From Elusimicrobia bacterium UBA5214 (lineage in GTDB: Bacteria > Elusimicrobiota > UBA5214): a DNA stretch of 64,000 nucleotides. A program made the position numbers and the translations under genes. The notes under the pieces are model-generated. The model worked only from the letters and a program-made list of their open reading frames with translations. It ran no database searches and was not told the DNA's origin. Within the stretch, counting starts at the first letter, position 1. Every line of letters starts with the position of its first letter. Of the stretch, positions 1 through 64,000 are shown in pieces. Where the stretch lies: NCBI GenBank assembly GCA_002412545.1, contig DHVG01000002.1, forward strand, positions 130,095-194,094. The letters run 5' to 3'.

Positions 1-541
1 CCCTGCGGATGCTTGGGGAATCTGGTTTGAATACCGCCAGAAACTATGGAAAAATTTGGAATTGTATTTTCGTCAATGGAATGACCGTAGAGAACGGTAT
101 TTTTATGACTCCAAGACACAAACTGGGACACAGGTTGCTCAATACCGTTATCGTTCCCGGTATCAGTTAACCTGGCAGAGAAAAGAAAACTTGCGTTTTC
201 GTATGCGTTATGAAACAAAAAAAGAAAGATATCCGGACTTAAACCAGAAGGATTGCGGTGAACTTTATTATTTTGATGTCCTTTCTCGGATTGTCCCTGG
301 ATTTAATTTGAATGCAAGATTAATACTTTTTGATGCAAGAGATATTTATTTAAGTGAAACTGAACCTTACTGGAATGATGTTTATTTGTCCCAACTTTTA
401 CCGAAGAAAAAAGGAGAAAGGTTTTATTTTCTTATTGAAAAGAAATTAACTAAAAATATCGCCTTCTGGATAAAATTTGAGCATATTTTAACTGAATCCA
501 GAGAACAAAGGATTAAATTCCAGTTTGATTTTTACCATTAA
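1..541 (+). CDS. C-terminal fragment of a putative outer-membrane beta-barrel protein. The frame is open back to the window edge.
   Basis: The reading frame has no stop from position 2 to 541. The C-terminus ends ...FQFDFYH, an aromatic-terminal beta-signal-like motif. No recognisable catalytic motifs. Confidence 0.35.
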   Translation, partial: PADAWGIWFEYRQKLWKNLELYFRQWNDRRERYFYDSKTQTGTQVAQYRYRSRYQLTWQRKENLRFRMRYETKKERYPDLNQKDCGELYYFDVLSRIVPGFNLNARLILFDARDIYLSETEPYWNDVYLSQLLPKKKGERFYFLIEKKLTKNIAFWIKFEHILTESREQRIKFQFDFYH

Positions 542-626
542 ATTGAGTATACTCTCTGTTAAAATATCAAATATCCAAAACAAAGTTCAAAATTTTGGAT
601 TTTGGTTGTTTGAATCAAATAAAAAG

Positions 627-1484
627 ATGCGGAAAATAAGAGTTGAAGAAATAAGCAAAACCGTAAGGAATTTAGCCTTAAAGGCCAATTATCGTATCCG
701 TCCCGATGTAGAGAAAGCATTAAGAAAGATTTACAAAAGGGAATCATCACCCTTATGTAAATGGGCAGTTGCACAAGTTTTGGAGAACCTGCGGATTGCG
801 GAAAGAGAACAAATACCGGTCTGTCAGGATACCGGTTTTGTGGTTATCTTTGTAGAATTAGGTGAAGAGGTAAAAATTGAAGGTAATCTTTATCAGGCAA
901 TTGAAAAAGGAGTAAGGCAAGCATATAAAGAAGGATATTTTCGTGATTCAGTAGTAACTGACCCGCTTCGCCAAACCAACGGACGAACGGACAAACGGTC
1001 TAACGCCAAACGGTTTTCCGAAATCCATCTTGAACTTGTCCCGGGTGACAAATTGAAAATCAATTTAATGCCAAAGGGTGCCGGGAGTGAAAATAACAGT
1101 GCTTATATAAACCTTCTGCCGGGTATTGGGGAAGAAGGGGTAAAAAAATTTGTCCTGGAAACAGTTGAAAAAGGCGCATATACTTCCTGTCCCCCGATAA
1201 TTGTGGGAGTCGGTATTGGCGGTAATTTTGAAACTTGCACATTGTTAGCGAAGAAAGCATTACTCCGTCCTTTAGGTTTACGACATCAAGATTCTTATTA
1301 TGCACAATTGGAAAAGGAAATCTTGAAGGAAATAAATGCTCTTGGTATCGGTGCACAAGGTTTTGGAGGAGGAATAACTGCATTTGATGTTTTTATTGAA
1401 ACTTATCCTTGCCATATCGCTTCCTTGCCGGTAGCAGTAAATTTACAATGTAATGCCTGCCGACATGAAGTAGCCCGGTTCTGA
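627..1484 (+). CDS. Class I (Fe-S) fumarate hydratase / tartrate dehydratase alpha subunit
   Basis: A CQDTG motif and a VVIFVELG...GNLYQAI block are typical of the Fe-S hydro-lyase tartrate/fumarate alpha region. The start is placed at ATG 627 (MRKIRVEE); the longer ORF begins at 525. Confidence 0.8.
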   Translation: MRKIRVEEISKTVRNLALKANYRIRPDVEKALRKIYKRESSPLCKWAVAQVLENLRIAEREQIPVCQDTGFVVIFVELGEEVKIEGNLYQAIEKGVRQAYKEGYFRDSVVTDPLRQTNGRTDKRSNAKRFSEIHLELVPGDKLKINLMPKGAGSENNSAYINLLPGIGEEGVKKFVLETVEKGAYTSCPPIIVGVGIGGNFETCTLLAKKALLRPLGLRHQDSYYAQLEKEILKEINALGIGAQGFGGGITAFDVFIETYPCHIASLPVAVNLQCNACRHEVARF

Positions 1485-1485
1485 A

Positions 1486-2052
1486 ATGAAAAGATTCTTT
1501 ATGCCTTTGGATGAAAAAATACTCTCTGAATTGGAAATCGGAGATAAGATTTTGTTAAACGGAGTAATTTATACGGCGAGGGATGCCGCCCATAAGAAAA
1601 TAGTTGATAGTTTAAAGTTAAAAGTTAAAGGTTCAAAAATGAAACTACCTTTTGAACTTAGAGGTGCCGTAATTTATTATTGCGGACCGACACCGGCGAA
1701 ACCTGGACAAGCGATTGGTTCGGCTGGTCCGACTACTTCTCTAAGGATGGATATTTATACACCAACTTTGTTAAAATATGGTTTAAAAGGAACAATTGGT
1801 AAAGGGAAAAGGTCTAAAGAAGTAGTGGAAGCAATGAAAAAAAATAAAGCGGTATATTTCGTTGCCGTCGGTGGTGCCGGTGCGTTTCTTTCCAAACGGA
1901 TAAAAAAAGCCGAAATAATTGCTTACCCCGAACTTGGTCCGGAAGCAATTTATCGTTTAGAAATAAAAGATTTTCCGGTAATTGTAGCTAACGATATTTA
2001 TGGTAATGATTTATTCTTAGAAGGGAGAAGGGAATATGCTCTTAGCGATTGA
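1486..2052 (+). CDS. Class I fumarate hydratase / tartrate dehydratase beta subunit
   Basis: It follows the alpha subunit with a 1-nt gap. GPTPAKPG and AVGGAGA motifs match the Fe-S hydro-lyase beta-type catalytic domain. Confidence 0.75.
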   Translation: MKRFFMPLDEKILSELEIGDKILLNGVIYTARDAAHKKIVDSLKLKVKGSKMKLPFELRGAVIYYCGPTPAKPGQAIGSAGPTTSLRMDIYTPTLLKYGLKGTIGKGKRSKEVVEAMKKNKAVYFVAVGGAGAFLSKRIKKAEIIAYPELGPEAIYRLEIKDFPVIVANDIYGNDLFLEGRREYALSD

Positions 2053-2857
2053 TATTGGGAATACGAATATTTGTCTTGGCGTATTCAAGGGTAAGAAATT
2101 ATTATATTCCTGGCGTTTGGCAACTAATAAAGAAATTACCGGTGATGAATACGGATTAAAAATTTTGTCTTTATTGAATAAGGTTAATCTACGAACGGAA
2201 AAGATTAAAGATGTGATAATTTCCAATGTCGTTCCACCGCTTACTGGAGCATTTAATGAAATTAGTCAAGAATATTTTCATCGTCAGCCACTGACGGTTA
2301 CGGTAAAAATGAAGACCGGTTTAAAAATTTGTTACTCTAATCCGGAGGAAATCGGTGCGGATAGGATTGTGGACGCAGTTGCTGGCTACCATCTTTTTGG
2401 TGCCCCTTTAATTATTGTTGATTTTGGCACCGCAACAACTTTTGACTGTATTGGTAAGATGGGGACTCACCTCGGGGGAGTATATATTGGTGGAATGATT
2501 GCACCGGGAATAAATATCTCTGCGGAAGCATTATATACACATACAGCGAAATTACCCCGTGTAGAAATCATTAAACCAGAAAGAATTATCGGTAAAAATA
2601 CAGTAGAAAGTATGCAAGCAGGAATATTTTATGGATATATCGGATTAGTTGAATATCTTATTCAGTGTTGCAAGAAAGAACTTATTCATTTGCAATTAGC
2701 TAAATCAATTGATAAAATAAACGTTATTGCTACTGGTGGATTAGCAGAACTAATTGCTAACGAGACTAAAACAATTGAAAAGGTAGTTCCTGAACTTACT
2801 TTGGAAGGATTACGGATAATTTGGGAACTTAATAAAAACGCGAATAAAGGGAGGTAA
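2036..2857 (+). CDS. coaX: Type III pantothenate kinase
   Basis: N-terminal LLAIDIGNTNICLGVF, DRIVDAVAGY and IIVDFGTATTFD are acetate/sugar-kinase fold motifs typical of CoaX. Confidence 0.88.
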   Translation: MLLAIDIGNTNICLGVFKGKKLLYSWRLATNKEITGDEYGLKILSLLNKVNLRTEKIKDVIISNVVPPLTGAFNEISQEYFHRQPLTVTVKMKTGLKICYSNPEEIGADRIVDAVAGYHLFGAPLIIVDFGTATTFDCIGKMGTHLGGVYIGGMIAPGINISAEALYTHTAKLPRVEIIKPERIIGKNTVESMQAGIFYGYIGLVEYLIQCCKKELIHLQLAKSIDKINVIATGGLAELIANETKTIEKVVPELTLEGLRIIWELNKNANKGR

Positions 2858-2863
2858 AAAGCG

Positions 2864-3634
2864 GTGAAGAAAGAGAAATTGATATTAGGATTTGTTTGGT
2901 TTTTAATTTTTTTTGTTAGTTTATTTTCAGTAAGAATAGTTTATGCACAATTTGGTGATTTATGGGGAGAGCTGAAAACAGAAATTGAAGGTAAAAGTGA
3001 AGAAATTGTTAAAACCGAATACCTTGAACCTTTAGCGAAAGATGTCGGGAGTATTATTGGTGGGGGTTCTTTTCATACGGGTAAATCCTGTGGTTTTCCG
3101 GGATTTGACATTGGTGGACATTTACCAATGATTAGTAAACCAAGTAAAGAGAATAAAATCCTACCGGCAGAACAGATGTATGGTCTACCTTGGGTTCAAG
3201 CAGAAATTGCTCTTCCTGTACCTTCGTATGATTTAATTTTGAGAGGTTTTTATCTTGGTGAATCTGGAGGAGGGATTTTTGGTATCGGGGTTAGATATTC
3301 TTTACTTTCGGGTGTGGTTCCACTAACTCCAGCGGTCTCACTTTCAGTTTTAGCTAATCAGTTGAAACATGAAAAACTTAATGTTTATAATTTTACTCTC
3401 AACAGTGTAGTTTCTATCGGTTTACCGGCAATTACCCCTTATCTTGGGTTAGGTATTGATAGTACTACGGTACAGGAAAGAGTTTTACCGGAACATTTGG
3501 AAGCAACTGCTTCTGGTTGGCGTTTAATTGGAGGAGTAAATTTGAAACTTGTACCAACGACTTATCTCCACATTGGTATCGGTTCCTATAACGGTATTTT
3601 TGGTGGTGAGGTAGGCGTAGGAATAAACTTTTAG
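2864..3634 (+). CDS. Glycine-rich secreted or outer-membrane protein, hypothetical
   Basis: GTG start with a signal-peptide-like N-terminus (LILGFVWFLIFFVSLFSV), Gly-rich repeats and a C-terminal ...GVGINF aromatic end. Confidence 0.4.
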   Translation: MKKEKLILGFVWFLIFFVSLFSVRIVYAQFGDLWGELKTEIEGKSEEIVKTEYLEPLAKDVGSIIGGGSFHTGKSCGFPGFDIGGHLPMISKPSKENKILPAEQMYGLPWVQAEIALPVPSYDLILRGFYLGESGGGIFGIGVRYSLLSGVVPLTPAVSLSVLANQLKHEKLNVYNFTLNSVVSIGLPAITPYLGLGIDSTTVQERVLPEHLEATASGWRLIGGVNLKLVPTTYLHIGIGSYNGIFGGEVGVGINF

Positions 3635-3768
3635 TTGAGACGATTCAGACAGATAAGGGATTGATTCAAACAGATGTAAAAATGATTCAAATAGATTTTT
3701 ATCCGTTTGAATCCGAGTCGTTATCTTGTTTGAGTTGTCCCATTTATCTGTTTGCATCGTGAATCTAT

Positions 3769-6700
3769 ATGAGAATTGGTGTTGATATTGGCTCAATAAA
3801 TACAAAAATTGTTCTTCTTGACCAAGAAGATAAAATTATCTGGAAAAGTATCCTTAAACACGAAGGACAACCTTTAGAAATTGTAACTTCTTTTGTAGAA
3901 GAACTTTCTAACCAATTTGTTAGTCAAGATAATCAATTGTCTCTCAGCTTTACTGGTTCAGGAGGTGAATTTTTTGCTCGTCTTTTAGATACAGAATATG
4001 TAAACGAAATTATCGCTCAGACAAAGGCAAGGGAATTTTTATATCCGCAAGTGAAAACGATTATAGAAATCGGGGGAATGAGCACGAAAGTTATATTTTT
4101 TACCGGTGATGGTAAAAATGGGAACATAAATGATTTCGGTATGAATAGTATCTGTGCGGCAGGGACGGGTTCATTTCTTGACCAGCAAGCCAGACGGTTA
4201 GGTCTATCAATTGACGAATTTGGACAGAGAGCGGTGAAAGCAAAAAATATCTCTCGTCTTGCTGGTCGTTGCAGTGTTTTCGCAAAAACGGATATGATTC
4301 ATTTACAGCAAATGGCGACACCGGCAGAAGAAATTGTTGCTGGGTTATGTTTCGCTTTGGTGCGTAATTTCCAAGGAACAATTTTACGGGGGAGGAAAAT
4401 TGAAAAACCAATCCTTTTTCATGGTGGAGTAGCCGCAAATCCAGGGATAATCCGGGCTTTAAGAGAAATATTTGAATTAGATGATACCGCTTTAATTATT
4501 CCTGAATTATATTCTTATTTTAATGCTTTTGGGGCAACATTTTCTAAAAGTAAAGCAAAGAAAACTAATTTAACCGTGCTATTGGAAAAATTAAGGAATT
4601 CGCAAGTTGTCTTTAGACGGAAGACACTCCCACCTCTTAGCTCGGGTATTTTTGCGGACAATTTAAAAAAGACAGATAATAATCTTTTAAATTTTTCTAA
4701 TTTATCAGAAGAGATTAACGCTTACTTAGGTGTTGATGTCGGTTCAATCAGTACAAATTTAGTGGTAATTGATGAACAAAAGAACCTTTTAGCAAAACGG
4801 TATCTCTGGACTGCCGGTCGTCCCTTAGAAGCAATCCAAAAAGGTTTAAGTGAAATAGATAACGAAGTTGGGAAAAAAGTAAAAATTTGTGGTGTCTGCA
4901 CTACTGGTTCAGGTCGCTATCTTACGGCTGATTTTCTCGGTGCGGATATTGTAAGAAACGAGATTACTGCTCAGGCAACTGCAGCTAAAGAAATTGACCC
5001 GCAAGTTGATACAATATTTGAAATTGGTGGACAAGATTCAAAATTTATCACTCTTAAAAATGGTGTGATTACTGATTTCCAAATGAATAAAGTCTGTGCT
5101 GCCGGAACGGGTTCATTTCTTGAAGAACAAGCGGAACGGTTAGGGATGGAAATTGAGCAGGAATTTTCTCAATTAGCTTTAGCCGCGGATTCACCGGCAC
5201 GTCTCGGTGAGCGGTGTACAGTATTTATGGAAGAAGATTTAGTTAATCAGCAACAACAGGGAGTAAAAAAAGAAGATTTAGTTGCTGGACTTTGTTATTC
5301 CATAGTAGAGAACTATTTGAATCGTGTAGTTAGTGAAAAAAAGATTGGTAAAAATATATTTTTCCAGGGTGGTGTTGCTTTCAACCATGGTGTAGTGGAA
5401 GCATTTAAAAAAGTGCTTAAGGAAAGAGTTGGTGAGTGTAAATTTACTGTTCCTGAGCATCACGAAGTTACCGGTGCACTTGGTTGTGCCTTGATTGCTT
5501 TAGAAAATGCGTGTAGTTCAACTGCCGGGCATTGTTTTTCCACTAACTTTAAAGGTTTTGATTTAGCAAAAAGAAAATACGAACTGAAGAGTTTTGTCTG
5601 TCCGGACTGTGCTAATCATTGTGAAATAAAAGAAGTTGTTGTTGAAGGCGAGAAATCTTTATTTTATGGTTCAAGATGCGAAAAATATGAAATTAACCGT
5701 TTTAAAGTGAAAAGAAATATTCCTGACCTTTTTGCTGAACGAGAGAAACTTTTACTTAGCACTTACCATTCACCACTTACCACTTACCACTCACCAATTC
5801 GTATCGGTATTCCCCGCTTTTTTACTTTTTATGAATTTTACCCTTTTTTTAATTGTTTCTTTTCTGAATTAGGTCTGCAAGTAGTTCTTTCTGATTCAAC
5901 CAACCGCAAGATTATTAATCAAGGTTTAGAGAATGTACCGGTAGAATCATGTTTTCCCCATAAGGTAAGTCATGGACATATTTTGAATTTATTAGATAAA
6001 AATGTTGATTATTTATTTCTACCGAGTGTGATTAATTTTCCAGCAATTCAGAAAAGTATTAATAACAGTTTTACTTGTCCTTATGTGCAGACTTTACCTT
6101 ATGTGCTTAAAGTAAGTTTAGAAGAAAAAATAAAAGAAAAAAAGGTAAAAATTCTTCAGCCGATACTGTATTTCAGGGAAGAAAAGTTATTGTTTGAAGC
6201 AATGAAAAGGATAGCCCAACAATTGGGTTTTAAGGGAAAGAAAATAAAAAAAGCTTTCCTCCGGGGACTGGAAATACAAAATACTTTTTCTCAGCAATTG
6301 AAAGAACGCGGTAGAGAAATATTAGAACAATTGTCAGAAAATGAAAAAATTTTCGTTATTGTAGGTCGTTCATACAATAGTTATGATCGGGGGATGAATT
6401 TAGAAATAGTAAAAAAAATAAATAATCTCGGGATACTTACTTTACCGCTTGATTTTCTCCCTTTAGACAATGTGGATATTTCCGAAGAATTCCCGAATAT
6501 GTACTGGCTTTTTGGACAAAGGTTTTTAGCGGCAGCGGAAATAATTAAAAAAGATAGACGTCTCTATCCTCTTTATTTAACAAATTTTGCCTGCGGTCCG
6601 GATTCTTTTATTCTTAAATATTTTAGAGAAAAAATTTTACCTAAACCTTTCTTGGAAATTGAAATTGATGAACATAGTTCCGATGTAGGAATTATTACCC

Positions 6701-8064
6701 GTTTAGAAGCTTTTCTTGACAGTATTAGTGATTCCAAATTCCAAATTCTCCATCCTCCGTCCCCCCTGCTTCGCTTTGCGAAGCAAAGCGGGAGGGACTG
6801 CGGAGGACGGGCAAATTTCAAATCTCAGATTTCTATGGCTACCAGTTTTCACTTTACTCCTTCCACCTTACACCGTAATTGTACTCTTTACATTCCTAAT
6901 ATGTGTGACCATGCGCATATTTTAGCAGCGGCATTTCAGGCATTCGGAGTAGATGCAGATGTCCTTCCGGAATCCGACGAAGAAAGTATCTGCTGGGGTA
7001 AGAAATATACTCTCGGCAAAGAGTGCTATCCTTGTATTCTCACTACCGGAGATATGGTGAAAATTATCAAAAGTAAAGATTTTAATCCAAAAAAAATAGC
7101 ATTTTTTATGCCTTCCGGATGTGGTCCTTGTCGTTTTGGACAATACAATTATCGTCAACGATTAGTATTGAAAGAGTTGGGTTATCCGGAAATACCCATA
7201 TATGCTCCTAACCAAGATGAGAATATTTTTCGTGACTTAGGTATTGTTGGTGGCAACGGTTTTGTGCGTTTAGCTTGGCAGGGAATAGTCGCTGGAGATA
7301 TTCTCTTCAAAACTCTTTGTAAATTTCGTCCCTATGAGATAAACCGAGGAGAAAGCGATAAAATATATCAAGAATCTTTGCGGGGAATATATCAGGTAGT
7401 CAAAGAAAAAGGAGACCTCTTAGGGGTAATGAAAAAAATAAACAAACAATTTCAAAATATTCCCCTTGACCGTAAAAAGAAAAAACCTAAGATTGGTATT
7501 GTTGGAGAAATATATATCCGTTCAAATCGTTTTAGTAACTACAACTTAATCCGCACTTTGGAAGATTTGGGTGCGGAAGTTTATCTGACGCCAACTACTG
7601 AATGGTTATATTATGTCAATTATCTCAACCAGCGGCGTTCCTGGGGAAAGAAAAGTTATTTAGAATTTCTCTCTTTCTGGATTAAGGAAAAATATCAGAA
7701 GTCCGATGCCCATAGTTTGGAATGTTGTTTTGCTGATATTCTCTCTAATGGTAAGGAACCTTCAACTAAAGAAATACTGAATTATGCGAGTCCTTACCTT
7801 CATCCTTCTTATGAAGGGGAAGCAATCTTGAGTATTGGTAAAAGTATTGAATTTTTGAAAAACGGGCTTAAAGGAATAATCAATGTATTACCTTTTACTT
7901 GTATGCCTGGCACGATAGCTACGGCAATCTTGAAAAAAGTTAGACAGGATTATACTGGTTTTCCTTGTTTAAGTATTATTTACGATGCCCAGGACGACCC
8001 TTTTCTGAAGACCAAATTGGAAGCATTTATTTATCAAGCTCAAGGATACGGAAGTCGGGAATGA
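3769..8064 (+). CDS. Giant fusion of two BadF/BadG/BcrA/BcrD (HgdC-type) ATPase domains with a 2-hydroxyacyl-CoA dehydratase D-component-like domain (CoA-substrate-specific enzyme activase family)
   Basis: Two repeats of the VDIGS..T.. / CAAGTGSF / GGVA.N activase ATPase signature at about aa 1-260 and 320-570. A Cys cluster (CPDCANHC) is followed by an HgdB/DUF2229-like region. The gene carries two in-frame repeat insertions (5761-5800, 6757-6810). Confidence 0.8.
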   Translation: MRIGVDIGSINTKIVLLDQEDKIIWKSILKHEGQPLEIVTSFVEELSNQFVSQDNQLSLSFTGSGGEFFARLLDTEYVNEIIAQTKAREFLYPQVKTIIEIGGMSTKVIFFTGDGKNGNINDFGMNSICAAGTGSFLDQQARRLGLSIDEFGQRAVKAKNISRLAGRCSVFAKTDMIHLQQMATPAEEIVAGLCFALVRNFQGTILRGRKIEKPILFHGGVAANPGIIRALREIFELDDTALIIPELYSYFNAFGATFSKSKAKKTNLTVLLEKLRNSQVVFRRKTLPPLSSGIFADNLKKTDNNLLNFSNLSEEINAYLGVDVGSISTNLVVIDEQKNLLAKRYLWTAGRPLEAIQKGLSEIDNEVGKKVKICGVCTTGSGRYLTADFLGADIVRNEITAQATAAKEIDPQVDTIFEIGGQDSKFITLKNGVITDFQMNKVCAAGTGSFLEEQAERLGMEIEQEFSQLALAADSPARLGERCTVFMEEDLVNQQQQGVKKEDLVAGLCYSIVENYLNRVVSEKKIGKNIFFQGGVAFNHGVVEAFKKVLKERVGECKFTVPEHHEVTGALGCALIALENACSSTAGHCFSTNFKGFDLAKRKYELKSFVCPDCANHCEIKEVVVEGEKSLFYGSRCEKYEINRFKVKRNIPDLFAEREKLLLSTYHSPLTTYHSPIRIGIPRFFTFYEFYPFFNCFFSELGLQVVLSDSTNRKIINQGLENVPVESCFPHKVSHGHILNLLDKNVDYLFLPSVINFPAIQKSINNSFTCPYVQTLPYVLKVSLEEKIKEKKVKILQPILYFREEKLLFEAMKRIAQQLGFKGKKIKKAFLRGLEIQNTFSQQLKERGREILEQLSENEKIFVIVGRSYNSYDRGMNLEIVKKINNLGILTLPLDFLPLDNVDISEEFPNMYWLFGQRFLAAAEIIKKDRRLYPLYLTNFACGPDSFILKYFREKILPKPFLEIEIDEHSSDVGIITRLEAFLDSISDSKFQILHPPSPLLRFAKQSGRDCGGRANFKSQISMATSFHFTPSTLHRNCTLYIPNMCDHAHILAAAFQAFGVDADVLPESDEESICWGKKYTLGKECYPCILTTGDMVKIIKSKDFNPKKIAFFMPSGCGPCRFGQYNYRQRLVLKELGYPEIPIYAPNQDENIFRDLGIVGGNGFVRLAWQGIVAGDILFKTLCKFRPYEINRGESDKIYQESLRGIYQVVKEKGDLLGVMKKINKQFQNIPLDRKKKKPKIGIVGEIYIRSNRFSNYNLIRTLEDLGAEVYLTPTTEWLYYVNYLNQRRSWGKKSYLEFLSFWIKEKYQKSDAHSLECCFADILSNGKEPSTKEILNYASPYLHPSYEGEAILSIGKSIEFLKNGLKGIINVLPFTCMPGTIATAILKKVRQDYTGFPCLSIIYDAQDDPFLKTKLEAFIYQAQGYGSRE
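5761..5800. repeat. In-frame tandem repeat (CACTTACCA family) inside the BadF-fusion gene
   Basis: acttaccattcaccacttaccacttaccactcaccaattcg encodes STYHSPLTTYHSPI. Confidence 0.85.
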
Positions 8065-8147
8065 GTGCGGGATTATGAACCGACTTGCTCGGTAGCTCCT
8101 GCCTGTACCACTGACCTATAGGGAAGAAAAAATTTTTTTCTGCTGGT

Positions 8148-8176
8148 CTTGACAAAAAATTTTAATTATGCTAAAA
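8148..8176 (+). promoter_or_regulatory. Sigma70-type promoter of groES (TTGACA-17-TAAAAT)
   Basis: TTGACA at 8148-8153 and TAAAAT at 8171-8176, preceded by an A/T UP-like tract (aaaaaatttttttct). Confidence 0.6.
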
Positions 8177-8202
8177 TTAGCACTCTCAAATTAAGAGTGC
8201 TA
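8176..8202 (+). promoter_or_regulatory. CIRCE element (HrcA operator)
   Basis: TTAGCACTC-N9-GAGTGCTAA is a perfect match to the CIRCE consensus, overlapping the -10/+1 region upstream of groES. Confidence 0.9.
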
Positions 8203-8281
8203 ATTTTTAGCGAATCCTTTTCTATCTTTCGGCGTCTAAATAAATAAGTATAAAAAAATGAAGAAAGGAGAGTGATGAAAA

Positions 8282-8569
8282 ATGAAAATTAAACCATTAG
8301 GCGACCGGGTAATTGTTAAACCAAAAGAAGTAACCGAAGAAAAAAGAGGTGGAATAATTATTCCCGATACCGCAAAAGAAAAACCACAAGAAGGCGAAGT
8401 AATTGCCGTCGGTCCGGGTAAAGTTACTGAGGATGGTAAACCAATCAAAATGGAAGTAAAAGTTGGCGACCGGATTCTCTATGGGAAGTATTCAGGTACA
8501 GAAATAAAAATTGATGATGTTGAACACTTAATTATGCACCAAGATGATATTCTTGGTATAATAGAATGA
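8282..8569 (+). CDS. groES: Co-chaperonin GroES
   Basis: [13 protein letters not shown]...[24 protein letters not shown] is canonical GroES. Confidence 0.95.
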
Positions 8570-8689
8570 TTACGGTGATTATAGAGGGCGATTACAGAGA
8601 TTTTTCGGGTATAACGAATTGGTTTAATCACTGTAATCAGTCTTAAGAAATCGCTGTAATCAATAATTTAGAAGTAAATGGAGGTGTAA

Positions 8690-10318
<1,629 letters not shown>

Positions 10319-10372
10319 GAAATAGTTGATAGTTATTAGTGTATAGTTAATAGTTAAAACGGTTTAACACAG

Positions 10373-10402
10373 AAAGGCGACTTTTTTGAGTCGCCTTTTT
10401 TG
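10373..10402 (+). terminator. Rho-independent terminator after groEL
   Basis: aggcgac-tttttt-gagtcgcc stem-loop followed by a T-run. Confidence 0.7.
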
Positions 10403-10608
10403 TTTGCCCCGTTAGAAATTCTGATAAATTAAGCTCAGTGCGAAGAAGTCTCGGCAATATCAAAATGCTCACGAAATTTCTAACGGGGTTTGCAAGAAAC
10501 AACTTGTTCTATTACCTCCCACCGCTAAAGCGGGATCTCCGAGAAGTCAACAAAATTTTTTAGAAAGCCCCTTTGACCCGTAAAATAAAAAATTTTTTTC
10601 TACAGGTC

Positions 10609-10637
10609 TTGACAAAAAAAATATAATTTTGTAAAAT
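10609..10637 (+). promoter_or_regulatory. Sigma70-type promoter (TTGACA-17-TAAAAT) sharing an upstream element with the groES promoter
   Basis: TTGACA 10609-10614 and TAAAAT 10632-10637. The upstream aaaaaatttttttctacaggtc tract is nearly identical to 8124-8147. Confidence 0.55.
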
Positions 10638-10947
10638 CCAAAAAATTGACAGATGAGCAGTTTTTATTTTAATTTCTGGGCGTTTTGATGGATGATGAGA
10701 AACTCTCTTTCTCTCTCGTAGTATTTTGTCTTAATCAGCACGAATTTATACGAATTCAATCACGAATTTTTACGAATAATGTAGTTGCCGAGTTTGCTCG
10801 GCAGATGTTTTTAAACCGAACTTGTCCTGAATCGTATGGTTCAGGATTTGTTCTCCCCGATGGTCATCGGGAAGAATAGTTCGGTTTTTTTATTTTTCAA
10901 AGGAAGAAGTATTCCAAAAAAAAATTTTTTAAGGGGGTGTAAAAAAA

Positions 10948-12482
10948 TGAGCAGAAGAAACAAACGACTCATCATTGGAACAATTTTGGTAATTGTTCCT
11001 TTAGCCGTAGTGTTTCTATCTAAGTTTGTGCTTCAGGGAGCATCTTCAGTGCCTAAACTCAATGCGATTAAGGTTACTACTCCCCCTATGCTTGATGGTG
11101 ACGCCTCGGATGCAGTGTGGCAAACTGCCCCGGAATTAAAGGTAACTATAAATGGAAGCTGGGCAACAAGCCCCGTAACTGTGGCGGGGCAGGGAGGGGG
11201 AACAGCAACGGAGATAACTATCCCCTGGGTTAAACTTAAGGCACTCTATACCGATACCACCCTTTATGTCCTGGCTACCTGGCCAGATTCAGACTTAAGT
11301 ATCACCAGAGGGGGTGGATGGGATTGGACTGGAACTGCCTGGACTAAACACAGTGGTCAGGCGGAAGATAGGCTTGCCTTTTGGTGGCCAATCAATGTTC
11401 CCAAATTTGAGAGTATCGGTTGTAGAGCAAAATGTCATATGCCGGATGCTCATCCTGATTGTTATACGGCAGGATGTCATATGAAGGATAATCATCCTTC
11501 AACCACAGGATTGGAAGATGAATGTTATGTTCAAACTGGTGAAAGAGCAGATAAATGGCATATGAAAGCAGCACGTTTTCTTGGTGTAAAAAGTGCAGCA
11601 CAATCAGGAGTTGTGGTGGTAAATCCTACTACCCACGAGGTAACCGGCGGTAAAGTTACTTTAATTGGCTACTGTGATGATAAGCATACTACAGAGTATG
11701 TTGCTGACAAAGATGGCGGTAGAAGAGGAGATAGTGGTTCCGGTGCTACTACGGATAACCGAAATGCTATCAAAACCTCACCTAAGTATATGGAATCTAA
11801 TCCGGATAATTACATTGATGCGATGATTCTTACTCAAACAGAAATTAACAACGGTGAGACGATTATTGTTGATACCACCGGAGTAACCGGTGCGTATGCT
11901 GGTGATGACGCAGTTACCTCTGCTTGGAGTAAATACAGTAGTTTTAATGCCTGTGTACCGGAAAATATTCTAAAAGAGCCATCCGGTAGTCGAGGGAATA
12001 TAGAACAAGCGGCTACTTGGGAAAATGGAATCTGGACCTCTGAATTTAAAAGAGCACTGCTCACCAGTACTACTGACCAAGATGTTCAGTTTAGCGATTT
12101 AACCAAAGAATATTCTTTTGCGGTAGCGGTGATGGATAATAGTGGTGGGGAGGAACATTTTTGGCAGAAGGATTATCAGAACTTAGTTTTTGTGACACTG
12201 ACACCGGCGGCGAGGATAGTAGAAAATGTAGTTGCTTATCCCAGTCCATTTAATCCCAAGACAGGTTTACTTAAGTTCGCTAATGTACCGGCGGATGCGA
12301 CAATTGAGATATATACTTTAACCGGTGAACTGGTTTACACCTTAGAAAATCCTACGAGTTCCGCGATAGTAGAATGGGATGGTAAAAATGAAGATGGAAA
12401 AATTGTCGCTCGTGGTATTTACATCTATCGGGTTAAATCAGGTGGGGATGAAGTAAGAGGAAAATTTGCGGTAGTGAAATGA
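10948..12482 (+). CDS. Secreted cell-surface protein with a T9SS-type (Por/FlgD-Ig-like) C-terminal sorting domain. The N-terminal region has CX3CH/CX4CH motifs.
   Basis: Strong RBS (aaggggg) at ATG 10948 and a signal-anchor MSRRNKRLIIGTILVIVPLAVVFL. The last ~80 aa (AYPSPFNPKTG...IYTLTGELV...WDGKNEDGK..ARGIYIYRVKSG...KFAVVK) match the T9SS CTD pattern. CRAKCH and CYTAGCH motifs are present. Confidence 0.6.
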
Positions 12483-12519
12483 AACGAAGATTAACTCAAT
12501 GAATGGGGAGGTGGAGAAG

Positions 12520-13428
12520 ATGAATTTCTTAAAAAAATTTAGTATTTTATTTCTTACTCTGTTTTTAGTTATTCCGGATTTAGTTTTAGCCGGTGAAGCC
12601 GAGGTAGGCACAACTGCGGCTAATTTCTTAAAGATTACACCGAACACAAAAGGTAGTGCAATGGGTGAAGCGGAAGTTGCGGTCGCTGATGATGTCAACG
12701 CTATCTATGCTAACCCGGCGGGATTAAGCAAGGTCACTGCTAAAGAAGCAACTTTTACCCATTTAGTGTGGTTAGAAGAGATTAGTTACGAATCTATCGG
12801 TTACGCTCAGGTTTTGAAAAATATCGGCGTATTGGGAGTAAACCTTGCTTATCTTTACACGGATATTGATAAGTTTAGCGAAACTTACGATTATCCTTGC
12901 TACAAAAAAGAGGGAACCTATAAAGTAAGCGATATGGCGATTACTCTTGCCTATAGTCGTAAAATTTCGGAGATTATCTCTGCGGGAATAAGTATCAAAT
13001 CTATTTCTGATAACATTGATGGAGATACAGTCAGCGGAATAGCGGTAGATATCGGTGGGTTATACAATACACCGATAAAGAATTTAACTGCGGGCTTGAG
13101 TTTACGCAATCTCGGTGGTTCCTTAGGTGATGATAGTTTACCGGTTGCCTATATTCTCGGTGCAGGCTATAAACTTTATGAAGAAAGATTAACTTTGGTT
13201 TGTGATTTAGTTATCCCTGTAGATAATAAAATCGGTTTAAGTTTCGGTGCGGAGTATTGGTATGCAGGGAAACTTGCTCTTCGCTTAGGTGGAGAAATAG
13301 GGGGTGAGTTAGGCAATTTCGGTGCAGGAATAGGGTATAAGTTTAAAAATTATCAGATTGATTATGCGCTTATACCTTATGGCGGTCTTGGGCTTACTCA
13401 TCGTATTTCTTTCTCAGCAAAATTTTAA
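12520..13428 (+). CDS. Outer-membrane beta-barrel protein of the PorV/PorQ-like family (T9SS-associated)
   Basis: Signal peptide. GTTAANFLKI..GSAMGEA.VAVADD.NAIYANPAGL is an N-terminal motif typical of the PorV/UPF0164 family. The C-terminus ends with aromatic ...SAKF. Confidence 0.5.
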   Translation: MNFLKKFSILFLTLFLVIPDLVLAGEAEVGTTAANFLKITPNTKGSAMGEAEVAVADDVNAIYANPAGLSKVTAKEATFTHLVWLEEISYESIGYAQVLKNIGVLGVNLAYLYTDIDKFSETYDYPCYKKEGTYKVSDMAITLAYSRKISEIISAGISIKSISDNIDGDTVSGIAVDIGGLYNTPIKNLTAGLSLRNLGGSLGDDSLPVAYILGAGYKLYEERLTLVCDLVIPVDNKIGLSFGAEYWYAGKLALRLGGEIGGELGNFGAGIGYKFKNYQIDYALIPYGGLGLTHRISFSAKF

Positions 13429-13473
13429 AAACGCGGATTACGCAGATAAAAAACTGGATTACACAGAATTAGG

Positions 13474-13509
13474 AAAAGGCGACCCGATGTGATACGGGTC
13501 GCCTTTTTT
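13474..13509 (+). terminator. Rho-independent terminator
   Basis: aggcgacccg-atgtgata-cgggtcgcct followed by tttttta. Confidence 0.75.
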
Positions 13510-13576
13510 ATTTCCAAGAAGACAACTTATGTGACGAGTTTGCTTTTTTCCCAAAAAATTATATAATCAAATAAAA

Positions 13577-14275
13577 TTGCAAATGATTAGTGATAATCTA
13601 AAAAAAGTACAAGAAAAAATAAATTTTACTTGTCAGAAAATTGGACGTAATCCAGAGGGAATAATTTTAGTTGCGGTAACAAAAAATGTGCCGGTAGAAA
13701 AAATTAAAGAAGTAATTTTTTTAGATGTAATAAACATTGGTGAAAACCGTGTGCAGGAAGCGCTCAAGAAGTATAGCGAATTAGCCATTAGCCATCAGCC
13801 ATCAGCTATCAGCCAAGTTAAATGGCATCTGGTTGGACATTTGCAAAAGAATAAAGTAAAATATGCCTTGAAAATATTTGACCTGATTCACTCAGTTGAC
13901 GATTTTGAGTTAGCCGAAGAAATTGATAAACAGGCAAAAAAAATTGGTAAAATCCAGGATTGTCTAATTGAAATAAAAGTTTCACCGGAAGTGACTAAAT
14001 ACGGTTGTCCACCCGAACCGGAAGAAGTTAAAAAGTTAATTGAGCGAATTAGCGAATTAGCGAATATTCGTATTCGTGGTCTAATGGCAATGGCACCGTT
14101 TTTTGAAAAATCCGAAGAGACTCGTCCCTATTTCCGTCAAGCATTTGAATGCTACTCGTTACTTGCTACTCGCTACTCGCTTACTTACTTATCAATGGGT
14201 ATGTCTAATGATTTTACTATTGCTTTAGAAGAAGGTGCAAATATGTTGCGTATTGGCACAGCTATATTTAAGTAA
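13577..14275 (+). CDS. yggS: YggS-family PLP homeostasis protein (alanine racemase N-terminal fold)
   Basis: ILVAVTKNVPVEKI..., GENRVQE and MGMSNDF.IA..EGAN.LRIGTAIF match. It lies upstream of proC, as in many bacteria. Two in-frame tandem-repeat insertions (13781-13815, 14151-14192). Confidence 0.8.
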   Translation: MQMISDNLKKVQEKINFTCQKIGRNPEGIILVAVTKNVPVEKIKEVIFLDVINIGENRVQEALKKYSELAISHQPSAISQVKWHLVGHLQKNKVKYALKIFDLIHSVDDFELAEEIDKQAKKIGKIQDCLIEIKVSPEVTKYGCPPEPEEVKKLIERISELANIRIRGLMAMAPFFEKSEETRPYFRQAFECYSLLATRYSLTYLSMGMSNDFTIALEEGANMLRIGTAIFK

Positions 14276-14608
14276 TTTCACAAAAATAATTAAGCAATTT
14301 TTGTCTCGGGAACCCTCTCTTCACTTTATAATTTTTTGACCAGAGACAAGAGGTGTCAAAAACTTTTCGGTAGACCACCTGTGCCTGCGATACCTGTGCA
14401 GGCTTCACAGGTGCAGGCATGACCTATCGGGATGTCGTTCAGAGAGGAACCCCTCAACAAATTGCTTACTTAAAGAGTTGCGAACCTTTTTCAAACGACT
14501 TTGAATTTATTTCCGACTCTTCGCTTCTGGGAAATAAATTATAGAGTGAGAAAAATGGTTCGCAAGTCAGAAACGAAATTAGGATATTATTTTTGTGAAA
14601 TTACTTAA

Positions 14609-15991
14609 ATGAAAATAACTCTTATTGAACCTTCAGCACCAGATTATCATATTTTCAGTATGTTTCATTTGCCACGCTTAGGTTTACCAATTTTAGGGAC
14701 AATTCTTAAGGAGAAAGGACATAAAGTCAATATTTATGTTGAAGGTTTACATCCGATTGATTACGATGAGGTTTACCGGTCTGATTTAGTCGGTATTTCC
14801 AGTATCACTTCTACCGCGCCACGGGCATACTCAATTGCTGAACAAGTGAGAAAGAAAGGCATCCCGGTAGTAATTGGTGGCAGTCATGTAACCTTTTTAC
14901 CTGATGAGGCATTGAAATATGTTGACTATGTAGTTCGTGGTGAAGGTGAGGAGACGCTTTTAGAGTTAGTAGATAGTATTCAGGATGGCAAACACTTTGC
15001 AGATATTTTAGGTCTTTCCTACCGAAATAATGGTTCTTACTTGCATAATCCCCAGCGTCCTTTGATTCCAGATTTGGATATGTATCCTTATCCTGATTTC
15101 AGCCTTATTCAGGGGATAGAAAGGGTTTCCAGTATTCCTCTGCAAATTTCCCGCGGTTGTCCTTTTAACTGTAGTTTCTGTTCGGTAACAAAAATGTTTG
15201 GTAGAAAATATCGTTTTCGGAATATGGAGAATGTAATTGAAGAGATTATTTTCCGTCTAAAGAGTTTTAATTCACCACCTTGGTTTTTCTTCTATGATGA
15301 TAATTTTACGGCTAATCCGAACCAGACAAAAATATTCCTGGAAGAAATATTACGGAAAAAAATAAAATTTTCCTGGACTGCTCAGACCCGTTCCGATGTA
15401 GTGAGAGACCGCGAATTGATGAACTTAATGAAAAGGACAAATTGCCAGTGCCTCTATATTGGTTTTGAATCAGTTAACCCCGAAACCTTGAAACTCTATA
15501 ATAAACGGCAATTAGTTGACGAAATACGCCAAGCAATTAAAATAATTCATAATTATGGGATTAGAATCCATGGTATGTTTGTGCTCGGTTCTGATGAGGA
15601 TGATGTGAAAATTATTAAGAATACCACACGTTTTGTGAAGAAAAACAAAATTGATACGGTTCAATATTTAATTCTTACACCGATTCCGGGAACTGAAGTA
15701 TATAACCAGATGAAGAGAGAAAACCGTCTCTTAACCACGGAATGGAATCTCTACGATGGGCTCCATGTAGTTTTTCAACCAGTAAAGATGACTGCCTATC
15801 AGTTACAGAAAGAAGCAATCAAAGCGATGCGTAAGTTTTATTCCTTTTTCAAGTCTTTAACCTTTTTAATTAAGGGTAAATTTTATTTAGGAATGGTTCG
15901 TTTTAAAGGTAGTTTGATTATTCAAAAATGGCAAAAAAGAAAAAAAGAGTTTCTTGCCGGTTTAAAAAAATTACATAAAGAACACAAATAG
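14609..15991 (+). CDS. B12-binding domain radical SAM protein
   Basis: N-terminal cobalamin-binding-like Rossmann region. The CPFNCSFCS CxxxCxxC radical-SAM cluster motif is present. Confidence 0.8.
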   Translation: MKITLIEPSAPDYHIFSMFHLPRLGLPILGTILKEKGHKVNIYVEGLHPIDYDEVYRSDLVGISSITSTAPRAYSIAEQVRKKGIPVVIGGSHVTFLPDEALKYVDYVVRGEGEETLLELVDSIQDGKHFADILGLSYRNNGSYLHNPQRPLIPDLDMYPYPDFSLIQGIERVSSIPLQISRGCPFNCSFCSVTKMFGRKYRFRNMENVIEEIIFRLKSFNSPPWFFFYDDNFTANPNQTKIFLEEILRKKIKFSWTAQTRSDVVRDRELMNLMKRTNCQCLYIGFESVNPETLKLYNKRQLVDEIRQAIKIIHNYGIRIHGMFVLGSDEDDVKIIKNTTRFVKKNKIDTVQYLILTPIPGTEVYNQMKRENRLLTTEWNLYDGLHVVFQPVKMTAYQLQKEAIKAMRKFYSFFKSLTFLIKGKFYLGMVRFKGSLIIQKWQKRKKEFLAGLKKLHKEHK

Positions 15992-16001
15992 GAATTAAAG
16001 A

Positions 16002-16814
16002 ATGTTAAAACAAAAGATTGTCTTTCTTGGTGCTGGGAATATGGGGGAAGCGCTGATTAGCGGGTTAGTAAACAGCGGTTTAGCCGGTAAGGGACAGATT
16101 ATTGCTACCGATATTCGTACGGAAAGACTGGTTTATTTAAAGAAAAAATTCGGAATCCAGGTTAGTGAAAATAACAAAAAAGCAGTTCAACAAGGGGAGA
16201 TAATTGTTTTAGCCGTCAAACCACAACAGATAAAGGGGTTATTAGGTGAAATAGGTGATTGGGTGAGAAAAGAGCAGTTAGTAATTTCAATTGCGGCTGG
16301 TATTCCTACCAAATATATTGAAAAATTTTTCCAGCAGAGAGTACCGCTAATCCGAGTAATGCCAAATACACCAGCATTAGTTGGTGAAGGGGTTACTGTG
16401 CTTACACCGGGTAAATATACAAATGAAAAGCATTTAAAAATAGCGAAGAAAATTTTTTCTGCAGTTGGTTATGTATCTGTATTACCCGAAAAATTACTTA
16501 ATGCAGTTACTGCTCTTTCCGGTTCAGGTCCGGCGTATATTTTCTATCTTGCTGAAATTTTAGATGAAGCAGCAAAAAAAATGAATCTACCCGAAGAAAC
16601 TGCTTGTGAATTAGTCACCCGGACAATTCTTGGTGCAGGAAAAATGCTCAAAATTACTGGTGAATCAGGGCGAATGCTCCGACAGAAAGTTACTTCTCCT
16701 GGTGGCACTACTGAGGCAGCAACAAAGTATCTGCAAGCAAAGAAATTCAAAGAAATATTTATTCAAGCCCTCTTCAAAGCACGGAAACGTGCCCAAGAAC
16801 TTGCACCAAAATAA
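16002..16814 (+). CDS. proC: Pyrroline-5-carboxylate reductase
   Basis: IVFLGAGNMGEAL..., MPNTPALVGEG and LSGSGPAY.F...EAL are ProC signatures. Confidence 0.88.
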   Translation: MLKQKIVFLGAGNMGEALISGLVNSGLAGKGQIIATDIRTERLVYLKKKFGIQVSENNKKAVQQGEIIVLAVKPQQIKGLLGEIGDWVRKEQLVISIAAGIPTKYIEKFFQQRVPLIRVMPNTPALVGEGVTVLTPGKYTNEKHLKIAKKIFSAVGYVSVLPEKLLNAVTALSGSGPAYIFYLAEILDEAAKKMNLPEETACELVTRTILGAGKMLKITGESGRMLRQKVTSPGGTTEAATKYLQAKKFKEIFIQALFKARKRAQELAPK

Positions 16815-16930
16815 ATCAAATTATTCTAATAATTCTAATTAATATATAAGTAAAACGTGTTGTTTTGAAAATAGCCAACCGTATTTTTTACCCATTGACA
16901 AAATAGAAAAATAGATTATACTTATAATTA

Positions 16931-17060
16931 GGAAACGATAAGGGCAAACTCCTCCCCCGTTGTAACTTTGGGGGATCTCGATGGTTTACCTTCGGGAGAG
17001 AAATCGGAGGACGCAAAGCTACGGGGCTAAATCCACTGTCTGTGGATAAGTTGGCCGGGC
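16931..17060 (+). ncRNA. Putative cyclic-di-GMP-I (GEMM) riboswitch aptamer in the pilT leader
   Basis: AAGGGCAAAC...GGACGCAAAGCUACGGGGCUAAA matches the conserved GGGCAAAC / GGACGCAAAGCC...GGCCUAAA blocks of GEMM-I (Vc2-like). A candidate terminator/expression-platform hairpin sits at 17104-17170 (gccgagttacc...ggtaactcggc + tttt). Confidence 0.55.
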
Positions 17061-17197
17061 TGCCGAAAAGATTTAGGTATCATTCATTTGGCAGTGGATA
17101 TGCTCGCCGAGTTACCGAAAAAACGATAAAAAGTAAAACAAAATTTGAATAAGGTAACTCGGCTTTTATTTTGAGGGGAGAGGAGGAGTAATTAAGA

Positions 17198-18319
17198 ATG
17201 AAAATTGATGATTTATTGCGTTTGATGGTTTCAAACCGTGCTTCAGATTTGCATTTGAAAGCCGACACTCGTCCTTTATTGAGGATAGACGGAGAACTGA
17301 TTCCCGAGGATAAATTACCTGAATTTTCCAGTGCAGAAATCTGGGAACTGGTTTGCCAGATGATTGGCGAAGAGCAAAAAGATAAATTCACTCAGGAAAA
17401 AGAATTAGATTTTGCCTATAATCTATCCGGTTTAGCAAGATTTCGTGTAAACACCTATCTACAAAGAGGACAAATTGGTGTTTCAATAAGGGCGATTCCC
17501 TGGGATATTCCTACCTTAGATAAATTGGGATTTCCACCAGTGATTAAGGAGTTAGCTCTTAAACCGAGAGGTTTGGTCTTGGTCACCGGTCCGACGGGAA
17601 GCGGAAAATCAACAACTCTCGCGGCAATCATCAATTATATCAATGTTAATCGGCGTTGTCAGATAATTACTATTGAAGACCCGATTGAGTTTGTGCATAA
17701 AAATAAATTGAGTAATATTGACCAGCGCGAGTTAGGTAGTGACACTCTCTCCTTTGCTAATGCTTTGAAACATGTCCTCCGACAAGACCCGGATGTAATT
17801 TTAGTTGGTGAAATGCGCGACTTGGAAACAATCGCTTTAGCGATTACTGCTGCGGAAACCGGGCATCTAGTTTTTTCTACTTTGCATACTACGGGTGCGG
17901 CAGCAACCATTGACCGGATTATTGATGTTTTCCCACCAACTCAACAATCTCAGGTAAGGTTGCAAATTGCTACACTCTTGGAGGGGGTAATCTCTCAGAT
18001 TCTTTTACCCTGTGCGGATAGTAAAGGAAGAGTTGCTGCTTTAGAGATTATGATTTCTACTCCGGCGATTCGCAATCTTATCCGGGAGAATAAAGTTTTT
18101 CAGATTTCTTCGGTGATGCAAACCGGTGTTTCTTCAGGAATGCAGACACTTGACCTTGCTTTGAAGAAACTATGTGAAGAAAAACTGATTACTTACGAAG
18201 AAGCATTAACTAAGTGCAGCGAGCCGGAACAGTTTCAAAAAATGCACTCTGCGGGTAAATTCAGAGAGACCAAATTTAGTTCCCCAGCACCAATTTCTGG
18301 CAATGTCGTTCCTGCATAA
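17198..18319 (+). CDS. pilT: Type IV pilus retraction ATPase PilT
   Basis: Walker A GPTGSGKST, ITIEDPIEF, the Asp box and GMQT..L are PilT/PilU family motifs. Confidence 0.85.
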   Translation: MKIDDLLRLMVSNRASDLHLKADTRPLLRIDGELIPEDKLPEFSSAEIWELVCQMIGEEQKDKFTQEKELDFAYNLSGLARFRVNTYLQRGQIGVSIRAIPWDIPTLDKLGFPPVIKELALKPRGLVLVTGPTGSGKSTTLAAIINYINVNRRCQIITIEDPIEFVHKNKLSNIDQRELGSDTLSFANALKHVLRQDPDVILVGEMRDLETIALAITAAETGHLVFSTLHTTGAAATIDRIIDVFPPTQQSQVRLQIATLLEGVISQILLPCADSKGRVAALEIMISTPAIRNLIRENKVFQISSVMQTGVSSGMQTLDLALKKLCEEKLITYEEALTKCSEPEQFQKMHSAGKFRETKFSSPAPISGNVVPA

Positions 18320-18407
18320 TGATGGTCCAATCTTACCAATTTTCCCAAGTCGGAGATCCCGCTTTAGCGGTGATTTGTCTACAAAAAATTTTTTTTTCTT
18401 CAACCCC

Positions 18408-18436
18408 TTGACACCACCCCCCCGTCAAGATATAAT
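18408..18436 (+). promoter_or_regulatory. Consensus sigma70 promoter (TTGACA-17-TATAAT) with an A/T UP tract
   Basis: TTGACA 18408-18413 and TATAAT 18431-18436, with upstream acaaaaaattttttttt. Confidence 0.6.
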
Positions 18437-18508
18437 ATAACCTAATCAGTAAAATTCGTTGCTTTTGGTTTGTTTTCCTTGTCTTGTTTGAAAAAGGAGA
18501 GCAAAAAA

Positions 18509-18532
18509 ATGGCAGATGAATTTTTTACTTGA
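18509..18532 (+). CDS. Putative 7-aa leader peptide MADEFFT followed by a terminator hairpin (attenuator-like)
   Basis: RBS aaggaga 8 nt upstream; ATG GCA GAT GAA TTT TTT ACT TGA. It is followed at 18541-18582 by the hairpin accgctaattttcaga/tctgaaatagcggt plus a T-run. Confidence 0.3.
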   Translation: MADEFFT

Positions 18533-18643
18533 TTTTTTAAACCGCTAATTTTCAGAAAAATCTGAAATAGCGGTTTTTATATTTTTACGAAAAGAAAAAC
18601 ATTCATCCGAGTATAAGTTTAACATAACTAAAAGAGGAAGGAG

Positions 18644-19282
18644 GTGAGAGAAATGGGAACAAGAGCAAATTTTCTCAAAGTTGTATTGGTGACTACCATC
18701 GGTATTGGTATTGGGTTATTCATTCCGCGTATTGCTGGAACTCATTGTGATACGCTTGATGGTCCGGTAGTAACGACCGCAAAGACGGCTTTAGAGAAGG
18801 GTGATGTAACTCCGGTTCTCAAGTGGGTGAGTAAAGAATATGAAAATGAAATTCGTGACTTGTTTAAGAAGACACTGGCGGTAAGAGGTAAAAGTCCGGA
18901 AGCAAAAGAACTTGCCGATATGTATTTCTTTGAAACATTAGTACGGCTACATCGTGCTGGTGAAGGTGCACCTTACACTGGTCTTAAACCTGCTGGTGCC
19001 GTAGAACCTCCGGTAGCGGCAGCGGATAAAGCATTGGAGATGGGTAATGTTGATGGTTTAGTAAAAAATATAACCGACCATACTGCTGCGGCGATTCGTG
19101 AACGGTTTAATCGTGTCATTGAAACAAAAAAACATATGGACGAAAGTGTTGAAGCAGGACGAGAATATGTAGAAGCATATATTGAGTTCACTCATTATGT
19201 AGAACGACTCCATCTTACTGCCCACGGTGCCCCTGGACATCACGGTGAACCGGAAGGGAAAGAACCGGAACATAAACACTAA
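18644..19282 (+). CDS. Secreted His-rich hypothetical protein (HCDTLDGPVV motif), co-operonic with a multiheme cytochrome
   Basis: Signal-like N-terminus and a C-terminal HGAPGHHGEPEGKEPEHKH tail. It sits 41 nt upstream of the cytochrome gene. Confidence 0.5.
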   Translation: MREMGTRANFLKVVLVTTIGIGIGLFIPRIAGTHCDTLDGPVVTTAKTALEKGDVTPVLKWVSKEYENEIRDLFKKTLAVRGKSPEAKELADMYFFETLVRLHRAGEGAPYTGLKPAGAVEPPVAAADKALEMGNVDGLVKNITDHTAAAIRERFNRVIETKKHMDESVEAGREYVEAYIEFTHYVERLHLTAHGAPGHHGEPEGKEPEHKH

Positions 19283-19323
19283 CCGTCTATAATAAGTATA
19301 ACACTAATGGAGGTGAAGTTCAG

Positions 19324-20580
19324 ATGCGAAGGTTTAATTTATGTGCAATTTTTATTGTAATGGTTAGTTTTATCTTCGTTTCCGGCGCATCAACACAAGA
19401 ATGTGTTGATTGCCATAAAAAGGTCACCCCAAACATTGTCTCTGACTGGCAATTAAGCAAGCACGGTCAGATTGGGATTGGTTGTTCAATCTGTCACGGT
19501 AACGAACATAAATCTGCAGAAGATGTAGCGAAGGCGAAAATTCCTCTACCCGAGACCTGCGCCACCTGTCACAAAACACGTTTTGAACAGTTTAAGGGAG
19601 GGAAACATGCTTTCGCTTGGGCAGCAATGAAAGCGATGCCTACTGCTCATTGGCAACCAATGGCACTAATGGAAGGGATGAAAGGTTGTGGTGGATGTCA
19701 TAAGATTGGATTAAAAACCGAGGATGAAATTAAAGAGTTAAAAAAAACTGGTCCCGGGTTTGGTCTTGCTTCCTGTGATGCTTGTCATACTCGGCATACT
19801 TTCTCCATTGAAGAAGCTCGTCAGCCACAAGCCTGTGAAACCTGCCATATGGGTTTTGACCATCCACAATGGGAAATGTATTCCACTTCCAAACATGGTG
19901 TTCGCTACTTATTGAAACAAAATAAAGTACTTCCGGAGACAGTTGCTGCACCAACTTGTCAAACCTGTCATCTGCAGGAAGGTAATCATAAAGTCAAAAC
20001 CGCTTGGGGATTCCTTGCGGTGCGCCTGCCGATGCCTGAGGATAAAGAATGGGCTTCTGACCGTGCAACTGTTCTTCAAGGGCTTGGTGTGCTTGACCCG
20101 GAAGGTAAACCAACTGCCCGGTTGGATATTGTTAAAGCAGCCGATGTTGCCCGGTTGACTCAAGAGGATTGGCAAAAAGAACGGGATAAGATGCTGAAAA
20201 CCTGCAATCAATGTCATTCTCTCAACTTTGTGAAAGGGGAATTAGAAAAAGGTGACCGGATGATTAAAGAAGCGGACCGTTTGATGGCTGAGGCAATTCG
20301 CATCGTTGCGGATTTATACAATGATGGTATACTTGCCAAACCGAAGAATTATGCTTACACATTTCCCGACTTGCTTACCTTCCACGATGCACCGACAGTG
20401 ATTGAACAGAAACTTTTTGTGATGTATCTGGAACATCGGATGAGAACATTCCAGGGGACATTTCACGCTAATCCTGATTATGCATTATGGTATGGTTGGA
20501 GTGAAATGCAGCGTGACTTCACCGAGATTAAAACCATCGCTGAAGAACTGCGGACGAGAACAAAAGAAAAGAAAAAATGA
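19324..20580 (+). CDS. Octaheme c-type cytochrome (HAO/ONR-superfamily-like)
   Basis: Signal peptide plus eight canonical CxxCH motifs (CVDCH, CSICH, CATCH, CGGCH, CDACH, CETCH, CQTCH, CNQCH) in about 400 aa. Confidence 0.8.
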   Translation: MRRFNLCAIFIVMVSFIFVSGASTQECVDCHKKVTPNIVSDWQLSKHGQIGIGCSICHGNEHKSAEDVAKAKIPLPETCATCHKTRFEQFKGGKHAFAWAAMKAMPTAHWQPMALMEGMKGCGGCHKIGLKTEDEIKELKKTGPGFGLASCDACHTRHTFSIEEARQPQACETCHMGFDHPQWEMYSTSKHGVRYLLKQNKVLPETVAAPTCQTCHLQEGNHKVKTAWGFLAVRLPMPEDKEWASDRATVLQGLGVLDPEGKPTARLDIVKAADVARLTQEDWQKERDKMLKTCNQCHSLNFVKGELEKGDRMIKEADRLMAEAIRIVADLYNDGILAKPKNYAYTFPDLLTFHDAPTVIEQKLFVMYLEHRMRTFQGTFHANPDYALWYGWSEMQRDFTEIKTIAEELRTRTKEKKK

Positions 20581-20600
20581 AACAATGAGGAGGTGGAGAA

Positions 20601-21722
20601 ATGGTAAATCCGCGCTATCAGAAACGTTTAGAAAGATGTGGTCATTTGATGAAAGAAACCGGACTGGATGTTATTCTGCTCAGTAAACCGGCTAATCTGT
20701 TTTATCTTACCGGTGACGGTCGTCTCTGTGCCTACGCGATGGTTACGCAAGGAGGTAAAGTTGCTCTTGGTGTTCCGCAGACCGATGTGGAAGATGTCAA
20801 GCAGGTGGCACATTTTGACCATCTTGTTGGTTTTGAAGATGAGGTGGGGATGATACATTCTATTGCGCATTACTTTATGCATTTTAATATTAGTAAAGGT
20901 GTATTGGGGCTGGAATATACTTTTCTCACTCAAGTAATGATGGGAATGTTTACCCATCCCCATGCCAAGCCGAAAGGGGTAACGGTCAAGGACTGTACCC
21001 ATATTATGTCTGAACTGCGTATAGTCAAGGATGCCGAGGAAATTGAAAATATCCAGAGAGCAGCAAAAGTGGCTGATGTGGGAATGGATGCGGCAGTAAA
21101 AGCGGTGAAACCAGGTCTCAGCGAAAGCCAAATTGCTGCCGAATCCGAGTATGCAATGCGGCAGAACGGTGCTGAAGGTTTTTGGCGAACTTATGTCTCC
21201 TCGGGTCCGCGGACAAATATTGCTCACGGGTTACCTACATTACGCAAACTGCAAAACGGTGATTTGGTAATGATTGATGTTCATCCAATTGTTAATGGTT
21301 ACAGTGCGGATATGTGTCGGACAGTATGCGTGGGTAAACCAACGGTAGAGCAGCAAACCGCTTAAGATTTGTATTTAAAAGCACAACAGGCAACCATCAG
21401 CAAAATCAAAGCCGGGGTCAAGATAATGGAGCTTGAAGAGACATTGCACGGAGTGCTTAAAAACGCTGGACATAGTGAGCATATTTTCGGTCCACCGATT
21501 CACGGTGTCGGTATAGAGTTTGAAGAAGCACCTTTACCACCTGGACATGCTTTTTTCCACGGTGAAAAAGAACCACCACCTTTAGAAACTAATGTAGTCA
21601 TTTCGGTAGGTAATTGCGGCTTGTATACTGGTCCTTGGGGTGTGCGCGTGGAAGACACGGTAGTTGTTGGTGCCGAGGGACCGGTTGTTCTCACCGGTTA
21701 TCCACGAAAATTGGGGAAATAG
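20601..21722 (+). pseudogene. M24-family Xaa-Pro aminopeptidase/prolidase interrupted by a single in-frame TAA at 21363-21365
   Basis: ORFs 20601-21365 and 21369-21722 are in the same frame. The junction ...GKPTVEQQTA*DLYLKAQQATI reads continuously across the stop. Metal-ligand motifs (H..GHG..H, E..V) lie in the second part. Confidence 0.55.
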
Positions 21723-21775
21723 GTGTGACCATTTCTCAAAAAGATAAAGAACTGCAGGCAGGACAACACCGTCCC

Positions 21776-22895
21776 TCAGTAGAATTTGTTAACAACGAAT
21801 TTAGCAATTCGACAGGCAGCATCAGGGAGAGAAAACTTTTTTACACGATTTTGTAATTCCTTAATTTTTTCCGGTGAATTAACCAGTTTGACAATCAAAG
21901 AGACAATTTTATCCGGTTCGGTCTCCACATAACCAAGTTCATGTTTCTTAATTAGTTCCGCATTACCTTCTTCCTGCCCGGGAGTAATATGGGTAATGAT
22001 TATCGGTTTACCAGCAGCAAGACATTCGGTTACAATTGCTCCTCCAGCTTTAGTTACCACTAAATCCGCTGCCCGTAAGTAATTAGCCATATTATCTACC
22101 CAGGAGAAAATGCGTGTTGACGGGAAATATTTTCTTTTGCTTAATTCTTGGTAAACATTCTCATACTTGCCGCAGATTACCATAATCTGTCCAGGTAGAC
22201 CTACATAATTGCTTAACTTCTTAATTACTGCAAGCAATTTTTCTATTTTTCCTAAACCAAGGGTGAAAAGGATAGTCGGCACTTCCGAGTTTAATCCTAA
22301 ATCGTTAAGGAATTTGTTCCGATTGAAAGGTTCACCAAGTTCAGGATTTACTGGGAAACCAAAGACCTTGATTTTTTCCGGATTAACCCCTTGGTTTATA
22401 ATTACTTCGGCAGTATCTTGGTTCGGAACAAAATAGTAATTGACTAATTCACTTAGCCACGAATAGTGTATAGAAATTGAGTCAGTAATTACCATTAAAT
22501 ATTTTATTTTTTGGTTAAACTTTTCGTTATATACTTCAAGGATATAATTCCAGTAAGGATGAGTAGAAATAAGCAGGTCCGGTCTCTTTTCGTTGAAAAG
22601 TTGGTAAAATGGTTTATAAAAAGGTTCAGTAAAAATGTTCATAATCCGGAATATCTGTTTACAGTTGGTAAGACGGTAGGTTAAGTCCCAGAGGGAAGGA
22701 CAATATTCAACACTTTTTTCGTAGTAGTTACGGGCAAAATTGGTAATTAAAGGATTACCAATTTTTACTAAATCAAGCACCTCAGTTTCTACTTCTTCCG
22801 GGTATCCGCCGATTTGGCGGATTGCTTCATTGAGATAACGTGCGGCAGTTAGATGTCCTGAACCATAACTTGCGGTTAAAATGAGGATTTTTTTC
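21776..22895 (-). CDS. Monogalactosyldiacylglycerol-synthase-like glycosyltransferase (MGDG_synth N-domain plus GT1 C-domain)
   Basis: MKKILILTASYGSGHLTAARYL start with RBS agagga. The C-terminal GT-B block (VTKAGGAIVTECLAAGKPIII...PGQEEGNAE) is present. Confidence 0.7.
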
Positions 22896-22997
22896 ATTTT
22901 GAAGTAATTCCTCTTAGCACTGATTACTACAGATAAAGACCCTGATGACCACGGATAAATCTGCGTAATCTGGTCTCTAATCTGTGTAATCTGCGTT

Positions 22998-24710
22998 TTA
23001 CATTTTTTCCGGTGCAGAAACACCGATTAAGTCCAACCCGGTTCGGATAATTGTTCTTACTGCTTCTACTAAACTTAGCCGGGCTAAAGTCAAATTCCTA
23101 TCTTCGGAAATTACCCGATATTTTTCGTAATAACGGTGGAACAAATTAGCCAACTCCAAGAGATAGACCGCTAAATTGTGCGGACTTAAATTTTCTGCAC
23201 AAGTTACCAGAATATCCGGGAAAAAAGAAAGTTTTTTTATTAAGTCAAGTTCTGATTTTTCTTTCAATAGTTGATAGTTGATAGTTAATAGTTGATAGTT
23301 GATTCCTTCTTTTTCTGCCTGACGGAAGATACTTACTGCACGCGTATGTGCGTATTGGATATAGTAGACCGGATTTTCCGGGGATTGTTTCTTTGCCAAG
23401 TCAAGGTCAAATTGTAATTGTGCTTCCGGTGAACGGGTAAGAAAGAAATAACGACAGGCATCTTTTCCTACCTCATCCAGTAATTGTCGCAGAGTAACAA
23501 ATTCACCTGCCCGGGTAGACATTGCTACCGGTTGTCCTTCACGGATAAGACTTACCAACTGGTAAAGAATAATCTGTAACTGCTCCGGTTTGTAACCGAG
23601 GGCTTTTATTCCGGTTTTCATCCGGGCAATGTATCCGTGGTGGTCAGCTCCCCAGAGGTTGATTAGGCGGTCAAATTTTCGTTCCAATTTATCCCGGTGG
23701 TAGGCAAGGTCACCAGCTAAATAAGTTGGACGGCCGTCAGCACGAATCAGAACCCGGTCTTTCTCATCGTTCCCTAAGGTAGATTTGAACCATAAAGCAT
23801 TGTCTTTTTCGTAGGCATATCCCTTCTCTTTCAGTTGAGAAATTGTCTCTTCCACTTTTTTCTTTTGGTAAAGGTCGGACTCGGTGGACCAAATATCAAA
23901 TTTAATACTAAAATCTTCCAAATCTTTTTTGATGTCTTCAAGGTTTTCTTCCATAGCGATTTTGGAAAAATAACTTTCTGGTTTCTTTTCTATATCGGCT
24001 GGAGTAAGAACTCCTGCTCTTTCTTGACGGGCTATCTTTGTAGCCATTTCTATAATATCCTTTATATACTCCCCACGGTATGCAGCATTATTTAACCATT
24101 CTTCTTCTTCCGGTGTTAATTTCTTCTTAAATATGAATTCTTTTATTCTTAATTTTACCGTTTTACCTAAGTTTTCAATCTGGTTGCCGATATCATTGAT
24201 ATAATACTCCCTTTTTACTTCCCAACCGAGAAAAGAAAAAATTCTGGCTAAAGAATCACCGATTGCTGCACCTCTGCCGTGTCCGACATGGAGCGGACCG
24301 GTAGGATTTGCCGAGACAAATTCAAAAAGTATTTTTTCTCTTTTACCTAAGTTTGTTTTTCCATAATTTTTTCCTTGTCCTAAAATTGTTTTTAATTCTT
24401 GATAAACTCTTTCTGGAGCAAGAGAAAAATTGAGAAAAACCGGGGGCATAAATTCGACTTTAACGAACGGAGAAGAGGGAGTGATAAGTGAAGGGATAAT
24501 TTTATTGGTAATCTCCATAATCTCCACGGCTGGTTTATCTATCTCCTGACTAATAATTGAAACAATATTACATGACCCATCAGCAGAAATGTGTGCAGGT
24601 GGAATTTCTACCGTAGGTTTTGGTAGTTTTCTATTCTCAGGAATAATTTTTTCTTTTTTTAGTTGTTCAATCAGCTGGTCAATAAAAGTATAAATTTCTT
24701 CTTTAATCAT
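22998..24710 (-). CDS. argS: Arginine--tRNA ligase
   Basis: Class I HIGH motif (PTGPLHVGHGRG), the anticodon-binding DALK domain and a C-terminal ...VSAPEKM. It contains an in-frame TAGTTGA tandem repeat (23266-23303). Confidence 0.95.
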   Translation of the reverse strand: MIKEEIYTFIDQLIEQLKKEKIIPENRKLPKPTVEIPPAHISADGSCNIVSIISQEIDKPAVEIMEITNKIIPSLITPSSPFVKVEFMPPVFLNFSLAPERVYQELKTILGQGKNYGKTNLGKREKILFEFVSANPTGPLHVGHGRGAAIGDSLARIFSFLGWEVKREYYINDIGNQIENLGKTVKLRIKEFIFKKKLTPEEEEWLNNAAYRGEYIKDIIEMATKIARQERAGVLTPADIEKKPESYFSKIAMEENLEDIKKDLEDFSIKFDIWSTESDLYQKKKVEETISQLKEKGYAYEKDNALWFKSTLGNDEKDRVLIRADGRPTYLAGDLAYHRDKLERKFDRLINLWGADHHGYIARMKTGIKALGYKPEQLQIILYQLVSLIREGQPVAMSTRAGEFVTLRQLLDEVGKDACRYFFLTRSPEAQLQFDLDLAKKQSPENPVYYIQYAHTRAVSIFRQAEKEGINYQLLTINYQLLKEKSELDLIKKLSFFPDILVTCAENLSPHNLAVYLLELANLFHRYYEKYRVISEDRNLTLARLSLVEAVRTIIRTGLDLIGVSAPEKM

Positions 24711-24736
24711 TTCTTATACACGAATAAACACGAATT

Positions 24737-25150
24737 TTACTTTTCTCGCGAATATTTGCGAATTGTTTTCTTTTTTGCGATTTGGCGTTTCTTGATGCGT
24801 TTTTGCGTTGTTTCCCAAGAGACCATTTTCGCTCCCTTCCAGAATTTTTCTAAATTGTAGAAATTACGTATCTCGGGCAGGAAAAGATGAACAATCAATC
24901 CACCGTAATCTAAAACTTGCCAGGAAGAGGACGAAACGCCATCTTCACGGAGAGGAGAAATATTTTCTTTACTTAAATTTTCGTTTAAAGTTTCTCTTAA
25001 AGTCGTTAAATGCAAGGAAGAAGTAGCATTAGCGAGAAAAAAATAGTCAGTAAGGAAAGTCAACTTACGGACATCAAGGATAACTATTTTTTCTGCTTTT
25101 TCTGCCCGAAGCAATAAAGCAATTTTTTTTGCTAATTGACGGAAATTCAC
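24737..25150 (-). CDS. rsfS: Ribosomal silencing factor RsfS (Iojap)
   Basis: KIVILDV.....TDYFFLANATS..H......L.E.L......EG.....W.VLDYGGLIVHLF..E.R.FY.LEKFW. Confidence 0.75.
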   Translation of the reverse strand: MNFRQLAKKIALLLRAEKAEKIVILDVRKLTFLTDYFFLANATSSLHLTTLRETLNENLSKENISPLREDGVSSSSWQVLDYGGLIVHLFLPEIRNFYNLEKFWKGAKMVSWETTQKRIKKRQIAKKKTIRKYSREK

Positions 25151-25175
25151 GAGATATCAATCACCTCCCTGATGA

Positions 25176-26420
25176 CTACTTAAGAATTTTTTTATCTTTT
25201 AAACAATCTTCACCAAGAATAATAGTTACATCAACCATCCTTTCCGGTTCAATATTACTAATTAAATCGTTACCCGGAAAGATACTTTTTACCTTTTCGG
25301 TTTTTTTTAAATCACCAGTCCGGTCAATAATCAGGGTAGATTGCTTTTTCTCCCCATAATTACCCCATTTAATTACATCTACCCCCTGGCGCCGTAAAAA
25401 ACGGGTCATCCGGAGAGCTAATCCTTGTTGTTCAGTAGCATTCCATACTTCAGCAGTTACGGTAGGTAAAACTGTCTCTTCAGTTGAAATTTTTTCTTCC
25501 GGTTTTATTTCCTCTAATCTGCTCACTGAAAGCAATTCAGTTACCGGACCGATTTTTCCTTTATCGGGTATCCATAAATTAGAGTCGGGTCTTCCGGGAA
25601 GATAAAGAATACGTAAATTATCCGGAGAGAAATTTTTTACTTCCGAAGATAAATTTAGCAAATCCCAGAATGATAGATTCGTCTGAATTTTTGCGACGGC
25701 TTCTTTCAGGAGTAAAGGTAACCTAAAAAAAAGTAAAGGATTCTTTATTTTAGCAAAGATACTGCGTAAAAACCGTTGTTGGCGGACAGTCCTTTCCGTA
25801 TCACCGCTTTCATCACGGTAACGGACATATTCCAGTGCCTTTTTGCCGTTGAGAATATATTCACCGGGCTCAAAATGGATATCCAACTTTCCCCAACTAT
25901 CATGATAATCCATAACTTTATCTATTTTGATTGGTATGCCACCGAGTAAATTAACAATTTTGACAAATGATGAATAGTCTAACTGGCAATAATAAGGGAT
26001 AACAATTTGCTTTTCTTCCGAAGAAAGGAATTCTTCAATTACTTTTTTGAAAGAAGCGGGAGCTTGCGAGTTCCCTTCCTGACGACAATAATAAGCATAA
26101 ATTTCGTTAATTCTCTTATTTCTGAAGTAGTTACCTCTTGGTACCGTAGATTCAATTCTTGTATCCCGCGGGATGAAAAGTAAATTAAGAGATTTTTCTT
26201 TGGGTAAGTAACTAAAGACAATAATCGTATCCGCATGTTTAGCGTAAGCAACTTCGTCACAACCGAGGAGTAAACCGTAGATAGTTTCATTTTTACTGAT
26301 TGCTTTAGTAAGCGGACTGGTTAAGGAAAAATATAAAGAAAAAATAATCAGTAACAGGAAAATTGCAAAAATATAGTGTTCGGTCTGAAATTGGGAGAAA
26401 ATTGTTTTATTTTTTTCCAT
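25176..26420 (-). CDS. LytR-CpsA-Psr (LCP) family cell-envelope transferase
   Basis: N-terminal TM. DTIIVFS...L..IPRDT....P.....KINE.YAY is the LCP domain core. Confidence 0.7.
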   Translation of the reverse strand: MEKNKTIFSQFQTEHYIFAIFLLLIIFSLYFSLTSPLTKAISKNETIYGLLLGCDEVAYAKHADTIIVFSYLPKEKSLNLLFIPRDTRIESTVPRGNYFRNKRINEIYAYYCRQEGNSQAPASFKKVIEEFLSSEEKQIVIPYYCQLDYSSFVKIVNLLGGIPIKIDKVMDYHDSWGKLDIHFEPGEYILNGKKALEYVRYRDESGDTERTVRQQRFLRSIFAKIKNPLLFFRLPLLLKEAVAKIQTNLSFWDLLNLSSEVKNFSPDNLRILYLPGRPDSNLWIPDKGKIGPVTELLSVSRLEEIKPEEKISTEETVLPTVTAEVWNATEQQGLALRMTRFLRRQGVDVIKWGNYGEKKQSTLIIDRTGDLKKTEKVKSIFPGNDLISNIEPERMVDVTIILGEDCLKDKKILK

Positions 26421-26991
26421 AGAGCCGATTTTGGTAAATATATTCTTCTACATTCCCAGGGACAAAATATTTTATACTTTTCCCTTCACCGATATATTCT
26501 CTAAGTTCTTTACTGGAAATATCTAAACCAAGAAGGGGGAAAACAGTGACCTTTTTAAGGATTTCCTTTTTTACTTTCTCAGTTGGAACTCCCGGGCGCA
26601 TACCGACAATGAATGAACATAATTCTAATATTTTTGTTCCTTTTTCCCAAGTATCAATTTCAAGCAGTGTATCCGAACCAATAAGAAAAAAAAGTTCATC
26701 TTTTGGGTATTTTCGTTTAAAAAAGTTTATTGTTTTGTAAGTGTAAGATTTACCTTTACTCTTTAATTCAAATGGGGAAAGAGAAAAGTATTTATTGTTT
26801 TGAATCGCCAGTTTTACCATCTGGTAGCGGTCTTCTGCTGGAGCAAGGTCAGAAACTTTATGTGGCGGCTTACCCGCAGGAATAAAAATAACCTGGTCTA
26901 AATTGAGGTATTCTCTTGAGGTTTCGGCTAGAATCAAATGTCCGTAATGAATTGGGTTAAAACAACCACCGAATAATGCAATTTTCATCAT
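26407..26991 (-). CDS. nadD: Nicotinate-nucleotide adenylyltransferase
   Basis: IALFGGCFNPIHYGHL (H/T-x-G-H nucleotidyltransferase) and SDTLLE motifs. Confidence 0.85.
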   Translation of the reverse strand: MMKIALFGGCFNPIHYGHLILAETSREYLNLDQVIFIPAGKPPHKVSDLAPAEDRYQMVKLAIQNNKYFSLSPFELKSKGKSYTYKTINFFKRKYPKDELFFLIGSDTLLEIDTWEKGTKILELCSFIVGMRPGVPTEKVKKEILKKVTVFPLLGLDISSKELREYIGEGKSIKYFVPGNVEEYIYQNRLYGKK

Positions 26992-27092
26992 TCCGTTATT
27001 TCCGTTGAGTCCGTTTTGACCGTTTAGTCGGTTATTTCCGTTGAGACCGTTGAACGGGCTGAACGGACTAAACGGATTAAACGGACTTAACG
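26992..27092. repeat. Roughly 100-bp hairpin built from CCGTT/AACGG heptamer-like repeats. It fills the entire proA-nadD intercistronic gap.
   Basis: The left half is (tccgtt[atg]n)x6 and the right half is (aacgg[agt]n)x6, so the two halves are reverse complements. Confidence 0.85.
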
Positions 27093-27093
27093 C

Positions 27094-28377
27094 TTATTCT
27101 CTTATCTGTCCTTTTCCAAAAACAATATATTTGGTTGAAGTAAGTTCATTAAGACCCATCGTCCCCCGGGCATGTAATTTTTGGGTAGAGATACCAATTT
27201 CCGAGCCAAACCCGAAGACACCACCGTCATGCAGACGGGTAGAAGCATTGTGAAATACCGCACTCGAGTCAACTTCCTGCAAAAATTTTTTTGCGGTTTC
27301 TTTATTTTCGGTAACGATTGTTTCACTATGTCCGGAACCATACTTATTGATATGCTCAATTGCTTCCTCTACCGAATCAACAATTTTTATTGCTAAAATC
27401 AAAGTGAGATATTCTCGATACCAATCGTCCTCAGTGGCTGGTTTAACCTCAGGAATAATTTGTTGTGTCCTTGTGCAACCACGGAGTTCTACGCCGGCTT
27501 TTTTATATTCCTCAATCATTAAGGGTAAGAATTTTTTGGCAATTTCTTGATGCACAAGTAATTTCTCCATTGCATTGCATACACCCGGACGCTGAACCTT
27601 AGCATTATAACAGATTTTAATTGCCATCTCTATATTTGCTTCCTTATCTACATAAGTGTGACAGTTACCTTTACCATGAGCAAGAACCGGGACGGTCGCT
27701 TTCTCCCGAATTGCCCGAATCATTTCTTCACCACCACGGGGAATGACTAAATCAATATACTGGTCTAATTTAATTAACTCAGAAATTGCCTCCCGTTCAG
27801 TAGTTTCAATGAACTCAATACTTCCATCTGGAATACCATTTGCATAAGCAGTTTGTCCAATAATTTTTGCTAAGATTGTATTTGTCTTGATTGCTTCCGA
27901 ACCACCACGCAAAATTACCGCATTACCCGATTTCAAACATAGACCACTCGCTTCTATGGTAACATTGGGGCGGGATTCGTAAATCATTAAAATTACACCC
28001 AGCGGGACCGATACTTTCTGGATTTTTAATCCATTCGGTTCGGTTTTGTTTACCTTGAGCCCGCCGAAAGGTCTAGTCCATTCAGCAATAATTTTACCTA
28101 CCGGGTCAGACAAATCAACAATTTCTTTTAGCCCCTTTACCATTTCACTAATTCTTTTTTCATTTAAAGTAAGACGGTCAATCAGTGCTGAAGAAAGATT
28201 TACCTTTTTAGCATTATTCAAATCAACTTGGTTAGCAGAGAGAATTTTTGTTTTTTCTTTCTTTAAAGCATCCGCTATTGCTAAAAGTGCCTTGTTCTTT
28301 ATTTCAGTACTTAAATTTGCTAATTTCCGACAAGCACTTTTTGCCCTTTCTGCTTTTTTAATCAGTTCTTCTTTCAT
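27094..28377 (-). CDS. proA: Gamma-glutamyl phosphate reductase
   Basis: Aldehyde dehydrogenase fold with Cys in ...GQ.CNA.E..LVH motif; ...IPRGG...I and GHSE.I.T. Confidence 0.9.
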   Translation of the reverse strand: MKEELIKKAERAKSACRKLANLSTEIKNKALLAIADALKKEKTKILSANQVDLNNAKKVNLSSALIDRLTLNEKRISEMVKGLKEIVDLSDPVGKIIAEWTRPFGGLKVNKTEPNGLKIQKVSVPLGVILMIYESRPNVTIEASGLCLKSGNAVILRGGSEAIKTNTILAKIIGQTAYANGIPDGSIEFIETTEREAISELIKLDQYIDLVIPRGGEEMIRAIREKATVPVLAHGKGNCHTYVDKEANIEMAIKICYNAKVQRPGVCNAMEKLLVHQEIAKKFLPLMIEEYKKAGVELRGCTRTQQIIPEVKPATEDDWYREYLTLILAIKIVDSVEEAIEHINKYGSGHSETIVTENKETAKKFLQEVDSSAVFHNASTRLHDGGVFGFGSEIGISTQKLHARGTMGLNELTSTKYIVFGKGQIRE

Positions 28378-28508
28378 TTTTCTCCTCTATCCGAAAACCA
28401 ATTTGACGCTGAAATTGTTACTTCTTTTTCGTTTAAGGTCACAACTTATGACCTTATATCCAGGAATAAAAAATTGTTTTCTTTTTAATTATCTCTGTGC
28501 TGATTTTA

Positions 28509-29063
28509 TCAATCTACACGAAAACCTATTTTCTTTTCAGGTTGCTTCGGTGGTGCCAGTAATTTATTTATAAGTTCAAAGACGACTTTAAATTGACGGT
28601 CATATTTCTTTTCCATTTCTTCAATTTTTCTTTTCAAATCTTCGTGTGTTGATAATATCCGTCTCAATTTTGCAAAAGTTCTCATAATCTGGATGTTCAC
28701 ATAGATAGCTCTTTTGCTATTTAATACACTGGAAAGCATAGCCACACCCTGCTCAGTAAAGGCGTAAGGGAGATATCCTCCTAAACTCCTTTTTGATGGT
28801 ATCACATTTTGTGATACCAAGATTTCTGCTTCTTCCTTAGTAAGTTTTAACATAAAGTCTTCCGGAAAACGGTCTTTATTTCTTTTTACCTGTTGTCTTA
28901 GAGCGATAGGTTTTACTCCGTAGAGTTCTGCAATGTGCCGGTCTAAAATTACATTTAATCCTTTTATTAAAAAGATTTTATTTTCTATTCTTTCTTGTGG
29001 AACTATTTCTTGAATTGTGCTTTCATCTTTTTTCATTTTTTTCACCTGACAATGGTTCGGCAT
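28509..29063 (-). CDS. ORF6N-domain protein (KilA-N/Bro-N-related, antirepressor-like)
   Basis: IRGQ-like ...ILDRHIAELYGV...LRQQVKRNKDRFPEDFMLKLTKEE...GGY.PYAFTEQGVAMLSSVL.S.RAI.VNIQIMRTF matches the ORF6N consensus almost residue-for-residue. Confidence 0.75.
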   Translation of the reverse strand: MPNHCQVKKMKKDESTIQEIVPQERIENKIFLIKGLNVILDRHIAELYGVKPIALRQQVKRNKDRFPEDFMLKLTKEEAEILVSQNVIPSKRSLGGYLPYAFTEQGVAMLSSVLNSKRAIYVNIQIMRTFAKLRRILSTHEDLKRKIEEMEKKYDRQFKVVFELINKLLAPPKQPEKKIGFRVD

Positions 29064-29263
29064 TGCTCACCACGGTAAAGGGATTGAACCGTTTTTTAAT
29101 TCCTCCGTCCCAATTCTCCCTGTTCAATGTTTATTCCGTAAAGCGTAGAAGCGTAGCCGGCCCTTAAGGGTCGGCTACCTCTTTTCCGTCACAGTTGTCA
29201 AGTAGCGTCCCCTTTTCGTTAATTCCCTCTGTCCCAATTTCCTATTTTTTGATAGTCTAAAAG

Positions 29264-29791
29264 TCATTCCAATTGTTCATATTTATCTGTCCATTCCATG
29301 GGTACGGGCGGCATTTTTGCTTGTTTGTCTATAACATCAATAACTTTTTCCGTATCCTCCACAAAATTTCTAGCATTGTCTAGAGTACATAATTTTTCCC
29401 ATCTTGTTAAAGGTGAATTCTCAGAAGTGCTTTCTATTTCTTCAGTTCTCGAGTGTACTAATTTGTTTCTCAGTTTAAATATCAAATCGAATGATTGGAA
29501 TGGTCGCTTACTGTTGTCAACTTGAAAATGTAATTTTTCACAGATAATTTTAAGTTTTGCTTTTGGAGACAATGACCTCTCTAAGTCAGCCCAACATTTG
29601 AAATTTAGATTGCCTAAATGATTCAAATAACTTTCTAATGTAAAAGCACAAAAAAGACAAGTAGCCATAATTTTATATGTTTGCCCGGCCATATCATTTG
29701 ACAATTCCAAAAAATGTTTTGACGCTGTTAATAACCATTTGTATGTATAAATAATTCTGCTGGTTCTACAAGTTCTTTTCATTATCTCCAT
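29264..29791 (-). CDS. Hypothetical protein with a HEPN-like Rx4H motif (candidate Abi/toxin RNase)
   Basis: FKLRNKLVHSRTEE contains R-N-x3-H at about aa 105 of 175. The gene is AT-rich, sits in the island and is followed by a small TM gene. Confidence 0.3.
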   Translation of the reverse strand: MEIMKRTCRTSRIIYTYKWLLTASKHFLELSNDMAGQTYKIMATCLFCAFTLESYLNHLGNLNFKCWADLERSLSPKAKLKIICEKLHFQVDNSKRPFQSFDLIFKLRNKLVHSRTEEIESTSENSPLTRWEKLCTLDNARNFVEDTEKVIDVIDKQAKMPPVPMEWTDKYEQLE

Positions 29792-29841
29792 AGTTTTCCC
29801 CTAAAATCATTTTTTCTACTTCTTGTTTGCTTGACAATTTT

Positions 29842-30057
29842 TTAATTCCCTCTGATCTGTAATATTTGGATTATAATAAAAATAATTTGGATAATACCAA
29901 GAAAAATCATGGCTCCTGATAAATAACTGCTTTTACAATTGAATTTATCTATTGATTCTCGTAAGCGTATAATTAATTCTGCTAAAGATTTTTGACTTTG
30001 TTCTAAACTTCCCCATGTAGTTCCTTTAATTATTTTACTATCACTTTCATTGTTCAT
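29842..30057 (-). CDS. Small single-pass membrane protein, hypothetical
   Basis: RBS gggagggg upstream and a C-terminal hydrophobic helix AMIFLGIIQIIFIIIQILQI. It starts 51 nt downstream of the HEPN-like gene. Confidence 0.35.
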   Translation of the reverse strand: MNNESDSKIIKGTTWGSLEQSQKSLAELIIRLRESIDKFNCKSSYLSGAMIFLGIIQIIFIIIQILQIRGN

Positions 30058-30225
30058 AGTTTACCCCTCCCGAAATTATATTTTCAACTTTTTGTTTAGC
30101 TTCGGATAAAAGTTCTTTTGTTTTTATGCGTGCTTCGTGTGATTGGCGAAAACTGGCAACAGAGTCAACAAGTGTCCTTTTTCCCGAAAAACTTGCTTAT
30201 AAATAGATATATATAACAATCCCAT

Positions 30226-30564
30226 TTATGAGTATCTTTCTTCTTGTCCAGTATGCAATTCAGGAGAATAAAGCTCGTATGTTGATAAATGGTGTTCATA
30301 CCTCACTAATTTTTCTTTTTCCAGTTGATACAATATATAGTCAAGTTCGTCAGTCGGTATATCCGAGAATGCCTGGGCTATCTCCTCACGAGAAAACACT
30401 CTGGTTCCCGGTACTTTTTGTTGTTCTTTCCTCAGCCAATTGAGAACGCTTAGTTTTCTTTTTTCCTTTCTTCCTACAAACCATTTCCATAATAACTTGT
30501 AAAGTAGATTGATAATTTTTCCTTTCACTTTTCTATTTTTCCACTTTCGGATAAATGCCGTCAA
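30226..30564 (-). CDS. Small basic hypothetical protein (possible wHTH regulator) overlapping the R-M gene start
   Basis: Lys/Arg-rich N-terminus and C-terminal SREEIAQAFSDIPTDELDYILYQLEKEKLV. It overlaps the start of 30533-33658 by 32 nt. Confidence 0.3.
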   Translation of the reverse strand: MTAFIRKWKNRKVKGKIINLLYKLLWKWFVGRKEKRKLSVLNWLRKEQQKVPGTRVFSREEIAQAFSDIPTDELDYILYQLEKEKLVRYEHHLSTYELYSPELHTGQEERYS

Positions 30565-33500
30565 TTAGTTTCTGGACTTCAATTGTCTTTTGAAGAGCGG
30601 TGACAATCTTGCAATAAGGTTTTATGTCGTTAAGTGTAGTTCCTATCTTGTCCTTCAGCCATTTATCACAAACTTGATAACCTCCGATTTGGTATTTCCA
30701 GATTTCTGGTTTTATGCCTTCAAAATATTGTTCATTATTTATATAAACTCGTCCTTTTTCATATTTTACTTTTTCAATTTTGTAATTTCCTTTACCTTGA
30801 AATTTAGCAACCGGTGGGTCGAGTTCCGCTGATTTAAGTAAATGTAAGTCAACCAGCCTTTTTCCATATTCAGCCATTTTACTGAAAAGTTTGTAATCTT
30901 TCGTTAAAGGAATTCTCGGGAAATCCATCTTTAGAAACTCGGCGTATCTTGTTCGGTAGATATTTGAGTAAAGAATAGCATAAACATAAAAGAAGATTTG
31001 TTCCGGAGACGGTATTTTTTTAAACTCTTTGGTTAATTGTTCGACTATTTCCGGAGAGAGGTTCGGTTTTTTTGCTCCGTAATCTGCTTGTGGTTCAAAG
31101 AGCATTATAACACTGCCTAAAGACCGTTTTTTAGGATTATCCTTTTTTTCTTGATATAGGTAAAGAGGGAAAAGGTAATTTATATCAAGGGCAGTAATAG
31201 ATGTTGCACCTGCAACAACTTTATCTGTAACAAAGGCATATCTCCAATCTTCTACACTTCTTGACCGTCTAATGGTAATTAAACCTAAATTTTCTCCTGC
31301 CAGCATATGGTACATAATTTCTGGACGGGGCATACAATGAAAACCACGGGATTTGCCGGTGTAATAGGTATATCTTATATCAAAAGGTCGGTATAAAATT
31401 GGTACTATTTTCTTTTTGTCTAATCCACTTTCTTCTAAATCCTTCTGAGCCAGTTCAACTTTCCAATCTCTTGCGTCTTTACCAAGGCTGTAAGCCTGCC
31501 TTGCCAATTCCGGATCAAGTTTTGAAAAGTTTAAAATAGTTTGCCAAACTTCTTCCGGTTTCCATTTGATAGTCAAATTGTCCCTCGCCGTAACTATCCC
31601 TACACTGTTAGCAAGAAAGATGTCAGTTATCTTTGGATATGAGTAGTATAACTTGAAAAGTTTTCTTTCCGTTGGAATAAAACGATAAAAAAACTCCGAT
31701 TTTAGTGATATTTTTTGCCATTTAGTTGTTTTTATATCATTTTTCAAAAGCCAATCATACTTTTTTTCCTGCAATCCCCAAAGGTCTGAATGATGAACTT
31801 CGCACTCTCTCTTTTCATCTTTCTTTTTTATGAAAAGGGCAATCGCTACTCCCTGTCGAATATCAAAGACATTTCCATCTTTAGACCCGTCAGGACATTT
31901 CCCTTTTTCTTTCGTAATATTGCCATGCAAATCTAAAATATAAATTTCATTGAAACTATTCATCAGGGATTGTCGCATTCCTCTAAAAGTTGGATTATCC
32001 AGATAACTATGATTGGTAATAAATCCTAAAATTCCTTCACCTGCTTGGTCAATTTTCCACTGGGCAAAACGAATGAATTTTACATAATCATCTTGTAGCC
32101 ATTTAGGATTTTTTTCGCCAAGCGGTTTACCATCCACCTGATAGTAAACTTTAATTTCTTTTGAAATCCATTCACCTACATTATAGGAATGTCCCGAATA
32201 AGGCGGATTGCCAAAAATAACTAAAATTGGTGTTTCCTTTTTTACCTTGCCTGCCAAATGAGATTCCTCAGAAAGGGAAACCATACCCGGAAGTTCGGTC
32301 TGGGCGAGTTCTTCCATTTCCAAAGTATTGGTTAGATAGAGTTTAAACCGGTCGTCATCCTTGAGTTCGTAGCCGAGTTCTTCTAAGAGAAAAGACATTT
32401 TGAGGTGTCCTACTGCGTAAGGTGCCATCATCAATTCAAAAGCATAAAAATTTTTGAGGATATGTTCTCTGATAAGATTTTCTTTTCCACCTTCTCCATA
32501 TTTGTGAACAAATTCATTTACTACTAATTTAGATGCTTCTGCTAAAAAAGTAAGTGTTCCTGCCGCAGGGTCCAAAACGGTAACTAATTCGCTTGCAAAT
32601 CCATCCTTTCTATTAAAATGTTCCTTCAAAATACGATGCAAAGAACGAACGATATAAGATACGACGGGTTCTGGTGTGTAATATACGCCCCTCTTTTCTC
32701 TTGTTTGTGGGTCATATTCAGCCAAGAAGGTTTCATAAAAGTGGACAATTGGGTCTTTACCTTTGCCTTCATGAAAATATTTGTGAAGGATATTTTTTAC
32801 ATCAGTAACTGCTAATACTTCTGAAATATCATCAATAATCCATTCCATTTGTTGGGAAGGTTTACCCAGTGAAATAAAATGAAAAACATCCCTTAGAATA
32901 CCTATAGTTGGTGGAATCTTATCGTAGGCAAGTTTTCTATTAAACTCGTTTTCTGAACGAGTTCGGGCAGCAAAAAGTCCGTAGGTAATGGTTTGGGAAT
33001 AAAGGTCAGCAAAATCCTCTTTTGTAAGACCACTTATTAGATATTTTCTGAATGCTTCATAAAATCCTAAAATAAATCCTTTTCCTATTTCTTCTTCTTC
33101 TTTTAGTTCTTGGGCAACGACTTCGTCTCTAAGGAAACGTGTCCTATTTGCTAATTCAATTGCTAGTGTTTTAGCATCATAAACCTTTGGCAAAGAAAAA
33201 GAAAAGAATTTCTCAAGCAGTTTAACAAAATCCTGTTCTTTTTCAACAGGTGGCACTGTTTTAAGTTTATGAACAATAAAGGGTCTACCAATAAGAACTT
33301 TATCTATTAAAGTACCGTTGTGATAACGTCTGAATTCAAAAAAGTTAGTTAATATAAGATTGGGGAAGGTATGCCGATAGCGTTTTAACTGTTCCGTTTC
33401 TTCTGTCTGGTCTAAATCCTCGTTCTTTGGTTCCTTGGCTTCAATATACCCAACGATATGCTGACTTCCATCCCAGACCCTGAAGTCAGGATTACCGGCT

Positions 33501-33658
33501 TCAGTTTTCTTTGGTAGAGTGGTAATATGGATATTTTTTTTGCCGACCGATTCTATATATTCCTGTAGTAATCCTTCAAGGATTGAGTAGTAACTCTCTT
33601 CCCTTGCGTCTCCATGTTGGGCAACTCCAAAGATTTTTTCTAAATATGCTTTCAACAT
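30533..33658 (-). CDS. MmeI-like Type IIL/IIG restriction-modification enzyme: N-terminal PD-(D/E)xK nuclease, N6-adenine MTase and a C-terminal TRD
   Basis: DFRVWDGSQHIVGYIEAKEP is a D-x13-EAK nuclease motif at the N-terminus. MTase motif I is VLDPAAGTLTFL and motif IV is IFGNPPYSG (NPPY). Total length is 1041 aa. Confidence 0.75.
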   Translation of the reverse strand: MLKAYLEKIFGVAQHGDAREESYYSILEGLLQEYIESVGKKNIHITTLPKKTEAGNPDFRVWDGSQHIVGYIEAKEPKNEDLDQTEETEQLKRYRHTFPNLILTNFFEFRRYHNGTLIDKVLIGRPFIVHKLKTVPPVEKEQDFVKLLEKFFSFSLPKVYDAKTLAIELANRTRFLRDEVVAQELKEEEEIGKGFILGFYEAFRKYLISGLTKEDFADLYSQTITYGLFAARTRSENEFNRKLAYDKIPPTIGILRDVFHFISLGKPSQQMEWIIDDISEVLAVTDVKNILHKYFHEGKGKDPIVHFYETFLAEYDPQTREKRGVYYTPEPVVSYIVRSLHRILKEHFNRKDGFASELVTVLDPAAGTLTFLAEASKLVVNEFVHKYGEGGKENLIREHILKNFYAFELMMAPYAVGHLKMSFLLEELGYELKDDDRFKLYLTNTLEMEELAQTELPGMVSLSEESHLAGKVKKETPILVIFGNPPYSGHSYNVGEWISKEIKVYYQVDGKPLGEKNPKWLQDDYVKFIRFAQWKIDQAGEGILGFITNHSYLDNPTFRGMRQSLMNSFNEIYILDLHGNITKEKGKCPDGSKDGNVFDIRQGVAIALFIKKKDEKRECEVHHSDLWGLQEKKYDWLLKNDIKTTKWQKISLKSEFFYRFIPTERKLFKLYYSYPKITDIFLANSVGIVTARDNLTIKWKPEEVWQTILNFSKLDPELARQAYSLGKDARDWKVELAQKDLEESGLDKKKIVPILYRPFDIRYTYYTGKSRGFHCMPRPEIMYHMLAGENLGLITIRRSRSVEDWRYAFVTDKVVAGATSITALDINYLFPLYLYQEKKDNPKKRSLGSVIMLFEPQADYGAKKPNLSPEIVEQLTKEFKKIPSPEQIFFYVYAILYSNIYRTRYAEFLKMDFPRIPLTKDYKLFSKMAEYGKRLVDLHLLKSAELDPPVAKFQGKGNYKIEKVKYEKGRVYINNEQYFEGIKPEIWKYQIGGYQVCDKWLKDKIGTTLNDIKPYCKIVTALQKTIEVQKLIDGIYPKVEK

Positions 33659-33668
33659 TTTATTCTTT

Positions 33669-34664
33669 TCAATGTTTAGTTTTCTTTTTTTCCCTCTCTC
33701 TTAAACACATCTCAGCAGCGAGTTTAACTGCGGAGAACATCGGGCGTGCGTCAGCGAGATTTTTACCGGCAATGTCAAAAGCAGTGCCGTGTCCGGGTGA
33801 AGTGCGAATGAAGGGCAAACCAAGGGTAACATTGACTAAAGAATAAGGGTCAAGCAGTTTTAGAGGTATCATTGCCTGGTCGTGATACATTACAATAATT
33901 AAATCATATTTTTTCCACCACTGGAAAACCGTATCTGCCGGTAAAGGACCTGTAACTTGCAACTTGTAACCTGTAACTTGTTTGATTGCCGGGATGATTA
34001 TCTCTTTTTCTTCCTTACCGAGAACTCCGCCTTCGCCGCGGTGCGGATTTAAGGCACAAACCGCAATTCTTAGTTTAGCAATAGAGAAATATTTTTCTAA
34101 TGCTTTGGCTCCAAGTTTAATTGCCAAAATAATTTTTTCTTTAGTTAAACTATTAGCGACATCTTTTAAAGGTAAATGCCGGGTAACCATTGCTACTTTA
34201 AGTTTTTTGTTCACCATCAGCATAAGCAAATTCTTTTTCCCGGTTAATTCAGCAAGGATTTCGGTATGTCCGGAATAATTCAATCCGGCACGGTTTAATG
34301 CTTCTTTAGATATCGGTGCAGTAACCAAACCGTCCACCTGTCCATTCTGCACCAATTCTACTGCTTTTTTGATATATTCATAACTTAATTGTCCATACTC
34401 AGAGTTAGTCATACCGAAGTTTAGTTTCCTAATCTTGCCGATATTGATTAATTCAAATTCTCTATTGGAAACGACTGGAGGGTATTTTTTAAGATAAAAG
34501 TCTAAAACTGATTTTGTACCGATAACTACCGGTTGGCAAATTTGGTAAACTTCTTTCTTGGCAAGTGTTTTGATGACTATTTCCGGACCGATACCTGCAG
34601 GGTCACCGATTGTGATTGCAAGAGACGGCTTTTTACTCAATTTCGCTAATTTTGATTGTAGCAT
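33669..34664 (-). CDS. pdxA: 4-hydroxythreonine-4-phosphate dehydrogenase
   Basis: ITIGDPAGIGPEIV, HTE, NPHRGEGG and SPGHGTAFDIAGK are PdxA signatures. It contains an in-frame repeat (33949-33980). Confidence 0.85.
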   Translation of the reverse strand: MLQSKLAKLSKKPSLAITIGDPAGIGPEIVIKTLAKKEVYQICQPVVIGTKSVLDFYLKKYPPVVSNREFELINIGKIRKLNFGMTNSEYGQLSYEYIKKAVELVQNGQVDGLVTAPISKEALNRAGLNYSGHTEILAELTGKKNLLMLMVNKKLKVAMVTRHLPLKDVANSLTKEKIILAIKLGAKALEKYFSIAKLRIAVCALNPHRGEGGVLGKEEKEIIIPAIKQVTGYKLQVTGPLPADTVFQWWKKYDLIIVMYHDQAMIPLKLLDPYSLVNVTLGLPFIRTSPGHGTAFDIAGKNLADARPMFSAVKLAAEMCLREREKKKTKH

Positions 34665-35703
34665 TACTCCTTAATTGTTTTAAGAAATCCTGATATATTT
34701 TTTCTGCTTTACTCCGATAGAGATACTCTTGTAACTCTTCCTTCACTTCGCTATAAGTGAGTTTACTTTTTGCTTTTTTCTCTTCACATTTGATTAAATG
34801 ATAACCAAAATCAGTCTCCACAATATCGCTTACTTCGCCCACCGGTAAGGAAAAGGCAACTTTTTCAAATTCGGGAACCATATCGCCGTGGACAAAAAAA
34901 CCGAGGTCGCCGCCTTGTTCTTTACTTCCCGGGTCTTCAGAATATTTTCGTGCTAATTCACTGAAATCTTCACCGTTTTTAATCTTTTGTTGGATTTCTT
35001 TGATTTTGTTCAGTGCAGTTGTCTTATCCTGCATACTGGCATTTTTTTCTACCCGAATAAGAATATGTCTCACTCGGACACGTTCAGCAGTGCGCCGCTG
35101 AAAGAATTTGGCTAAACTGGCAATTTCATTTTCTTCTTCAGCGGATAGATTTGGGTCTTGTTTCCCGTCAATTTGGTCAACAATTTTATCGTACAATTTT
35201 GTAGTTTCTTCTTCTTTGGGTACCCCCACTTTCGCTTTTATTTCTAAATCAATAAGTTTAATCACCATCAATTGGTCCTGGATTCTTTTTTCAAAATCAG
35301 TTTCAGTTAAAGATTGTTTTTTTAATTCGGTTTGGAAATCTTCCGGGTTAGGGAAACGTTTTTTTACTTCGTTGACCCCATCCTCAATCTCTCTTTTGGC
35401 AACCACAATTTTGCGTTTCTTTGTCTCCTGAAGTAAGATTTTTTCGTCAATCATCTGATTGAGGACATCTTTTTTTAACTGACGGATTTTTTCCGTAGTT
35501 TGTTCACTTGCCGGGGTTAAAAGTTTATATTGTTCAACTAATGGCTGGACATTTTTTTCTAACTCGGAGAGAAGGATTGCCTCACCATTAACCATAGCGA
35601 TAGTTTTATTTACCACCGTTTTCTCTTGAGCAAGGACTGACTGAGTCAGTAACCAATAACCGATAACCAGTAACCAATAACCGAATTTCAAGGATTTCTT
35701 CAT
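34633..35703 (-). CDS. SurA/PrsA-like periplasmic chaperone with a parvulin PPIase domain
   Basis: Signal peptide and a parvulin block VRHILI...GGDLGFF..G.M...F...AF.L..GEVS..V.T.FGYHLIK. The signal peptide itself is encoded by the tandem repeat LVIGYWLLVIGYWLL. Confidence 0.7.
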   Translation of the reverse strand: MKKSLKFGYWLLVIGYWLLTQSVLAQEKTVVNKTIAMVNGEAILLSELEKNVQPLVEQYKLLTPASEQTTEKIRQLKKDVLNQMIDEKILLQETKKRKIVVAKREIEDGVNEVKKRFPNPEDFQTELKKQSLTETDFEKRIQDQLMVIKLIDLEIKAKVGVPKEEETTKLYDKIVDQIDGKQDPNLSAEEENEIASLAKFFQRRTAERVRVRHILIRVEKNASMQDKTTALNKIKEIQQKIKNGEDFSELARKYSEDPGSKEQGGDLGFFVHGDMVPEFEKVAFSLPVGEVSDIVETDFGYHLIKCEEKKAKSKLTYSEVKEELQEYLYRSKAEKIYQDFLKQLRSNATIKISEIE

Positions 35704-35729
35704 ATTTCCTTTCCTCTTTTCATAATTAT

Positions 35730-38700
35730 TTAAATTTTACTATTTTCAAGAAGATTTAGCAAGTATTTTGTTAAAAAAAATATTGTTCTTTCCTGGGGGA
35801 AATTATGCAGGTTTAAATGTAGGAATTTTTCTTGGAGGAAAAAAACTTTCCCGCGATAATTTTCGGTAAATCTTTTTATTTTCTCTCGGTCAATATTCGC
35901 TTCAGGAAAGAAACTTATTTCCAATCCGCCACGGAGGGATTTTTTACTTTTGATTTCTTTAATCATCAGTTTCTTTGCTAAAATGCGTAACTCGGCTAAA
36001 GAGAAAAGGTTTTCGGTTGGTTCGGGTATTTTACCGAAACGGTCAAGGAGTTCATCTTTCATCTCTTTTAATTCTTTCGTTGAAGACACCGAAAGAATGC
36101 GTTTATAAAAGATAATTCTTATTGAAGAAACCGGGATATAGTTTTCCGGTAAATGCGCTTCCAGAGGAAAATCAAATAGCGGTTCTTTTTCTTTCGATAC
36201 AGTTTCGCCTCTAAGTTTTTTGACTTCTTCTTCTAAGAGGCGGCAGTAAAGGTCATAACCGAGTTCACCAATGAAACCGTGCTGTTGCGGACCGAGGACA
36301 TTCCCAGCACCACGGATTTCTAAATCTCTTAAAGCAAGACGCATTCCCGAACCTAAAGAAGTAAATTCGGTTAACGCCTGCAGCCGTTTTAACGCACTTT
36401 CGGTAAGTTGCGTGTCACGATTATAAAAAAGGTAACAATATGCCTTCTGGTCGCCTCTACCGATGCGTCCGCGTAGTTGATAAAGTTGAGCTAAACCAAA
36501 TTCTTCCGCATTTTCTACAATTAAAGTATTAACCCGGGGCAAGTCCAAACCGGACTCAATGATACTTGTAGAAACAAGTACCGCATATTCACCGGTCAAA
36601 AATTTATGCATTGTTTTTTCCAGTTCCCGGGCGGACATTTGCCCATGGGCTAAACCAAATTTTATCTCCGGGAGAAAATTCTTCAGCCGGTTGATTACGG
36701 TTAGAATCGTCTCAATCCGGTTATGGACATAAAATACCTGTCCCCCACGGTTAAGTTCCGAAAGAACCGCCTTCTTAATTATTCCATCATTGTGAATAGA
36801 GATGCAGGTTTCAATTGGTAACCGTCCTTCCGGTGGTGTTTCAATTACCGAAACTTCACGGAGTCCACTTAAAGTCATAGATAATGTCCGGGGTATCGGT
36901 GTTGCGGAAAGAGTAAGTGTATCTACAGAAAAACGCAATTTTTTTAATTTTTCTTTTGCACCTACACCAAAACGATGTTCTTCGTCAATCACTACTAAAC
37001 CTAAATCCTTAAATCCAATATCTTTCTGCAAGAGACGATGTGTGCCGATAATGATATCAATTAACCCATTTTTTAAATCGGAAAGAATTTTTTCTTGTTC
37101 TCTTTTTGTCCGGAAACGGGAAAGCATTTCAATATTTACCGGGTATTCTTTGAACCGTTCAGTAAAAGTGCGGTAATGTTGTTCAGCAAGAATTGTTGTC
37201 GGGACGAGCAGGGCTACCTGTTTACCAGCAAGAGCAACTTTTAATCCTGCACGCATCGCTACTTCAGTTTTACCATAACCGACATCACCAATCACTACCC
37301 GGTCCATCGGTTTGGAAGAGATTAAATCAGTTTTCACTTCTTCAATTGCTTTTGCCTGGTCAGGTGTTTCTTCGTAAGGGAAACTGGCCGCAAATTCTTT
37401 TTCAATATAGGAGTCGGGAGGGAAAGAATAAGCGGGTAAAATTTGACGCTGGGCATAAACCTGGAGAAGTTCACGAGCAAAATTATAGAGTGATTCTTTT
37501 ATTTTTTGTTTAAGTCGTTCCCAGGAAATACCATCAAGGGAATAAATTCTTGGACGATGTCCTTGCGGACCGATATATTTCTGGACTAAACGGAAATCAG
37601 TAATTGGCACATAAAGTTTGTCACCGCCTTTATATTCAAGAGAAAGGAAGTCAGCATATTTATTCTCAATGAGGAGATGTCTTAATCCACGGTAGATACC
37701 GATACCATACTGCTCATGAACGATGTAGTCACTGGGTTGGATTTCACTCAGATGTTCAAGGATGCCTCCACTGCGGAATTTTGGTAAACGGTAATGAATT
37801 TTATAGCGGGCAAAAATATCGTTACCGGTAATAATAACTAATTTCATTTCGGGCAAAAGAAAACCATTTACTAAAGGACCAATAAAAATGGGTAAACTTA
37901 TTTCCGGTTTTTTTTCTTCTAAAAGGGCAGACAACCTTTCTTCTTCCTGTCGGTTTTGTGCATAAAGATAAATTTTATATTTTTCTTTAATCCAAGTTTC
38001 CAGTTCTTCTAAAAAAAGAGTAAATTTACCGTTAAAACTTGGTAAATCTTGTGCGCCAAAATTAAACGTTTCGTGAGCAGGCAAAAGAACATTTTCTACT
38101 TGCTTAAAATCGGAAAATTCATTTGACTTCACTGTTTCTTTTACATCAATATCCCAGAAAATTAAGGTATTTTTGGGAAAATACTCGGCAAACCCTGAAC
38201 CATTACGGTTCAGGGCAAGTGGAGTTTGTTTTTCTATGGAAGCAGGAATAATTTTTGCTTCTTGAATATTTTCTTTTGAACGCTGGGTAGTGACATCAAA
38301 AAGACGTATTTCTTCAATTTTATTTTCAAAAAAAATAATCCGCAAGGGTAAAACAAAATTTGCTGCCCAGAGGTCAACAATTTCGCCGCGGACACTATAT
38401 TCACCGCTTTGTTCAACGAAATCTATCCGTTCATATCCGGCAGAAGTTAAATAATTGACGAATTCATCACGACTGATTTCTTCTTCAAGTTTAATTTCCC
38501 GACAAAATTTGATGAATTTATCTTTTTTCGGGATAGTTTTTCCCAGAATTTGAGCAGAAGTAACCAGAATTGAGACCTTATTTTCTAAAATTTCATTCAG
38601 ACCGGCAATCTGTGCCTGATGGACTTTTTCGGGATATAAATATATCTTTTTAGTTAACTTAAAAAATATTTTTAATGCTTCCAAATCGTCAGTAAGTTCT

Positions 38701-38873
38701 TCACTTTCTTCCTCAGTTTTTGTTACGGCAACTATCGGACAATCAAGTCTTTCGGCTAAACCAAGCAGAAAAAATGCTTTACTCCCACCGGCAAGTCCGC
38801 TTACCTGCAGATGTCGCCGGGTAGTGATTTTTCTAATTAGAACCTCAAAAATAGGTAATTCCATTTTTATCAT
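35730..38873 (-). CDS. mfd: Transcription-repair coupling factor
   Basis: UvrB-homology N-domain, helicase motifs (GDVGYGKTEVA, DEEHRFGV, TLSATPIPRTL, QLRGRIGR) and a C-terminal TRCF domain. Length 1047 aa. Confidence 0.92.
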   Translation of the reverse strand: MIKMELPIFEVLIRKITTRRHLQVSGLAGGSKAFFLLGLAERLDCPIVAVTKTEEESEELTDDLEALKIFFKLTKKIYLYPEKVHQAQIAGLNEILENKVSILVTSAQILGKTIPKKDKFIKFCREIKLEEEISRDEFVNYLTSAGYERIDFVEQSGEYSVRGEIVDLWAANFVLPLRIIFFENKIEEIRLFDVTTQRSKENIQEAKIIPASIEKQTPLALNRNGSGFAEYFPKNTLIFWDIDVKETVKSNEFSDFKQVENVLLPAHETFNFGAQDLPSFNGKFTLFLEELETWIKEKYKIYLYAQNRQEEERLSALLEEKKPEISLPIFIGPLVNGFLLPEMKLVIITGNDIFARYKIHYRLPKFRSGGILEHLSEIQPSDYIVHEQYGIGIYRGLRHLLIENKYADFLSLEYKGGDKLYVPITDFRLVQKYIGPQGHRPRIYSLDGISWERLKQKIKESLYNFARELLQVYAQRQILPAYSFPPDSYIEKEFAASFPYEETPDQAKAIEEVKTDLISSKPMDRVVIGDVGYGKTEVAMRAGLKVALAGKQVALLVPTTILAEQHYRTFTERFKEYPVNIEMLSRFRTKREQEKILSDLKNGLIDIIIGTHRLLQKDIGFKDLGLVVIDEEHRFGVGAKEKLKKLRFSVDTLTLSATPIPRTLSMTLSGLREVSVIETPPEGRLPIETCISIHNDGIIKKAVLSELNRGGQVFYVHNRIETILTVINRLKNFLPEIKFGLAHGQMSARELEKTMHKFLTGEYAVLVSTSIIESGLDLPRVNTLIVENAEEFGLAQLYQLRGRIGRGDQKAYCYLFYNRDTQLTESALKRLQALTEFTSLGSGMRLALRDLEIRGAGNVLGPQQHGFIGELGYDLYCRLLEEEVKKLRGETVSKEKEPLFDFPLEAHLPENYIPVSSIRIIFYKRILSVSSTKELKEMKDELLDRFGKIPEPTENLFSLAELRILAKKLMIKEIKSKKSLRGGLEISFFPEANIDREKIKRFTENYRGKVFFLQEKFLHLNLHNFPQERTIFFLTKYLLNLLENSKI

Positions 38874-39036
38874 TGTTTCCTATAAAAACAAGTATAGTAA
38901 AACAATGACTATTTTAGCAAATTTTATTCTCCTTCGCCCCGATAGGTCATGGTCTACCGAGAATACCCCCCCGATGTAACATTGGGACAGAAATGAAGGC
39001 GAGGAGAAGGAGAATTCCGCTCTGATACCCCGCCCC

Positions 39037-39068
39037 TTAGGGCGGGGAGCTTCATTTTTTGGAGTTGT
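39037..39068 (+). terminator. Plus-oriented intrinsic-terminator-like hairpin in the mfd-pilB intergenic region
   Basis: ccccgccc-ctta-gggcgggg followed by agcttcatttttt. The flanking genes are on the minus strand. Confidence 0.4.
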
Positions 39069-39108
39069 TGTCTGATTTTTTAAAGGGGGAAACAAGAAGC
39101 AAGAAGGG

Positions 39109-40662
39109 TTAACTTTCAGTTACCCGGAGGATTTCTTCCGGCGTAGTGATACCTTGAACAACTTTTTCCCAGCCGTCTTCCCGAAGGGTCTTCATTCCTT
39201 TTTTTCTTGCAGTTTCTTTTAGTATTGTCGGGGTTGCTTTTTTTATAATCAGTTCGCGCAAATCGTTATCTATGAGTATCAGTTCAAATATACCGGTCCG
39301 ACCACGATATCCAGTTTGATGACATATTTTGCATCCTTTGCCTCGGTAAAAAACGATATCCTTATTCAATTGTTGCATTTCCAGGGTAGTAATTAATTCT
39401 TCTGAAAGTTTATATTGTTCCCTGCAGTTTGTGCAGATAGTCCGGACCAAACGCTGAGCAAGGACACCGATGAGTGCCGAAGAAATGAGAAATGGCTCAA
39501 CATGCATATCAATAAGCCGAGTAACCGCACCGATTGCATCATTAGTGTGGAGAGTAGTAAGAACCAGGTGACCGGTCAATGCTGCTCGCATAGCAATTTC
39601 TACGGTTTCTAAATCGCGCACTTCTCCAACCATAATCACATCCGGGTCCTGACGCAGGACTGCCCGTAACCCGTCAGCAAAAGTGAAACCAGCTTCCGGA
39701 TTCATTTCCGCTTGATTAATACCTCTTAGGAAATACTCACGCGGGTCTTCTAAAGTAATAATGTTTTTTCCTGGTGAGTTAATTTTCTGCAAGGCAGCAT
39801 ACAAGGTGCTTGTCTTTCCGCTTCCGGTCGGACCGGTAACAAGAATAATACCGTAGGGTTTTTTAATCAGCATTTTAAATTTTTCTAAGGTGTCGGTTGG
39901 GAATCCCAGTTTTTCTAAGTTAACATTTGTCTCCTTTTGGTCAAGAATACGGAGGACTACTTTTTCGCCAAAAGCCACCGGAAAAGTGGAAACTCGCACA
40001 TCAACTTCACGGTCTTCTATGCGCACACGGAAACGTCCATCCTGCGGACGACGGCGTTCAACGATATCCAAACCAGCGACGATTTTTATCCGGGGGATAA
40101 TCGGCAACTGCAATTGTTGAGGGAAAGAAATAGACTCATGTAAGATACCGTCAATACGGAACCGTATTTTTACTGTATTTTCTTCCGGTTCAATATGAAT
40201 ATCGCTTGCTTTTTCTTTGATTGCTTGGGAAAGGAGCAGGTTTACAAATTTGATTACTGGCGGTTCCTCGCTTATCCGCTGTAACCTAAGAAGGTCAAGG
40301 TGTTCTTCTTTAGCGAATGTAATGCCCATTTTCCCGATATTCTTGATAATTTCGTCCATTGAATCGCTTACTCCATAAAACTGTTCAATTGTCTTAAAGA
40401 TATCGGTTTCATTACTTGTCACTGGCTGGATATTACATCCGGTTATCAGTCGTGCTTCATCAATAGCAATGATATTCATCGGGTCAGACATCGCTACGGT
40501 TAATGTATCTTTAATTTTGAAGAGAGGCACCATTTTATATTTCTTTGCCAATTTTTCCGGCATAATATTTACCACCTCGGGGTCAATAAGATAACTGTTT
40601 AATTCAATAAAAGGAATATTACTGGTAATTTTATCCGGGTTAGCCATTTTGGGTTTCACCAA
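39109..40662 (-). CDS. pilB: Type IV pilus assembly / type II secretion ATPase (PilB/GspE family)
   Basis: GSPII_E N-terminal domain, Walker A GPTGSGKT, Asp/His boxes and a C-terminal tetracysteine motif (CTNC...CKIC). Confidence 0.85.
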   Translation of the reverse strand: MVKPKMANPDKITSNIPFIELNSYLIDPEVVNIMPEKLAKKYKMVPLFKIKDTLTVAMSDPMNIIAIDEARLITGCNIQPVTSNETDIFKTIEQFYGVSDSMDEIIKNIGKMGITFAKEEHLDLLRLQRISEEPPVIKFVNLLLSQAIKEKASDIHIEPEENTVKIRFRIDGILHESISFPQQLQLPIIPRIKIVAGLDIVERRRPQDGRFRVRIEDREVDVRVSTFPVAFGEKVVLRILDQKETNVNLEKLGFPTDTLEKFKMLIKKPYGIILVTGPTGSGKTSTLYAALQKINSPGKNIITLEDPREYFLRGINQAEMNPEAGFTFADGLRAVLRQDPDVIMVGEVRDLETVEIAMRAALTGHLVLTTLHTNDAIGAVTRLIDMHVEPFLISSALIGVLAQRLVRTICTNCREQYKLSEELITTLEMQQLNKDIVFYRGKGCKICHQTGYRGRTGIFELILIDNDLRELIIKKATPTILKETARKKGMKTLREDGWEKVVQGITTPEEILRVTES

Positions 40663-41020
40663 GTAATTCTTTTACTTTTTGTAACAATTCGTTAGGTCTA
40701 AACGGTTTAGTCAGATAATAATTTGCACCAGCTTTTTCACCCCACATTTTATCCTCTTCTTGACTTTTTGCGGTGAGCATAATGATTGGGGTATGCCGGT
40801 AATTTTCATCAAATTTAAGTAATCGGCAGACCTGATACCCGTCTAATCCCGGGAGCATTAAATCTAAGATGATTAAATCGGGCAATTCAGTTTTTGCTTT
40901 TTTGTAGCCCTCGTTTCCATCGGTTGCGGTAAGGACATTGTAGCCGTTAGCTTCCAGTCGCATTTTTATGGTTTCTAAGATATCCGGTTCATCATCAACA
41001 ACTAAAATTTTTTTCGGCAT
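40640..41020 (-). CDS. Single-domain response regulator (CheY-like receiver)
   Basis: KILVVDDEPDILE...DLIILDLMLPGLDG...TAK...KPF. Confidence 0.85.
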   Translation of the reverse strand: MPKKILVVDDEPDILETIKMRLEANGYNVLTATDGNEGYKKAKTELPDLIILDLMLPGLDGYQVCRLLKFDENYRHTPIIMLTAKSQEEDKMWGEKAGANYYLTKPFRPNELLQKVKELLGETQNG

Positions 41021-41023
41021 TTT

Positions 41024-42655
41024 TTATTCCCGAGGGAGAAGAAAACTAAATTTGCTACCTTTCCCGAGTTCACTCTCTGCCCAGATTCTACCGTGATGTT
41101 TTTCAATAATTCCTTTACAAATAGCCAAGCCCAATCCCGTCCCTTTTATTTTTGTTTTGGCGGAAGAACGTACTTGATAAAATTTATCAAATATTTTTTC
41201 CAAGTCCTGGGACGGTATACCTATTCCGTTATCAACAATCTCAACTTGCACACCTTCTTCAGATATTCTTGCAATAACCTTGATTGTTCCATTTTCCGGG
41301 GTGAATTTTATTGCATTACCAATAAGATTAGTAATTACCTGATTAATTCTATCCGAGTCAATATTTATCTCGGGTAAGTTCGCATCGGCATCAATGAATA
41401 AGGAGATATTTTTTTTACTTGCCGATTCATTCAAAAAGAGGACAATATCTTTGATTAACTGGTTAAGATTAGTTTTTTCTTTTTTCAATTCCAATCTATT
41501 TGCTTCAATTCGTGAAATATCCAGAAGGTCATCAATGAGTCGGCCTAAACGGTCAATATTACGATTGATGATGAGTAATGAACTCTTCTGGTATTCGCTT
41601 ACTTCACCGGCAATACCATCAAGTAAGTTGTCCATTGCTCCTCTGATTGCGGTTAAAGGTGTGCGTAACTCGTGTGAGACCATAGAAACGAAATCCGACT
41701 TCATCTGGTCAATTTTTCGTTCTTCAGTAACATCACGCAAAATTAGCAGTGTGCCAATCTTTTTATCTTCTCTATCTTTTACGGTAGTCATTTCAAACCG
41801 GACAATTCTTGGATACGGTTGGAACAAATCTATTTCCTTAATTGTAGGTTTATCCATTTCTTCTTTAAGCGTTTCCCAGGAAGTTGAAATATTCAATTCT
41901 CTAAATCGCTGGTTCACTTTCGTTATATCTAATTTTTCATTCTTGTTGAAGCCAAGCATTTCTCTTGCGGTTGGATTGTGAATAATCAATTCATCCTTTT
42001 CGTCAGTCATAATTACTCCTTCGGACATATTTTCTACCATTATTCTCATCTTGCTTTTTTCTGCCGAAATTACTGCCTGTAATCGTTCAATCGCACCCGA
42101 TGCCTGGCTAGCAATAGTGTAAAGAAGTTTTATTGTCTCTTCCGGATATTCTATTTCCCTAATACTACCAATATTTAAAATACCGACGATTTCATCCCGC
42201 ACAAAGAGAGGTACATCAAATGAAGATTTAACTTTTTGTTCTTTTACAATCAAATTTCCTGCTACTTTAGTTTTCAATTCCCAATCTTTTTGTTCTAAAT
42301 TGATATTCCGGAGAGCAAGAGTGTTAAACTTTATGATTAGATTATTTCTAATTTCTTCTAAGAAGGATTGTTCCGGATTAAAGGTAGTTCGGATTGATAT
42401 TTGCGGTTTCTCATCCTTACCAGCAATAAGTAAAGAAGCACAGAAATCGTAATTCACGACCCGATGGAGGGAATCCACCAAAAGATGAATAAGTTCATCG
42501 TAGTCAAGAGTATAACTTATGGCATTACTCAGTTCGTAGAGGATGGATAACTCAAAAATTCTTTGTTTTAATTCTTCTTTCAGGTGTCTATTTTCGGCAA
42601 TAATTTCTTCTTGGTTGGTAATCGGAATTATATCCGAAGAAGTATTTAACATCAC
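41024..42655 (-). CDS. Sensor histidine kinase (GAF/PAS sensor, HisKA, HATPase)
   Basis: H-box SHELRTPL; N/G boxes NLIGNAIKFT, DNGIGI and GTGLGLAI. Confidence 0.85.
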   Translation of the reverse strand: MMLNTSSDIIPITNQEEIIAENRHLKEELKQRIFELSILYELSNAISYTLDYDELIHLLVDSLHRVVNYDFCASLLIAGKDEKPQISIRTTFNPEQSFLEEIRNNLIIKFNTLALRNINLEQKDWELKTKVAGNLIVKEQKVKSSFDVPLFVRDEIVGILNIGSIREIEYPEETIKLLYTIASQASGAIERLQAVISAEKSKMRIMVENMSEGVIMTDEKDELIIHNPTAREMLGFNKNEKLDITKVNQRFRELNISTSWETLKEEMDKPTIKEIDLFQPYPRIVRFEMTTVKDREDKKIGTLLILRDVTEERKIDQMKSDFVSMVSHELRTPLTAIRGAMDNLLDGIAGEVSEYQKSSLLIINRNIDRLGRLIDDLLDISRIEANRLELKKEKTNLNQLIKDIVLFLNESASKKNISLFIDADANLPEINIDSDRINQVITNLIGNAIKFTPENGTIKVIARISEEGVQVEIVDNGIGIPSQDLEKIFDKFYQVRSSAKTKIKGTGLGLAICKGIIEKHHGRIWAESELGKGSKFSFLLPRE

Positions 42656-42656
42656 C

Positions 42657-43415
42657 TTATTCTATTTTTTGTTCTACACTTTTAAGGAAACCGAATATTT
42701 TTTCAATGTCCAAAGGTTTAGAAAGACAACCCCGAATACCGGATAATTGTTTTGCCTCCTCTAATTTTTCCGGATAACTGGTCATAAAGATAACTTGCGG
42801 TTTATTAGATACCTCTCTAAATTTTTGATATAATTTTATACCGCTGGTATCTTTGAGAACGATATCCAGAAAGATAAGGTCAAATTCCTTTTCTTTAATT
42901 AACTTTTCCGCCTGCTCACTGTTGTTTGCTACTTCAAAGGAGTAATTTTTTCTCCCTAAAAAATTGGAAAAGAAATCAAGCATATTCTCATCGTCATCAA
43001 CAACCAGGATGCGTGGTTTGGTCGTAAATTTACTCAACTGGATATCGCTGAGTATTGTATTAACTTGGGTGATATCAAAAGGCTTGTAGATTGAATCACG
43101 CACTCCTTCCTTTTTCGCTTGTTCCAGTGTTTCTTCTACGGCATAACCGGTCATCATTACTACCGGTATTTCGGGATTGATTTTCCGTATTTGCCGGTAT
43201 GTTTCTAAACCATCCATCCCCGGCATTTTTACATCCAAAAAACAAATATCAAAACTTTTTTCTTTCACTAATTCTACCCCACGGTAACCGTTTTCTGCCT
43301 CGGTTACTTCAACCCCTTGTGCCGATAAAAGACGACCAAAAAAAACACGGATAATTTTTTCATCGTCAATAACTAAAACTTTAAGTCCCGTTTTTGCCGT
43401 AGTCATGAAATTCAA
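42657..43415 (-). CDS. Tandem double-receiver response regulator (REC-REC)
   Basis: Two consecutive receiver domains: KVLVIDDEK...D..FLDVKMPGMDG and RILVVDDDENM...DLIFLDIVL. Confidence 0.8.
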   Translation of the reverse strand: MNFMTTAKTGLKVLVIDDEKIIRVFFGRLLSAQGVEVTEAENGYRGVELVKEKSFDICFLDVKMPGMDGLETYRQIRKINPEIPVVMMTGYAVEETLEQAKKEGVRDSIYKPFDITQVNTILSDIQLSKFTTKPRILVVDDDENMLDFFSNFLGRKNYSFEVANNSEQAEKLIKEKEFDLIFLDIVLKDTSGIKLYQKFREVSNKPQVIFMTSYPEKLEEAKQLSGIRGCLSKPLDIEKIFGFLKSVEQKIE

Positions 43416-43430
43416 CCCCCGTTTAAATAT

Positions 43431-43823
43431 TTATTTGCTTGTAGTGGAAGACTTTGCTTTGGCAATTTCTTCAATAACTTCAGCCAGTTCTTTAATCTCA
43501 AATGGTTTAAGAAAAAACCGATATGGATTTAACTTTTTTGCTTCTTCTTCTAATGTCTGTTTTGCACTGCTGGACATAATTACCACCGGTAATTCGGGCT
43601 TAATTTGTTTAATAATTTTTAAAGTTTCTACCCCGTCCATCTTGGGCATAACCGTATCCAGAAAGACAAGGTCATAAGTTTCTTGCTTTACTTTTTCAAT
43701 ACCATTCAATCCATTTTCTGCAATTTCGTATTTATACCCGTACTTCTGAATTAAACGGGATAATACCGCCTGGATTAATTCATCATCATCAATGATTAAG
43801 AGTAATAATGTTTTGCTATCCAT
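43431..43823 (-). CDS. Single-domain response regulator
   Basis: LLLIIDDDELIQ...DLVFLDTVMPKMDG. Confidence 0.85.
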   Translation of the reverse strand: MDSKTLLLLIIDDDELIQAVLSRLIQKYGYKYEIAENGLNGIEKVKQETYDLVFLDTVMPKMDGVETLKIIKQIKPELPVVIMSSSAKQTLEEEAKKLNPYRFFLKPFEIKELAEVIEEIAKAKSSTTSK

Positions 43824-43842
43824 TAATTTAATTGCAAAGTAA

Positions 43843-45453
43843 TCATCCTTTCAAAATTGGTAAAGTAATTACAAATTTTGCACCTTTATCTTTACCTTCA
43901 CTTTCTACTCTAATGTTTCCTTGGTGTTTCTGAATGATTCCGTGGCTTACCGAAAGTCCTAATCCAGTTCCCTTGCCTACTTCTTTGGTAGTAAAAAACG
44001 GTTCAAAGATGTGTTTCAAATTCTCTTTTTCAATTCCTATACCGGTGTCAATAAAAGAAATTTCTATTGAATCCGGTTCTCTGAAGTATGTATTTATGGT
44101 TAAGGTGCCACCTTTAGGCATCGCTTGTTGTGCATTTACAATGATGTTCAAAAATACCTGTTGTAAATGACTTGTACTTGCATTTATAAAAGGTGAATTC
44201 TGAGCGTAATTCCTGACTATTTTTACATTAGCAAGTGTAATTTGATGTTCACATAACTTCAATGTTTCTTCAATTACTTCATTAACATTAGCCGGTTTAA
44301 AATCAAATTGGGATTGCCTGGAGAAACTTAACAAACTGGCAATAATCTTTTTACAGCGCTGAGCAGATTTCTCAATTTCTTTGAGGTCATTTTTCCAAGG
44401 AATATCGTTGGGTATTTCGTTAATAAGTATTTGGGCAAAACCCAGTATCCCGCTTAAAGGATTATTCAATTCATGAGCCGCTCCTCCGGCTAACTGCCCA
44501 AGAGCGGCTAATTTCTCCGATTGGATAAGTTTTGCTTGTGATATTTCAAGATTACGGCATACCTCTTTTAATTCGGTGATTTTCTCCTCTAATTTTTTAT
44601 AAAGATGTGCGTTTTCTATTGCCTGACTGATTTGAGCGACAAAAACCGAAACCATCTGAAGGTCAGTTTGACTAAAATTTTCTTTAGTTTGGGTCCTCGT
44701 CAGGTTGATTAACCCGAGGAGATTGTCCCCTCGTATTATTGGAAAAAGAATTGCCGAATTTGTTCCATTGTAATCTACAAATTTGTTAAATTCCGGATAG
44801 TTGCCGAATCCTTCAACTAAAAGTAAAGGTGCTCTTGTCTGTTTGGTCTTCTCAGCAATAATCTGACCGAGGGTTAACCTTTTTTCTTTCTCAATTTCTC
44901 CATCAAATCCAGAAGAAGCAGCAAGATAAAGTTTTTCTTGTTCGTCATAAAGCATAATTGATACCTCGTCAGCACGGAAAGTCCTAATACTTAAATCAAC
45001 GATTATATTCAGCAGGTCGTCTAACTTTAGCGAAGAGAATACTGCCCTACTTGTTTCGTAAAGGGCAAGGGTAAATTTTAATTCTTTCTTTTCTAAAACT
45101 TTTTCAATGAGAGTAGTTAATTCATCAATATTGAACGGTTTGGCGATGTAATCATAAGCACCCATTTTCATACATTCTACTGCCGTTTCTACCGTGCCGT
45201 AACCGGTAGCAACAATTGCTTCTATTGTCGGGTCAATTTTTTTTATTTCTTTCAAGGTTTCCGTGCCACTTAATTTTGGCATTTTTAAGTCAAGAATAAC
45301 CAAGTCAAACTTTCCTTGTTTAACTTTTTCTATTCCCTCAAGACCGTCAGCAGTGGTAACGATACTATACCCTCGTGAACCCAATTCAAAAGTAAGTAAA
45401 TCCCGCAACCCCCTTTCATCATCAATGACTAAAATTTTTTGTTTACTTCCCAT
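43843..45453 (-). CDS. Hybrid REC-GAF-HisKA-HATPase histidine kinase
   Basis: N-terminal receiver (ILVIDDERGLRDLL...DLVILDLKMPKLSG), a GAF-like middle, H-box AAHELNNPL and HATPase G-boxes. Confidence 0.8.
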   Translation of the reverse strand: MGSKQKILVIDDERGLRDLLTFELGSRGYSIVTTADGLEGIEKVKQGKFDLVILDLKMPKLSGTETLKEIKKIDPTIEAIVATGYGTVETAVECMKMGAYDYIAKPFNIDELTTLIEKVLEKKELKFTLALYETSRAVFSSLKLDDLLNIIVDLSIRTFRADEVSIMLYDEQEKLYLAASSGFDGEIEKEKRLTLGQIIAEKTKQTRAPLLLVEGFGNYPEFNKFVDYNGTNSAILFPIIRGDNLLGLINLTRTQTKENFSQTDLQMVSVFVAQISQAIENAHLYKKLEEKITELKEVCRNLEISQAKLIQSEKLAALGQLAGGAAHELNNPLSGILGFAQILINEIPNDIPWKNDLKEIEKSAQRCKKIIASLLSFSRQSQFDFKPANVNEVIEETLKLCEHQITLANVKIVRNYAQNSPFINASTSHLQQVFLNIIVNAQQAMPKGGTLTINTYFREPDSIEISFIDTGIGIEKENLKHIFEPFFTTKEVGKGTGLGLSVSHGIIQKHQGNIRVESEGKDKGAKFVITLPILKG

Positions 45454-45833
45454 TAGTCCTTACCTCTTTGATAGACAGTAGATTTTTCGATTATAGTGAA
45501 TATCTCATTTATGTCAACCGGTTTATAAAGGCAGGTATAAGCACCGAGTTCTTTTGCCTTGTTTTCAAAAGTAAAGGCAGGGTCTGAACTGCTGCTGAAG
45601 ATCACTACAACCTGGGTCGGTCGTAATTGTTTGATAATTTTCAGTGCTTCCGGTCCTCGCATTCTCGGCATATGCACATCTAAAAAAATAATATCAAAAG
45701 TATCTTTTTTTACCATTTCTATACCTTCTAACCCATCGTTAGCGGTAAATACTTCAAAACCGTTTGGTTCTAAGAGAAATTTAAACAAATCCCGTATTCC
45801 TTGTTCGTCATCAACAACTAATATTTTTTTCAT
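45453..45833 (-). CDS. Single-domain response regulator
   Basis: KILVVDDEQGIRDLF...DIIFLDVHMPRMRG. Confidence 0.85.
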   Translation of the reverse strand: MKKILVVDDEQGIRDLFKFLLEPNGFEVFTANDGLEGIEMVKKDTFDIIFLDVHMPRMRGPEALKIIKQLRPTQVVVIFSSSSDPAFTFENKAKELGAYTCLYKPVDINEIFTIIEKSTVYQRGKD

Positions 45834-45932
45834 TTCCGATTTCCGATTTTAGATTTACGATGTCAATCGTCAATCAACAATCATCAATCACTAAATCGGT
45901 AGTTTTCTCGTAAAAGTTGTTCCTTTCTTTGA

Positions 45933-47507
45933 CTACTCCGCTAAGAGTTTACTGATTCTCTTGCCTAATTCTTCAATCTCAAACGGCTTGGAAAGATAAT
46001 CGTTGGCGCCAGCAGTGAATATCTTTTCCCGATTTTCCGGTGAATCATAACCGGTAATGGCTAAAATTTTTATTCCTTTAGTTTTTTCGTTACTGCGGAT
46101 ATTCCGGCAGACTTGAAAACCGTCAATTCCCGGAAGCAATAGGTCAAGAATCATTAGGTCTGGGTTAAACTCAAGAACTGCCTGCCCAGCACGGAAGCCA
46201 TCAGTAGCCGAGGTAAACTGGTATTTTTCCGGGAATTTTTTCAAAAAAGCAATTGCCAGGTTAATAATTGCCCGGTCATCATCCACAACGAGTACTTTTT
46301 TCTTTTCCTTTTCAGTGAATTCTTCAATAATAGGGAGTTTAATGGTGAAAGTTGTTCCTTTACCTTTTTCACTCTCAAAATCAATTGTTCCATTATGTTT
46401 CTGCATTATTTCATAACATAAACTTAGACCTAAACCAGTTCCTTTACCCGGTTCTTTGGTTGTGAAAAATGGTTCAAAAATTTTATGTTTGACTTCTTCC
46501 GGGATACCTGCCCCGGTATCTTCTACACGAATTTCCACGAATTTCCCCTCACCTTCCACCTTTGCTAAAGCTACGGTGGACAGGTTTTCCTCTCCCTCAA
46601 GGGGAGAGGGGATGGTGAGGGTGGTGGTTATGGTTATTGTTCCACCATCGGGCATTACATCAAGAGCATTGTTCGCCAAATTCATAATTACCTGTTGGAT
46701 TTGGTTACGGTTGGCAAAAATCATTGGTAAATCAGGGGCATATTTTTTGGTTATTACAACATTGCGCATTTTTGCTTGATGTTCAACCAGTAACAAGGTT
46801 TCTTCAACTGCTTGGTTTATTTCCATTGATGTTTTCCCGGTTCCGCTTGAACGCGAGAAAACCAAAAGATTTTGCACTAAGGTCTTACAGCGCAGCGCTT
46901 CTCTTTCAATTGAGGACAAAGGCAGATAAAGAGGATTATTCTGGTCAATTCGTTTCATTACACTCTGGGCAAAACCTAAGATTACACCCATCGGATTATT
47001 TATTTCGTGAGCGATACCACCAGCTAATTGACCGATTGCCGCCATCTTGTCCGATTGAATAAGTTTAGCTTGCGTTTCTTTCAACTGTTTATTTGCTTCC
47101 TCAACATCTTCTAAGATATTGAGTATTGCTTTTCGGTCGTTGCTTAATTCAGCGATTTCTTTTTCTCTTTCTTCAATCATTGTCCAGATTAGTTTTGCCG
47201 AGGCACCTTTTAAAAGTTCTACACCGGGAGGTAACATTTTACTTAACGATTTTTCAACTTCGGGGTTACCGGTTACCTCAATAACTGTATTGAGACCACT
47301 AATTTTTAAGAAGGGGGAGAAATCTTTCCCGGTCGGTAGTCCCAATTCTTTTGCTAATTTGATTCCCGGTGCGTCATCATTAGTGTCCACAATGCCGCAA
47401 ATATTTAACCACGGTTCTTTATGAAATAACTCAATTAATGCCTTTCCACCTTTCCCGGCGCCGATAATTAAAACATTTATTTTTTTGTCCATTTGCATTA
47501 TTCTCAC
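45933..47507 (-). CDS. Soluble hybrid histidine kinase: Rex-like NAD(H)/CoA-binding Rossmann domain, HisKA, HATPase, REC
   Basis: N-terminal [19 protein letters not shown]...ICGIVDTN...[11 protein letters not shown] is a Rex C-domain-like GxGxxG fold. H-box [10 protein letters not shown]-terminal receiver. The HATPase loop carries a GC-rich palindromic insertion (46546-46628). Confidence 0.7.
46546..46628. repeat. GC-rich compound palindromic element inserted in frame in the HATPase loop of a histidine kinase
   Basis: cccctcaccttccacc ... cctctccctcaaggggagagg ... ggggatggtgagggtggtgg. The core is the exact reverse complement of 54944-54964. Confidence 0.85.
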
Positions 47508-47508
47508 C

Positions 47509-48534
47509 TCAGCTTCCTATTCTTGCTTTAAGTTGAGCAATTTCATTTTTCAGTTCAACCATTTTCAGTTCCCGTCCAACGACCGTCTTTTTCCAGCGCT
47601 GTAATTCATCAAATTCTTTTTTCAATTCATCTCTTGATGCTTCTAATTCCTTTGTCCGTTCTTTGACTCTTTGTTCTAAGAAAAGATTAGCCGCTTTTAA
47701 TTCTTCGGTAGTTATCTGCAGTTTTTCTGCCATTGAATTGAAAGAATTAGCAAGTTTACCGATTTCGTCTTTTGATTTTATTTTGGCTCTTACTGCGAGA
47801 TTACCCCCGGCGATTATTTCGGTAACCACGGCTAACTGGTCAAGAGGACGAGTTATTCCTGAAGAGAGAAGGAAAGAAATAACCGCACTAATAACTATAA
47901 ATAAGAAAATAAAACCTATACTGGAAATAAAAATCTTGTTTCTTTCTATTCCAATCCCTTTAAGGGAGAAACCAATTTTTACTAATCCAAGAGCATTTAT
48001 TTTGCCTTCTCCTTGCTCCGATTCTAATGCTTTTTCTACGACCGTCCCCGCAGAAGGGATAATTAAACTACAGACCTCAAGGAATTTACCTTCTTTTTTA
48101 CTCCGCTGATGATAATGAATACTTGGTTTTGCTGTAGAAATGGTCTCTCGGTCAAGTTCATCTTGATATACTTTCCCAATTTCTTGAGGGTTACTATGGG
48201 CTAAGACATTACCGGTGTTGTCCATAATTGATATATAAGCCACATTAGGGTCAAGAGCAAAAGATTGGACTAAAGAATTGAGTCGGTCCGCATTTCCCAG
48301 ATATAAATCTACCGCACTTGATGAACTTAATATCTCAATTAAATGCATTCCATGCTCGTGCATATTTTTTATTAAAACATTTCTTATTTGAAGAAGAAAA
48401 AAAATGCTTAAAGTAAGTCCAATCATTCCGGTTAGAAATGATGAAAAAAGGAATAATTTTGTCTTTAGACTGTTTAGAAGATGATAACCCTTTTTTTCTG
48501 AAGATTGCTGACTAATTTGTTCTTCTTTATTCAT
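47509..48534 (-). CDS. Membrane sensor module without a kinase domain: TM, extracytoplasmic domain, TM, HAMP, coiled coil
   Basis: Two hydrophobic segments flank a ~150 aa domain. The HAMP-like segment is RPLDQLAVVTEIIAGGNLAVRAKIKSKDEIGKLANSFNSMAEKL. The C-terminal coiled coil has no H-box or HATPase. Confidence 0.6.
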   Translation of the reverse strand: MNKEEQISQQSSEKKGYHLLNSLKTKLFLFSSFLTGMIGLTLSIFFLLQIRNVLIKNMHEHGMHLIEILSSSSAVDLYLGNADRLNSLVQSFALDPNVAYISIMDNTGNVLAHSNPQEIGKVYQDELDRETISTAKPSIHYHQRSKKEGKFLEVCSLIIPSAGTVVEKALESEQGEGKINALGLVKIGFSLKGIGIERNKIFISSIGFIFLFIVISAVISFLLSSGITRPLDQLAVVTEIIAGGNLAVRAKIKSKDEIGKLANSFNSMAEKLQITTEELKAANLFLEQRVKERTKELEASRDELKKEFDELQRWKKTVVGRELKMVELKNEIAQLKARIGS

Positions 48535-48537
48535 CTT

Positions 48538-49110
48538 TTATTCCTCCAGTAATTTGGCGATTCTCTCGCTTAATTCTTCGGTACCAAACGGTTTAGGAAG
48601 ATAATCGTCAGCACCGGCAGCAAATATCTTTTCCCGATTTTCCGGCGAATCATAGCCGGTGATTGCTAAAATTTTCATTTCTTTTGTCTTTTCATTACTG
48701 CGGATATTCCGACAGACCTGGAAACCATCAATTCCGGGAAGCATTAAATCAAGAATGATTAAATCCGGTTCAAATTCAGAAAGTTTTTGCCCGGCTTGGA
48801 AACCATCCATAGCCGAAGCAAACTGATATTTTTCCGGTAATTTTTTCAAAAAACGAGTGATAAGATTAATAATCGCTTGGTCGTCATCAACAACTAAAAT
48901 TTTTTTTCTACCATCCTCAAGTAATTCTTTGGGAATAGGCATAGCGTATTTTTTCAAGAATTCAAGTAAGTCATCTTTTCTTACCCGGCGATGTCCTCCG
49001 GGTGTGTAGAAAGCTTTGAGTTCACCGGCATCAATCCAATCAGCTACGGTGGTAGGAGAAGCACCACAAATTTCACTGATATCAAAAGTGCTGTATGTTT
49101 TTTCCGCCAT
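48538..49110 (-). CDS. MerR/excisionase-type HTH fused to a receiver domain (DNA-binding response regulator)
   Basis: N-terminal FDISEICGASPTTVADWIDAGELKAF..GGHRRVRKDDL HTH. The receiver is ~80% identical to the C-terminal receiver of 45933-47507. Confidence 0.75.
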   Translation of the reverse strand: MAEKTYSTFDISEICGASPTTVADWIDAGELKAFYTPGGHRRVRKDDLLEFLKKYAMPIPKELLEDGRKKILVVDDDQAIINLITRFLKKLPEKYQFASAMDGFQAGQKLSEFEPDLIILDLMLPGIDGFQVCRNIRSNEKTKEMKILAITGYDSPENREKIFAAGADDYLPKPFGTEELSERIAKLLEE

Positions 49111-49229
49111 TTATTTACCGCTTTTGCTGTTTTTACCGCTTAATCAGATTATACCGCTTTTACTGTTTTTGTCAAGGGTTTTTTGGAAAGATTTTTTTGC
49201 TGCAGAGGAACCCTAAAGTGTGGGTAAGT

Positions 49230-50066
49230 TTAGATGGTTAACCGGGTAGGTTTTTTCTGGTTAAGTTTTATTTTTCCGTTAGCAAGATTTTTTATGGTAG
49301 AAATGATTAAAGGGAACTCTCTTTTTAAACCTTCAGCACGGATTTTTTTGAAAAGTGGCTCATTTTCACCTTCCTCTTCAATAATCCGCTCTAAAGTTTT
49401 AGGAGTAAACATCTTCACAATTTCTTTCCCCTTCCTTTTATCCTTCCCCACTTGTGGGGGAGGGAGAGGATGGGGGGGTGTTTTCAGTTTCGCCTCCAAC
49501 TGTCTCCGCAAACGGTCAAATTCTTTACCCACAATTGGATAGGTGCAATAACTGATTGGAGGACCAGCGTCAAGTTCGGGAGTGACTAAATGCATCATTA
49601 CCCCCGATTCTTTTTCTTTATTTCTAATCAGTTGCCAGATTACTTCCTGCCAGGTGCCTTTCGGTCCACCCGGTTTTGCTGGGTGTAAGTTTATCATTTT
49701 ATACCTTCGGCAAATTTCAGCATTGACAATTAACATATATCCAGCAAGAACAATCAGGTCAACTGGATATTTTTCAATGAGTTTGATTACTTGATGATGA
49801 TATTCGGTACGCCATTTTCCCAGGTTTTCTTTCCGTAAATCCGGTTTAAATTTTAATGCAGAAAAAGTTACCAAAGGAAATTCGTATTTCTTTACTAAAG
49901 CAAAAAATTTATCGCTTTCCGGATTTTCACCTTCTTCACGGTTAGAAAAAACGAAACTAATTTCCGTATTTAGTATTTCGTTTTTTGTAATTTGTTTAAC
50001 CACCGTATTTAATAAATCCCTTGCTGCTTTATCTCTTCCGGTTGAAAACCAACCAATTTTATACAT
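49230..50066 (-). CDS. purN: Phosphoribosylglycinamide formyltransferase-like (PurN family) with a C-terminal extension
   Basis: The formyl-transferase N-domain has IGWFSTGRDKAARDLL and VDLIVLAGYMLIV. The gene ends the pur/pyr operon and contains a GC-rich in-frame palindrome (49441-49490). Confidence 0.6.
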   Translation of the reverse strand: MYKIGWFSTGRDKAARDLLNTVVKQITKNEILNTEISFVFSNREEGENPESDKFFALVKKYEFPLVTFSALKFKPDLRKENLGKWRTEYHHQVIKLIEKYPVDLIVLAGYMLIVNAEICRRYKMINLHPAKPGGPKGTWQEVIWQLIRNKEKESGVMMHLVTPELDAGPPISYCTYPIVGKEFDRLRRQLEAKLKTPPHPLPPPQVGKDKRKGKEIVKMFTPKTLERIIEEEGENEPLFKKIRAEGLKREFPLIISTIKNLANGKIKLNQKKPTRLTI

Positions 50067-50152
50067 ATCTAATCCTTACTGTCTCGGTACAACTCTCAAA
50101 AATTCAGTCAACGCTTTTGCACTTTGCTTTTGTTCACTACGTTTCAGAAAAA

Positions 50153-50240
50153 AGGTGGTTAGGTGGCTAAGTGGTCAGGTAGTTAGTTTAAACCTAATAA
50201 CTTCCTTACTTCACTTACTCACTTAACCACTTAACCACTT
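50153..50240. repeat. Inverted pair of heptamer tandem arrays (GGTGGTTA... / ...TTAACCAC). One arm encodes the C-terminus and stop codon of the PfkB kinase gene.
   Basis: ggtggttaggtggctaagtggtcaggtagttagtt - taaacctaataa - cttccttacttcacttactcacttaaccacttaaccac. Confidence 0.8.
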
Positions 50241-51183
50241 TTTGTAGCGCTTCTCTCGTTGGATACCTATTCCTACCGTAACCAGTAATACTTACTTCAG
50301 CTAATTTTGTTCCTAATTGACCACATTTCTTGAGCGCTAAATTCAAGAGTAACCCGGCTAAGAAACCGGCAGCGTAAACATCACCGGCACCGGTTGGGTC
50401 AGCAACTTTAACTTTTTTGTCCGTAGGGATTTCATACTCCTCATTTTTATTTAAGATATATGACCCTTTAGCCCCGAGCGTGCAAACAACTATTTTCGCC
50501 CCATGGTTTAAGAGAATTTTTGCTCCTTGTTTATAGTTTTCTCCAGTTAATAATCTCACTTCTTCTTCACTGGGGAAAATTATATAACTCTTTTCAATTA
50601 TTGGTAAAAGTGCTTTTAAACCTTTTTGGGCATAACATCTTCCCGGGTCAAAACTTAGGCGGCAAGTGCCGCCAGACATTTTCTTAACTAATCTTTTTTG
50701 TGCCTGGAAAGGTAAATCACCAGTAAAAGAAGTTAAATGCAGAAATTTTGTTTTCCGTGCATAAGTAAGGTCAATTTCTTCGTAAGTCAAGGTATTATTA
50801 CTGTTCGGCAAAATATGAATAATTCGTTCTTTACCATCTACCAGGACAAGACAAATACCGCTTTTTTTACCGAAACAAATTCTACTTGTATCTACAGGTG
50901 AAAGGTTTTTAATGAGGAATTTTCCTTCCTCATTTTTGCCCACTTTACCCAGATAGCCGGTCTTAAATCCCATTCTTGCTAAAGCATAGACCGTATTTGC
51001 TGCTGAACCACCACCACTTTTTAGTTTCAATTCTGCTTTTTCACGCAAGAGTTTTTTTAGTTCCTCAAACCTATCTCCGCTAATTGCAGTTTCACTAATT
51101 TTAAGTTCCTTGAGTAAATTTTCGTCTTTAACTTTGTAGATTAAATCTAAATTTATTGCCCCAAAACCAATTACATCTTTCAT
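50215..51183 (-). CDS. PfkB-family carbohydrate/nucleoside kinase (ribokinase superfamily)
   Basis: Gly-Gly dipeptide region and DPTGAGDVYAAGFLAGLL anion-hole motif. Confidence 0.75.
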   Translation of the reverse strand: MKDVIGFGAINLDLIYKVKDENLLKELKISETAISGDRFEELKKLLREKAELKLKSGGGSAANTVYALARMGFKTGYLGKVGKNEEGKFLIKNLSPVDTSRICFGKKSGICLVLVDGKERIIHILPNSNNTLTYEEIDLTYARKTKFLHLTSFTGDLPFQAQKRLVKKMSGGTCRLSFDPGRCYAQKGLKALLPIIEKSYIIFPSEEEVRLLTGENYKQGAKILLNHGAKIVVCTLGAKGSYILNKNEEYEIPTDKKVKVADPTGAGDVYAAGFLAGLLLNLALKKCGQLGTKLAEVSITGYGRNRYPTREALQKVVKWLSE

Positions 51184-51240
51184 TTTTATAAATTGATTAC
51201 AAAGATTCTAAGGTTAGTACTGATAATTCGTATCGCTATC

Positions 51241-51882
51241 TCAATGCAAAATGTTTTGTTTTATAAAATACAACTTTGATAATAAAGGATAGAAAATAAA
51301 CCGCCCGATACCAAGCATTGAATAGACAAACAATATCCCACATCTCAACATTTGATATTCTATTACTACTGGTTCTCTTGCTCGGAAATACCTTTCCCAT
51401 AAGACACCTAAACCAAAAATTGCTACTGCTGTTCCAAGCCAAAGTAACGAAATCGTTATGGCAAGGTTAAGGAATCCCCATAATTCATTATAACGCAGAT
51501 TCAAAAGGTTGAGATTATTATTCTTCAATGTATCAAGATTATAATTCTTGTCCAAACGGAAAGAAAGCAAAATAATCAGCCAAAAAAGTGATTCAAATCC
51601 AAGTTTTATAAGACTTCTACTAAATATTTGAGAAATTAGTAACGAAATTATTGCTACGGTCAAGAAAAACGGCAACTTGTCAAATATTGCGCGTCTACCA
51701 ATCTTCAAAATCAAAAAGACCACAACTCCAATAGTTAAAGAGAAAATAAATGTATAACGCAAAGGGAGTGCGAATTGAGGAAAAGCAATCACCGTTGCCC
51801 ATTTTACTTGGTAGAATGCTAAAGTATGAAAAAGTTGTGACAAGGAAAAACCAACTGCCAGATAGAGAGAATACTTTGTCAC
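51241..51882 (-). CDS. Polytopic membrane protein, hypothetical
   Basis: About 6 hydrophobic helices, AT-rich, no recognisable motifs. Confidence 0.4.
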   Translation of the reverse strand: MTKYSLYLAVGFSLSQLFHTLAFYQVKWATVIAFPQFALPLRYTFIFSLTIGVVVFLILKIGRRAIFDKLPFFLTVAIISLLISQIFSRSLIKLGFESLFWLIILLSFRLDKNYNLDTLKNNNLNLLNLRYNELWGFLNLAITISLLWLGTAVAIFGLGVLWERYFRAREPVVIEYQMLRCGILFVYSMLGIGRFIFYPLLSKLYFIKQNILH

Positions 51883-51908
51883 ATTTTTAGATTAAGATTG
51901 ATTCCATT

Positions 51909-52883
51909 TTAAATAAGTTTTACTTCTTGTTTACCGGAAACGATTTTACCAATAATAACCGAGTTTTTCAGTAACTTATGAACTCGTGAACTTATCAACC
52001 CTGAACCAAAACGGTTCAGGGTAAACTTATCAACTATTATCACCATGCCAACTCCCATATTAAATATACGGAACATTTCTTTTTCCGGAATTTTACCTTT
52101 ATCCTGAATGATGCGGAAAATTTCCGGTACTTGCCAACTTTTTTTATCAATTACCGCTTGACAATTCTTGGGTAAAATACGAGGTATATTGTCGTAGAAT
52201 CCACCACCGGTGATGTTGACGATTCCGCTGATGGCTGATGGCTGACGGCGGATGGCGGATAATATCTCTTTGACATAAATCTTGGTAGGGGTGAGGAGTT
52301 CTTCACCGTATTTAATTAGTTCTTTTTTGGAGAAAATTTTGCGCACTAAGGAGAAACCGTTTGAATGTAAGCCACTTGAAGGTAGACCGATAATTAAATC
52401 ACCGGGTTTAATTTTTCTACCATCAATAACTTTATTTTTTTCTACCAAACCGACGGTAAAACCAGCTAAATCGTATTCACCTTCATGATAAAATCCGGGC
52501 ATTTCAGCAGTTTCACCACCAAGAAGGATACAATCTGCCTGACAGCATCCTTCGTTTATACCTTTGATAATTTGTTCGGCAACTTTTAAATCCAATTTAC
52601 TACAAGCGAAATAATCAAGAAAAAATAAAGGTTTTGCTCCACAACAGATTACATCGTTGACATTCATTGCTACTAAATCAACCCCGACGGTATTGTGTTT
52701 ATTTAAGAGAAAAGCGAGTTTAAGTTTTGTGCCGACACCGTCACTGGAAGCAGAAAGATAATGTTTCTTATCTAATGGATATAAACCGCTAAATCCGCCG
52801 ATTACCGGAGCAATTTTTTTAATCCTTTTTACGAAAAGGTTACCTTTGTCAATGTCTACACCCGCTTGTTTGTAAGTTACCAT
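51909..52883 (-). CDS. purM: Phosphoribosylformylglycinamidine cyclo-ligase (AIR synthetase)
   Basis: VTYKQAGVDIDKGN, DGVGTKL and LVAMNVNDV are PurM signatures. In-frame AGCCATC repeat at 52226-52262. Confidence 0.9.
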   Translation of the reverse strand: MVTYKQAGVDIDKGNLFVKRIKKIAPVIGGFSGLYPLDKKHYLSASSDGVGTKLKLAFLLNKHNTVGVDLVAMNVNDVICCGAKPLFFLDYFACSKLDLKVAEQIIKGINEGCCQADCILLGGETAEMPGFYHEGEYDLAGFTVGLVEKNKVIDGRKIKPGDLIIGLPSSGLHSNGFSLVRKIFSKKELIKYGEELLTPTKIYVKEILSAIRRQPSAISGIVNITGGGFYDNIPRILPKNCQAVIDKKSWQVPEIFRIIQDKGKIPEKEMFRIFNMGVGMVIIVDKFTLNRFGSGLISSRVHKLLKNSVIIGKIVSGKQEVKLI

Positions 52884-52985
52884 TATTAAGCTCCTTTTGG
52901 CTATTGGCCTTTAGCCATTAGCTTTCAGCCAGATGCCCGGGCTAAGAGCCGATGGCTAACGGCTATTCGTTAAAGGCTAATAGCC

Positions 52986-54257
52986 TCATTTCACTATTGG
53001 TAAGATTGCCGCACCGTTAGGGATAATATATGTCTTAAAATTATTCCCGTGTTTTTTTCTCAGATAACTCAATATTTCATTTATATCTTTCTTGTAGGAA
53101 AAATGCATTTCTTCAACCAATTCTTTTGCCAAAGAAGAAACCACGATTACTTCACATTTTTTTAGTATTTTAGCAGTTAAATATGCACGATGTCCCTCTA
53201 CTTCAATATCTTCTTCTTTTTTGTGTAATATTTCTTCAAGATGATGTTTTCTTAACCATTTCTCAAAGACAGGTTGCCCGACACCGTCACGACATTCAGC
53301 AAGGAGAACAATAGTTCCTCCCTCTTTGGTTATTTCTGCGCTTGCAGTTATGGTTTTCTGTGACTGGTATAAATTTATATCTTTAGGATAACCGCCACAA
53401 CTGCTGATTACTACTTCTGCCTTTTCAGGAACAGTAACTGAATAAAGTGATTGAGCAATTTTAATTCCAGCAAAGAATGCTTTTTCAAAATCACCAGCAA
53501 CTATACCAATAATTTCCTTCGTACTATTACGAATAACATTAAGAATAAAAAAAGGTTTAGTGCTTGCTACCCGATGTGCAGCTTCTAACATTTCTTCGTG
53601 GATAGGATTATTTTCCAGTTTACCGATTTCGGTTCCTCGCCGGCATACTTTACTATGGTTTTTGGTAATCGTTTTTCTACCACTTACTCCGGGAAGAATT
53701 GCTTTCCGACCGCCACCGTAACCAGCAAAAGCGTGAGGTTCAATATTACCGGTAGCAATCAAGAAGTCAGCTTGAGCAACATACTTATTTATCCATAGTT
53801 CATTGCCAGTAGATAATTTACCCAAAGAGATAAGGTCATCAGCATCAGGATTATGGTCAATAAATTGGAACCTGTTGATTAACGCTTCTCCGTAAATTTT
53901 TTTATTTTCTTCTGCACGATGTTGCCGGTGTGTGCCGTAAGCAATGATGAATCTTATTTTTTCGTCAGAAATACCAGCAATTTTAAGTTCTTCAATCAAG
54001 GAATCAAGAATTTCCCGGTAATCCGGATTAGGACGAGTAATATCTTCTACAATAATTACGAGATTATTTGGTTTTATCTTTTCTGCAATTTCTTTCAATG
54101 GTTCGCTACCGATAGGATTTTTTAAAACTTTTTTTATCTCTTCCCGAGGATTAGTAATTTTTTCTCGTTGAGTAGATAGTTCTAAAACTCGGAGCAGATT
54201 TTTTTCTTCTAATTTCAAAATTTGTGTAGATTCACCGTATTTAAGTTTTATTTCCAT
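52986..54257 (-). CDS. LarA-like (lactate racemase / DUF2088) family protein
   Basis: The size and overall pattern (N-terminal DUF2088-like region, central His/Lys-rich region KNHSKVCRRG...) are compatible with the LarA family. I could not verify catalytic residues. Confidence 0.4.
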   Translation of the reverse strand: MEIKLKYGESTQILKLEEKNLLRVLELSTQREKITNPREEIKKVLKNPIGSEPLKEIAEKIKPNNLVIIVEDITRPNPDYREILDSLIEELKIAGISDEKIRFIIAYGTHRQHRAEENKKIYGEALINRFQFIDHNPDADDLISLGKLSTGNELWINKYVAQADFLIATGNIEPHAFAGYGGGRKAILPGVSGRKTITKNHSKVCRRGTEIGKLENNPIHEEMLEAAHRVASTKPFFILNVIRNSTKEIIGIVAGDFEKAFFAGIKIAQSLYSVTVPEKAEVVISSCGGYPKDINLYQSQKTITASAEITKEGGTIVLLAECRDGVGQPVFEKWLRKHHLEEILHKKEEDIEVEGHRAYLTAKILKKCEVIVVSSLAKELVEEMHFSYKKDINEILSYLRKKHGNNFKTYIIPNGAAILPIVK

Positions 54258-54288
54258 CTTTTTTCTCGCAGAGAGCGCAAAAAGGTCA

Positions 54289-54900
54289 TTAAATTTTCTG
54301 CGTTCTTTGCGATAACTCTGCGTTCTTTGCGGCTATTCTACTACCGGGTTTAACTAAAGGTATATTTTTTTTACATAAAAGACACCTCTGGGATTGATAA
54401 TTTTTAATTTTTAATTTAAGTAAAGAAATCAATGAATAGTCAAATTTTACTTGTCCGCCGCTACGGTCAACTAAACATCCCACGGCTACAATTTTTCCAC
54501 CAGCATTTTTGACCACGTTGATTACTTCTTGTGTAGAACCACCAGTAGTGATTACATCTTCCACAACTAAGACTTTTTCTTCTTTCTTAATTTGGAATCC
54601 TCGTCGGAGAGTCATTTTTCCTTCTTCTCTTTCAGTAAAAATTGCCCGACAACCCAAAACCCGTGCTACTTCTTGTCCAATCACTATTCCTCCTAATGCT
54701 GGAGAAACAACAGTATCAATCTTTGAGCGGGTGAGTTTATGGACAATGAGGCGGGCAAGTTTTCCGGCTAAATCGGGATATTGTAAAACCAAAGCAGATT
54801 GTAAATATGTATCCGAATGTAATCCACTGGAAAGCAAAAAATGTCCTTTAAGTAACGCTTTTTTTTCTTCAAATAATTTTAGTATTTTTTCTTTTTTCAT
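54289..54900 (-). CDS. pyrE: Orotate phosphoribosyltransferase
   Basis: PRPP-binding motif VLVVEDVITTGGS. Confidence 0.85.
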   Translation of the reverse strand: MKKEKILKLFEEKKALLKGHFLLSSGLHSDTYLQSALVLQYPDLAGKLARLIVHKLTRSKIDTVVSPALGGIVIGQEVARVLGCRAIFTEREEGKMTLRRGFQIKKEEKVLVVEDVITTGGSTQEVINVVKNAGGKIVAVGCLVDRSGGQVKFDYSLISLLKLKIKNYQSQRCLLCKKNIPLVKPGSRIAAKNAELSQRTQKI

Positions 54901-54928
54901 ATCTGTTTGATAAGATTTATGATATTTT

Positions 54929-54980
54929 CACCCTCTCCTTAATCCTCTCCCCTTGAGGGAGAGGGACGGGGTGAGGGGGA
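54929..54980. repeat. GC-rich compound palindromic element with core cctctccccttgagggagagg
   Basis: The 21-bp core is the exact reverse complement of the core at 46589-46609. Flanking C-run/G-run arms are also inverted. Confidence 0.85.
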
Positions 54981-54981
54981 A

Positions 54982-55668
54982 TTAAATTTCTTGTTTAATC
55001 TTCTTAACTATTGTCAGTGGTTCTTCAGATTCAGTGATTGGTCTACCAACAACAATATAATTTGCCCCTTTGGCTGATGCAAGTGCCGGAGTAATCGTTC
55101 TTCTCTGGTCGTAGATTTCTTCACCGGCTAATCTTATTCCAGGAACGACAAGAAGGAAATCTTCCCCACAAGCTTTACGGATTAAATCAATTTCTCTACC
55201 CGAAGCGACAATACCGTTCAGTCCAACATTTTTTGCTAATAAAGCAAAACGGACTACCTGATTACTCAATTTTCTTTTAAAGCCCAGAACTTCTATATCT
55301 TCTTCTTCTAAACTGGTTAAAACCGTAACTCCAAACAATAGTGGTCGCATAACTACCGGCTGATGTCTCACGGTATCTACTGCTTCTTTAAGCATTTTTT
55401 CACCACCGGAAATATGTAAAGTAAAAGCGAAAGGTTTATATTTCATCAGGGCAAGCACTGCTCTACTCACGGTTGCTGGAATATCATGAAATTTGAAATC
55501 AAAAAATATTTTTTTCTTTTTTTCCTGAAGTTTCTTAATAAATTCTGGACTACAGGTAGAAAAAAGGGGGAAACCAATTTTAAAAATTTCCACCTCTTCA
55601 CTAAGAAGATTTACTAACTCGGTTGCCTTTTTCTCCTCGACATCTAAAGCAACAATCAATTCCGTCAT
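54982..55668 (-). CDS. pyrF: Orotidine-5'-phosphate decarboxylase
   Basis: LIVALDV.... (Asp-x-Lys region), FFDFKFHDIP and VVGRPI. Confidence 0.85.
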   Translation of the reverse strand: MTELIVALDVEEKKATELVNLLSEEVEIFKIGFPLFSTCSPEFIKKLQEKKKKIFFDFKFHDIPATVSRAVLALMKYKPFAFTLHISGGEKMLKEAVDTVRHQPVVMRPLLFGVTVLTSLEEEDIEVLGFKRKLSNQVVRFALLAKNVGLNGIVASGREIDLIRKACGEDFLLVVPGIRLAGEEIYDQRRTITPALASAKGANYIVVGRPITESEEPLTIVKKIKQEI

Positions 55669-55785
55669 TTAATAAACCATCCTTCTCGTTACAAAAATAC
55701 TTTGATTAACGAGTGTAATAAGTATTTTCTGAATTTAATAGGACTGTTAAAATGAACATAAAGTAGATAATTCATTTTTCAGTAT

Positions 55786-56001
55786 TTATTTCTGTTTAAG
55801 TTCTTTTTTTGTAGTCGCATTCTCTTCGTTGGGGAATAAATATTTTACTATTTCCCAAACAAGTAATCCGAGAGCAACCAAGATACCAATGATGCTACCG
55901 GTTTTGCCTATCCGGGGTATTAGCCCGAGAAATAAATTCAGAGTTAAAACTATAATTGCCATCCATAAGATTATTCCGATAAAAATATTCTTCAATCTCA
56001 T
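55786..56001 (-). CDS. Small two-helix membrane protein, hypothetical
   Basis: Hydrophobic segments only. Confidence 0.25.
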   Translation of the reverse strand: MRLKNIFIGIILWMAIIVLTLNLFLGLIPRIGKTGSIIGILVALGLLVWEIVKYLFPNEENATTKKELKQK

Positions 56002-56375
56002 AGTTTCGTAAAACAGACTTTCCTCCAGTCACAGGAAAAGCAGGCAAATTCTTGCCATTTAGGTAATATCTTTGATATCTTACTTTTTATTTTTCTCCAG
56101 AGAAGAGCATCTCCTTTTTTTAAATTTAACAATTTTAATGCCATTTTATCAAGTGCTTCTATTTCTTTTTCATAACCGGGTTTATAAATACAGATATTTG
56201 TTTTCAGATGTGGACAATACGCACATACTGCATCTGCACCGTCAACAATTTTTGTTTTTGTATCGTTTTCTAAATTTTTGATGATACCTTTAAGATTAGA
56301 TATAAACTTTTTACTATATCCTTCACCTTCAAAGAAATGTAAACAGATGAGATGGTGTCCACGCAGTTTAATCAT
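55998..56375 (-). CDS. Cys-rich DUF1284-like protein
   Basis: MIKLRGHHLICLHFF... with CAYCPH and CFSCDW Cys pairs. Confidence 0.45.
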   Translation of the reverse strand: MIKLRGHHLICLHFFEGEGYSKKFISNLKGIIKNLENDTKTKIVDGADAVCAYCPHLKTNICIYKPGYEKEIEALDKMALKLLNLKKGDALLWRKIKSKISKILPKWQEFACFSCDWRKVCFTKL

Positions 56376-56380
56376 TTACT

Positions 56381-56462
56381 CAGTTAATTCGGTTTAGTCG
56401 GTTAATTCTGTTTGGTCCGTTCAACGGTCATAACGGACATAACCGACAAAACGGACAAAACA
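56381..56462. repeat. CCGTT/AACGG heptamer-array hairpin between DUF1284 and pyrD (same family as 26992-27092)
   Basis: ttaattcggtttagtcggttaattctgtttggtccgtt | caacggtcataacggacataaccgacaaaacggacaaaac. Confidence 0.85.
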
Positions 56463-56472
56463 TTTTTTGCGA

Positions 56473-57501
56473 TCATTCGTGTATCATACTGCCGGTTAGT
56501 TTACTCAAGGTAATTTTTTGTATTTTAAGATATTGTTTTAGACCGATAAGTATTTTCTGTGGTAAAAATGGGTCACGGAAAAGAGCGCTACCTAAAGCAA
56601 TTGCTTTTGCACCGACAAGAAAAAATTCTATTGCATCTTGAGGACTATTTATTCCACCCATACCGATAATTGGTATTTTAACCTTTTGGTAAGTTTCGTA
56701 AATCATCCGTAAAACAATTGGTTTAATTGCTGGACCAGATAAACCACCAAAGACTGGTGAGTGGGAAGTGGTGAGTGGTGAGTGGGGAAAGGCAAGGGCG
56801 GAGAAAGTGTTGACTAAAGAGAGAGCATCGGCACCGGCAGATTCGGCAGTTTTGGCAATTACAGTTATATCCGTAACATTAGGGGTAAGTTTAGCAATTA
56901 CCGGTAATTTGGTTACCTTTTTTACTCTCTTTACCACCTCGTAAGTCAGTTCTGCATCCTGCGAGATAAGCGAAATTACTCCTTGCTCGGAGTTTATCCC
57001 CCCATTCTTGCTTTCGCCTGCCCCCGCGTCTCCCGACGCAAGTCGGGGCGGCGGGCAAGAAAGCAGGGGGGGACTCTTTGCTCTTGGCTCTTTGCTACGA
57101 ACATTCGGACAAGAAAGATTTAATTCCAGAGCAGATATACCTTTTTCTTTGTCTAATCTACGAGAAATCTCAGCGAATTCTTCTGCGTTCTCCGCAGCAA
57201 TACTTACGACTATTGGTATTTTAAGTTTTCTTTTTAAAAAAGGTAATTTTTCTTTTAGAAAAATTTCCAAACCCGGATTTTCCAGACCAATTGAATTAAT
57301 CATTCCTTCCATTGTTTCTACAATTCTCGGCGACGGATTACCCGCACGCGGTTTAAGAGTAACTGTCTTTGTAGTTATCGCCCCGAAAACATTCAGGTTA
57401 ATTAACTTACTGTATTCTTCACCAAAACCAATAATTCCACTGGCAACAAGGAGTGGATTTTTTAGTTTTATTCTGGCAATTTCAGTTGATAAATTAACCA
57501 T
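56473..57501 (-). CDS. pyrD: Dihydroorotate dehydrogenase catalytic subunit (class 1B)
   Basis: NPLL.ASG, ...ELN.SCPN..., GG and other TIM-barrel FMN motifs. It carries a ~35-aa low-complexity insertion (AKSPPLLSCPPPRLASGDAGAGESKNGGINSEQG) encoded by a GC-rich palindrome at 56997-57098, plus a heptamer repeat at 56745-56790. Confidence 0.85.
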   Translation of the reverse strand: MVNLSTEIARIKLKNPLLVASGIIGFGEEYSKLINLNVFGAITTKTVTLKPRAGNPSPRIVETMEGMINSIGLENPGLEIFLKEKLPFLKRKLKIPIVVSIAAENAEEFAEISRRLDKEKGISALELNLSCPNVRSKEPRAKSPPLLSCPPPRLASGDAGAGESKNGGINSEQGVISLISQDAELTYEVVKRVKKVTKLPVIAKLTPNVTDITVIAKTAESAGADALSLVNTFSALAFPHSPLTTSHSPVFGGLSGPAIKPIVLRMIYETYQKVKIPIIGMGGINSPQDAIEFFLVGAKAIALGSALFRDPFLPQKILIGLKQYLKIQKITLSKLTGSMIHE

Positions 57502-57547
57502 TCTTGTTCCTCTTCACAAACCGAATCTTTCAGTATGTCTATGTATA

Positions 57548-59254
57548 TCATTTCAAAATCGTGATTCCATATTTATCTATTAATATTTTTGTAGTTTTGT
57601 CTATTAATAAATCTTTTTCTACGCTTTTGGCGGAAATCAATTGCTCAGGTAGTTTATCTATTTTCACCCAGTTTCCTTCTACAAATTTAGCAATTTGTTC
57701 AATTTTATGCGGATAAAGTATACCCTGATGCCAAGGTTCCCAATTTGTTTTGTAACCTTGCGCATAGAGTATACCATCACTCAAATAAATATTTTCTACA
57801 TAAAAATTAGGCGAAATCGTTCGTAGAGCCAAAGTTGAAACATTTATTTCATCAATTTCGGAATACTTCTCACCTTCCATTTCAGGGTAGATTCTCAAAA
57901 TATAAATTAAATTTTCTGTTCCAAGTACATAGTTCCTGTCAGGTGCGGAGTAGAGTCTGTAGTTATTTGAACCACTTATATGTTTGATAGTTAAGCTATC
58001 TAAGTCTAATATATCCAACCCACGATTCGTTTGCATAAGCACTTTTTTTCCAAGAGAAGTAATTAGTATTTCATACCTCATGGGTTCTTGTACAAATTGG
58101 GCAATTTCCATTATCCATCTCTGTTCATCAAGGGAAAATATTTTATTTCTAAGCACAAAATTCTTATGCATACCGAAATAAGGAATTTTCTCCATCATAT
58201 CTAATTGTGGAATTTTACTTAATTTATTTACAATTTTTTCCATTTTTTCTTCAGAGTAATCTTCAAAATATTTTTTTAGGTCTGAATCTTGATGGTATCG
58301 TTTGTAGCCATCTTGGTATCCTCTTAGAAATCTTGCTAAGTCAAATCTTGGGTAAGATTTAATCATAGAAATATCGTTGAGCAACCTGTCAATCGTTTCT
58401 TCTGTCTGAATTAGTCGGAATATCTTCCATTTTCCGTTATTCTTGTCGTATTCCGCTATTCTCGTATCATAATAATTTTGGAAACCAACAAGAACCCAAG
58501 CATATTTAGGAGATACAACAAAACAGTCTATAGTGGCATATGGACTTTGATCCCCCATTAATTCGTCATGATGATAAGTCTTCCATTCCCCAGAGATTTT
58601 ATTGTAGCAAAGCAATACACCCTTTGACCTCCTCTCAGCAAATGGTACAATCCATACGAAAGTAGTTTCAATAACTGCATAATTATTACCCGGTGGTTCA
58701 TCTATTCCTAATTTAGTATATATATGATTCAAGTTCTCCCACAGACCGATTTTAGTGTCATAAATATCGATACGATGGAAACTTGATATCCAGATGGTTT
58801 CTGTTTTCTGGTCATATACAAACTTTAAATTTTCATTTGCTCCGAATTCCGTGCTTTGACTTACCTTAAAATCATCTACAAATTGTTTGCTGGTTAAATC
58901 AAAAATCTTAATTCCATCGCGCCAAGTTCCCACCCATAATTTGTTTTCTATTTTGGCAAGTGAGGAAATTCCACTCTCTGATTTTGGCAGTCGGTATACC
59001 AAAAGGCCGTTGTCCGAAGGATTAAACTCACCTAAACCGCTTGTAAGAGGTAGGTACCATCTTCCTTCGAATTCTACTGCCGCGGCACCATTAATTGCGG
59101 TAGTATTAGGCAACCAAATTGTTTTTCCATCGGTTTGGTAAAGAGGAACAAATTGAGGCGGGAAATCTTCACCAAAACAAATACTACAACAAATAAATAA
59201 CATATTTAACCAGAATACTATTTTTGTTAGTTTTAACATTTTTTCAAATTTCAT
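57548..59254 (-). CDS. Secreted 568-aa hypothetical protein (possible beta-propeller repeats) embedded between pyrK and pyrD
   Basis: Signal peptide MKFEKMLKLTKIVFWLNMLFICCSICFG. Repeated W.GTW.DGI.IFD / IWISSFHRIDIYD-like blades. Its start overlaps the pyrK stop (ATGA). Confidence 0.5.
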   Translation of the reverse strand: MKFEKMLKLTKIVFWLNMLFICCSICFGEDFPPQFVPLYQTDGKTIWLPNTTAINGAAAVEFEGRWYLPLTSGLGEFNPSDNGLLVYRLPKSESGISSLAKIENKLWVGTWRDGIKIFDLTSKQFVDDFKVSQSTEFGANENLKFVYDQKTETIWISSFHRIDIYDTKIGLWENLNHIYTKLGIDEPPGNNYAVIETTFVWIVPFAERRSKGVLLCYNKISGEWKTYHHDELMGDQSPYATIDCFVVSPKYAWVLVGFQNYYDTRIAEYDKNNGKWKIFRLIQTEETIDRLLNDISMIKSYPRFDLARFLRGYQDGYKRYHQDSDLKKYFEDYSEEKMEKIVNKLSKIPQLDMMEKIPYFGMHKNFVLRNKIFSLDEQRWIMEIAQFVQEPMRYEILITSLGKKVLMQTNRGLDILDLDSLTIKHISGSNNYRLYSAPDRNYVLGTENLIYILRIYPEMEGEKYSEIDEINVSTLALRTISPNFYVENIYLSDGILYAQGYKTNWEPWHQGILYPHKIEQIAKFVEGNWVKIDKLPEQLISAKSVEKDLLIDKTTKILIDKYGITILK

Positions 59255-60105
59255 TCCCAGATTATTTGATTTGCTTCAAAAACTGGTCCATCTTTACAGA
59301 CGGTCTTGTAGACGAAATGCTGGTGGCTAGTGGTTAGTGATTGATGGCTGGTTTTCACAACACATCCTCGGCAAGCACCAAGACCACAAGCCATCATTGC
59401 TTCTAAAGATACCTGATAGGGAATTTTGTATTTTTGTGTAATTTTAGCAATTTCTTTTAGCATTGCATAGGGACCACAAGCATATATATTAGTTATGAGT
59501 GATGAGTTATGAGTTATGAGTGAATTTCTGAACAGGTCAGTGACAAGACCTTTATAACCAAGGGAACCGTCTTCAGTAGCGAGTTTAACCTGGCAACCAA
59601 GTTTTTTGAAATTATCAATGCAGAGGAGGTCGTTTTTTGTTTTTGCACCAAGGAAAACAGTTAAAGGTGTAAGGTGTGAAGTGTAAAGTGTAATTAACTT
59701 CTGAGCAAGGAAGAGAAGTGAGGCGACACCGGTGCCACCGGCGATGAGGATGGGTGATTGGGTGATTGGGTGATTGAGTGATTGAGTAAAACCGTTACCG
59801 AGGGGACCAAGCACATCTAAAGTATTACCTTTTTTCTTTCGGGATAAGAGTTCAGTTCCTTTACCGACAACTTTGTAGATTATTTCAACCTGATTTTTTT
59901 TGACTTTCGCGATACTGAAAGGACGACGAAGGTAAGTACCTTCTCCACAATAAATATGGACAAATTGTCCCGGTTGAGCAATTTGGGCAATCTGTGGGGC
60001 AGAAAAAATTAAACGAAAATAGCCGGATGAGATTTCTTTCTGGTCAGTGATTAAGGATTGTAAATGATAAACTTTATTCTGAATAGACAATTTTGCCGTT
60101 AACAA
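59251..60105 (-). CDS. pyrK: Dihydroorotate dehydrogenase electron-transfer subunit
   Basis: FAD/NAD-binding FNR-like fold (RPFSIA, GGTGVA) and a C-terminal 2Fe-2S Cys cluster (CGLGACRGC). It holds four separate in-frame tandem-repeat insertions. Confidence 0.8.
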   Translation of the reverse strand: MLTAKLSIQNKVYHLQSLITDQKEISSGYFRLIFSAPQIAQIAQPGQFVHIYCGEGTYLRRPFSIAKVKKNQVEIIYKVVGKGTELLSRKKKGNTLDVLGPLGNGFTQSLNHPITQSPILIAGGTGVASLLFLAQKLITLYTSHLTPLTVFLGAKTKNDLLCIDNFKKLGCQVKLATEDGSLGYKGLVTDLFRNSLITHNSSLITNIYACGPYAMLKEIAKITQKYKIPYQVSLEAMMACGLGACRGCVVKTSHQSLTTSHQHFVYKTVCKDGPVFEANQIIWE

Positions 60106-61354
60106 TAGTATTGACTACCTTACCCGTTACCTGCCAGCCAAGAAAAGGTGAATTTTTACTTTTGGAAACAAAATTTTCTACTTTCCATTTCTTGTTCAAG
60201 TCAACAATGGTAATATCGGCTGGAGAACCAGGTTTCAGTTGTCCGGAGTTGAGTTTCAAAACTTGTGCCGGATTAATCGTGACTTTGGCGATTGCTTCCA
60301 TTAACGAGATAATTTTCTTATTTACTAATTCAGTAACCACCAAGGAAAGTAAAGTTTCCAAACCGATAATCCCAAACGGTGCTAAATCGTATTCTTTATT
60401 TTTTTCTTCTTCAGTATGTGGTGCATGGTCAGTAGCGATACAGTCAATTGTTCCGTCTGTTAATCCCTTTTTGATTGCTTCCACATCTTCTTTCGTTCTT
60501 AAAGGAGGATTAACTTTTGTATTTGTGTCAAATTGAGAAACTTTCTCTTCAGTAAGAGTGAAATATTGTGGTGCAGTTTCACAGGTAACCCGGATACCTC
60601 GTTTTTTTGCTTGCCGGATTAGTTCTACCGAGCCAGCAGTAGAAATATGAGCAATATGCAAATGCCCACTGGTAAGTTCAGCTAAGATTATATCCCTTGC
60701 TACCATTGCTTCTTCGGCTTCTTTTGGTATCCCGTGGAGACCTAAAATTGTAGAATAGTATCCTTCATTCATTGCTCCATCTTTAGATAAATTTTTGTCT
60801 TCACAATGGGAAATTACTGGCAAGTCAAACATTTTTGCATATTCTAATGCCCGACGCATAATCAGACTATTCATTACTGTTTCACCGTCATCAGAAATTG
60901 CTACGATGCCGGCTTTTTTCAATTCACCAATTTCGGATAATTCTTCACCTAACGAACCTTTAGTGATTGCACCAATTGGTAAAACATTGACCACACCTTC
61001 ATTTTTTGCTTTGAGCAGAATAAATTCAACCGTGGTTTGGTCGTCAATTACTGGATGAGTATTTGGCATACAACAGACGGTAGTAATACCACCTTTTGCT
61101 GCTGCCCGTGTCCCAGTAGCAATCGTCTCTTCTTCTTCATGTCCGGGTTCACGCAAATGGGTATGCATATCAATAAGTCCGGGAATAACAATTTTACCTT
61201 TAGCATCAATGACTTTTATGGCTGATGGCTGTTGGCTGATGGCTGATGGCTTACCGATAGAAACAATTTTGCTATCTTCAACTAAAATATCGGTGATTCT
61301 GTTCGTTTTACTTGCCGGGTCAATTACTCTACCACTTTTAACGAGCAACTTCAT
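60074..61354 (-). CDS. pyrC: Dihydroorotase
   Basis: Amidohydrolase metal ligands DMHTHLREPG, ...HxH and D...H. In-frame AGCCATC repeat at 61213-61245. Confidence 0.85.
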   Translation of the reverse strand: MKLLVKSGRVIDPASKTNRITDILVEDSKIVSIGKPSAISQQPSAIKVIDAKGKIVIPGLIDMHTHLREPGHEEEETIATGTRAAAKGGITTVCCMPNTHPVIDDQTTVEFILLKAKNEGVVNVLPIGAITKGSLGEELSEIGELKKAGIVAISDDGETVMNSLIMRRALEYAKMFDLPVISHCEDKNLSKDGAMNEGYYSTILGLHGIPKEAEEAMVARDIILAELTSGHLHIAHISTAGSVELIRQAKKRGIRVTCETAPQYFTLTEEKVSQFDTNTKVNPPLRTKEDVEAIKKGLTDGTIDCIATDHAPHTEEEKNKEYDLAPFGIIGLETLLSLVVTELVNKKIISLMEAIAKVTINPAQVLKLNSGQLKPGSPADITIVDLNKKWKVENFVSKSKNSPFLGWQVTGKVVNTIVNGKIVYSE

Positions 61355-62292
61355 TAACCACCTCCGCCTAAAAGATACAGCACTGCCATCCGAATCGCAA
61401 TACCGTTAGTTACCTGTTCTTGAATTACTGAAGATGGACCGTCAGCAACTTCCGATGAAATTTCTATTCCTCGGTTCAATGGTCCGGGATGCATTACTAA
61501 GACATCCTCTTTTGCCGCAGCCAGCCGTTCTTTAGTTATTCCGTAGAGTAAAGTATATTCGTGCAAGGAAGGGAAAAAGTAACTCTGTTGTTGTCGTTCA
61601 AGTTGCACCCGTAAGATATTAATTACATCCGCTCCGGGTAAAGCATCTTCAAGACGGTAATATATCTTTACACCTATTTTTTCTATTCCTTGTGGGATTA
61701 AGGTTGCTGGACCGACCACACATACTTCGGCACCGAGTTTAGTTAAACCCCAGATATTAGATTTTGCTACCCGACTGTGTAAAATATCACCAACAATTAC
61801 TACTTTTAAACCTTTGAGGTGATTACCTCTAATCCTTTTCTTCTTTTCTCTAATCGTGAAAATATCCAGTAATCCTTGGGTTGGGTGTTCATGTAAACCG
61901 TCACCCGCATTGATTACCGAAGCAGTAATATTCCTTGCCAAGACATTTGGTGCGCCGGACATCCCGTGACGGATAATCACAAAATCTGATTTCATCGCTT
62001 CTAAGGTTTTGCCGGTATCAATTAGACCTTCGCCTTTGACTACACTGCTTGCCGAAACGGTAATATTGATTACATCCGCACTCAACCTTTTTGCGGCAAG
62101 TTCAAAAGAAGTACGGGTGCGGGTAGAAGCTTCATAGAAGAGTAAAACCACAGTCTTACCCCGTAAGGTAGGAACTTTTTTTACTGAACGAGTAAATAAA
62201 TCTTTAAACGGGCTTGCCGTGTCTAAAATATGTTCAATTTCTTCTTTGGTAAGATATTCTAAACCTAAGAGGTCTTTGCTTTTAAGTGGCAA
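61354..62292 (-). CDS. pyrB: Aspartate carbamoyltransferase catalytic subunit
   Basis: STRTR, HPTQ and HPGP motifs. Confidence 0.9.
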
Positions 62293-62295
62293 CTT

Positions 62296-62835
62296 TTATT
62301 TCTCCCAAAGACTTACCTCATCTTTACTATCAACTTCTTTAAGTTCAACTTTGACCATTTCTTTTAAACTGGTAGAAATTTTTTTACCAATATAGTCCGC
62401 CTGAATTGGTAATTCACGATTTCCCCGGTCAATCAAGACCGCTAATTTTATTCCTTGCGGACGACCAAAATCAATTAAAGCATCTAAAGCCGAACGAATT
62501 GTCCGCCCGGTAAAAAGGACATCATCAATCAGAATAATTACTTTCTCATCTATACCGAAAGGCAATTTTGTCTCCTTCACAATCGGTTGACTGGCAACCA
62601 GACTTAAATCATCACGGTAAAGAGTAATATCAAGTATTCCCAAGGACAGATTTTTTGCACCGAGTTTTTCTAACTCTTTGGCTAAACGTTCGGCTAAAGG
62701 CACCCCACGGCAACGTATTCCGATTAAAGCAACTTTTTCTAAATTTTCTTTTTTCGCAATTTCCTGGGCAAGAGTGTTCAAAGTTTTACCAATTTCTTTA
62801 GCGGTCATTAAAACTTTCTTTTTCTTAAATTCCAT
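62296..62835 (-). CDS. pyrR: Bifunctional pyr operon regulator / uracil phosphoribosyltransferase
   Basis: PRTase motif ILIDDVLFTGRT and ~180 aa size. It is positioned at the head of the pyr genes. Confidence 0.85.
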   Translation of the reverse strand: MEFKKKKVLMTAKEIGKTLNTLAQEIAKKENLEKVALIGIRCRGVPLAERLAKELEKLGAKNLSLGILDITLYRDDLSLVASQPIVKETKLPFGIDEKVIILIDDVLFTGRTIRSALDALIDFGRPQGIKLAVLIDRGNRELPIQADYIGKKISTSLKEMVKVELKEVDSKDEVSLWEK

Positions 62836-62843
62836 TTCTACTC

Positions 62844-63350
62844 CTACTTTCGCAGCGATTCTTTAACCTTTTTTGCTTTTGCGATTACTTCAACAGTCAA
62901 CTTTTCCCGATATTTTAGCAAATTTTTTCTTATTTGTGGATACTTTAAAGAAAGAATTTCTGCCGCATAAATTGCGGCATTTTTTGCTCCCGCTTCACCA
63001 ATTGCCATTGTTCCGACCGGTATACCCGAAGGCATTTGCACAATTGAATAGAGTGAATCTTTCCCTTGAAGATATTTTGTTTCCATGGGAACACCAATTA
63101 CTGGCAACACGGTTTCTGCCGCAATTACTCCCGGTAAATGGGCAGCACCACCAGCACAGGCAATAATCACTTCAATTCCTTTCTTTTCTGCCTGGTGGAT
63201 ATAATTCCGGGTGCGTTTCGGTGTTCGATGTGCGGAAGAGATAGTCAACTCGTAAGGAATATTTAACTCTTCCAAAATTTTACATCCTGATTTTACAGTT
63301 GGTAAGTCCGAATCACTACCAAGAACAATCCCCACTAATACTTTTTTCAC
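62844..63350 (-). CDS. purE: N5-carboxyaminoimidazole ribonucleotide mutase
   Basis: VGIVLGSDSD, SAHRTP and IIACAGGAAHLPGV. Confidence 0.9.
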   Translation of the reverse strand: MKKVLVGIVLGSDSDLPTVKSGCKILEELNIPYELTISSAHRTPKRTRNYIHQAEKKGIEVIIACAGGAAHLPGVIAAETVLPVIGVPMETKYLQGKDSLYSIVQMPSGIPVGTMAIGEAGAKNAAIYAAEILSLKYPQIRKNLLKYREKLTVEVIAKAKKVKESLRK

Positions 63351-63395
63351 TCTCCATCTCTCCTTACTTTCCTAACTTTCTAACTCTTTAACTAT

Positions 63396-64000
63396 CTAAC
63401 TCCCTAACTTCCTAACTGCTTTTATCCCGATATCTCTTCGGTAATGCATCTTCTCAAATTTTATTTTTTCTACCGCGCTATATGTATTCTTTATCGCTTT
63501 TTCTATATTTTCACCTAAACCAGTTACACCGAGCACTCTCCCGCCATTGGTCACTAAAGTTGACCGTTCACCGTTCACCGTTAACCGTTTAGTGCCAGCA
63601 TGGAAAACAGTTATATTTTGCATTTTTTTCGTTTCTTCAAGACCAAATATTTCTTTACCTTTTTCGTAATCACCCGGATAGCCACCAGAAGCGAGGACGA
63701 CACAAACTGACGAACAAGCAGACTGGTGATTAGTGGTTAGTGATTGGTAATCGGACAAATTTTTGTCAATTGTGGCTAAACAGAGGTCAACTAAATCTTC
63801 ATTAAGCAAAGGTAAAGTTACCTGTGCTTCCGGGTCACCGAAACGACAATTGAACTCTAAAACTTTTGGTCCTTCTTCAGTAATCATTAAACCAAAATAG
63901 ATTATCCCCCGATAGTCCAGTTTTTCTGCATTTATCCCTTTTATAAAGTTAGCAAATATTTCTTTATCTATTTTTTTTCTAATTTTTTCGTTAATAATCG
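63396..64000 (-). CDS. purD: Phosphoribosylamine--glycine ligase (partial; the N-terminus lies beyond the window end)
   Basis: GIIYFGLMITEEGPKVLEFNCRFGDPE ATP-grasp block. The frame is open past 63887 to the window edge. Two in-frame heptamer repeats (63545-63575, 63715-63745). Confidence 0.85.
   Translation of the reverse strand, partial: IINEKIRKKIDKEIFANFIKGINAEKLDYRGIIYFGLMITEEGPKVLEFNCRFGDPEAQVTLPLLNEDLVDLCLATIDKNLSDYQSLTTNHQSACSSVCVVLASGGYPGDYEKGKEIFGLEETKKMQNITVFHAGTKRLTVNGERSTLVTNGGRVLGVTGLGENIEKAIKNTYSAVEKIKFEKMHYRRDIGIKAVRKLGS

Follow-up and report, generated by a model that had tools for sequence, protein, structure and literature searches.

Short tandem arrays of 7-, 8- and 9-base units in genes and spacers of an Elusimicrobiota genome, probably a further example of bacterial simple-sequence repeats

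Do short repeats that are found in several genes of one genome represent copies of an inserting element, or do they belong to another class of sequence? This question is raised by a 64 kb stretch of Elusimicrobiota DNA (the window), for which an initial annotation described arrays of a 10-base unit, CACTYACCAC, in an activase gene, in pyrD and at the end of a pfkB kinase gene. All three arrays were present and were mutual best matches in the window. Allowing up to one mismatch, CACTYACCAC matched 14 times in the window compared to 3.0 expected matches, and 0 of 100 shuffles reached 14; 9 of these 14 matches fell within the activase and pyrD arrays. The 10-mer turned out to be one and a half heptamers, the true unit of the activase gene and of pyrD being the 7-mer CACTYAC. 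When both strands of the full window were scanned with the activase array by Smith-Waterman alignment, the pyrD array ranked first (score 47, 28/31 ungapped) and the pfkB-end array second (score 33, gaps required), while the background had a median of 10 and a 99.9th percentile of 33. The proposed kinship of the three arrays was thus borne out for activase and pyrD, which share the same heptamer (28/31). It was weaker for the pfkB end, where the unit is an octamer (CACTTAAC) with one inserted base per unit, such that no single unit length applies to all three.

The pfkB-end array covers the final 8 codons and the stop of pfkB, where 10 codons and the stop had been annotated. The arrays do occur in both orientations with respect to the genome strands; relative to the genes, however, the units in activase and pyrD are both sense-oriented, and the two arrays encode the common peptide HSPLTT[Y/S]HSP. 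On translation, the activase array is read as LSTYHSPLTTYHSP within a linker joining two domains. The unit also occurs elsewhere: at least 120 stretches from metagenomes contained (CACTYAC)x3. Their G+C varied greatly, the listed matches lying in contigs of 37–72% G+C, so that the unit is widespread.

The window holds about 28 arrays with periods of 7, 8 or 9, mostly built from 7-base units (Table 1). TRF over the 64 kb reported 36 arrays, of which 15 had period 7, five period 8 and four period 9. Heptamer arrays of 4–6 copies were located by TRF at the activase and first pyrD sites as well as at about 14 further sites, and match levels of 73–96% revealed degenerate copies. A separate run detector returned only the periods 7, 8, 9 and 14, and found none in 20 shuffles. 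While the array density was about 5.6-fold higher in the non-coding 9% of the window, 18 of the 28 arrays still lay inside ORFs, all of them intact, Pfam-supported housekeeping ORFs. Several units recurred: AGCCATC at three loci (yggS, purM, pyrC), CACTYAC at two (activase, pyrD) and ATAGTT[GA] at two. Relative to random draws from the 7-mers of the window itself, four identical pairs among 18 units have P ~0.001. An AACGG core was retained in units of 7, 8 and 9 bases.

Table 1. Arrays, host genes and inverted-array spacers in the window.
Feature	Position	Strand	Unit	Copies	Remarks
Fumarate hydratase gene array	978..1014	+	AACGGACA		degenerate octamer
Activase host gene	3769-8064	+			1431 aa, BcrAD_BadFG/DUF2229
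Activase array	5754..5796	+	CACTYAC	~6	TRF period 7/14/21, consensus CACTCAC/CACTTAC
Activase short array	6731..6748	+	ATTCCAA		heptamer; flanks nested GC-rich palindrome ~6749-6812
groEL-adjacent intergenic array	10321..10357	+	AATAGTT/ATAGTTG		straight after groEL stop
YggS-like gene array	13783..13815	+	AGCCATC		gene 13577-14275; peptide AISHQPSAIS
YggS-like gene octamer array	14038-14065		AATTAGCG
YggS-like gene array	14151..14181	+	GCTACTC
argS array	23267..23303	-	CAACTAT (sense)		peptide INYQLLTINYQL
Whole intergenic spacer	26986..27092	-	TCCGTTNNN / NNNAACGGA		inverted 9-mer arrays, long hairpin
pdxA array	33951..33981	-	AGTTACA (sense)
SurA-like gene array	35650..35682	-	TTGGTTA (sense)		N-terminal hydrophobic segment
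Two adjoining intergenic arrays	45832..45890	+	ATTTCCG; TCAATCA		heptamers; abut start codon
pfkB-end hairpin	50149..50243	-	AGGTGGTT; CACTTAAC		two inverted octamer arrays; arms 50153-50186 and 50205-50240
pfkB-end array	50205-50240	-	CACTTAAC/CTTACTCA		octamer, TRF period 8
pfkB gene	50215-51183	-			stop at 50215-50217
purM array	52227..52260	-	CATCAGC (sense; = AGCCATC unit)		peptide SAIRRQPSAIS
pyrD-DUF1284 spacer	56375..56461	-	AACGGAC family		inverted 9-mer/18-mer arrays, hairpin possible
pyrD host gene	56473-57501	-			array peptide HSPLTTSHSP
pyrD array (loop 2)	56755..56785	-	CTCACCA/CCACTCA	4.4	TRF period 7, TGGTGAG = reverse complement of CTCACCA
pyrD second array	57074..57096	-	CAAAGAG/AGCAAAG		peptide SKEPRAKS; loop just after SCPN motif
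pyrK, three arrays	59487..59784	-	ACTCATA; CACTTTA; ATCACCCA (8-mer)		59487-59521; 59662-59693; 59751-59784
pyrC array	61218..61251	-	CAGCCAT (sense; = AGCCATC unit)		peptide PSAISQQPSA
purD-purE octamer array	63366..63422	+	ACTTTCTA		crosses purD stop and spacer before purE
purD array	63559..63589	-	AACGGTG/GGTGAAC (sense)		adjoins conserved TNGG motif
purD second array	63726-63745		TAATCAC

An inserting repeat family, as implied by the initial annotation, should be recognizable by its ends and by empty sites in homologues. When the flanks of arrays with the same unit were compared, we found no similarity, no target-site duplication and no terminal repeats, and the suggested target-site motif common to the insertion points did not appear. 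Moreover, the arrays stand in place of variable loops or linkers and alter their length by a net 0 to +4 aa only. The difference was 0 aa for loop 2 of pyrD versus L. lactis DHODB (1ep1), 0 aa for the activase linker versus 8 repeat-free homologues, +2 aa for the purM loop versus E. coli PurM (1cli) and +4 aa for the pyrC loop versus A. aeolicus DHOase (3d6n). A MITE- or REP-like mobile element was thus rejected, and the three flagged arrays are only part of about 28 with many units. CRISPR was dropped as well, since the units are contiguous without spacers. An Rfam scan of the window provided no family matching any array; its sole match was a c-di-GMP-I riboswitch at 16933-17067. We conclude that the arrays are a further example of a known bacterial class of simple repeats and not a mobile element. 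Apart from the identical protein, the nearest sequences found in a protein search with the region of the activase linker (5754-5796 array) had only 48–56% identity. The second pyrD array also adjoins a GC-rich nested palindrome; joining this palindrome and that of the activase gene into one family was abandoned given their weak mutual alignment.

Within genes the arrays are translated. As 7 and 3 have no common factor, 21 nt of a heptamer array encode a peptide period of 7 aa; the reading frame stays open through all 18 coding arrays, which give peptides with periods of 7 or 8 aa. Conceptual translation of arrays gives, among others, HSPLTTSHSPVFGGLSGPAIK and PSAISQQPSAIK. At 4 of 4 sites where perfect consensus units would produce an in-frame stop, a substitution removes it. 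The single potential in-frame TAA of pyrK is altered to TCA, and the just two consensus mismatches of the purD array at 63559..63589 are at both positions that would otherwise give an in-frame TGA. In antisense orientation 13 of the 18 coding arrays would bring in stops. Avoidance of in-frame stops would fix the sense orientation for most units. In the predicted PyrD structure pLDDT was below 50 in both array loops, at residues 233-254 in the case of the 56755..56785 array.

For comparison we used L005, a locus from the same genome, as well as loci from related species; a contig search with PyrD found relatives at 34–61% identity. The related-species loci L006, L008 and L131-L133 exhibited a similar array density, often at orthologous sites, while arrays at such density or sites were absent in the more distant L001, L003 and L004. 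Loop 2 of PyrD carries CCACTCA x4.4 in the window and CACCAAT x5 or the 8-mer CCAATTCA x4 in orthologues, with about equal total length and a common CACCA core. Copy number and unit also vary for the pyrD array after the SCPN motif (x4 in L008, x8 in L132, AGGCACG x3 in L133). The AGCCATC unit is found in the pyrC orthologues of L006 and L008 too, and the purD array is identical in L006. Five arrays were unchanged among L008, L009 and L010, a small sample of 99.3–99.9% identical strains. An apparent repeat-induced frameshift splitting purD in L005 proved to be a run of N, and clusters of differences between L008 and L009 were due to an N gap and contig-end strain variation rather than to array changes.

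Between genes, arrays are often arranged as inverted pairs that fold into long hairpins. The pfkB gene ends inside the 5' arm of its hairpin, which contains the last 8 codons and the stop, and the hairpin is followed by UUUUUU on the minus strand. The predicted RNA fold of this hairpin has -32.2 kcal/mol (z -3.1), a value matched by none of 200 shuffles. A role as an intrinsic terminator is probable for this inverted array downstream of pfkB. The long hairpins, that of pfkB included, escaped a simple terminator scan, as their stems and loops exceed the limits of the scan. Folds of -40.6 kcal/mol (z -4.8) and -24.8 kcal/mol (z -2.9) were obtained for the spacers at 26986..27092 and 56375..56461, respectively. 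The two arrays at 45832..45890 folded weakly (z -1.9). The array at 63366..63422 is unstructured with a purine-rich sense strand; unstructured too is the groEL-adjacent array, which belongs to the unit family of the argS array in opposite sense.

How could such arrays have originated? We consider it likely that they are simple-sequence tandem arrays of the STRR or heptanucleotide-SSR kind, which are abundant in one Elusimicrobiota clade. According to the summaries in PMC4679880 and PMC4692102, heptanucleotides are the most abundant SSR class with longer units in most surveyed genomes, and slippage is the proposed origin of bacterial heptanucleotide SSRs. Slipped-strand mispairing or unequal exchange between units would create and homogenise the arrays, and short-tract recombination may occasionally swap them. 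Purifying selection would then keep those variants in which the frame is intact, in-frame stops are avoided, the loop is tolerant and the loop length is held. Intragenic arrays would require no function. Slippage combined with selection is supported by the orthologous PyrD loops, which look like concerted evolution in place. From the identical arrays in the three 99.3–99.9% identical strains it follows that slippage is not fast. Against slippage, a single step of +7 or -7 would frameshift an essential gene, so that slippage does not account for a path to length-neutral arrays.

Other observations would agree with a copy-and-paste spread, in which arrays do not grow locally but loops are overwritten with units from a small common stock, be it through ectopic gene conversion, templated break repair or a dedicated enzyme. 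Units recur across unrelated genes (P ~0.001), which slippage acting only locally would not predict. At the PurM site L008 has GTTACAC where the window has AGCCATC, i.e. two species carry unrelated units at equal length. Two pyrD genes that are 100% identical elsewhere differ in a patch of ~100 nt with different arrays; this patch and the PurM site also count against the slippage reading. Replacement is length-neutral instead of a +21-nt insertion, and (CACTYAC)x3 occurs in many unrelated metagenome contigs, for which a parallel argument exists for TAACTGA (PMC4679880). Nevertheless, we hold such templated spread to be improbable: arrays with the same unit have no shared flanks, target-site duplications or terminal repeats; orthologous arrays often have a common core, as if descended from a single array; the purD array runs on continuously from the conserved native TNGG codons; the pyrD patch takes in non-repeat flanks and resembles ordinary homologous recombination from a related lineage; and no candidate enzyme was found within the window. 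The more specific proposal is doubtful to the same degree. It holds that in this clade an active process rewrites linkers and surface loops of core enzymes in a length-neutral manner with a small set of shared 7–8-nt units. Gene conversion between arrays or templated patch repair would be the means, and breaks in the arrays themselves may be the trigger. If this proposal were true, essential proteins would contain loop cassettes that are encoded by repeats, can be exchanged rapidly and sometimes hold nested GC-rich palindromes.

The arrays between genes might suggest cis-elements, i.e. protein-binding units of 7–9 nt in DNA or RNA, or RNA modules such as terminators, mRNA stabilisers or translation modulators, with the intragenic arrays as by-products. 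The ~5.6-fold intergenic density, the three spacers with inverted arrays and significant hairpins (one followed by a U-tract), the AACGG core common to three periods and the arrays abutting start codons, as for TAACTGA in Beggiatoaceae (PMC4679880), would fit a functional element. Since there are many different units, some intergenic arrays are unstructured (z +0.35 to +1.7), orthologous sites bear different units and no array has an Rfam match, we regard this as a rather unlikely general explanation. Intragenic heptanucleotide repeats can also phase-vary, with translation at copy numbers that are multiples of three (PMC13001214), and the arrays could, like neuO of E. coli K1, be contingency loci in which a changed copy number shifts the frame and turns the gene on or off. 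We consider this very unlikely, given that the hosts are single-copy housekeeping enzymes (pyrC, pyrD, pyrK, purM, purD, argS, pdxA, fumarase and similar) and that the arrays are degenerate (73–96% TRF matches), short, mostly placed within the gene and not at its 5' end, and invariant at five sites among the nearly identical strains. Chance low complexity or an assembly artefact might be suspected for metagenome assemblies, where one apparent purD split was an N gap, and has next to no probability: arrays are absent from shuffles, the host ORFs remain intact, and the same arrays are found in independent samples and assemblies as well as in orthologues of related species. The independent assemblies refute this explanation.

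The preferred assignment to simple-sequence arrays can be compared with known systems. Mazel et al. 1990 (reference 39 of PMC4692102) reportedly described the STRR heptanucleotide sequences of heterocystous cyanobacteria, with few unit families at many dispersed loci of one lineage. Cyanobacterial STRRs are common between co-directional genes. Like STRRs, the arrays studied here are tandem heptamers of at least 3 copies that recur at dispersed loci throughout a lineage. They differ in host (Elusimicrobiota, ~37% G+C) and units, in that about two thirds lie in ORFs and are translated, and in having periods 8 and 9 too. With prokaryotic heptanucleotide long SSRs they share the favoured period of 7 and slippage as the proposed origin. 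The survey of Mrazek et al. 2007, as quoted in PMC4679880 and PMC4692102, found units of a multiple of three likeliest in coding regions; compared with the SSRs as quoted there, non-triplet units are here frequent, in frame, in core genes.

TAACTGA direct repeats of marine Beggiatoaceae, cyanobacteria and Bacteroidetes have 2–6 copies and are mostly intergenic near start codons; within ORFs, stop codons dictate their orientation, and the same unit occurs in unrelated phyla (PMC4679880). There one unit dominates, whereas we observe many, together with hairpin-forming inverted arrays and systematic loop replacement, which are undescribed for TAACTGA (PMC4679880). Geobacter metallireducens has 49 elements of four tandem heptanucleotides GGACCGG within and between genes, interpreted as regulatory RNA (PMC2700814). 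The arrays of about four heptamers in genes and spacers are alike in both cases, but the Geobacter elements have a single GC-rich unit, and translation and loop context are considered only here. The neuO gene of E. coli K1 is phase-variable and begins with 3–53 perfect copies of AAGACTC at its 5' end (PMC13001214). As in neuO, our heptanucleotide arrays stand in coding sequence and are translated when in frame; unlike in neuO, they are short, degenerate, strain-stable and in housekeeping genes. Tandem repeats in ORFs of Borgs are near-perfect insertions whose units measure a multiple of three bases, in contrast to the 7–8-nt units found here, which replace loops with little length change. According to PMC9879509, Borg repeats evolve fast and add new, probably disordered peptide segments to proteins.

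These arrays mean that non-triplet simple repeats can be common in essential bacterial genes, where they are read in all three frames as loop peptides with a 7-aa period and where selection keeps the repeat-bearing frames open. For annotation, they explain why Elusimicrobiota proteins have odd low-complexity segments and differ in length. With its orthologous sites, the clade provides a natural series for tracing homogenisation, the change from 7- to 8-nt units and the constraint on loop length. Should units recur because of templated spread, this would represent an undescribed way to rewrite protein loops.

Tandem-repeat detection (TRF) over the 64 kb returned 36 arrays at a score of ≥40; 15 of these have period 7, and periods 8 and 9 account for 5 and 4, respectively. 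A simple periodicity detector found long periodic runs in the window solely at periods 7, 8, 9 and 14; 20 shuffled versions of it contained no such run. The repeats of the initial annotation are real and lie where it had placed them, in the activase gene, in pyrD and at the end of pfkB, but their periodicity differs from the 10-mer described: CACTYACCAC amounts to one and a half heptamers, and TRF assigned period 7 to the first two arrays and period 8 to the third. With ≤1 mismatch the 10-mer matched 14 times in the window, where 3.0 matches were expected and none of 100 shuffled sequences gave as many as 14; the signal is not chance, and the two heptamer arrays account for 9 of the 14 matches. 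Smith-Waterman comparison with both strands of the window gave the pyrD array as top match to the activase array, at a score of 47 with 28/31 positions identical ungapped; next came the pfkB-end array (score 33, gapped; median 10). The proposed kinship of all three is thereby upheld for the first pair, while the pfkB-end octamer is a plausible relative of CACTTAC, since 7-mer and 8-mer units interconvert in PyrD loop 2 of related species. Their opposite orientation holds for the genome strands of the activase gene and pyrD arrays; relative to the gene both are sense.

Coordinates and properties of arrays, hairpins and other features (window positions unless a locus is named)
Feature	Position	Strand	Description
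Activase array	5754-5796		TRF period 7/14/21, CACTTAC/CACTCAC, about 6 copies
pyrD array	56755-56785		TRF period 7, TGGTGAG (reverse complement of CTCACCA)
pfkB-end array	50205-50240		TRF period 8, CACTTAAC
Adjoining second period-8 array	50153-50186		AGGTGGTT (TRF)
Hairpin, pfkB end	50149-50243		-32.2 kcal/mol, z -3.1; then UUUUUU; pfkB stop within 5' arm
Hairpin	26986-27092		-40.6 kcal/mol, z -4.8
Hairpin	56375-56461		-24.8 kcal/mol, z -2.9
PyrD loop 2 unit	window and L008		CCACTCA x4.4
PyrD loop 2 unit	L131		CACCAAT x5
PyrD loop 2 unit	L132 and L133		octamer CCAATTCA x4
PyrD loop 2 unit	L006		decayed octamer
L132/L133 pyrD patch	L132 873-972		alignment A3, columns 393-493
GC-rich imperfect palindrome, pyrD	56990-57075	sense on minus	DNA fold -27.7 kcal/mol, z -4.4
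GC-rich imperfect palindrome, activase gene	~6749-6812	+	DNA fold -22.5 kcal/mol, z -4.1
GC-rich C-run/G-run hairpin	54919-54990		intergenic pyrE/pyrF, -33 kcal/mol
GC-rich C-run/G-run hairpin	L008 10086-10183		3' part of purM
Shorter GC-rich C-run/G-run hairpin	L131 760-829		pyrD loop-1 site
c-di-GMP-I riboswitch	16933-17067	+	RF01051, 59.8 bits, E 3.6e-9; upstream of ORF 17198-18319
Sigma-70-type promoter match	49114-49175	-	perfect, TTGACA-16-TATAAT, 12/12
568-aa ORF	57548-59254	-	between pyrK and pyrD; N-terminal hydrophobic segment
1041-aa Type ISP restriction-modification enzyme	30533-33658	-	N6_Mtase + Type_ISP_C; amid housekeeping genes

The window comes from an Elusimicrobiota MAG, consists to 91% of ORFs and has a G+C content of about 37%. 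Its GroEL groups at the 90% level with proteins whose named representatives are all 'Elusimicrobia/Elusimicrobiota bacterium', and its PyrD equals a protein encoded on a 325-kb contig. From the window we curated 28 arrays of period 7-9. Intact ORFs that are strongly supported by Pfam hold 18 of these (fumarase, BcrAD/DUF2229 activase, YggS-like, ArgRS, PdxA, SurA-like, PurM, PyrD, PyrK with three arrays, PyrC and PurD). Ten lie in or across the non-coding 9%, where array density is about 5.6-fold higher. The arrays in genes appear to be translated and under selection. As 7 shares no factor with 3, the reading of a heptamer array repeats every 21 nt, a peptide period of 7 aa, as in LSTYHSPLTTYHSP of the activase and HSPLTTSHSP of PyrD, both read in sense orientation. 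Antisense orientation would bring stop codons into 13 of the 18 coding arrays, which accounts for the sense orientation without a directional mechanism; stop codons were likewise noted as accounting for the orientation of TAACTGA repeats (PMC4679880). At four positions the consensus units predict an in-frame stop, and all four are substituted: the sole two mismatches within 31 nt of the purD array change TGA to TTA and TCA, one TAA in pyrK is changed to TCA, and one stop is substituted in the YggS-like gene. On the sense strand the coding arrays contain 31% C and 13% G, compared with 17% C and 21% G for all ORFs.

Structural comparison indicates that these arrays take the place of loops and are not insertions. 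In the activase the array makes up the interdomain linker (BcrAD to DUF2229), whose length is identical to that of eight homologues (43-54% identity). The alignment of PyrD loop 2 with L. lactis DHODB (1ep1) needs no gap, and array-bearing PurM and PyrC exceed E. coli 1cli and 3d6n by 2 and 4 aa, respectively. In an AlphaFold model of PyrD the barrel is confident but both array loops, residues 132-176 and 233-254, have pLDDT values under 50; given a shallow alignment and low pLDDT also in one loop without array, we take this as supportive only.

In the syntenic loci of related species (L006, L008 and L131-L133; PyrD 68-78% identical) arrays occupy matching positions. PyrD loop 2 retains a near-constant total length and a CACCA core common to all, a pattern of apparent concerted evolution of one length-constrained array, in which heptamer and octamer units interconvert. 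AGCCATC is kept in pyrC in all three species compared; at the PurM site it stands in the window versus an unrelated GTTACAC of equal length in L008. In purD the array (AACGGTG) directly adjoins the conserved TNGG motif, as would be expected for growth from local sequence. Three strains of 99.3-99.9% identity have the same arrays, which are thus not hypermutable at that scale. In the JGI copy of the genome (L005) purD is split into two ORFs; a frameshift was ruled out, as an assembly gap (run of N at L005 3483-3492, about window 64010-64019, just past the window end) makes gene callers split the gene.

Heptanucleotide repeats reportedly form the most abundant longer-unit SSR class in most surveyed bacterial genomes, and polymerase slippage was proposed as their cause (Mrazek 2007, as relayed in PMC4679880 and PMC4692102). 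In the window, units recur in unrelated genes: AGCCATC is shared by yggS, purM and pyrC, CACTYAC is common to pyrD and the activase gene, and ATAGTT[GA] is present in argS and again downstream of groEL; 18 units gave four identical pairs across unrelated genes (P about 0.001). Such recurrence does not appear to fit simple local slippage and favours a minority reading, in which the arrays would stem from templated spread or array-associated recombination. The same reading gains from pyrD of L132 and L133, loci from different samples whose DNA is 100% identical save one patch of about 100 nt. Here the array of loop 1, just after SCPN, is AGCCAAG/AGCAAAG x8 versus AGGCACG x3, and the non-repeat codons on its flanks have diverged as well, a pattern suggestive of short-tract homologous replacement or recombination centred on the array. 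A conventional mobile element is excluded: same-unit arrays of the window have neither common flanks nor target-site duplications, and similarity ends with the array. Active templated rewriting of protein loops we consider improbable.

Three spacers are inverted arrays whose RNA folds into long hairpins. The one at the pfkB end has, in the predicted fold, the anatomy of a candidate intrinsic terminator; the array-encoded pfkB C-terminus, QKVVKWLSE plus stop, equals in length EETITAIKA plus stop of L008. Other intergenic arrays are unstructured, and no array in the window matched Rfam. The GC-rich palindromes of pyrD and the activase gene, nested beside heptamer arrays in this 37% G+C genome, are translated in frame and have a common start, (G)TCCCCCC(C)TGCTT, the rest aligning weakly. 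The pyrD palindrome forms part of an additional 38-aa loop that follows SCPN. Both resemble Rickettsia palindromic elements and also the small dispersed repeats that lie within heptamer arrays of cyanobacteria. At the purM hairpin of L008 the protein diverges from that of the window.

The pyrK-pyrD position of the pyr operon is variable: the window has the 568-aa ORF (no Pfam match) there, L008 has a P-type ATPase, and in L006 it is empty. The promoter match sits within a set of three AAAACAGTAAAAGCGGTA-like direct repeats of 18 nt each, immediately upstream of the gene for a response regulator (48538-49110); repeats and promoter could be a putative autoregulatory operator.

Metagenome data contain (CACTYAC)x3 in at least 120 stretches; among the matches listed, G+C content ranges from 37 to 72% and some contigs carry several other heptamer arrays. 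In a few PyrD homologues of other lineages (P0041, P0052 and P0082, at about 50% identity) loop 1, after SCPN, shows a peptide periodicity of 7 aa, e.g. HSKELRAMSCELRA, so that translated heptamer arrays at this loop exist also outside the clade. Neither feature, the CACTYAC unit or heptamer translation, is exclusive to it. With STRR/SSR arrays they have in common the head-to-tail 7-nt units, the recurrence of units at dispersed loci and the occurrence across related genomes; features of MITEs or contingency loci are lacking, and we rejected both identities. They are the same kind of object as cyanobacterial STRRs, the G-rich heptamers of Xanthomonas and Nostoc, the TAACTGA repeats of Beggiatoaceae and the four-heptamer elements of Geobacter metallireducens, which lie both inside and between genes (PMC2700814); that heptanucleotide arrays can be translated is known from neuO (PMC13001214). 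Our literature search found no published account of such repeats in Elusimicrobiota. Unusual here are the large proportion of arrays that lie in frame within core enzymes, the apparently length-neutral replacement of loops and the units that recur across genes.

Follow-up and report, generated by a model that had tools for sequence, protein, structure and literature searches.

Class-I c-di-GMP riboswitches (GEMM-I) are widespread and have been tied to pilus genes from the start; they were found upstream of pilus-assembly genes in Geobacter and others, with pilM, pilO, pilQ and pulF entered in the gene table (PMC1950547). The leader considered here was taken from a window of 64 kb (the whole stretch of DNA that was analysed) and shares with that set an aptamer of the same class in the 5' UTR of a type IV pilus/secretion gene. 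It differs in the target, the retraction ATPase gene pilT, which is absent from the gene table of PMC1950547. No GEMM-I element upstream of pilT was found in literature searches, and a 'GEMM' in a Geobacter PilT paper proved to be the first name of an author; a GEMM-I core stood upstream of pilT in none of 80 other PilT loci listed, and pilT stood downstream of none of about 75 sampled aptamers.

Vc2, from the leader of Vibrio cholerae VC1722 and with a solved structure, has in common with the aptamer of the window the family RF01051, G20, the GACGCAAAG core, the 3' CC and a GAAA loop on P1. Its P1 is a simple hairpin, whereas the P1 of the window has 45 nt more in its 5' strand, folded as two hairpins that turn it into a four-way junction; the gene downstream and the host phylum are also different. 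A CUAAA-type receptor in P2 is presumably common to both. The pilA1 type IV pilus locus of Clostridioides difficile is placed under a c-di-GMP-II riboswitch in the part of PMC6916266 that cites Bordeleau et al. 2015 (PMC4325102). Common to that locus and the leader is a connection of c-di-GMP to type IV pili at the level of RNA. The class II element is reportedly an ON switch for pilin and assembly genes, with aggregation at high c-di-GMP. It thus differs from the window in class, in its unrelated fold and in direction (ON), since for the class I element described below OFF control of the retraction motor is predicted.

Bc1 of Bacillus thuringiensis is a c-di-GMP-I element with a long platform in which two compact terminators lie 28 bp apart, and it gave no response in vivo (PMC11218506). 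Class I aptamer, unusually long platform, intrinsic terminator and possible mixed effects on transcription and translation are common to Bc1 and the pilT leader; the latter differs by a single terminator with a 36-nt loop and by a clearly conserved antiterminator. At the protein level, pili are under c-di-GMP control through MshE in V. cholerae, where c-di-GMP promotes extension and represses retraction, and through FimX/PilB in P. aeruginosa (PMC7096442). The direction predicted for the window is the same, high c-di-GMP favouring extension and adhesion and disfavouring PilT retraction; those systems act post-translationally on the extension ATPase, whereas in the window the transcription of the retraction ATPase gene would be controlled. 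To our knowledge, c-di-GMP signalling in Elusimicrobiota, a poorly known phylum, is essentially unstudied. The novelty lies in the target gene, in the host phylum, in the four-way-junction P1 and in the specific OFF-switch model. A riboswitch on a retraction-motor gene would add a node at which the second messenger goes up and the retraction motor goes down; the understanding of c-di-GMP riboswitches as such is unchanged, and the importance is therefore moderate.

The leader region (16931-17197) is non-coding and lies between proC (16002-16814; TIGR00112, 270 bits) and an ORF at 17198-18319 (+; 373 aa). The initial annotation had named this ORF pilT, had set a TTGACA...TATACT promoter at about 16886-16920 and had noted a long hairpin with a U-tract at 17104-17170. 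The gene name was borne out at the level of the PilT/PilU family of type IVa pilus ATPases: TIGR01420 was matched at 471.5 bits (cut-off 319.1), residues 3-344 of the 373 being covered. The translation contains the Walker A sequence GPTGSGKST and the motif AIRNLIRE. The two promoter hexamers are real, but their position had to be corrected to 16895-16922 (+); the hairpin with its U-tract is likewise real and, at corrected positions 17106-17172, lies where an expression-platform terminator should sit. The promoter-like site is of sigma-70 type (TTGACA 16895-16900, 16-nt spacer, TATACT 16917-16922; 11 of 12 positions match) and stands 11 nt 5' of the aptamer; such sites are not enriched in the region (5 observed, 4.8 expected). 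A transcript start at about 16929-16931 is predicted, and pilT looks monocistronic with a 5' UTR of roughly 268 nt. The aptamer is on the + strand with its 3' end 130 nt before the pilT ATG, as expected of a 5' regulatory element, and direct reading of the sequence gave a Shine-Dalgarno (SD) GGAGG at 17182-17186 (+), 11 nt 5' of the ATG.

An identical PilT protein was present on five metagenome contigs, and the leaders were identical too (L081, L082). The sole diverged orthologue was L083 (GCA_040961635.1; PilT 92% identical), which has the same gene order, yggS-rSAM-proC-leader-pilT, and both promoter hexamers unchanged.

Both strands of the whole 64-kb window were scanned with cmscan against Rfam 15 at gathering thresholds. 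A complete c-di-GMP-I (GEMM-I) aptamer was obtained at 16933-17067 (+): RF01051, 59.8 bits (GA 35), E = 3.6e-9, model 1-87 (full); no other Rfam family exceeded its gathering threshold on either strand of the 64-kb window. The score was 59.8 bits for L081/L082 and 58.2 bits for L083. The initial annotation had recognised two conserved GEMM-I blocks in this leader and had let the assignment hang on the RF01051 score and on P1/P2 helices with a GNRA tetraloop and its receptor. The blocks were found at 16942-16949 (GGGCAAAC) and 17009-17031 (GGACGCAAAGCUACGGGGCUAAA), the score is well over the threshold, and the helices can be formed, with GAAA at 17000-17003 and CUAAA / UAAG in P2. The P2 hairpin (17017-17061, +; 5' strand 17017-17036, loop 17037-17041, 3' strand 17042-17061) has 15 canonical pairs out of 15, and its receptor-like internal loop (CUAAA 17027-17031 / UAAG 17047-17050) falls in the CUAAg / uAuG receptor columns of the model. 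In type 1 GEMM-I, a GAAA loop on P1 goes with a tetraloop receptor in P2, and the linker between P1 and P2 almost without exception reads AAA (PMC1950547). Having the GAAA tetraloop and the receptor, the aptamer is assigned to type 1 by its sequence; the linker is A17015-A17017 in GACGCAAAGC. Every testable family-defining feature was found, and the element is therefore a member of RF01051 and not a new class; all these features point to a genuine class-I c-di-GMP riboswitch in the leader.

In the family definition (PMC1950547), P1 runs from a 2-bp stem through an internal loop of 3 nt into a 6-bp stem capped by a GNRA loop. In the cmscan alignment a 53-nt insertion was found where the model expects about 8 nt, at the P1 tip, the usual site of the GNRA tetraloop. 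Replacement of the tetraloop by the insertion (a three-way junction without GNRA) was rejected, since CUCC+GA / GAAA / UC+GGAG restores the 6-bp P1. The P1 domain (16944-17014, +) starts with P1a (G16944-C16945 x G17013-C17014) and the internal loop AAA 16946-48 / GAC 17010-12, followed by the closing stem CUCC/GGAG (16949-16952 x 17006-17009, +). Inserted hairpin A (16953-16975, +) has 7 bp, UCCCCCG / UGGGGGA, and a 9-nt loop; inserted hairpin B (16976-16997, +) has 6 bp, UCUCGA / UCGGGA, a U.U mismatch, GG/CC and the loop UUUA. Then comes, by sequence reading and folding, the canonical P1 tip (16998-17005, +), 2-bp GA / UC capping GAAA 17000-17003. The canonical P1 is thus retained (GC/GC, AAA, CUCC+GA / UC+GGAG of 6 bp, GAAA), and the two hairpins account for 45 nt between C16952 and G16998 in its 5' strand, 2 bp below the tetraloop. 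The unconstrained MFE structure of 16949-17009 is this four-way junction (-23.9 kcal/mol, z = -2.7 vs shuffles), in which no junction nucleotide is unpaired. In the P1 domain as a whole, 23 of 23 pairs are canonical. In L083 the hairpin A stem is retained and its loop is changed from GUUGUAAC to GAUCUAAC; in hairpin B, U16978 is replaced by C and the U.G pair becomes C-G.

The intrinsic-terminator-like element at 17106-17172 (+) is built of a stem GCCGAGUUACC (17106-17116) x GGUAACUCGGC (17153-17163) with a 36-nt A-rich loop and of a U-tract (17164-17172) directly 3' of the stem: UUUUAUUUU / TTTTATTTT. The stem is a perfect 11-nt inverted repeat with 6 G-C pairs and 36 nt between the arms (arm duplex -22.2 kcal/mol); about 0.01 such repeats per 320-nt region are expected by chance (own estimate). 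The G+C-rich stem immediately before the U-tract is that of an intrinsic terminator, but the hairpin is not compact (loop 36 nt, typical 3-8 nt), and the element was not called in a simple terminator consensus scan with a loop limit of 3-8 because of this loop; termination activity is consequently plausible but unproven. In L083 both arms and the U-tract are kept and the loop sequence differs; C17163 is replaced by U there and a G-C pair becomes G.U.

Between the aptamer and this hairpin lies the switching sequence, i.e. the putative antiterminator strand, GGCAGUGGAUAUGCUCGCCGAGUU (17090-17113, +). It can form 20 canonical pairs with the P2 5' strand in full length and the P2 loop (17017-17040), and in this respect the block mimics the P2 3' strand. 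The pairing is the MFE structure of 17015-17152 (i.e. before the terminator 3' arm exists) and of the equivalent segment of L083. The alternative duplex was calculated at -25.8 kcal/mol for the window, a value reached by 0.05% of block shuffles (z = -4.06), and at -25.0 kcal/mol for L083 (z = -3.3); the natural P2 duplex has -18.4 kcal/mol. The conserved helix 17017-17040 x 17090-17113 both excludes P2 and covers 17106-17113, the first 8 nt of the terminator 5' arm, as an expression platform should. The variable linker (17068-17087, +) would form the apical region of the alternative fold; it is not conserved and is 4 nt longer in L083.

Other pairings were tried and discarded. An antiterminator made by the P2 3' strand (17043-17060 x 17102-17117, -18.4 kcal/mol) was less attractive: the isolated segment was not better than shuffles (z = -0.8), the pairing was not the MFE in L083 either, and is broken there at one pair by G17053 -> A. 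An outer P1 helix (16931-16937 x 17064-17074) and GGAAAC x GUUACC gave at most 2-5 pairs, not conserved in L083.

On comparison of the window with L083, a 35-nt block (17088-17122) was 100% identical with scrambled flanks; besides the promoter hexamers, the whole aptamer including both hairpins and the terminator 3' arm with the U-tract were conserved, and the linker at 17068-17087, the terminator loop of 36 nt and the region of the SD were scrambled, AGAGGGGGAA being found in place of the last. The distal P2 of L083 is remodelled with its pairing kept (AUCCAC-UGUCU-GUGGAU -> AUCCAUC-UGCC-GAGGGAU), and the altered P2 loop is yet complementary to the invariant GGCAG, with U.G replaced by C-G. 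With only two distinct orthologous leaders at hand, the covariation support for the platform is thin.

For transcripts ending at 17116-17152, P1 + antiterminator was calculated at -60.9 and P1 + P2 at -56.6 to -57.8 kcal/mol; as the binding of a ligand present at micromolar concentration with an nM-pM Kd is worth about -3 to -7 kcal/mol, the gap of 3-4 kcal/mol has a size that ligand binding and tetraloop docking could overturn. Once complete, the terminator exceeds the full antiterminator in stability by about 7-8 kcal/mol, and with its 3-nt toehold it might displace the antiterminator. The terminator forms with the aptamer held fixed and also in the unconstrained full-length MFE structure; as it is there with or without the constraint, the coupling must be kinetic.

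These data argue for a class-I c-di-GMP riboswitch on pilT that works as a terminator/antiterminator OFF switch, and this reading is regarded as probable. Without ligand, the block 17090-17113 would invade P2 and pair with its entire 5' strand; the first 8 nt of the terminator 5' arm would be hidden and RNA polymerase would read on into pilT. With c-di-GMP bound, the ligand and tetraloop-receptor docking would lock P2 between them, the block would be left free, the 11-bp hairpin with its U-tract would form and transcription would stop near 17168-17172. The most likely polarity is thus that of high c-di-GMP turning pilT OFF; the cell would then have less of the pilus-retraction motor, which would fit a sessile, adhesive state. 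The direct link of c-di-GMP with pilus retraction proposed in the initial annotation would follow from the gene order.

A translational layer was also considered. The C-rich ACUCCUCC (16948-16955), part of the P1 5' strand and of hairpin A, would serve as an anti-SD and pair with the SD sequence GGAGGAGU (17182-17189) when the aptamer is unfolded; c-di-GMP would sequester it in P1 and free the ribosome-binding site, resulting in an ON switch or, combined with termination, in a band-pass. The 8-nt complement 16948-16955 / 17182-17189 is perfect; about 0.8 such complements are, however, expected by chance in 320 nt (own estimate), and a CCUCC tract will match any SD by complementarity. In the full-leader MFE structure of the window CUCCUCCCCC is paired with GGGG-A-GAGGAG, hardly any of the SD stays unpaired in the ensemble, and the C-rich tract is the best upstream partner of the SD (window -20.9, L083 -13.4 kcal/mol). 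In L083, however, the SD region is not conserved, the P1 junction is kept in the MFE structure and the SD is about 40-55% unpaired; sequestration was particular to the window and was not seen in L083. Hairpin A, moreover, folds locally and at an early stage, and the conserved alternative pairing, which involves P2 only, leaves out the P1 domain (-24 kcal/mol). Incoherent control of transcription and translation has a precedent in Bc1 (PMC11218506), but anti-SD pairing plus termination would leave pilT off in both states. Both the layer itself and the ON or band-pass behaviour that it would entail are regarded as unlikely.

It is likewise improbable that the hairpin is a constitutive attenuator or terminator, the element being non-responsive or serving mainly as a small RNA that ends at the terminator or as a sponge for c-di-GMP, and pilT being expressed by leaky read-through or from another promoter. 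The hairpin does form in every thermodynamic prediction and is more stable than the antiterminator, and the bona fide c-di-GMP-I aptamer Bc1 shows that regulation in vivo can fail (PMC11218506). Against this stand the perfect conservation of the 35-nt block amid scrambled neighbours, the co-varying P2 loop and the aptamer and antiterminator states lying within 3-4 kcal/mol of each other at the decision point; the other-promoter route is opposed by the promoter scan, which gave no further promoter-like site between 17172 and 17198.

As to the ligand of the proposed OFF switch, GEMM-I and the cGAMP-sensing GEMM-Ib fall under a single Rfam model and are told apart mainly by position 20, which is G in c-di-GMP sensors and A in GEMM-Ib; ligand-contact roles are described for G20, for the intercalating A after GACGC and for C92 (PMC6140456). 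G16943, A17015 and C17063 align to invariant columns of the model, and their equivalence to these nucleotides in Vc2 numbering is presumed from the alignment: G16943 (+), just 5' of the P1a G-C pair, would be G20, and C17063, in the conserved 3' CC (17063-17064, +; aligned to the invariant CC of the model), would be the C92 equivalent, predicted to pair with one ligand guanine. The single-model coverage leaves room for an aptamer that senses 3',3'-cGAMP (GEMM-Ib-like) or is bispecific, which is very improbable: the discriminating position is G, not A, in 7 of 7 four-way-junction sequences (window, L083 and five other variants). The G20 equivalent, the AAA linker, the 3' CC and the Vc2-like receptor being present, c-di-GMP and not cGAMP is the predicted ligand.

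The distribution of the cassette was followed in relatives. The next PilT relatives after L083 (L084-L088; 66-67% identity) have no leader, a cNMP-binding-domain gene abutting pilT. In the search of genome contigs for PilT, all matches among those listed had at most 58% identity and none of them had a GEMM-I core upstream. The GroEL of the window (8696-10318) is 100% identical to an Elusimicrobia bacterium protein, with Endomicrobiales next; this places the host, an uncultured bacterium, in Elusimicrobiota and not among the anammox planctomycetes, which an HDH-like multihaem protein and a ladderane-type rSAM had at first suggested. On five congener contigs (GroEL 91-93% identity) the flanking synteny was kept, and the riboswitch-pilT cassette was absent without remnant; the cassette, which sits at a convergent-gene junction, is therefore accessory. 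That it is absent from congeners and has one orthologue only would suit a chance match or a decaying remnant without function, which is hardly credible in view of E = 3.6e-9, the intact invariant positions and an aptamer whose conservation in L083 far exceeds that of the non-coding DNA around it, with pair-preserving changes.

A long-insert pattern, made of the invariant GEMM-I core with 44-74 nt allowed as a gap in P1, was run over metagenome contigs and gave 98 matches; most of them were decoys, in which a chance upstream GGCAAA is followed by a canonical aptamer. Firm four-way-junction variants were L099, L113 and L141: RF01051 was aligned with a long insertion at 48.9-53.5 bits, above gathering, and each folds into a closing stem, the two hairpins A and B, and a tip capped by GAAA. 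L090 and L091 allow the same reading but were set aside as ambiguous, since cmscan favours an alignment that begins inside the 'insert'. The closing stem and tip add up to 6 bp in 7 of 7 variants. The inserted hairpins have unrelated sequences from locus to locus, and the downstream genes at the variant loci encode a PAS-GAF-HD-GYP protein, a secreted amylase and a GH1-like enzyme; the architecture is thus a recurrent one that is not bound to pilT. The four-way junction of the pilT leader is shared by at least three unrelated GEMM-I aptamers from metagenomes. No description of a junction insertion in the P1 of GEMM-I was found in the searchable literature, which is absence of evidence only.

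The P1 of GEMM-I would accordingly accept a four-way junction without loss of the tetraloop, the receptor or any ligand-contact nucleotide, a tolerance useful for RNA structure work, in the engineering of biosensors and for annotation pipelines in which long insertions carry a penalty. A further-reaching proposal, that the two-hairpin insertion is a distinct, recurrent and so far undescribed c-di-GMP-I sub-architecture with a function of its own and that the riboswitch-pilT cassette is a transferable module, is doubtful. If true, the insertion could tune folding or ligand-binding kinetics, could bind a second factor, or could supply the anti-SD tract for a second, translational layer with band-pass expression, and the transferable cassette would bring direct RNA-level c-di-GMP control of pilus retraction to Elusimicrobiota.

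Minor observations: on two of the contigs with the sampled GEMM-I aptamers (L139, L152) a pilT-like gene lies upstream of the riboswitch; matches in the window include an HDH-like multihaem protein and a ladderane-type rSAM.

Comparison of window positions 16815–21365 with five congener contigs (L187, L188 and L190–L192; GroEL identity 91–93%): flanking synteny was retained; riboswitch–pilT, the multihaem cytochrome gene (19324–20580) and the M24 peptidase gene (20601–21365) were missing from these congeners, and among them the DUF6448 gene (18644–19282) was found in L187 and L188 only. On contig L083, which carries the only diverged orthologue of the riboswitch–pilT leader, a different protein of 657 aa is encoded next after pilT; the riboswitch and pilT alone thus travel together. 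Between pilT and the DUF6448 gene, TTGACA-17-TATAAT was located at 18408–18436 (+), identical to the sigma-70 consensus in 12/12 positions, suggesting a monocistronic pilT and a separate promoter for the DUF6448 gene.

A mini-ORF of nine codons (17100–17129; AUG CUC GCC GAG UUA CCG AAA AAA CGA UAA, MLAELPKKR) overlaps both the switching block, i.e., the predicted antiterminator strand, and the 5' arm of the terminator. Its frame and length are the same in L083 (MLAELPKKK, then stop) despite the differing loop sequence. No convincing Shine–Dalgarno sequence was found before the mini-ORF, and it may therefore be a simple by-product of the conserved block.

In L084–L088, the next-nearest Elusimicrobiota-like pilT loci (PilT identity 66–67%; for example, L084, 2528–2998; L088, 1446–2973), no leader precedes pilT; a gene of a cNMP-binding-domain protein (PF00027) stops 2–28 nt upstream of it. 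In L088, this gene is preceded by the genes of a GAF-HD-type protein and of a PilB with an MshEN domain. This arrangement suggests a protein-based cyclic-nucleotide connection to the same motor gene, differing from the riboswitch. Pilus machinery for the riboswitch-controlled PilT was not visible within the 64-kb window; a GspE/PilB-type assembly ATPase is encoded at 39109–40662 (−) (TIGR02533, 623 bits; TIGR02538, 598 bits; both slightly under the equivalog cut-offs), and its neighbours are histidine kinases and response regulators, not pilus structural genes.

GEMM-I elements recur near pilus genes on metagenome contigs. In two of the sampled metagenomic cases, a pilT-like gene in the same orientation precedes the aptamer by a few kb, and the aptamer is not immediately upstream of pilT: L139, pilT-like gene 5520–6566, aptamer 14054–14148; L152, pilT-like fragment 34–285, aptamer 2929–3024. 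Tandem canonical GEMM-I aptamers, ca. 165 nt apart, were observed on two soil-metagenome contigs (L115, 54–148 and 220–315, −; L151, 143–236 and 308–404, +). In L091 (4932–5061), a contig with an ambiguous four-way-junction P1 insertion, AAAAAGGGCAC occurs in the hairpin B loop; it is similar to the 5' core of the same aptamer, and for this reason the model start was placed inside the insertion by cmscan (59.5 bits). This resemblance hints that some P1 insertions could stem from partial duplication of the 5' half of the aptamer.

Two other differences from the congeners were noted in the window. Between proA and pdxA, a Type ISP restriction-modification enzyme (30533–33658, −; PF18135, 290 bits, plus N6_Mtase) and an ORF of 184 aa (28509–29063) are located; the equivalent aldehyde-dehydrogenase and PdxA genes of congener L190 overlap by ca. 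20 nt, and the pair thus looks like a small defence insertion. Between groEL and yggS, the genes of an EB_dh-domain protein with an FlgD-Ig domain (10836–12482, +) and of a PorV/PorQ-family protein (12499–13428, +) were found, neither of which is present at this position in the congener contigs (0/5).

Gene orientation switches convergently from + to − at ca. 21.4–21.8 kb of the window; the cumulative GC skew has its maximum at ca. 24 kb, the skew being positive leftward and negative rightward. The orientation switch and the skew peak (ca. 21400–24000) form the pattern expected for a replication terminus, and the accessory cassette with riboswitch–pilT directly adjoins this terminus-like region.

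Follow-up and report, generated by a model that had tools for sequence, protein, structure and literature searches.

The argS gene of Elusimicrobia bacterium UBA5214 carries a tandem array of the heptamer TAGTTGA, and a related array lies just beyond the groEL stop codon. Both lie in the window, by which we mean the whole 64,000-nucleotide stretch of DNA that was analysed. A sequence-only reading of this DNA had treated the argS copy as an insert. The locus raises the question of whether repeat DNA has entered an essential reading frame, or whether the two arrays have some other origin. Our analysis indicates that the argS TAGTTGA repeat is real, that it is not an insertion and that it belongs to a large set of 7-base tandem arrays in this uncultivated lineage (Table 1).

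Table 1 Position of the genes, heptamer arrays and related features in the window
Feature	Coordinates	Strand	Remarks
Partial TAGTTGA array	1601–1619	+	TAGTTGA TAGTTTA AAGTT...; third copy, sense, in fumarase beta-subunit ORF 1486–2052
ACTTACC/ACTCACC array	5754–5796	+	BcrAD/BadFG-like ORF
groEL (Cpn60)	8696–10318	+	91–93% identical to Pfam-annotated Cpn60 of L003 and L008
groEL 3′ UTR array	10323–10357	+	intergenic; TAGTTGA TAGTTAT TAGTGTA TAGTTAA TAGTTAA
Intrinsic-terminator-like hairpin	10373–10402	+	AAAGGCGACUUUUUUGAGUCGCCUUUUUUG; from folding, z = -4.3
AGCCATC-type array in yggS	13780–13813	+	AGAGCCA array at matching codons in L003 and L008
TACTCGC array in yggS, second site	14153–14181	+	TTCCAAT (L003) and TTCAACT (L008) at matching site
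argS, arginyl-tRNA synthetase, 570 aa	22998–24710	-	ORF; Pfam tRNA-synt_1d and DALR_1
argS array	23267–23303	-	sense unit ATCAACT (+ strand TAGTTGA), 5.3 copies
ACAAGTT array in pdxA	33954–33981	-	
GGTTATT array in surA	35650–35682	-	signal-peptide region FGYWLLVIGYWLL; TTGGCTA array at matching codons in L003 and L007
Two adjoining intergenic arrays	45834–45890	-	GATTGAY x4, then ATCGGAA-type x4
ATCAGCC array in purM	52227–52260	-	unit common to the 13780 and 61218 arrays
CCACTCA array in pyrD	56760–56785	-	
ACTCATA array in pyrK	59487–59521	-	
Further pyrK arrays	59664–59693; 59751–59784		the latter an 8-mer array
AGCCATC array in dihydroorotase gene	61218–61251	-	unit common to the 13780 and 52227 arrays
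AACGGTG array in purD	63559–63589	-	

TRF assigned the argS array a period of 7 (5.3 copies, 93% matches, score 67). The DNA-level tandem array of 7-nt units that had been read from the letters is borne out both by TRF and by our own reading, as is the occurrence of the TAGTTGA unit once in a coding sequence and once in the groEL 3′ intergenic region; the argS string originally quoted has its first letter at 23265, slightly ahead of the array proper. The sense strand reads ATCAACT ATCAACT ATTAACT ATCAACT ATCAACT, and the TAGTTGA units are thus antisense within the gene. The array is an exact 21-nt (7-codon) tandem duplication of a three-unit block, with a lag-21 identity of 16/16, and it encodes the peptide INYQLLTINYQLLK (residues 470–483, INYQLLT-INYQLLK). 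Folding of the array RNA was no better than that of shuffles (z = +1.1). The array is not an assembly artefact, because the sequence recurs with 100% identity over 5.7 kb on two further JGI contigs and an identical ArgS is encoded on five contigs.

In the AF2 model the array-coded stretch forms the loop after the first DALR helix, between helices 447–467 and 485–495, with a pLDDT of around 85. The Pfam DALR anticodon-binding domain of ArgS comprises residues 451–570. The expectation that the segment would map to a loop before the anticodon-binding domain was therefore correct as regards the loop, but the loop sits inside that domain. Insertion of foreign or mobile repeat DNA, as first proposed, predicts additional length, and none is observed. 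The spacing between Arg-457 and Leu-482 is 24 residues, the mode over 70 ArgS being 24–25. The closest relatives (P0002, P0004 and P0005) align gap-free over the segment, GIDYKLPITDYRSLREK among them, and the segment is also present in the solved ArgRS structures 2zue and 3fnr. Orthologues thus carry a native segment of equal length, and this length-neutral alignment refutes the insert. An array occupies the matching codons in all clade members, and the argS and groEL 3′ arrays share neither flanks nor terminal repeats. The presence of the unit at a second locus would suit an insertion, and the argS of P0003 does contain a 66-nt GC-rich insertion within its array; we nevertheless regard a foreign origin of the argS array as scarcely credible. 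In the same set of 70 ArgS the array segment ranks first of 557 windows in variability.

The ArgS of the window and that of P0005 each show a two-fold seven-residue repeat, I[DN]Y[KQ]L.., which would fit selection at the protein level for INYQLL-type heptapeptide repeats that aid tRNA or partner binding. The repeated residues, however, are specified by identical codons (the 16/16 identity given above), the period is 7 nt with three frames read, orthologues encode unrelated peptides at the site (RDEGRGT, YQARGTRHE), and the same behaviour of the DNA recurs in untranslated sequence and in the genes of a dozen unrelated enzymes. Selection for the peptide itself is thus very unlikely. The INYQLLTINYQLL peptide probably has no dedicated function and would simply take the place of a variable loop.

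The groEL stop codon (TAA) is at 10316–10318 and the 3′ array begins 4 nt past it. It consists of about five degenerate copies (TRF: 10321–10357, 5.3 copies, 73% matches) of a forward unit with stops in all three frames. Its position and its unit family, [TC]AGTT[GA][AT], are kept in three lineages, the copy number stepping by whole units between them (five in the window, two in L003 and five in L008). A strong hairpin followed by a U-tract is located downstream of the array; the hairpin is absent from the output of the terminator scan but is clear on folding, and in the centroid fold the array shows no pairing. The search for further copies that the sequence-only reading had recommended yielded the partial copy at 1601–1619 (TAGTTGATAGTTTAAAGTT), together with a whole family of heptamer arrays. 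This sense copy is tolerated within the fumarase ORF because fewer than three perfect copies are read. Inspection by eye revealed no similarity between the flanks of the argS, groEL 3′ and 1601 copies.

Under the looser rule the window contains 16 period-7 arrays compared with 0.03 in shuffles, and under the stricter rule nine compared with 0.05. A smaller excess is seen at period 8 (three, none in shuffles); at periods 5 and 6 the counts do not exceed those of shuffles, and periods 9–12 gave no arrays in the window. Each array has around 4–6 copies and measures 25–43 nt; the repetition is at the DNA level, with all three frames read. Their host genes are argS, purM, purD, pyrC, pyrD, pyrK, pdxA, yggS, surA and the fumarase gene. 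Fourteen of the 16 lie within coding sequence, approximately what the coding fraction of 0.92 predicts. The TAGTTGA array pattern, allowing up to two mismatches, gave 18 matches against 8.05 expected, a number reached in 0 of 100 shuffles, whereas the single word TAGTTRA is not enriched (36 observed, 35.9 expected). A lag-21 score above the lag-7 score is a feature of argS and three other arrays, and no general excess of this kind was found (233 vs 235 of 259 positions). No Rfam family coincides with the arrays; the window's sole Rfam match, a c-di-GMP-I riboswitch, lies elsewhere. We also considered whether TAGTTGA is a universally favoured heptamer and rejected the idea: viral contigs contain 17 stretches of it, 9 and 14 of two permuted controls and 17 of AGCCATC. 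From these control counts it follows that the at least 120 metagenome matches of TAGTTGA are not special.

All 24 TAGTTRA arrays found in ORFs of the metagenome loci are antisense. Ten of 11 stop-free units in coding sequence have a stop-containing reverse complement, compared with 35% expected (P ~2e-4). In purD two variant units are separated by 21 nt and fall precisely at the points where an in-frame TGA would arise from a perfect unit. A frameshift at this array was suspected and ruled out, the frame being open up to the end of the window. The two adjoining intergenic arrays stop at the ATG of a response-regulator ORF.

The extent of the arrays, both genome-wide and clade-wide, had been missed when the argS and groEL copies were first noticed. 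Clade loci carry 1.4–3.8 arrays per 10 kb, whereas the 1.32 Mb of DNA surrounding 79 other argS genes has 0.16 per 10 kb; a few unrelated lineages (L015, L047, L063/64) are also array-rich. A heptamer array was observed at the matching ArgS codons in 7/7 sampled clade lineages (61–75% ArgS identity). It is absent from this site in the outgroup P0008 (50% ArgS identity), and the 79 other ArgS genes show no such 7-nt periodicity there. The lag-7 score at the site, out of 21, ranges from 14 to 19 among the seven scored clade loci and reaches 20 in P0006, an additional clade lineage; for the 79 other ArgS it is mostly 8–11 and never exceeds 14. The nearest named ArgS relatives belong to Elusimicrobiota/Endomicrobia, at no more than 48% identity.

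When written in register, the units at the ArgS site are CTATCAA in the window, TTACCGA in P0002, TTGCAGA in P0003 and P0004, TTACAAA/CTATAGA in P0005, GCACGAG in P0006 and GGACGAG in P0007. They differ at one to three positions between lineages, and do so simultaneously in all copies. Arrays whose units differ between orthologues were also located at two sites in YggS and in SurA, the BcrAD-like protein, PdxA and Aldh. Identity between orthologues is 44% in array columns and 76% elsewhere. The arrays in coding sequence occupy the fastest-evolving, structurally permissive segments, and protein length is unchanged. Five of the seven lineages have an array of exactly 14 codons at the ArgS site. 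Near-identical genomes showed no copy-number polymorphism: six arrays are identical in L008 and L009 (99.9% identical, 15 SNPs), and the window is 100% identical to contigs L001 and L002 with no copy-number difference.

We consider it probable that the argS and groEL 3′ arrays are members of a lineage-wide population of heptanucleotide SSRs that is homogenised in place. Each site would hold an ancestral array, continually homogenised, plausibly by slipped-strand mispairing or by misaligned templated repair in a 7-nt register. A variant unit could then spread across its array by concerted evolution. Selection would act as a filter, retaining the stop-free orientation, an intact frame and permissive loops. 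In the groEL 3′ untranslated region the same process would run without frame constraint, which would account for the 7-nt steps in copy number there.

Several observations touch on the slippage step. The stop filtering described above, in the antisense TAGTTRA arrays and in purD, supports homogenisation in place with selection as a filter. Simple expansion and contraction, on the other hand, predicts varying length; the constant 14 codons in five of seven lineages and the lack of copy-number polymorphism in the L008/L009 and window/L001/L002 comparisons both count against it. Local slippage also leaves the strand polarity of the arrays in coding sequence (10 of 11 units) unexplained, as it does the identical units at unlinked loci. 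We note that the groEL 3′ unit is conserved in lineages whose coding units have turned over; this could indicate a constraint.

The unit AGCCATC is found at three unlinked loci (P ~0.003), TAGTTGA is common to argS and the groEL 3′ region (P ~0.03) and AAATTGG occurs twice in L003 (P ~0.02); these P values are post hoc and modest. Only exact identity is significant, since sharing with up to one mismatch is not (five pairs, null mean 3.2). The sharing of a unit by unlinked arrays, those of argS and the groEL 3′ region included, would be accounted for by a trans-acting or ectopic process in which pre-existing arrays at many sites receive genome-specific units, for example through inter-array conversion or the templated synthesis of repeats at breaks. 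This process gains from the excess of identical units over chance, from the finding that TAGTTGA is not universally favoured and from the length-neutral, fairly uniform arrays. Against this, units at the ArgS site change by small steps that track relatedness (GCACGAG/GGACGAG; TTACCGA/TTGCAGA), the CTATAGA variant of P0005 resembles the CTATCAA of the window, which fits evolution in place, and arrays with the same unit have no shared flanks. We therefore think such a process unlikely. A related and speculative proposal, to which we give a slim chance, is an active, unit-specific homogenising process that rewrites permissive segments of essential genes, as well as UTRs, into length-neutral heptamer arrays and spreads units to unlinked loci, such as argS and the groEL 3′ region or the three AGCCATC sites. 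Templated repeat synthesis or repair at fragile arrays and inter-array exchange may be candidates. If true, this would be an undescribed mode of directed sequence turnover within bacterial coding regions.

The conserved position of the arrays, held down to 61% ArgS identity, invites a functional interpretation. The arrays might be cis-elements, that is, heptad-spaced mRNA or DNA sites that are bound by a regulatory or single-strand-binding protein, such as one of cold-shock-domain type, and that would control translation or mRNA fate, the periodicity being held by selection. Such control has been proposed for TAACTGA repeats (PMC4679880). The groEL 3′ array holds its position and unit in three lineages, two arrays end exactly at a start codon, as for TAACTGA repeats (PMC4679880), and the arrays in coding sequence have a strand polarity. 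Yet the unit sequence is conserved at no coding site, and the arrays are found in the protein segments under least constraint. Single TAGTTRA words show no enrichment, and neither an RNA structure nor an Rfam family was found. Moreover, the arrays in coding sequence are proportional to coding DNA and are not tied to particular gene positions. We regard a role as cis-elements as improbable.

The arrays can also be compared with known repeats. Among the long SSRs of many prokaryotes, heptanucleotide repeats are described as the most abundant class, with a 7-nt polymerase contact proposed as the cause of the excess (Mrazek et al. 2007, as reported in PMC4679880 and PMC4692102). To the extent that the LSSR of Mrazek, Guo and Shah (2007) are characterised in these reports, the arrays here resemble them: 7-nt units head to tail (within the 5–11 nt LSSR range), lengths beyond chance, a lineage-specific, sporadic phylogenetic distribution, period 7 prevailing over 5, 6, 8 and 9, and polymerase slippage as the proposed origin. 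The published cases, as so reported, are over-represented in intergenic DNA, with units that are not a multiple of 3 depleted from coding sequence, whereas 14 of 16 here lie in conserved housekeeping genes; the arrays here are also length-neutral and occupy orthologous codons across a clade with turnover of the unit, unlike those cases.

A second comparison is with the direct TAACTGA repeats found in marine Beggiatoaceae, in cyanobacteria and in some Bacteroidetes (MacGregor 2015, PMC4679880). They occur in sets of two to six copies, as here, and within ORFs in reverse only, where they encode LSVISYQ/LSVINYQLS in a variable surface loop (PMC4679880); INYQLLT of ArgS may be compared. TAACTGA and TAGTTGA both have stops in all three forward frames (TAG and TGA both occur in TAGTTGA, whose argS copy is antisense), and in neither is the single word enriched. 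TAGTTGA/TAGTTAA and TAACTGA are nevertheless different units, matching at 5/7 positions and differing at two. The TAACTGA sets are overwhelmingly intergenic and just upstream of starts (PMC4679880), whereas here one array follows a stop and most are in coding sequence. Many different units coexist here, unlike in the TAACTGA system.

The STRR of heterocystous cyanobacteria (Calothrix/Nostoc) have the units CCCCAGT, TTGGTCA and CAACAGT and are mainly intergenic. The likeness is that several heptamer families are dispersed over one genome; Calothrix PCC7601 has three, according to the citation in PMC4692102. The unit TTGGTTA of the SurA array in the window is one base from the STRR unit TTGGTCA. 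The units differ, however, and the host is from a different phylum-level group (nearest named ArgS Elusimicrobiota, ~48% identity). Phase-variable contingency loci of Haemophilus, Neisseria and others likewise have a tract in coding sequence with a non-triplet unit whose gain or loss shifts the frame. The hosts here are core enzymes (ArgS, PurM, PyrC and others) rather than surface, antigen or restriction-modification genes, and the near-identical genomes compared (L008/L009; window/L001/L002) gave no sign of on/off switching and no differing copy numbers. Concerted evolution of tandem arrays is familiar from minisatellites and rDNA spacers. As there, lineage-specific substitutions are common to all copies and arrays differ between lineages; the difference is that here it would take place on a scale of ~35 nt, in essential reading frames and at constant total length.

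Since 2007 heptanucleotide repeats have been recognised as the most over-represented long SSRs of many prokaryotes, and they have so far been treated as an intergenic phenomenon. In this clade the process is seen inside essential reading frames, with position and length kept and the unit turned over. Because of such arrays, housekeeping proteins come to contain spurious “repeat peptides” and fast-evolving loops, which can mislead alignment, phylogeny and the annotation of inserts. The orthologous arrays in ArgS, YggS, SurA and others form a natural series for measuring concerted evolution and the 7-nt register, together with the 21-nt frame filter and the filtering of stop codons.

The heptamer array in the arginyl-tRNA synthetase gene (argS) and the related array past the groEL stop are both read directly in the sequence, and the sequence-only reading had placed them correctly to within 1–2 nt. 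TRF assigned the argS array period 7, 5.3 copies, 93% matches and a score of 67. The ORF was identified by its Pfam domains (tRNA-synt_1d and DALR_1), 8,000 ArgS homologues and the solved ArgRS structures 3fnr and 2zue. On the sense strand the array reads ATCAACT five times, encoding INYQLLT-INYQLLK (residues 470–483). Assembly error is excluded, since two further contigs match the window at 100% identity over 5.7 kb and an identical ArgS is encoded on five contigs; chance is also excluded as the source of the arrays. Identity is perfect at lag 21 (16/16) with two mismatches at lag 7, so the array amounts to a three-unit block of 7 codons duplicated in tandem. This 21-nt step is the sole in-frame step open to a heptamer array. 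Taking all arrays together, lag-21 identity was not above lag-7 identity.

The argS array had been taken as an insert. Length-neutral alignments refute this, orthologues carrying a native segment of equal length, and insertion can hardly be entertained. From the invariant R457 to the near-invariant L482 the window ArgS has 24 residues, the mode in a 70-sequence alignment being 24–25. Its segment GINYQLLTINYQLLKEK aligns without gaps to GIDYKLPITDYRSLREK, GIDCKSQIADFKLLKEK and GIDYKLETIDYKLLKEK of the closest relatives, and the P. horikoshii and C. jejuni ArgRS structures include an equivalent. In the AlphaFold model (mean pLDDT 93.7) the array codes for the loop between helices 447–467 and 485–495, where pLDDT falls to about 85, the lowest in the C-terminal domain. 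Pfam places DALR_1 at 451–570, so the loop lies within the anticodon-binding domain, past the first of its helices, rather than ahead of it. No other 14-residue window of ArgS varies as much as the array-coded stretch (rank 1 of 557). Selection at the protein level is a very improbable origin for the repeat.

We compared six related argS genes (75–61% protein identity) and one outgroup (50%). In all clade members the same codons hold a heptamer array, built from a different unit in each; the outgroup shows no periodicity there. As a control, lag-7 identity at this site was scored in 86 argS genes: it was 14–19 of 21 in the seven clade loci scored and 8–11 in most of the 79 others, none of which exceeded 14. 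The related gene P0006, added after this control, scored 20. Units of neighbouring lineages differ at 1–3 positions, changed in all copies together; judged from sequence, this pattern marks concerted evolution in place. Exactly 14 codons are kept in five of the seven lineages. Between loci L005 and L006 (about 92–96% identical) the argS alignment is interrupted precisely at the array, and L006 holds both unit types with a 66-nt GC-rich insertion between them, which makes the site a rearrangement hotspot over a longer time scale. We note that the protein alignment (A1, columns 601–615) contains a second, PLRPPSREAGSEAS-like insert near residue 536 in P0002, P0003 and P0005. The ArgS inserts may be small inserted elements targeting arrays or loops.

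Coordinates and units of the features (P numbers, related argS genes; L numbers, other DNA loci compared; argS-site units in one register starting after the conserved G)
Feature	Locus	Position	Strand	Units or remark
argS ORF	window	22998..24710	-	holds the argS array
argS array	window	23267-23303	+	TAGTTGA TAGTTGA TAGTTAA TAGTTGA TAGTTGA
argS site	window			GAATCAA CTATCAA CTATTAA CTATCAA CTATCAA CTATTGA
argS site	P0002			GAATTGA TTACAAA TTACCGA TTACCGA TTACCGA TCACTTA
argS site	P0003			like P0004, plus 66-nt GC-rich insertion
argS site	P0004			GTATTGA TTGCAAA TCGCAGA TTGCAGA TTTTAAA TTATTGA
argS site	P0005			TTACAAA TTAGAAA CTATAGA TTACAAA; decayed
argS site	P0006			GCACGAG x4
argS site	P0007			GGACGAG x3
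66-nt insertion, P0003 argS	L006	~3519-3602		codes for VVVSILRSGSTATAEDGQNQTLASDN; exactly inside the heptamer array
groEL stop	window	10316-10318
groEL 3' array	window	10323-10357	+	TAGTTGA TAGTTAT TAGTGTA TAGTTAA TAGTTAA
Same spot after groEL stop	L003			TCAGTTGA TAGTTAA (2 copies)
Same spot after groEL stop	L008			TCAGTTGA CAGTTAT TAGTTAA TAGTTGA GAGTTTA (5 copies)
Strong hairpin and U-tract	window	about 10373-10402
Third, partial TAGTTGA copy	window	1601-1619		TAGTTGATAGTTTAAAGTT; in fumarase beta-subunit ORF
AGCCATC arrays	window	13780-13813, 52227-52260, 61218-61251
AAATTGG arrays	L003	16544-16577, 20834-20853
Period-8 array in yggS	window	14038-14065		AATTAGCG
Period-8 array in yggS	L003	16683-16710		ATTCGCCA
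Further 8-mer arrays	window	50153-50240, 59751-59784, 63366-63422
Two adjacent heptamer arrays	window	45834-45890	-	GATTGAY x4, then ATCGTAA ATCTAAA ATCGGAA ATCGGAA
Response-regulator ORF	window	45453..45833
Intergenic 9-nt-unit arrays	window	26992-27092, 56375-56461		(TCCGTTnnn) about 6x, then directly inverted (nnnAACGGA) about 5x
Related AACGGAC 8-mer array	window	978-1014		inside CDS
c-di-GMP-I riboswitch	window	16933-17067	+	Rfam RF01051, 59.8 bits; upstream of ORF 17198..18319
GC-skew sign flip	window	~21700-22000

Sixteen period-7 arrays were counted in the window, where shuffles give 0.03; there is a smaller excess at period 8 (3 against 0) and none at periods 5 and 6. Fourteen of the 16 lie in CDS, in line with the 92% coding fraction, and the genes are those of ordinary enzymes (purM, purD, pyrC, pyrD, pyrK with three arrays, pdxA, yggS, surA, fumarase and a BcrAD-like gene). 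Array density per 10 kb is 1.4 in the window, 1.7–3.8 in relatives and 0.16 in the 1.32 Mb surrounding 79 other argS genes. Arrays are also dense in a few unrelated lineages among these loci. Such lineages include L015 (Candidatus Endomicrobium neocapritermitis), L047 and L063/L064, with AATTACG, AATCGCG, AGCTATC and other units, some within ORFs and coding for peptides of similar flavour (ITNYELRITN, SYQLSAFS). Codon alignments place arrays with lineage-specific units at orthologous positions in YggS (two heptamer sites and one 8-mer site), the SurA signal peptide, the BcrAD-like protein, PdxA and aldehyde dehydrogenase; orthologue identity is 44% in array-coded columns and 76% elsewhere. Units of 7 nt are not a strict limit, as period-8 arrays occur in yggS of two lineages. 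L008 and L009, separated by 15 SNPs over about 15 kb, have six arrays without any difference; the arrays are therefore not hypervariable contingency loci.

The groEL 3′ array begins 4 nt past the stop and is unpaired in the predicted fold, upstream of the terminator hairpin. Its occurrence supports the earlier claim that one unit family is common to CDS and intergenic DNA. Position and unit family are conserved in L003 and L008; copy number changes by whole units, as expected where there is no frame to keep. Conservation of this unit despite turnover of the CDS units in the same lineages leaves room for heptad-spaced functional elements, but no evidence of function was found, and we regard this explanation as unlikely.

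All three forward frames of TAGTTGA contain stop codons, which leaves antisense as its only possible orientation in CDS; ORF-borne TAGTTRA arrays in metagenomes are antisense in 24 of 24 cases. The purD array has two imperfect units spaced by 21 nt, at precisely the places where a perfect one would introduce an in-frame TGA. The single word TAGTTRA shows no enrichment (36 against 35.9 expected). TAGTTGA arrays are widespread in metagenomes (at least 120 loci, GC 0.22–0.65); in viral contigs the 17 TAGTTGA stretches are no commoner than permuted controls (9, 14) or AGCCATC (17). Unlinked window arrays share exact units more often than expected at random (AGCCATC at three loci, P about 0.003; TAGTTGA, P about 0.03), as does AAATTGG, found twice in L003 (P about 0.02). 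Flanks of the AGCCATC and AAATTGG arrays are dissimilar, and sharing of near-identical units (≤1 mismatch) between window arrays is not significant. The reverse complement contains a stop in 10 of 11 stop-free CDS units against 35% expected (P about 2e-4). Local slippage does not account for this bias or for the exact sharing; a trans or ectopic process writing the units is an explanation to which we give little credence. The CDS arrays (e.g. 13780, 23267, 52227, 56760, 61218) have few G on the sense strand, contrary to the G>C skew of the surrounding DNA; this and the stop bias form a strand polarity.

Other elements were observed in the window. The 9-nt-unit array pairs give long interrupted hairpins in minus-strand RNA (-40.6 kcal/mol, z -4.8; -24.8 kcal/mol, z -2.9). 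At the GC-skew flip cumulative skew peaks and gene orientation turns from + to -, the genes being convergent; from sequence, this region looks like a replication terminus.

According to Mrazek et al. (2007), as reported in PMC4679880 and PMC4692102, heptanucleotide repeats outnumber every other long SSR class in many prokaryotes, with a 7-nt polymerase contact as the proposed cause. Among described cases, the TAACTGA repeat of Beggiatoaceae and cyanobacteria comes closest: all its forward frames contain stops, and inside ORFs it lies reversed, coding for LSVISYQ or LSVINYQLS within a variable loop (PMC4679880). The window arrays are the same kind of object. The two adjacent arrays abutting exactly the ATG of the response-regulator ORF resemble the start-codon-abutting TAACTGA repeats of Beggiatoaceae. 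The window arrays differ, however, in their units, are not depleted from CDS, replace native loops of housekeeping enzymes length-neutrally and, across the clade, stay at orthologous codons while the unit turns over. Our full-text literature search found no description of this combination of CDS-borne, length-neutral arrays at orthologous codons with unit turnover. The best explanation, which we favour with some confidence, is that heptanucleotide SSRs would be homogenised in place by slippage in 7-nt register or by misaligned repair, and filtered by frame, stop codons and structural tolerance. Heptamer arrays are a genome-wide and clade-wide phenomenon.

What the first reader, a model, noticed from the sequence alone, without database searches (positions are those of the whole stretch)
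26992..27092. Intercistronic giant hairpins made of CCGTT/AACGG repeat arrays
Two loci are half CCGTT-type units and half their reverse complement, so each folds into a 40-50 bp imperfect stem. One is 26992-27092 between proA and nadD; the other is 56381-56462 between DUF1284 and pyrD. A third array of the same unit sits in frame in purD (63545-63575). The first two fill the whole gap between co-directional genes. That placement suggests a role as an RNA processing or stability element, or a transcriptional pause or attenuator, inside operons.
Basis: partly seen in the sequence, partly recalled or inferred. Interest (0 to 1): 0.6.

Follow-up and report, generated by a model that had tools for sequence, protein, structure and literature searches.

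The report
Dispersed palindromic repeats between operon genes
The two "giant hairpins" are real, but they are copies of a lineage-specific family of REP-like palindromic repeats built from 9-base sub-repeats, in a genome full of short tandem arrays, and close relatives lack them at the same sites, so they are not conserved gene-specific switches.

Summary
Both hairpins exist where stated. The first, at 26992-27093, fills the 102-nt proA-nadD gap (RNA -40.6 kcal/mol, z -4.8). The second, at about 56381-56462, lies in the 97-nt pyrD-DUF1284 gap (-26.3 kcal/mol, z -3.3). The repeat unit is 9 nt with a CCGTT core, not 5 nt. The two hairpins are 81% identical over 79 nt when one is flipped. A third copy sits in the pstB-phoU gap just outside the window. 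They therefore form a dispersed element family.

The window holds at least six more hairpins built from inverted arrays with other units. It also holds about 30 tandem arrays of 7-9 nt units, many in frame inside housekeeping genes. Five relatives with 81-87% ProA identity lack the proA-nadD hairpin and carry unrelated arrays or another element there. Relatives carry a different ~85-nt palindromic family (GATTACAGCGAT). None of the hairpins is followed by a U-tract or matches an Rfam family. Sense and antisense strands fold about equally well, and the family alignment shows almost no covariation.

Best reading: these are REP/REPIN-like and STRR-like repeats that turn over at the DNA level, with at most generic effects on mRNA. 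The closest precedent is the inverted heptamer arrays of Xanthomonas. Novelty is modest.

The parts
26992..27093 (-). CCGTT-family palindromic element, copy 1. It fills the whole proA-nadD gap. On the sense strand there are about 5 xCCGTTxxx units followed by about 7 AACGGxxxx units.
27053..27092 (.). One arm of copy 1 (the AACGG-type array on the + strand; it is the 5' arm of the sense RNA)
   Evidence: I1: 40 nt, 78% complementary; period 9 x4.7
27003..27042 (.). The other arm of copy 1 (the CCGTT-type array on the + strand). The array itself extends to 26992.
   Evidence: I1, I2; period 9 x5.7
56376..56472 (-). CCGTT-family palindromic element, copy 2, in the pyrD-DUF1284 gap. Arms 56389-56421 and 56423-56455. 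It is inverted relative to copy 1 with respect to the direction of the genes.
   Evidence: I4; 81% identity to flipped copy 1 over 79 nt
63559..63589 (-). In-frame heptamer array (GGTGAAC on the sense strand, x4.4) in purD, encoding ..RLTVNGERS... It is a coding array, not a hairpin, and is conserved base for base in relative L018.
978..1014 (+). In-frame array AACGGACx x4.6 (period 8) in the fumarate hydratase alpha gene. It shares the AACGG core.
27094..28377 (-). proA (glutamate-5-semialdehyde dehydrogenase). Its stop codon is 1-2 nt upstream of copy 1.
26407..26991 (-). nadD (nicotinate-nucleotide adenylyltransferase). Its ATG directly abuts the last unit of copy 1.
56473..57501 (-). pyrD (class 1B dihydroorotate dehydrogenase), upstream of copy 2
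55998..56375 (-). DUF1284 gene, downstream of copy 2
8555..8670 (+). The window's copy of the clade-wide ~85-nt GATTACAGCGAT palindromic element, in the groES-groEL gap
3635..3768 (+). Array hairpin with a different unit (GATTCAAACAGAT), -49.5 kcal/mol, filling an intercistronic gap
52884..52985 (-). Array hairpin with a different unit (GGCTAxx / AGCCAT), -42.6 kcal/mol, in the LarA-purM gap
   Evidence: (I3)
54901..54960 (-). GC-rich hairpin (CCCTCTCC / GGAGAGGG) in the pyrF-PRTase gap
   Evidence: (I11)
45834..45932 (-). Weaker array hairpin (units ATTTCCG and TCAATCA) between two signalling genes
50067..50240 (-). Inverted octamer arrays AGGTGGTT / AACCACTT in an intercistronic gap, overlapping the 3' end of a PfkB-family gene

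Best explanation
The hairpin at 26992-27093 and its twin at 56376-56472 are copies of a lineage-specific family of dispersed, imperfect palindromic DNA repeats, each about 80-100 nt long. Each arm is a short array of 9-nt sub-repeats with a CCGTT or AACGG core. They belong to a clade-wide load of tandem arrays of 7-9 nt units that occur in intergenic gaps and in loops of proteins.

Shown: the architecture; at least three paralogous copies in about 70 kb of this genome; opposite orientations of the copies; absence from close relatives at the orthologous gaps; a sister family (GATTACAGCGAT) that plays the same role in relatives; and no sign of a terminator, a promoter or a known RNA family.

Inferred: the elements arise, spread and turn over at the DNA level. 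The route could be replication slippage within arms plus intra-strand template switching, ectopic copying between arrays, or an unidentified enzyme that recognises hairpins. They persist where they are tolerated, namely in spacers between co-transcribed genes right after a stop codon.

Also inferred: they are transcribed as part of the operon mRNA and fold into hairpins of -26 to -41 kcal/mol. Like REP elements, these hairpins could act as generic barriers to 3'-to-5' decay or perturb termination and reinitiation of translation at the adjacent stop and start codons. They are not conserved regulators specific to these genes.
For: - Family. Copy 1 and flipped copy 2 are 81% identical over 79 nt, including spacer positions and an odd AACCGAC unit at the same ordinal position. 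A third copy fills the pstB-phoU gap of the same genome (L049 4210-4322, -29.6 kcal/mol, alignment A7).
- Lineage specificity. There is no inverted CCGTT array in 144 kb of loci from relatives.
- Turnover. The proA-nadD gap holds ATTCGTG direct arrays in L022 and L023, AATCTGCGT arrays in L025, and a ~150-nt structured element in L003 and L024.
- Sister family. An ~85-nt GATTACAGCGAT palindrome with a fixed architecture occurs about 3 times per 15 kb in L020 and L044, in L047, and once in the window.
- Genome-wide context. The window has 15 period-7, 4 period-8 and 3 period-9 arrays, against about none in control loci. Measured enrichment over shuffles is 67 against 7.8 for 5-mer chains and 7 against 0.7 for inverted array pairs. 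Array density is 0.16-0.54 per kb in the close clade (ProA at least 81% identical, PyrD 69-78%) and 0-0.16 per kb in relatives with 56% ProA identity.
- No evidence of selection at the RNA level. 10 of 17 elements fold better as antisense, and G-U pairs number 57/508 in sense folds against 42/511 in antisense folds. Only 1 of 11 consensus pairs shows a compensatory change across the GATTACAGCGAT family.
- Not a terminator and not a known RNA.
- Precedent. Xanthomonas has 70-75 inverted pairs of heptamer arrays, mostly between aligned ORFs and close to the upstream stop codon (PMC4692102). REPs lie downstream of coding regions, often as inverted dimers, and their families can be species-specific (PMC3733652).
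Against: - Only three copies were seen, because only about 70 kb of this genome could be read. The copy number across the genome is unknown.
- No terminal inverted repeats, target-site duplications or GTAG/CGTC tag are visible.
- No transposase or RAYT-like gene is among the 30 window ORFs scanned, so the mechanism of spread is unknown.
- The two arms carry unequal numbers of units (about 5 and about 7), which fits local slippage as well as transposition.
- The pyrD-DUF1284 gap carries an array hairpin in 3 of 5 lineages. This could reflect selection for some hairpin at that position.
- All four assemblies that hold the proA-nadD locus have the identical hairpin, so there is no population-level evidence of instability.
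- No expression data were available.
Confidence: 0.6

Rival explanations
1. A selected intercistronic RNA element. Within the operon mRNA the hairpin would be an RNase III or RNase E processing site, a decay barrier that sets the proA:nadD and pyrD:DUF1284 expression ratios, or a structure that couples or decouples translation, since it runs from the stop codon to the start codon.
For: - The hairpin fills the gap exactly, from 1-2 nt after the proA stop codon to the nadD ATG.
- The fold is strong and non-random.
- The pyrD-DUF1284 gap holds an array hairpin in the window, L020 and L047 although the window's sequence differs from theirs.
- The third copy ends in AACGGAGG 6 nt before the phoU ATG, so it supplies a Shine-Dalgarno-like sequence.
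- REP hairpins are known to stabilise upstream mRNA (my own knowledge of the malE-malF case; also PMC3733652).
Against: - The hairpin is absent from the proA-nadD gap of five close relatives.
- The copies lie in opposite orientations relative to transcription.
- The antisense strands fold better than the sense strands for both focal hairpins, and G-U pairs show no strand bias.
- The sister family shows no covariation.
- Distances to the downstream start codon and Shine-Dalgarno sequence vary among elements.
Confidence: 0.2
2. Independent, neutral expansion at each locus. A small seed palindrome (CCGTT-C/G-AACGG) would have been extended on both sides by replication slippage, with no dispersal of a pre-formed element.
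For: - Both hairpins are centred on CCGTT(C/G)AACGG.
- The arms carry unequal numbers of units, and periods of 7, 8 and 9 nt share one core.
- The genome is rich in slippage-type arrays.
- Mrazek et al. 2007, as summarised in PMC4679880, attribute heptamer-rich arrays to polymerase slippage.
Against: - The 81% identity over 79 nt includes non-core spacer bases and a shared variant unit.
- A third alignable copy exists.
- The same few unit classes recur at unrelated loci: AGCCATC three times and CACTCAC twice among about 20 heptamer arrays. By my own estimate there are roughly 1,170 heptamer classes once rotation and strand are ignored, so random seeding predicts about 0.2 shared pairs.
- The sister GATTACAGCGAT family has a fixed four-site architecture at many loci.
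Confidence: 0.12
3. A transcriptional terminator, pause site or attenuator inside the operon.
For: The hairpin is long and stable and sits directly after a stop codon.
Against: - No U-run follows the stem on the sense strand, and the terminator scan finds nothing there.
- The stem is AT-rich and imperfect.
- Bona fide terminators in the same window look different: GC-rich perfect stems followed by T-runs, for example near 10380, 13480 and 38940.
- Downstream genes such as nadD and pyrF are essential and have no promoter-like site of their own in the gap.
Confidence: 0.03
4. An array of binding sites for a sequence-specific protein: either a DNA-binding protein (iteron-like or centromere-like, CCGTT every 9 bp and then inverted) or an RNA-binding protein that recognises UCCGUU.
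For: - The 5-nt core is conserved while the spacers vary, and the same core occurs at periods of 7, 8 and 9 nt.
- The GATTACAGCGAT family places its 12-mers about 21-22 bp apart, which is two helical turns.
Against: - A 9-bp spacing puts successive sites on different faces of the DNA helix.
- Many unrelated unit sequences show the same architecture in one genome.
- The complementary arm could not bind the same RNA-binding protein.
- The same core occurs in frame inside enzymes.
- No candidate binding protein was identified.
Confidence: 0.05

Closest known systems
Inverted pairs of GGGAATC heptamer arrays in Xanthomonas (Rehm et al. 2015, PMC4692102)
   Same: - Tandem arrays of a short unit, paired with the complementary array close by, able to form a stem-loop.
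- Mostly intergenic, between ORFs that point the same way.
- Very close to, or overlapping, the upstream stop codon.
- Length and sequence vary between related species.
   Different: - The unit here is 9 nt, AT-rich and cannot form a G-quadruplex.
- Several unrelated unit families coexist in this genome.
- In Xanthomonas 83% of sites are shared between two species, whereas the focal hairpin here is absent from relatives with 81-87% protein identity.
- The host is an uncultured lineage labelled Elusimicrobia.
STRR / LSSR-type short tandemly repeated sequences: cyanobacterial STRR heptamers, TAACTGA repeats of Beggiatoaceae, and the long simple sequence repeats of Mrazek et al. 2007 (PMC4679880, plus my own knowledge of Mazel 1990 and Vioque 1997)
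   Same: - Tandem copies of a 5-11 nt unit, with heptamers dominant across the genome.
- A small vocabulary of units reused at many loci.
- Mostly in gaps within operons, with some arrays inside ORFs in the stop-free orientation.
- A clade-restricted trait with no known mechanism of spread.
- From memory: STRR arrays lengthen helix P12 of RNase P RNA in heterocystous cyanobacteria, which is a hairpin made of arrays.
   Different: - The focal elements are palindromic composites that align as whole elements, not simple direct arrays.
- Their arrays are imperfect (69-86% matches).
- Many arrays in this genome sit in conserved loops of essential enzymes.
REP / BIME / REPIN elements of proteobacteria (PMC3733652; PMC3116915)
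   Same: - Dispersed imperfect palindromes downstream of coding regions, between unidirectional genes.
- Often inverted dimers that fold into structures of about 80-110 nt.
- Families can be species-specific.
- Transcribed within operons.
- Occasionally found inside genes.
   Different: - No GTAG or CGTC tag.
- The arms are built from 9-nt sub-repeats rather than one 20-40 bp palindrome.
- No RAYT gene was seen.
- Copy number is unknown.
Intrinsic (Rho-independent) terminators and attenuators
   Same: A stem-loop in a transcript just downstream of a stop codon.
   Different: - No U-tract follows the stem.
- The stem is long, AT-rich and bulged.
- It lies between essential co-transcribed genes.
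- Canonical terminators in the same window have a different form.

Membership tests
Short tandem arrays of 5-11 nt units (LSSR / STRR type), including inverted array pairs | Head-to-tail copies (three or more) of a 5-11 nt unit | tested here: met
   Tandem Repeats Finder reports period 9 x5.7 and x4.7 at locus 1 and x3.7 and x4.3 at locus 2, with 69-86% matches.
Short tandem arrays of 5-11 nt units (LSSR / STRR type), including inverted array pairs | The same unit or core is reused at several loci of the genome, and arrays are far more frequent than chance | tested here: met
   The CCGTT/AACGG core forms arrays at 978, 26992, 56389 and 63559, and at L049 4229. 5-mer chains number 67 against 7.8 expected.
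Short tandem arrays of 5-11 nt units (LSSR / STRR type), including inverted array pairs | Two arrays of complementary units lie close together in convergent orientation (an inverted pair, as in Xanthomonas) | tested here: met
   Arms of 40 nt at 78% and 33 nt at 76% complementarity, 10 nt and 1 nt apart. Inverted array pairs number 7 against 0.7 expected.
Short tandem arrays of 5-11 nt units (LSSR / STRR type), including inverted array pairs | Intergenic, close to the stop codon of the upstream ORF | tested here: met
   Copy 1 starts 1-2 nt after the proA stop codon and copy 2 starts 10 nt after the pyrD stop codon. Other elements start 0-5 nt after a stop codon or overlap it.
REP / REPIN (RAYT-associated palindromes) | An unpaired GTAG or CGTC tetranucleotide tag at one end of the palindrome | tested here: not met
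   Reading the ends of the three copies directly shows no GTAG or CGTC tag. The tag is the defining feature in PMC3733652.
REP / REPIN (RAYT-associated palindromes) | Dispersed, alignable copies of an imperfect palindrome, often as inverted dimers of about 80-110 nt | tested here: met
   Three copies of about 80-100 nt align with one another, with 81% identity between two of them.
REP / REPIN (RAYT-associated palindromes) | High copy number (tens to hundreds per genome) | not testable with these tools
   Only about 70 kb of this genome was accessible, and it holds 3 copies.
REP / REPIN (RAYT-associated palindromes) | A cognate RAYT (IS200/IS605-like Y1 transposase) gene in the genome, flanked by the repeats | tested here: inconclusive
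   None of the 30 window ORFs scanned against Pfam is a transposase. The rest of the genome was not examined.
MITE | Terminal inverted repeats derived from an insertion sequence, plus target-site duplications | tested here: not met
   No duplicated flanking bases are visible at the three copies. The whole element is a palindrome made of sub-repeats. In relatives the entire gap differs, rather than showing an empty site.
Intrinsic terminator / attenuator | A GC-rich stem followed directly by a U-run on the transcribed strand | tested here: not met
   The terminator scan finds no site on the minus strand at either hairpin. The sequence after each stem runs straight into the start codon.
Any curated RNA family (Rfam 15) | A covariance-model match at the family's gathering score | tested here: not met
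   The only hit in the window is a c-di-GMP-I riboswitch at 16933-17067. Nothing matches at the hairpins.

The most novel reading that the evidence does not exclude
This clade has an active, sequence-selective process that writes a small vocabulary of 7-9 nt units into the genome. Examples of the units are AACGG-N, AGCCATC, CACTCAC and GATTACAGC. Candidate processes are an unrecognised hairpin-dependent or template-dependent enzyme, or ectopic templated repair between arrays. In intergenic spacers the process would yield palindromic hairpin elements. In coding DNA it would overwrite protein loops at roughly constant length, as seen in PyrD, PyrK, PyrC, PurD, PurM, ProA, ArgS and fumarase. The focal hairpins would then be the non-coding side of a new kind of very small mobile element, comparable to the small dispersed repeats proposed for Nostoc but acting on essential genes.
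Probability: 0.15. Interest if true: 0.7.

Novelty: new member of a known kind. Interest (0 to 1): 0.3.

Why it matters
For annotation, these hairpins should be labelled as a dispersed repeat family, not as riboswitches, attenuators or terminators.

The wider interest lies in the context. An uncultured lineage labelled Elusimicrobia carries a heavy, clade-specific load of tandem arrays of 7-9 nt units. It uses a limited vocabulary of units, shows palindromic composite elements that replace one another at orthologous gaps over short evolutionary distances, and has arrays that substitute for loops of essential enzymes.

How such short-unit repeat families spread is unresolved. The cyanobacterial STRR arrays, the Beggiatoa TAACTGA repeats and the Xanthomonas GGGAATC arrays pose the same question, and PMC4679880 states that "no mechanism is evident". 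A lineage with several coexisting families and many metagenomic relatives is a good system for comparative work on that question.

Tried and rejected
- Terminator or attenuator: rejected. No U-tract follows either stem, the scans find nothing on the sense strand, and canonical terminators in the window look different.
- Known RNA family: rejected.
- Strain-level variation of the hairpin: not informative. All assemblies that hold the locus (NCBI DHFL01000077, JGI Ga0134312_100111, Logan SRR1564103) are identical. The 193-aa and 194-aa NadD variants differ only in which start codon was called.
- Orthology of the pyrD-DUF1284 hairpins in the window, L020 and L047: the gap sequences could not be aligned reliably. 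It remains open whether the window's hairpin is a diverged descendant of the CAGCGAT-type hairpin or a replacement. The 9-nt units AATCCGTTT and AATCGCTGT share 6 of 9 bases, which is only suggestive.
- Strand-asymmetry test for selection at the RNA level: no asymmetry was found.
- Covariation in the sister family: essentially none.
- Apparent fragmentation of purD in assembly L049: it looked like elements interrupting the gene, but it is caused by runs of N and assembly errors.
- A specific meaning for CCGTT as a 5-nt motif: the pentamer is not enriched overall.
- Elhai et al. 2008 on small dispersed repeats could not be retrieved. It is cited from memory only.

Full report
**Observation**

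The genes at both loci lie on the minus strand. The gap between proA (27094-28377) and nadD (26407-26991) is 102 nt (26992-27093) and is wholly occupied by the repeat structure.

Tandem Repeats Finder reports a 9-nt period, not a 5-nt one. On the + strand it finds TCCGTTxxx x5.7 at 26992-27042 and the complementary unit (xxxAACGGA) x4.7 at 27051-27092. The best gapless arms are 40 nt long and 78% complementary.

The sense RNA folds at -40.6 kcal/mol, with z = -4.8, and none of 200 dinucleotide shuffles folds as well. As single-stranded DNA the two strands fold at -30.0 and -25.4 kcal/mol.

The second locus sits in the 97-nt gap between pyrD (56473-57501) and DUF1284 (55998-56375). Its arms are 33 nt long and 76% complementary, and the sense RNA folds at -26.3 kcal/mol with z = -3.3.

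The purD array is real but lies at 63559-63589. It is a heptamer (GTTCACC x4.4), is in frame, and adds five residues relative to a solved PurD. A fourth array with the same core lies in frame in a fumarate hydratase gene at 978-1014.

The pentamer CCGTT is not enriched overall. What is non-random is its clustering.

**The hairpins are not a special case in this genome**

The window carries about 30 tandem arrays with 7-9 nt units. Among arrays of at least 3 copies there are 15 of period 7, 4 of period 8 and 3 of period 9, whereas unrelated control loci have essentially none. Chains of a 5-mer repeated at 6-11 nt spacing number 67 against 7.8 in shuffles. Inverted array pairs number 7 against 0.7.

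Other intercistronic gaps hold hairpins of the same build but with unrelated units:
- 3635-3768: unit GATTCAAACAGAT, -49.5 kcal/mol
- 8555-8670: unit GATTACAGCGAT
- 45834-45932
- 50067-50240: units AGGTGGTT / AACCACTT
- 52884-52985: unit GGCTAxx, -42.6 kcal/mol
- 54901-54960: units CCCTCTCC / GGAGAGGG

Many arrays lie inside housekeeping genes in the stop-free orientation.

**The two focal hairpins are copies of one element**

When one hairpin is flipped, the two are 81% identical over 79 nt. The identity covers spacer bases and a variant AACCGAC unit at the same ordinal position. They therefore lie in opposite orientations relative to transcription.

A third alignable copy fills the pstB-phoU gap of the same genome, about 3 kb beyond the end of the window (L049 4210-4322, -29.6 kcal/mol).

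None of the 144 kb of loci fetched from relatives holds an inverted CCGTT array.

**Comparative evidence**

The organism is an uncultured bacterium. The contig is DHFL01000077 of GCA_002400355.1, and a protein at least 90% identical to a window protein is labelled Elusimicrobia in NCBI.

| Relative(s) | ProA identity | Content of the proA-nadD gap |
|---|---|---|
| L022, L023 | 87%, 82% | 61 nt of ATTCGTG-type direct repeats, no hairpin |
| L025 | 82% | 73 nt of AATCTGCGT-type direct repeats |
| L003, L024 | 82%, 81% | A different ~150-nt structured element |

| Relative | PyrD identity | Content of the pyrD-DUF1284 gap |
|---|---|---|
| L020 | 77% | Array hairpin of the CAGCGATTA family |
| L047 | 69% | Array hairpin of the CAGCGATTA family |
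| L046 | 74% | The ~150-nt structured element, in reverse orientation |
| L048 | 69% | 33 nt of TTGTAAT direct repeats |

The focal sequences are therefore not conserved, and these gaps are sites of rapid turnover. That 3 of 5 lineages have some hairpin at pyrD-DUF1284 is not clearly more than chance, given that roughly half of all 80-150-nt gaps in these genomes hold one.

**A sister family in relatives**

The GATTACAGCGAT sequences form a defined ~85-nt palindromic element. Its consensus is TGATTnCAGCGATTA-N6-CCGATTACAGCGAT, a loop, then ATCACTGTAATCG-N-ATCGCTGTAATCA. The first unit often overlaps the upstream stop codon.

The element occurs about three times per 15 kb in L020 and L044, in L047, and once in the window between groES and groEL. 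Across copies the arms are conserved in sequence, with A-C mismatches and almost no compensatory change. Array density is 0.16-0.54 per kb in the close clade (ProA at least 81% identical, PyrD 69-78%) and 0-0.16 per kb in relatives with 56% ProA identity.

**Tests of function**

- No hairpin is followed by a U-run, and the terminator scan finds nothing on the sense strand. No promoter-like site lies in either gap.
- Canonical terminators elsewhere in the window are GC-rich perfect stems followed by T-runs.
- No Rfam family matches.
- If the structures were selected as sense RNAs, G-U pairs and greater stability should favour the sense strand. They do not: 10 of 17 elements, including both focal ones, fold better as antisense, and G-U pairs number 57/508 in sense folds against 42/511 in antisense folds.
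- Placement between co-directional genes carries no information, because 55 of 56 gene junctions in the window are co-directional.
- No transposase is among the 30 window ORFs scanned.

**Interpretation**

The best-supported reading is a lineage-specific family of dispersed palindromic repeats whose arms are short arrays of 9-nt sub-repeats. The family is part of a clade-wide population of short-unit arrays that arise and turn over at the DNA level and survive where they are tolerated.

Transcription within the operon and a generic REP-like effect are inferred, not shown. Such an effect could be a barrier to decay, or interference with termination and initiation of translation at the abutting stop and start codons.

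A gene-specific regulatory role is not supported by the comparative data, though it cannot be excluded without transcript mapping. Purely local slippage is disfavoured by the full-length similarity of the copies and by the reuse of a few unit classes at unrelated loci.

**Comparison with known systems**

The closest precedent is the GGGAATC heptamer arrays of Xanthomonas. There, 70-75 sites per genome are inverted pairs. Most lie between aligned ORFs close to the upstream stop codon, and their length varies between species (PMC4692102).

Heptamer-dominated long simple sequence repeats, cyanobacterial STRR arrays and the TAACTGA repeats of Beggiatoaceae belong to the same general kind, and their mode of spread is unknown (PMC4679880).

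REP/REPIN elements share the dispersed palindromic form, the location and the species specificity. However, they are defined by a GTAG or CGTC tag, which is absent here, and by RAYT genes, which were not found in the window (PMC3733652).

I therefore file the finding as a new member of the inverted short-unit array kind that behaves like REP elements, not as a REP family member.

**Verdict**

Novelty is modest. The more unusual feature is the surrounding phenomenon of arrays that replace loops of essential enzymes, recorded under things noticed in passing.

Noticed in passing
window 5754-5796, 13783-13815, 14038-14065, 14151-14181, 23267-23303, 33951-33981, 35650-35682, 52227-52260, 56755-56785, 59487-59521, 59662-59693, 59751-59784, 61218-61251: Heptamer and octamer tandem arrays lie in frame inside housekeeping genes: a BcrAD-type activase, a YggS-like protein, ArgS, PdxA, a SurA-like protein, PurM, PyrD, PyrK (three arrays) and PyrC. 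In PyrD and PyrK they replace native loops at nearly the same length instead of being inserted. Relatives carry different arrays at the same positions. The same unit classes recur at unrelated genes (AGCCATC three times, CACTCAC twice).
   Followed up: partly
window 56962-57096 (inside pyrD): There is a clade-specific hypervariable insert after the catalytic SCPNxR motif of PyrD. It is 0-45 residues long among relatives and absent in Omnitrophota homologues. In the window it consists of a CTCTTTG array (57074-57096) followed by a GC-rich imperfect palindrome (about 56990-57075), all in frame.
   Followed up: partly
L003 1262-1470; L024 3769-3945; L046 1455-1660 (reverse strand): A conserved structured element of about 150 nt (fold energies of the whole gaps -70 to -88 kcal/mol) occupies the proA-nadD gap in two relatives. 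In a third relative it occupies the pyrD-DUF1284 gap in the opposite orientation, with compensatory changes in a GC-rich stem. In L003 it is flanked by 19-nt inverted repeats. It has no Rfam match even at E <= 1. It looks like a mobile structured element or an unclassified small RNA gene.
   Followed up: partly
L049 4210-4322 (same genome, about 3 kb beyond the end of the window): A third CCGTT-type inverted-array hairpin fills the pstB-phoU gap. Its last unit runs into AACGGAGG just upstream of the phoU start codon.
   Followed up: yes
window 63559-63589 and L018 5287-5317: The purD heptamer array is identical base for base in the window and in a relative whose PyrD is only 74% identical, although nearby synonymous sites differ.
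   Followed up: partly
window 16933-17067 (+): A c-di-GMP-I riboswitch (Rfam RF01051, 59.8 bits) lies upstream of a type II/IV secretion ATPase gene (17198-18319).
   Followed up: no
window 57548-59254 (-): A 568-aa ORF with no Pfam match sits between pyrK and pyrD. These two genes are adjacent in relative L018. L020 has a copper-type P-type ATPase at the same place.
   Followed up: no
window 20601-21722 (+): An M24 peptidase (Xaa-Pro aminopeptidase-like) gene is split by a single in-frame TAA at 21363-21365 into ORFs of 254 and 117 residues. Possible causes are a pseudogene, a sequencing error or recoding.
   Followed up: no
window 49111-49229 (-): This gap holds direct AAAGCGGTA-type arrays that overlap a near-consensus sigma-70-like promoter (TTGACA, 17 nt, TATAAT) on the sense strand.
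   Followed up: no
window 63351-63422 (-): An octamer array (ACTTTCTA x6.4 on the + strand) spans the purD stop codon and the purD-purE gap. It encodes the last residues of PurD, which differ from those of relative L018.
   Followed up: no
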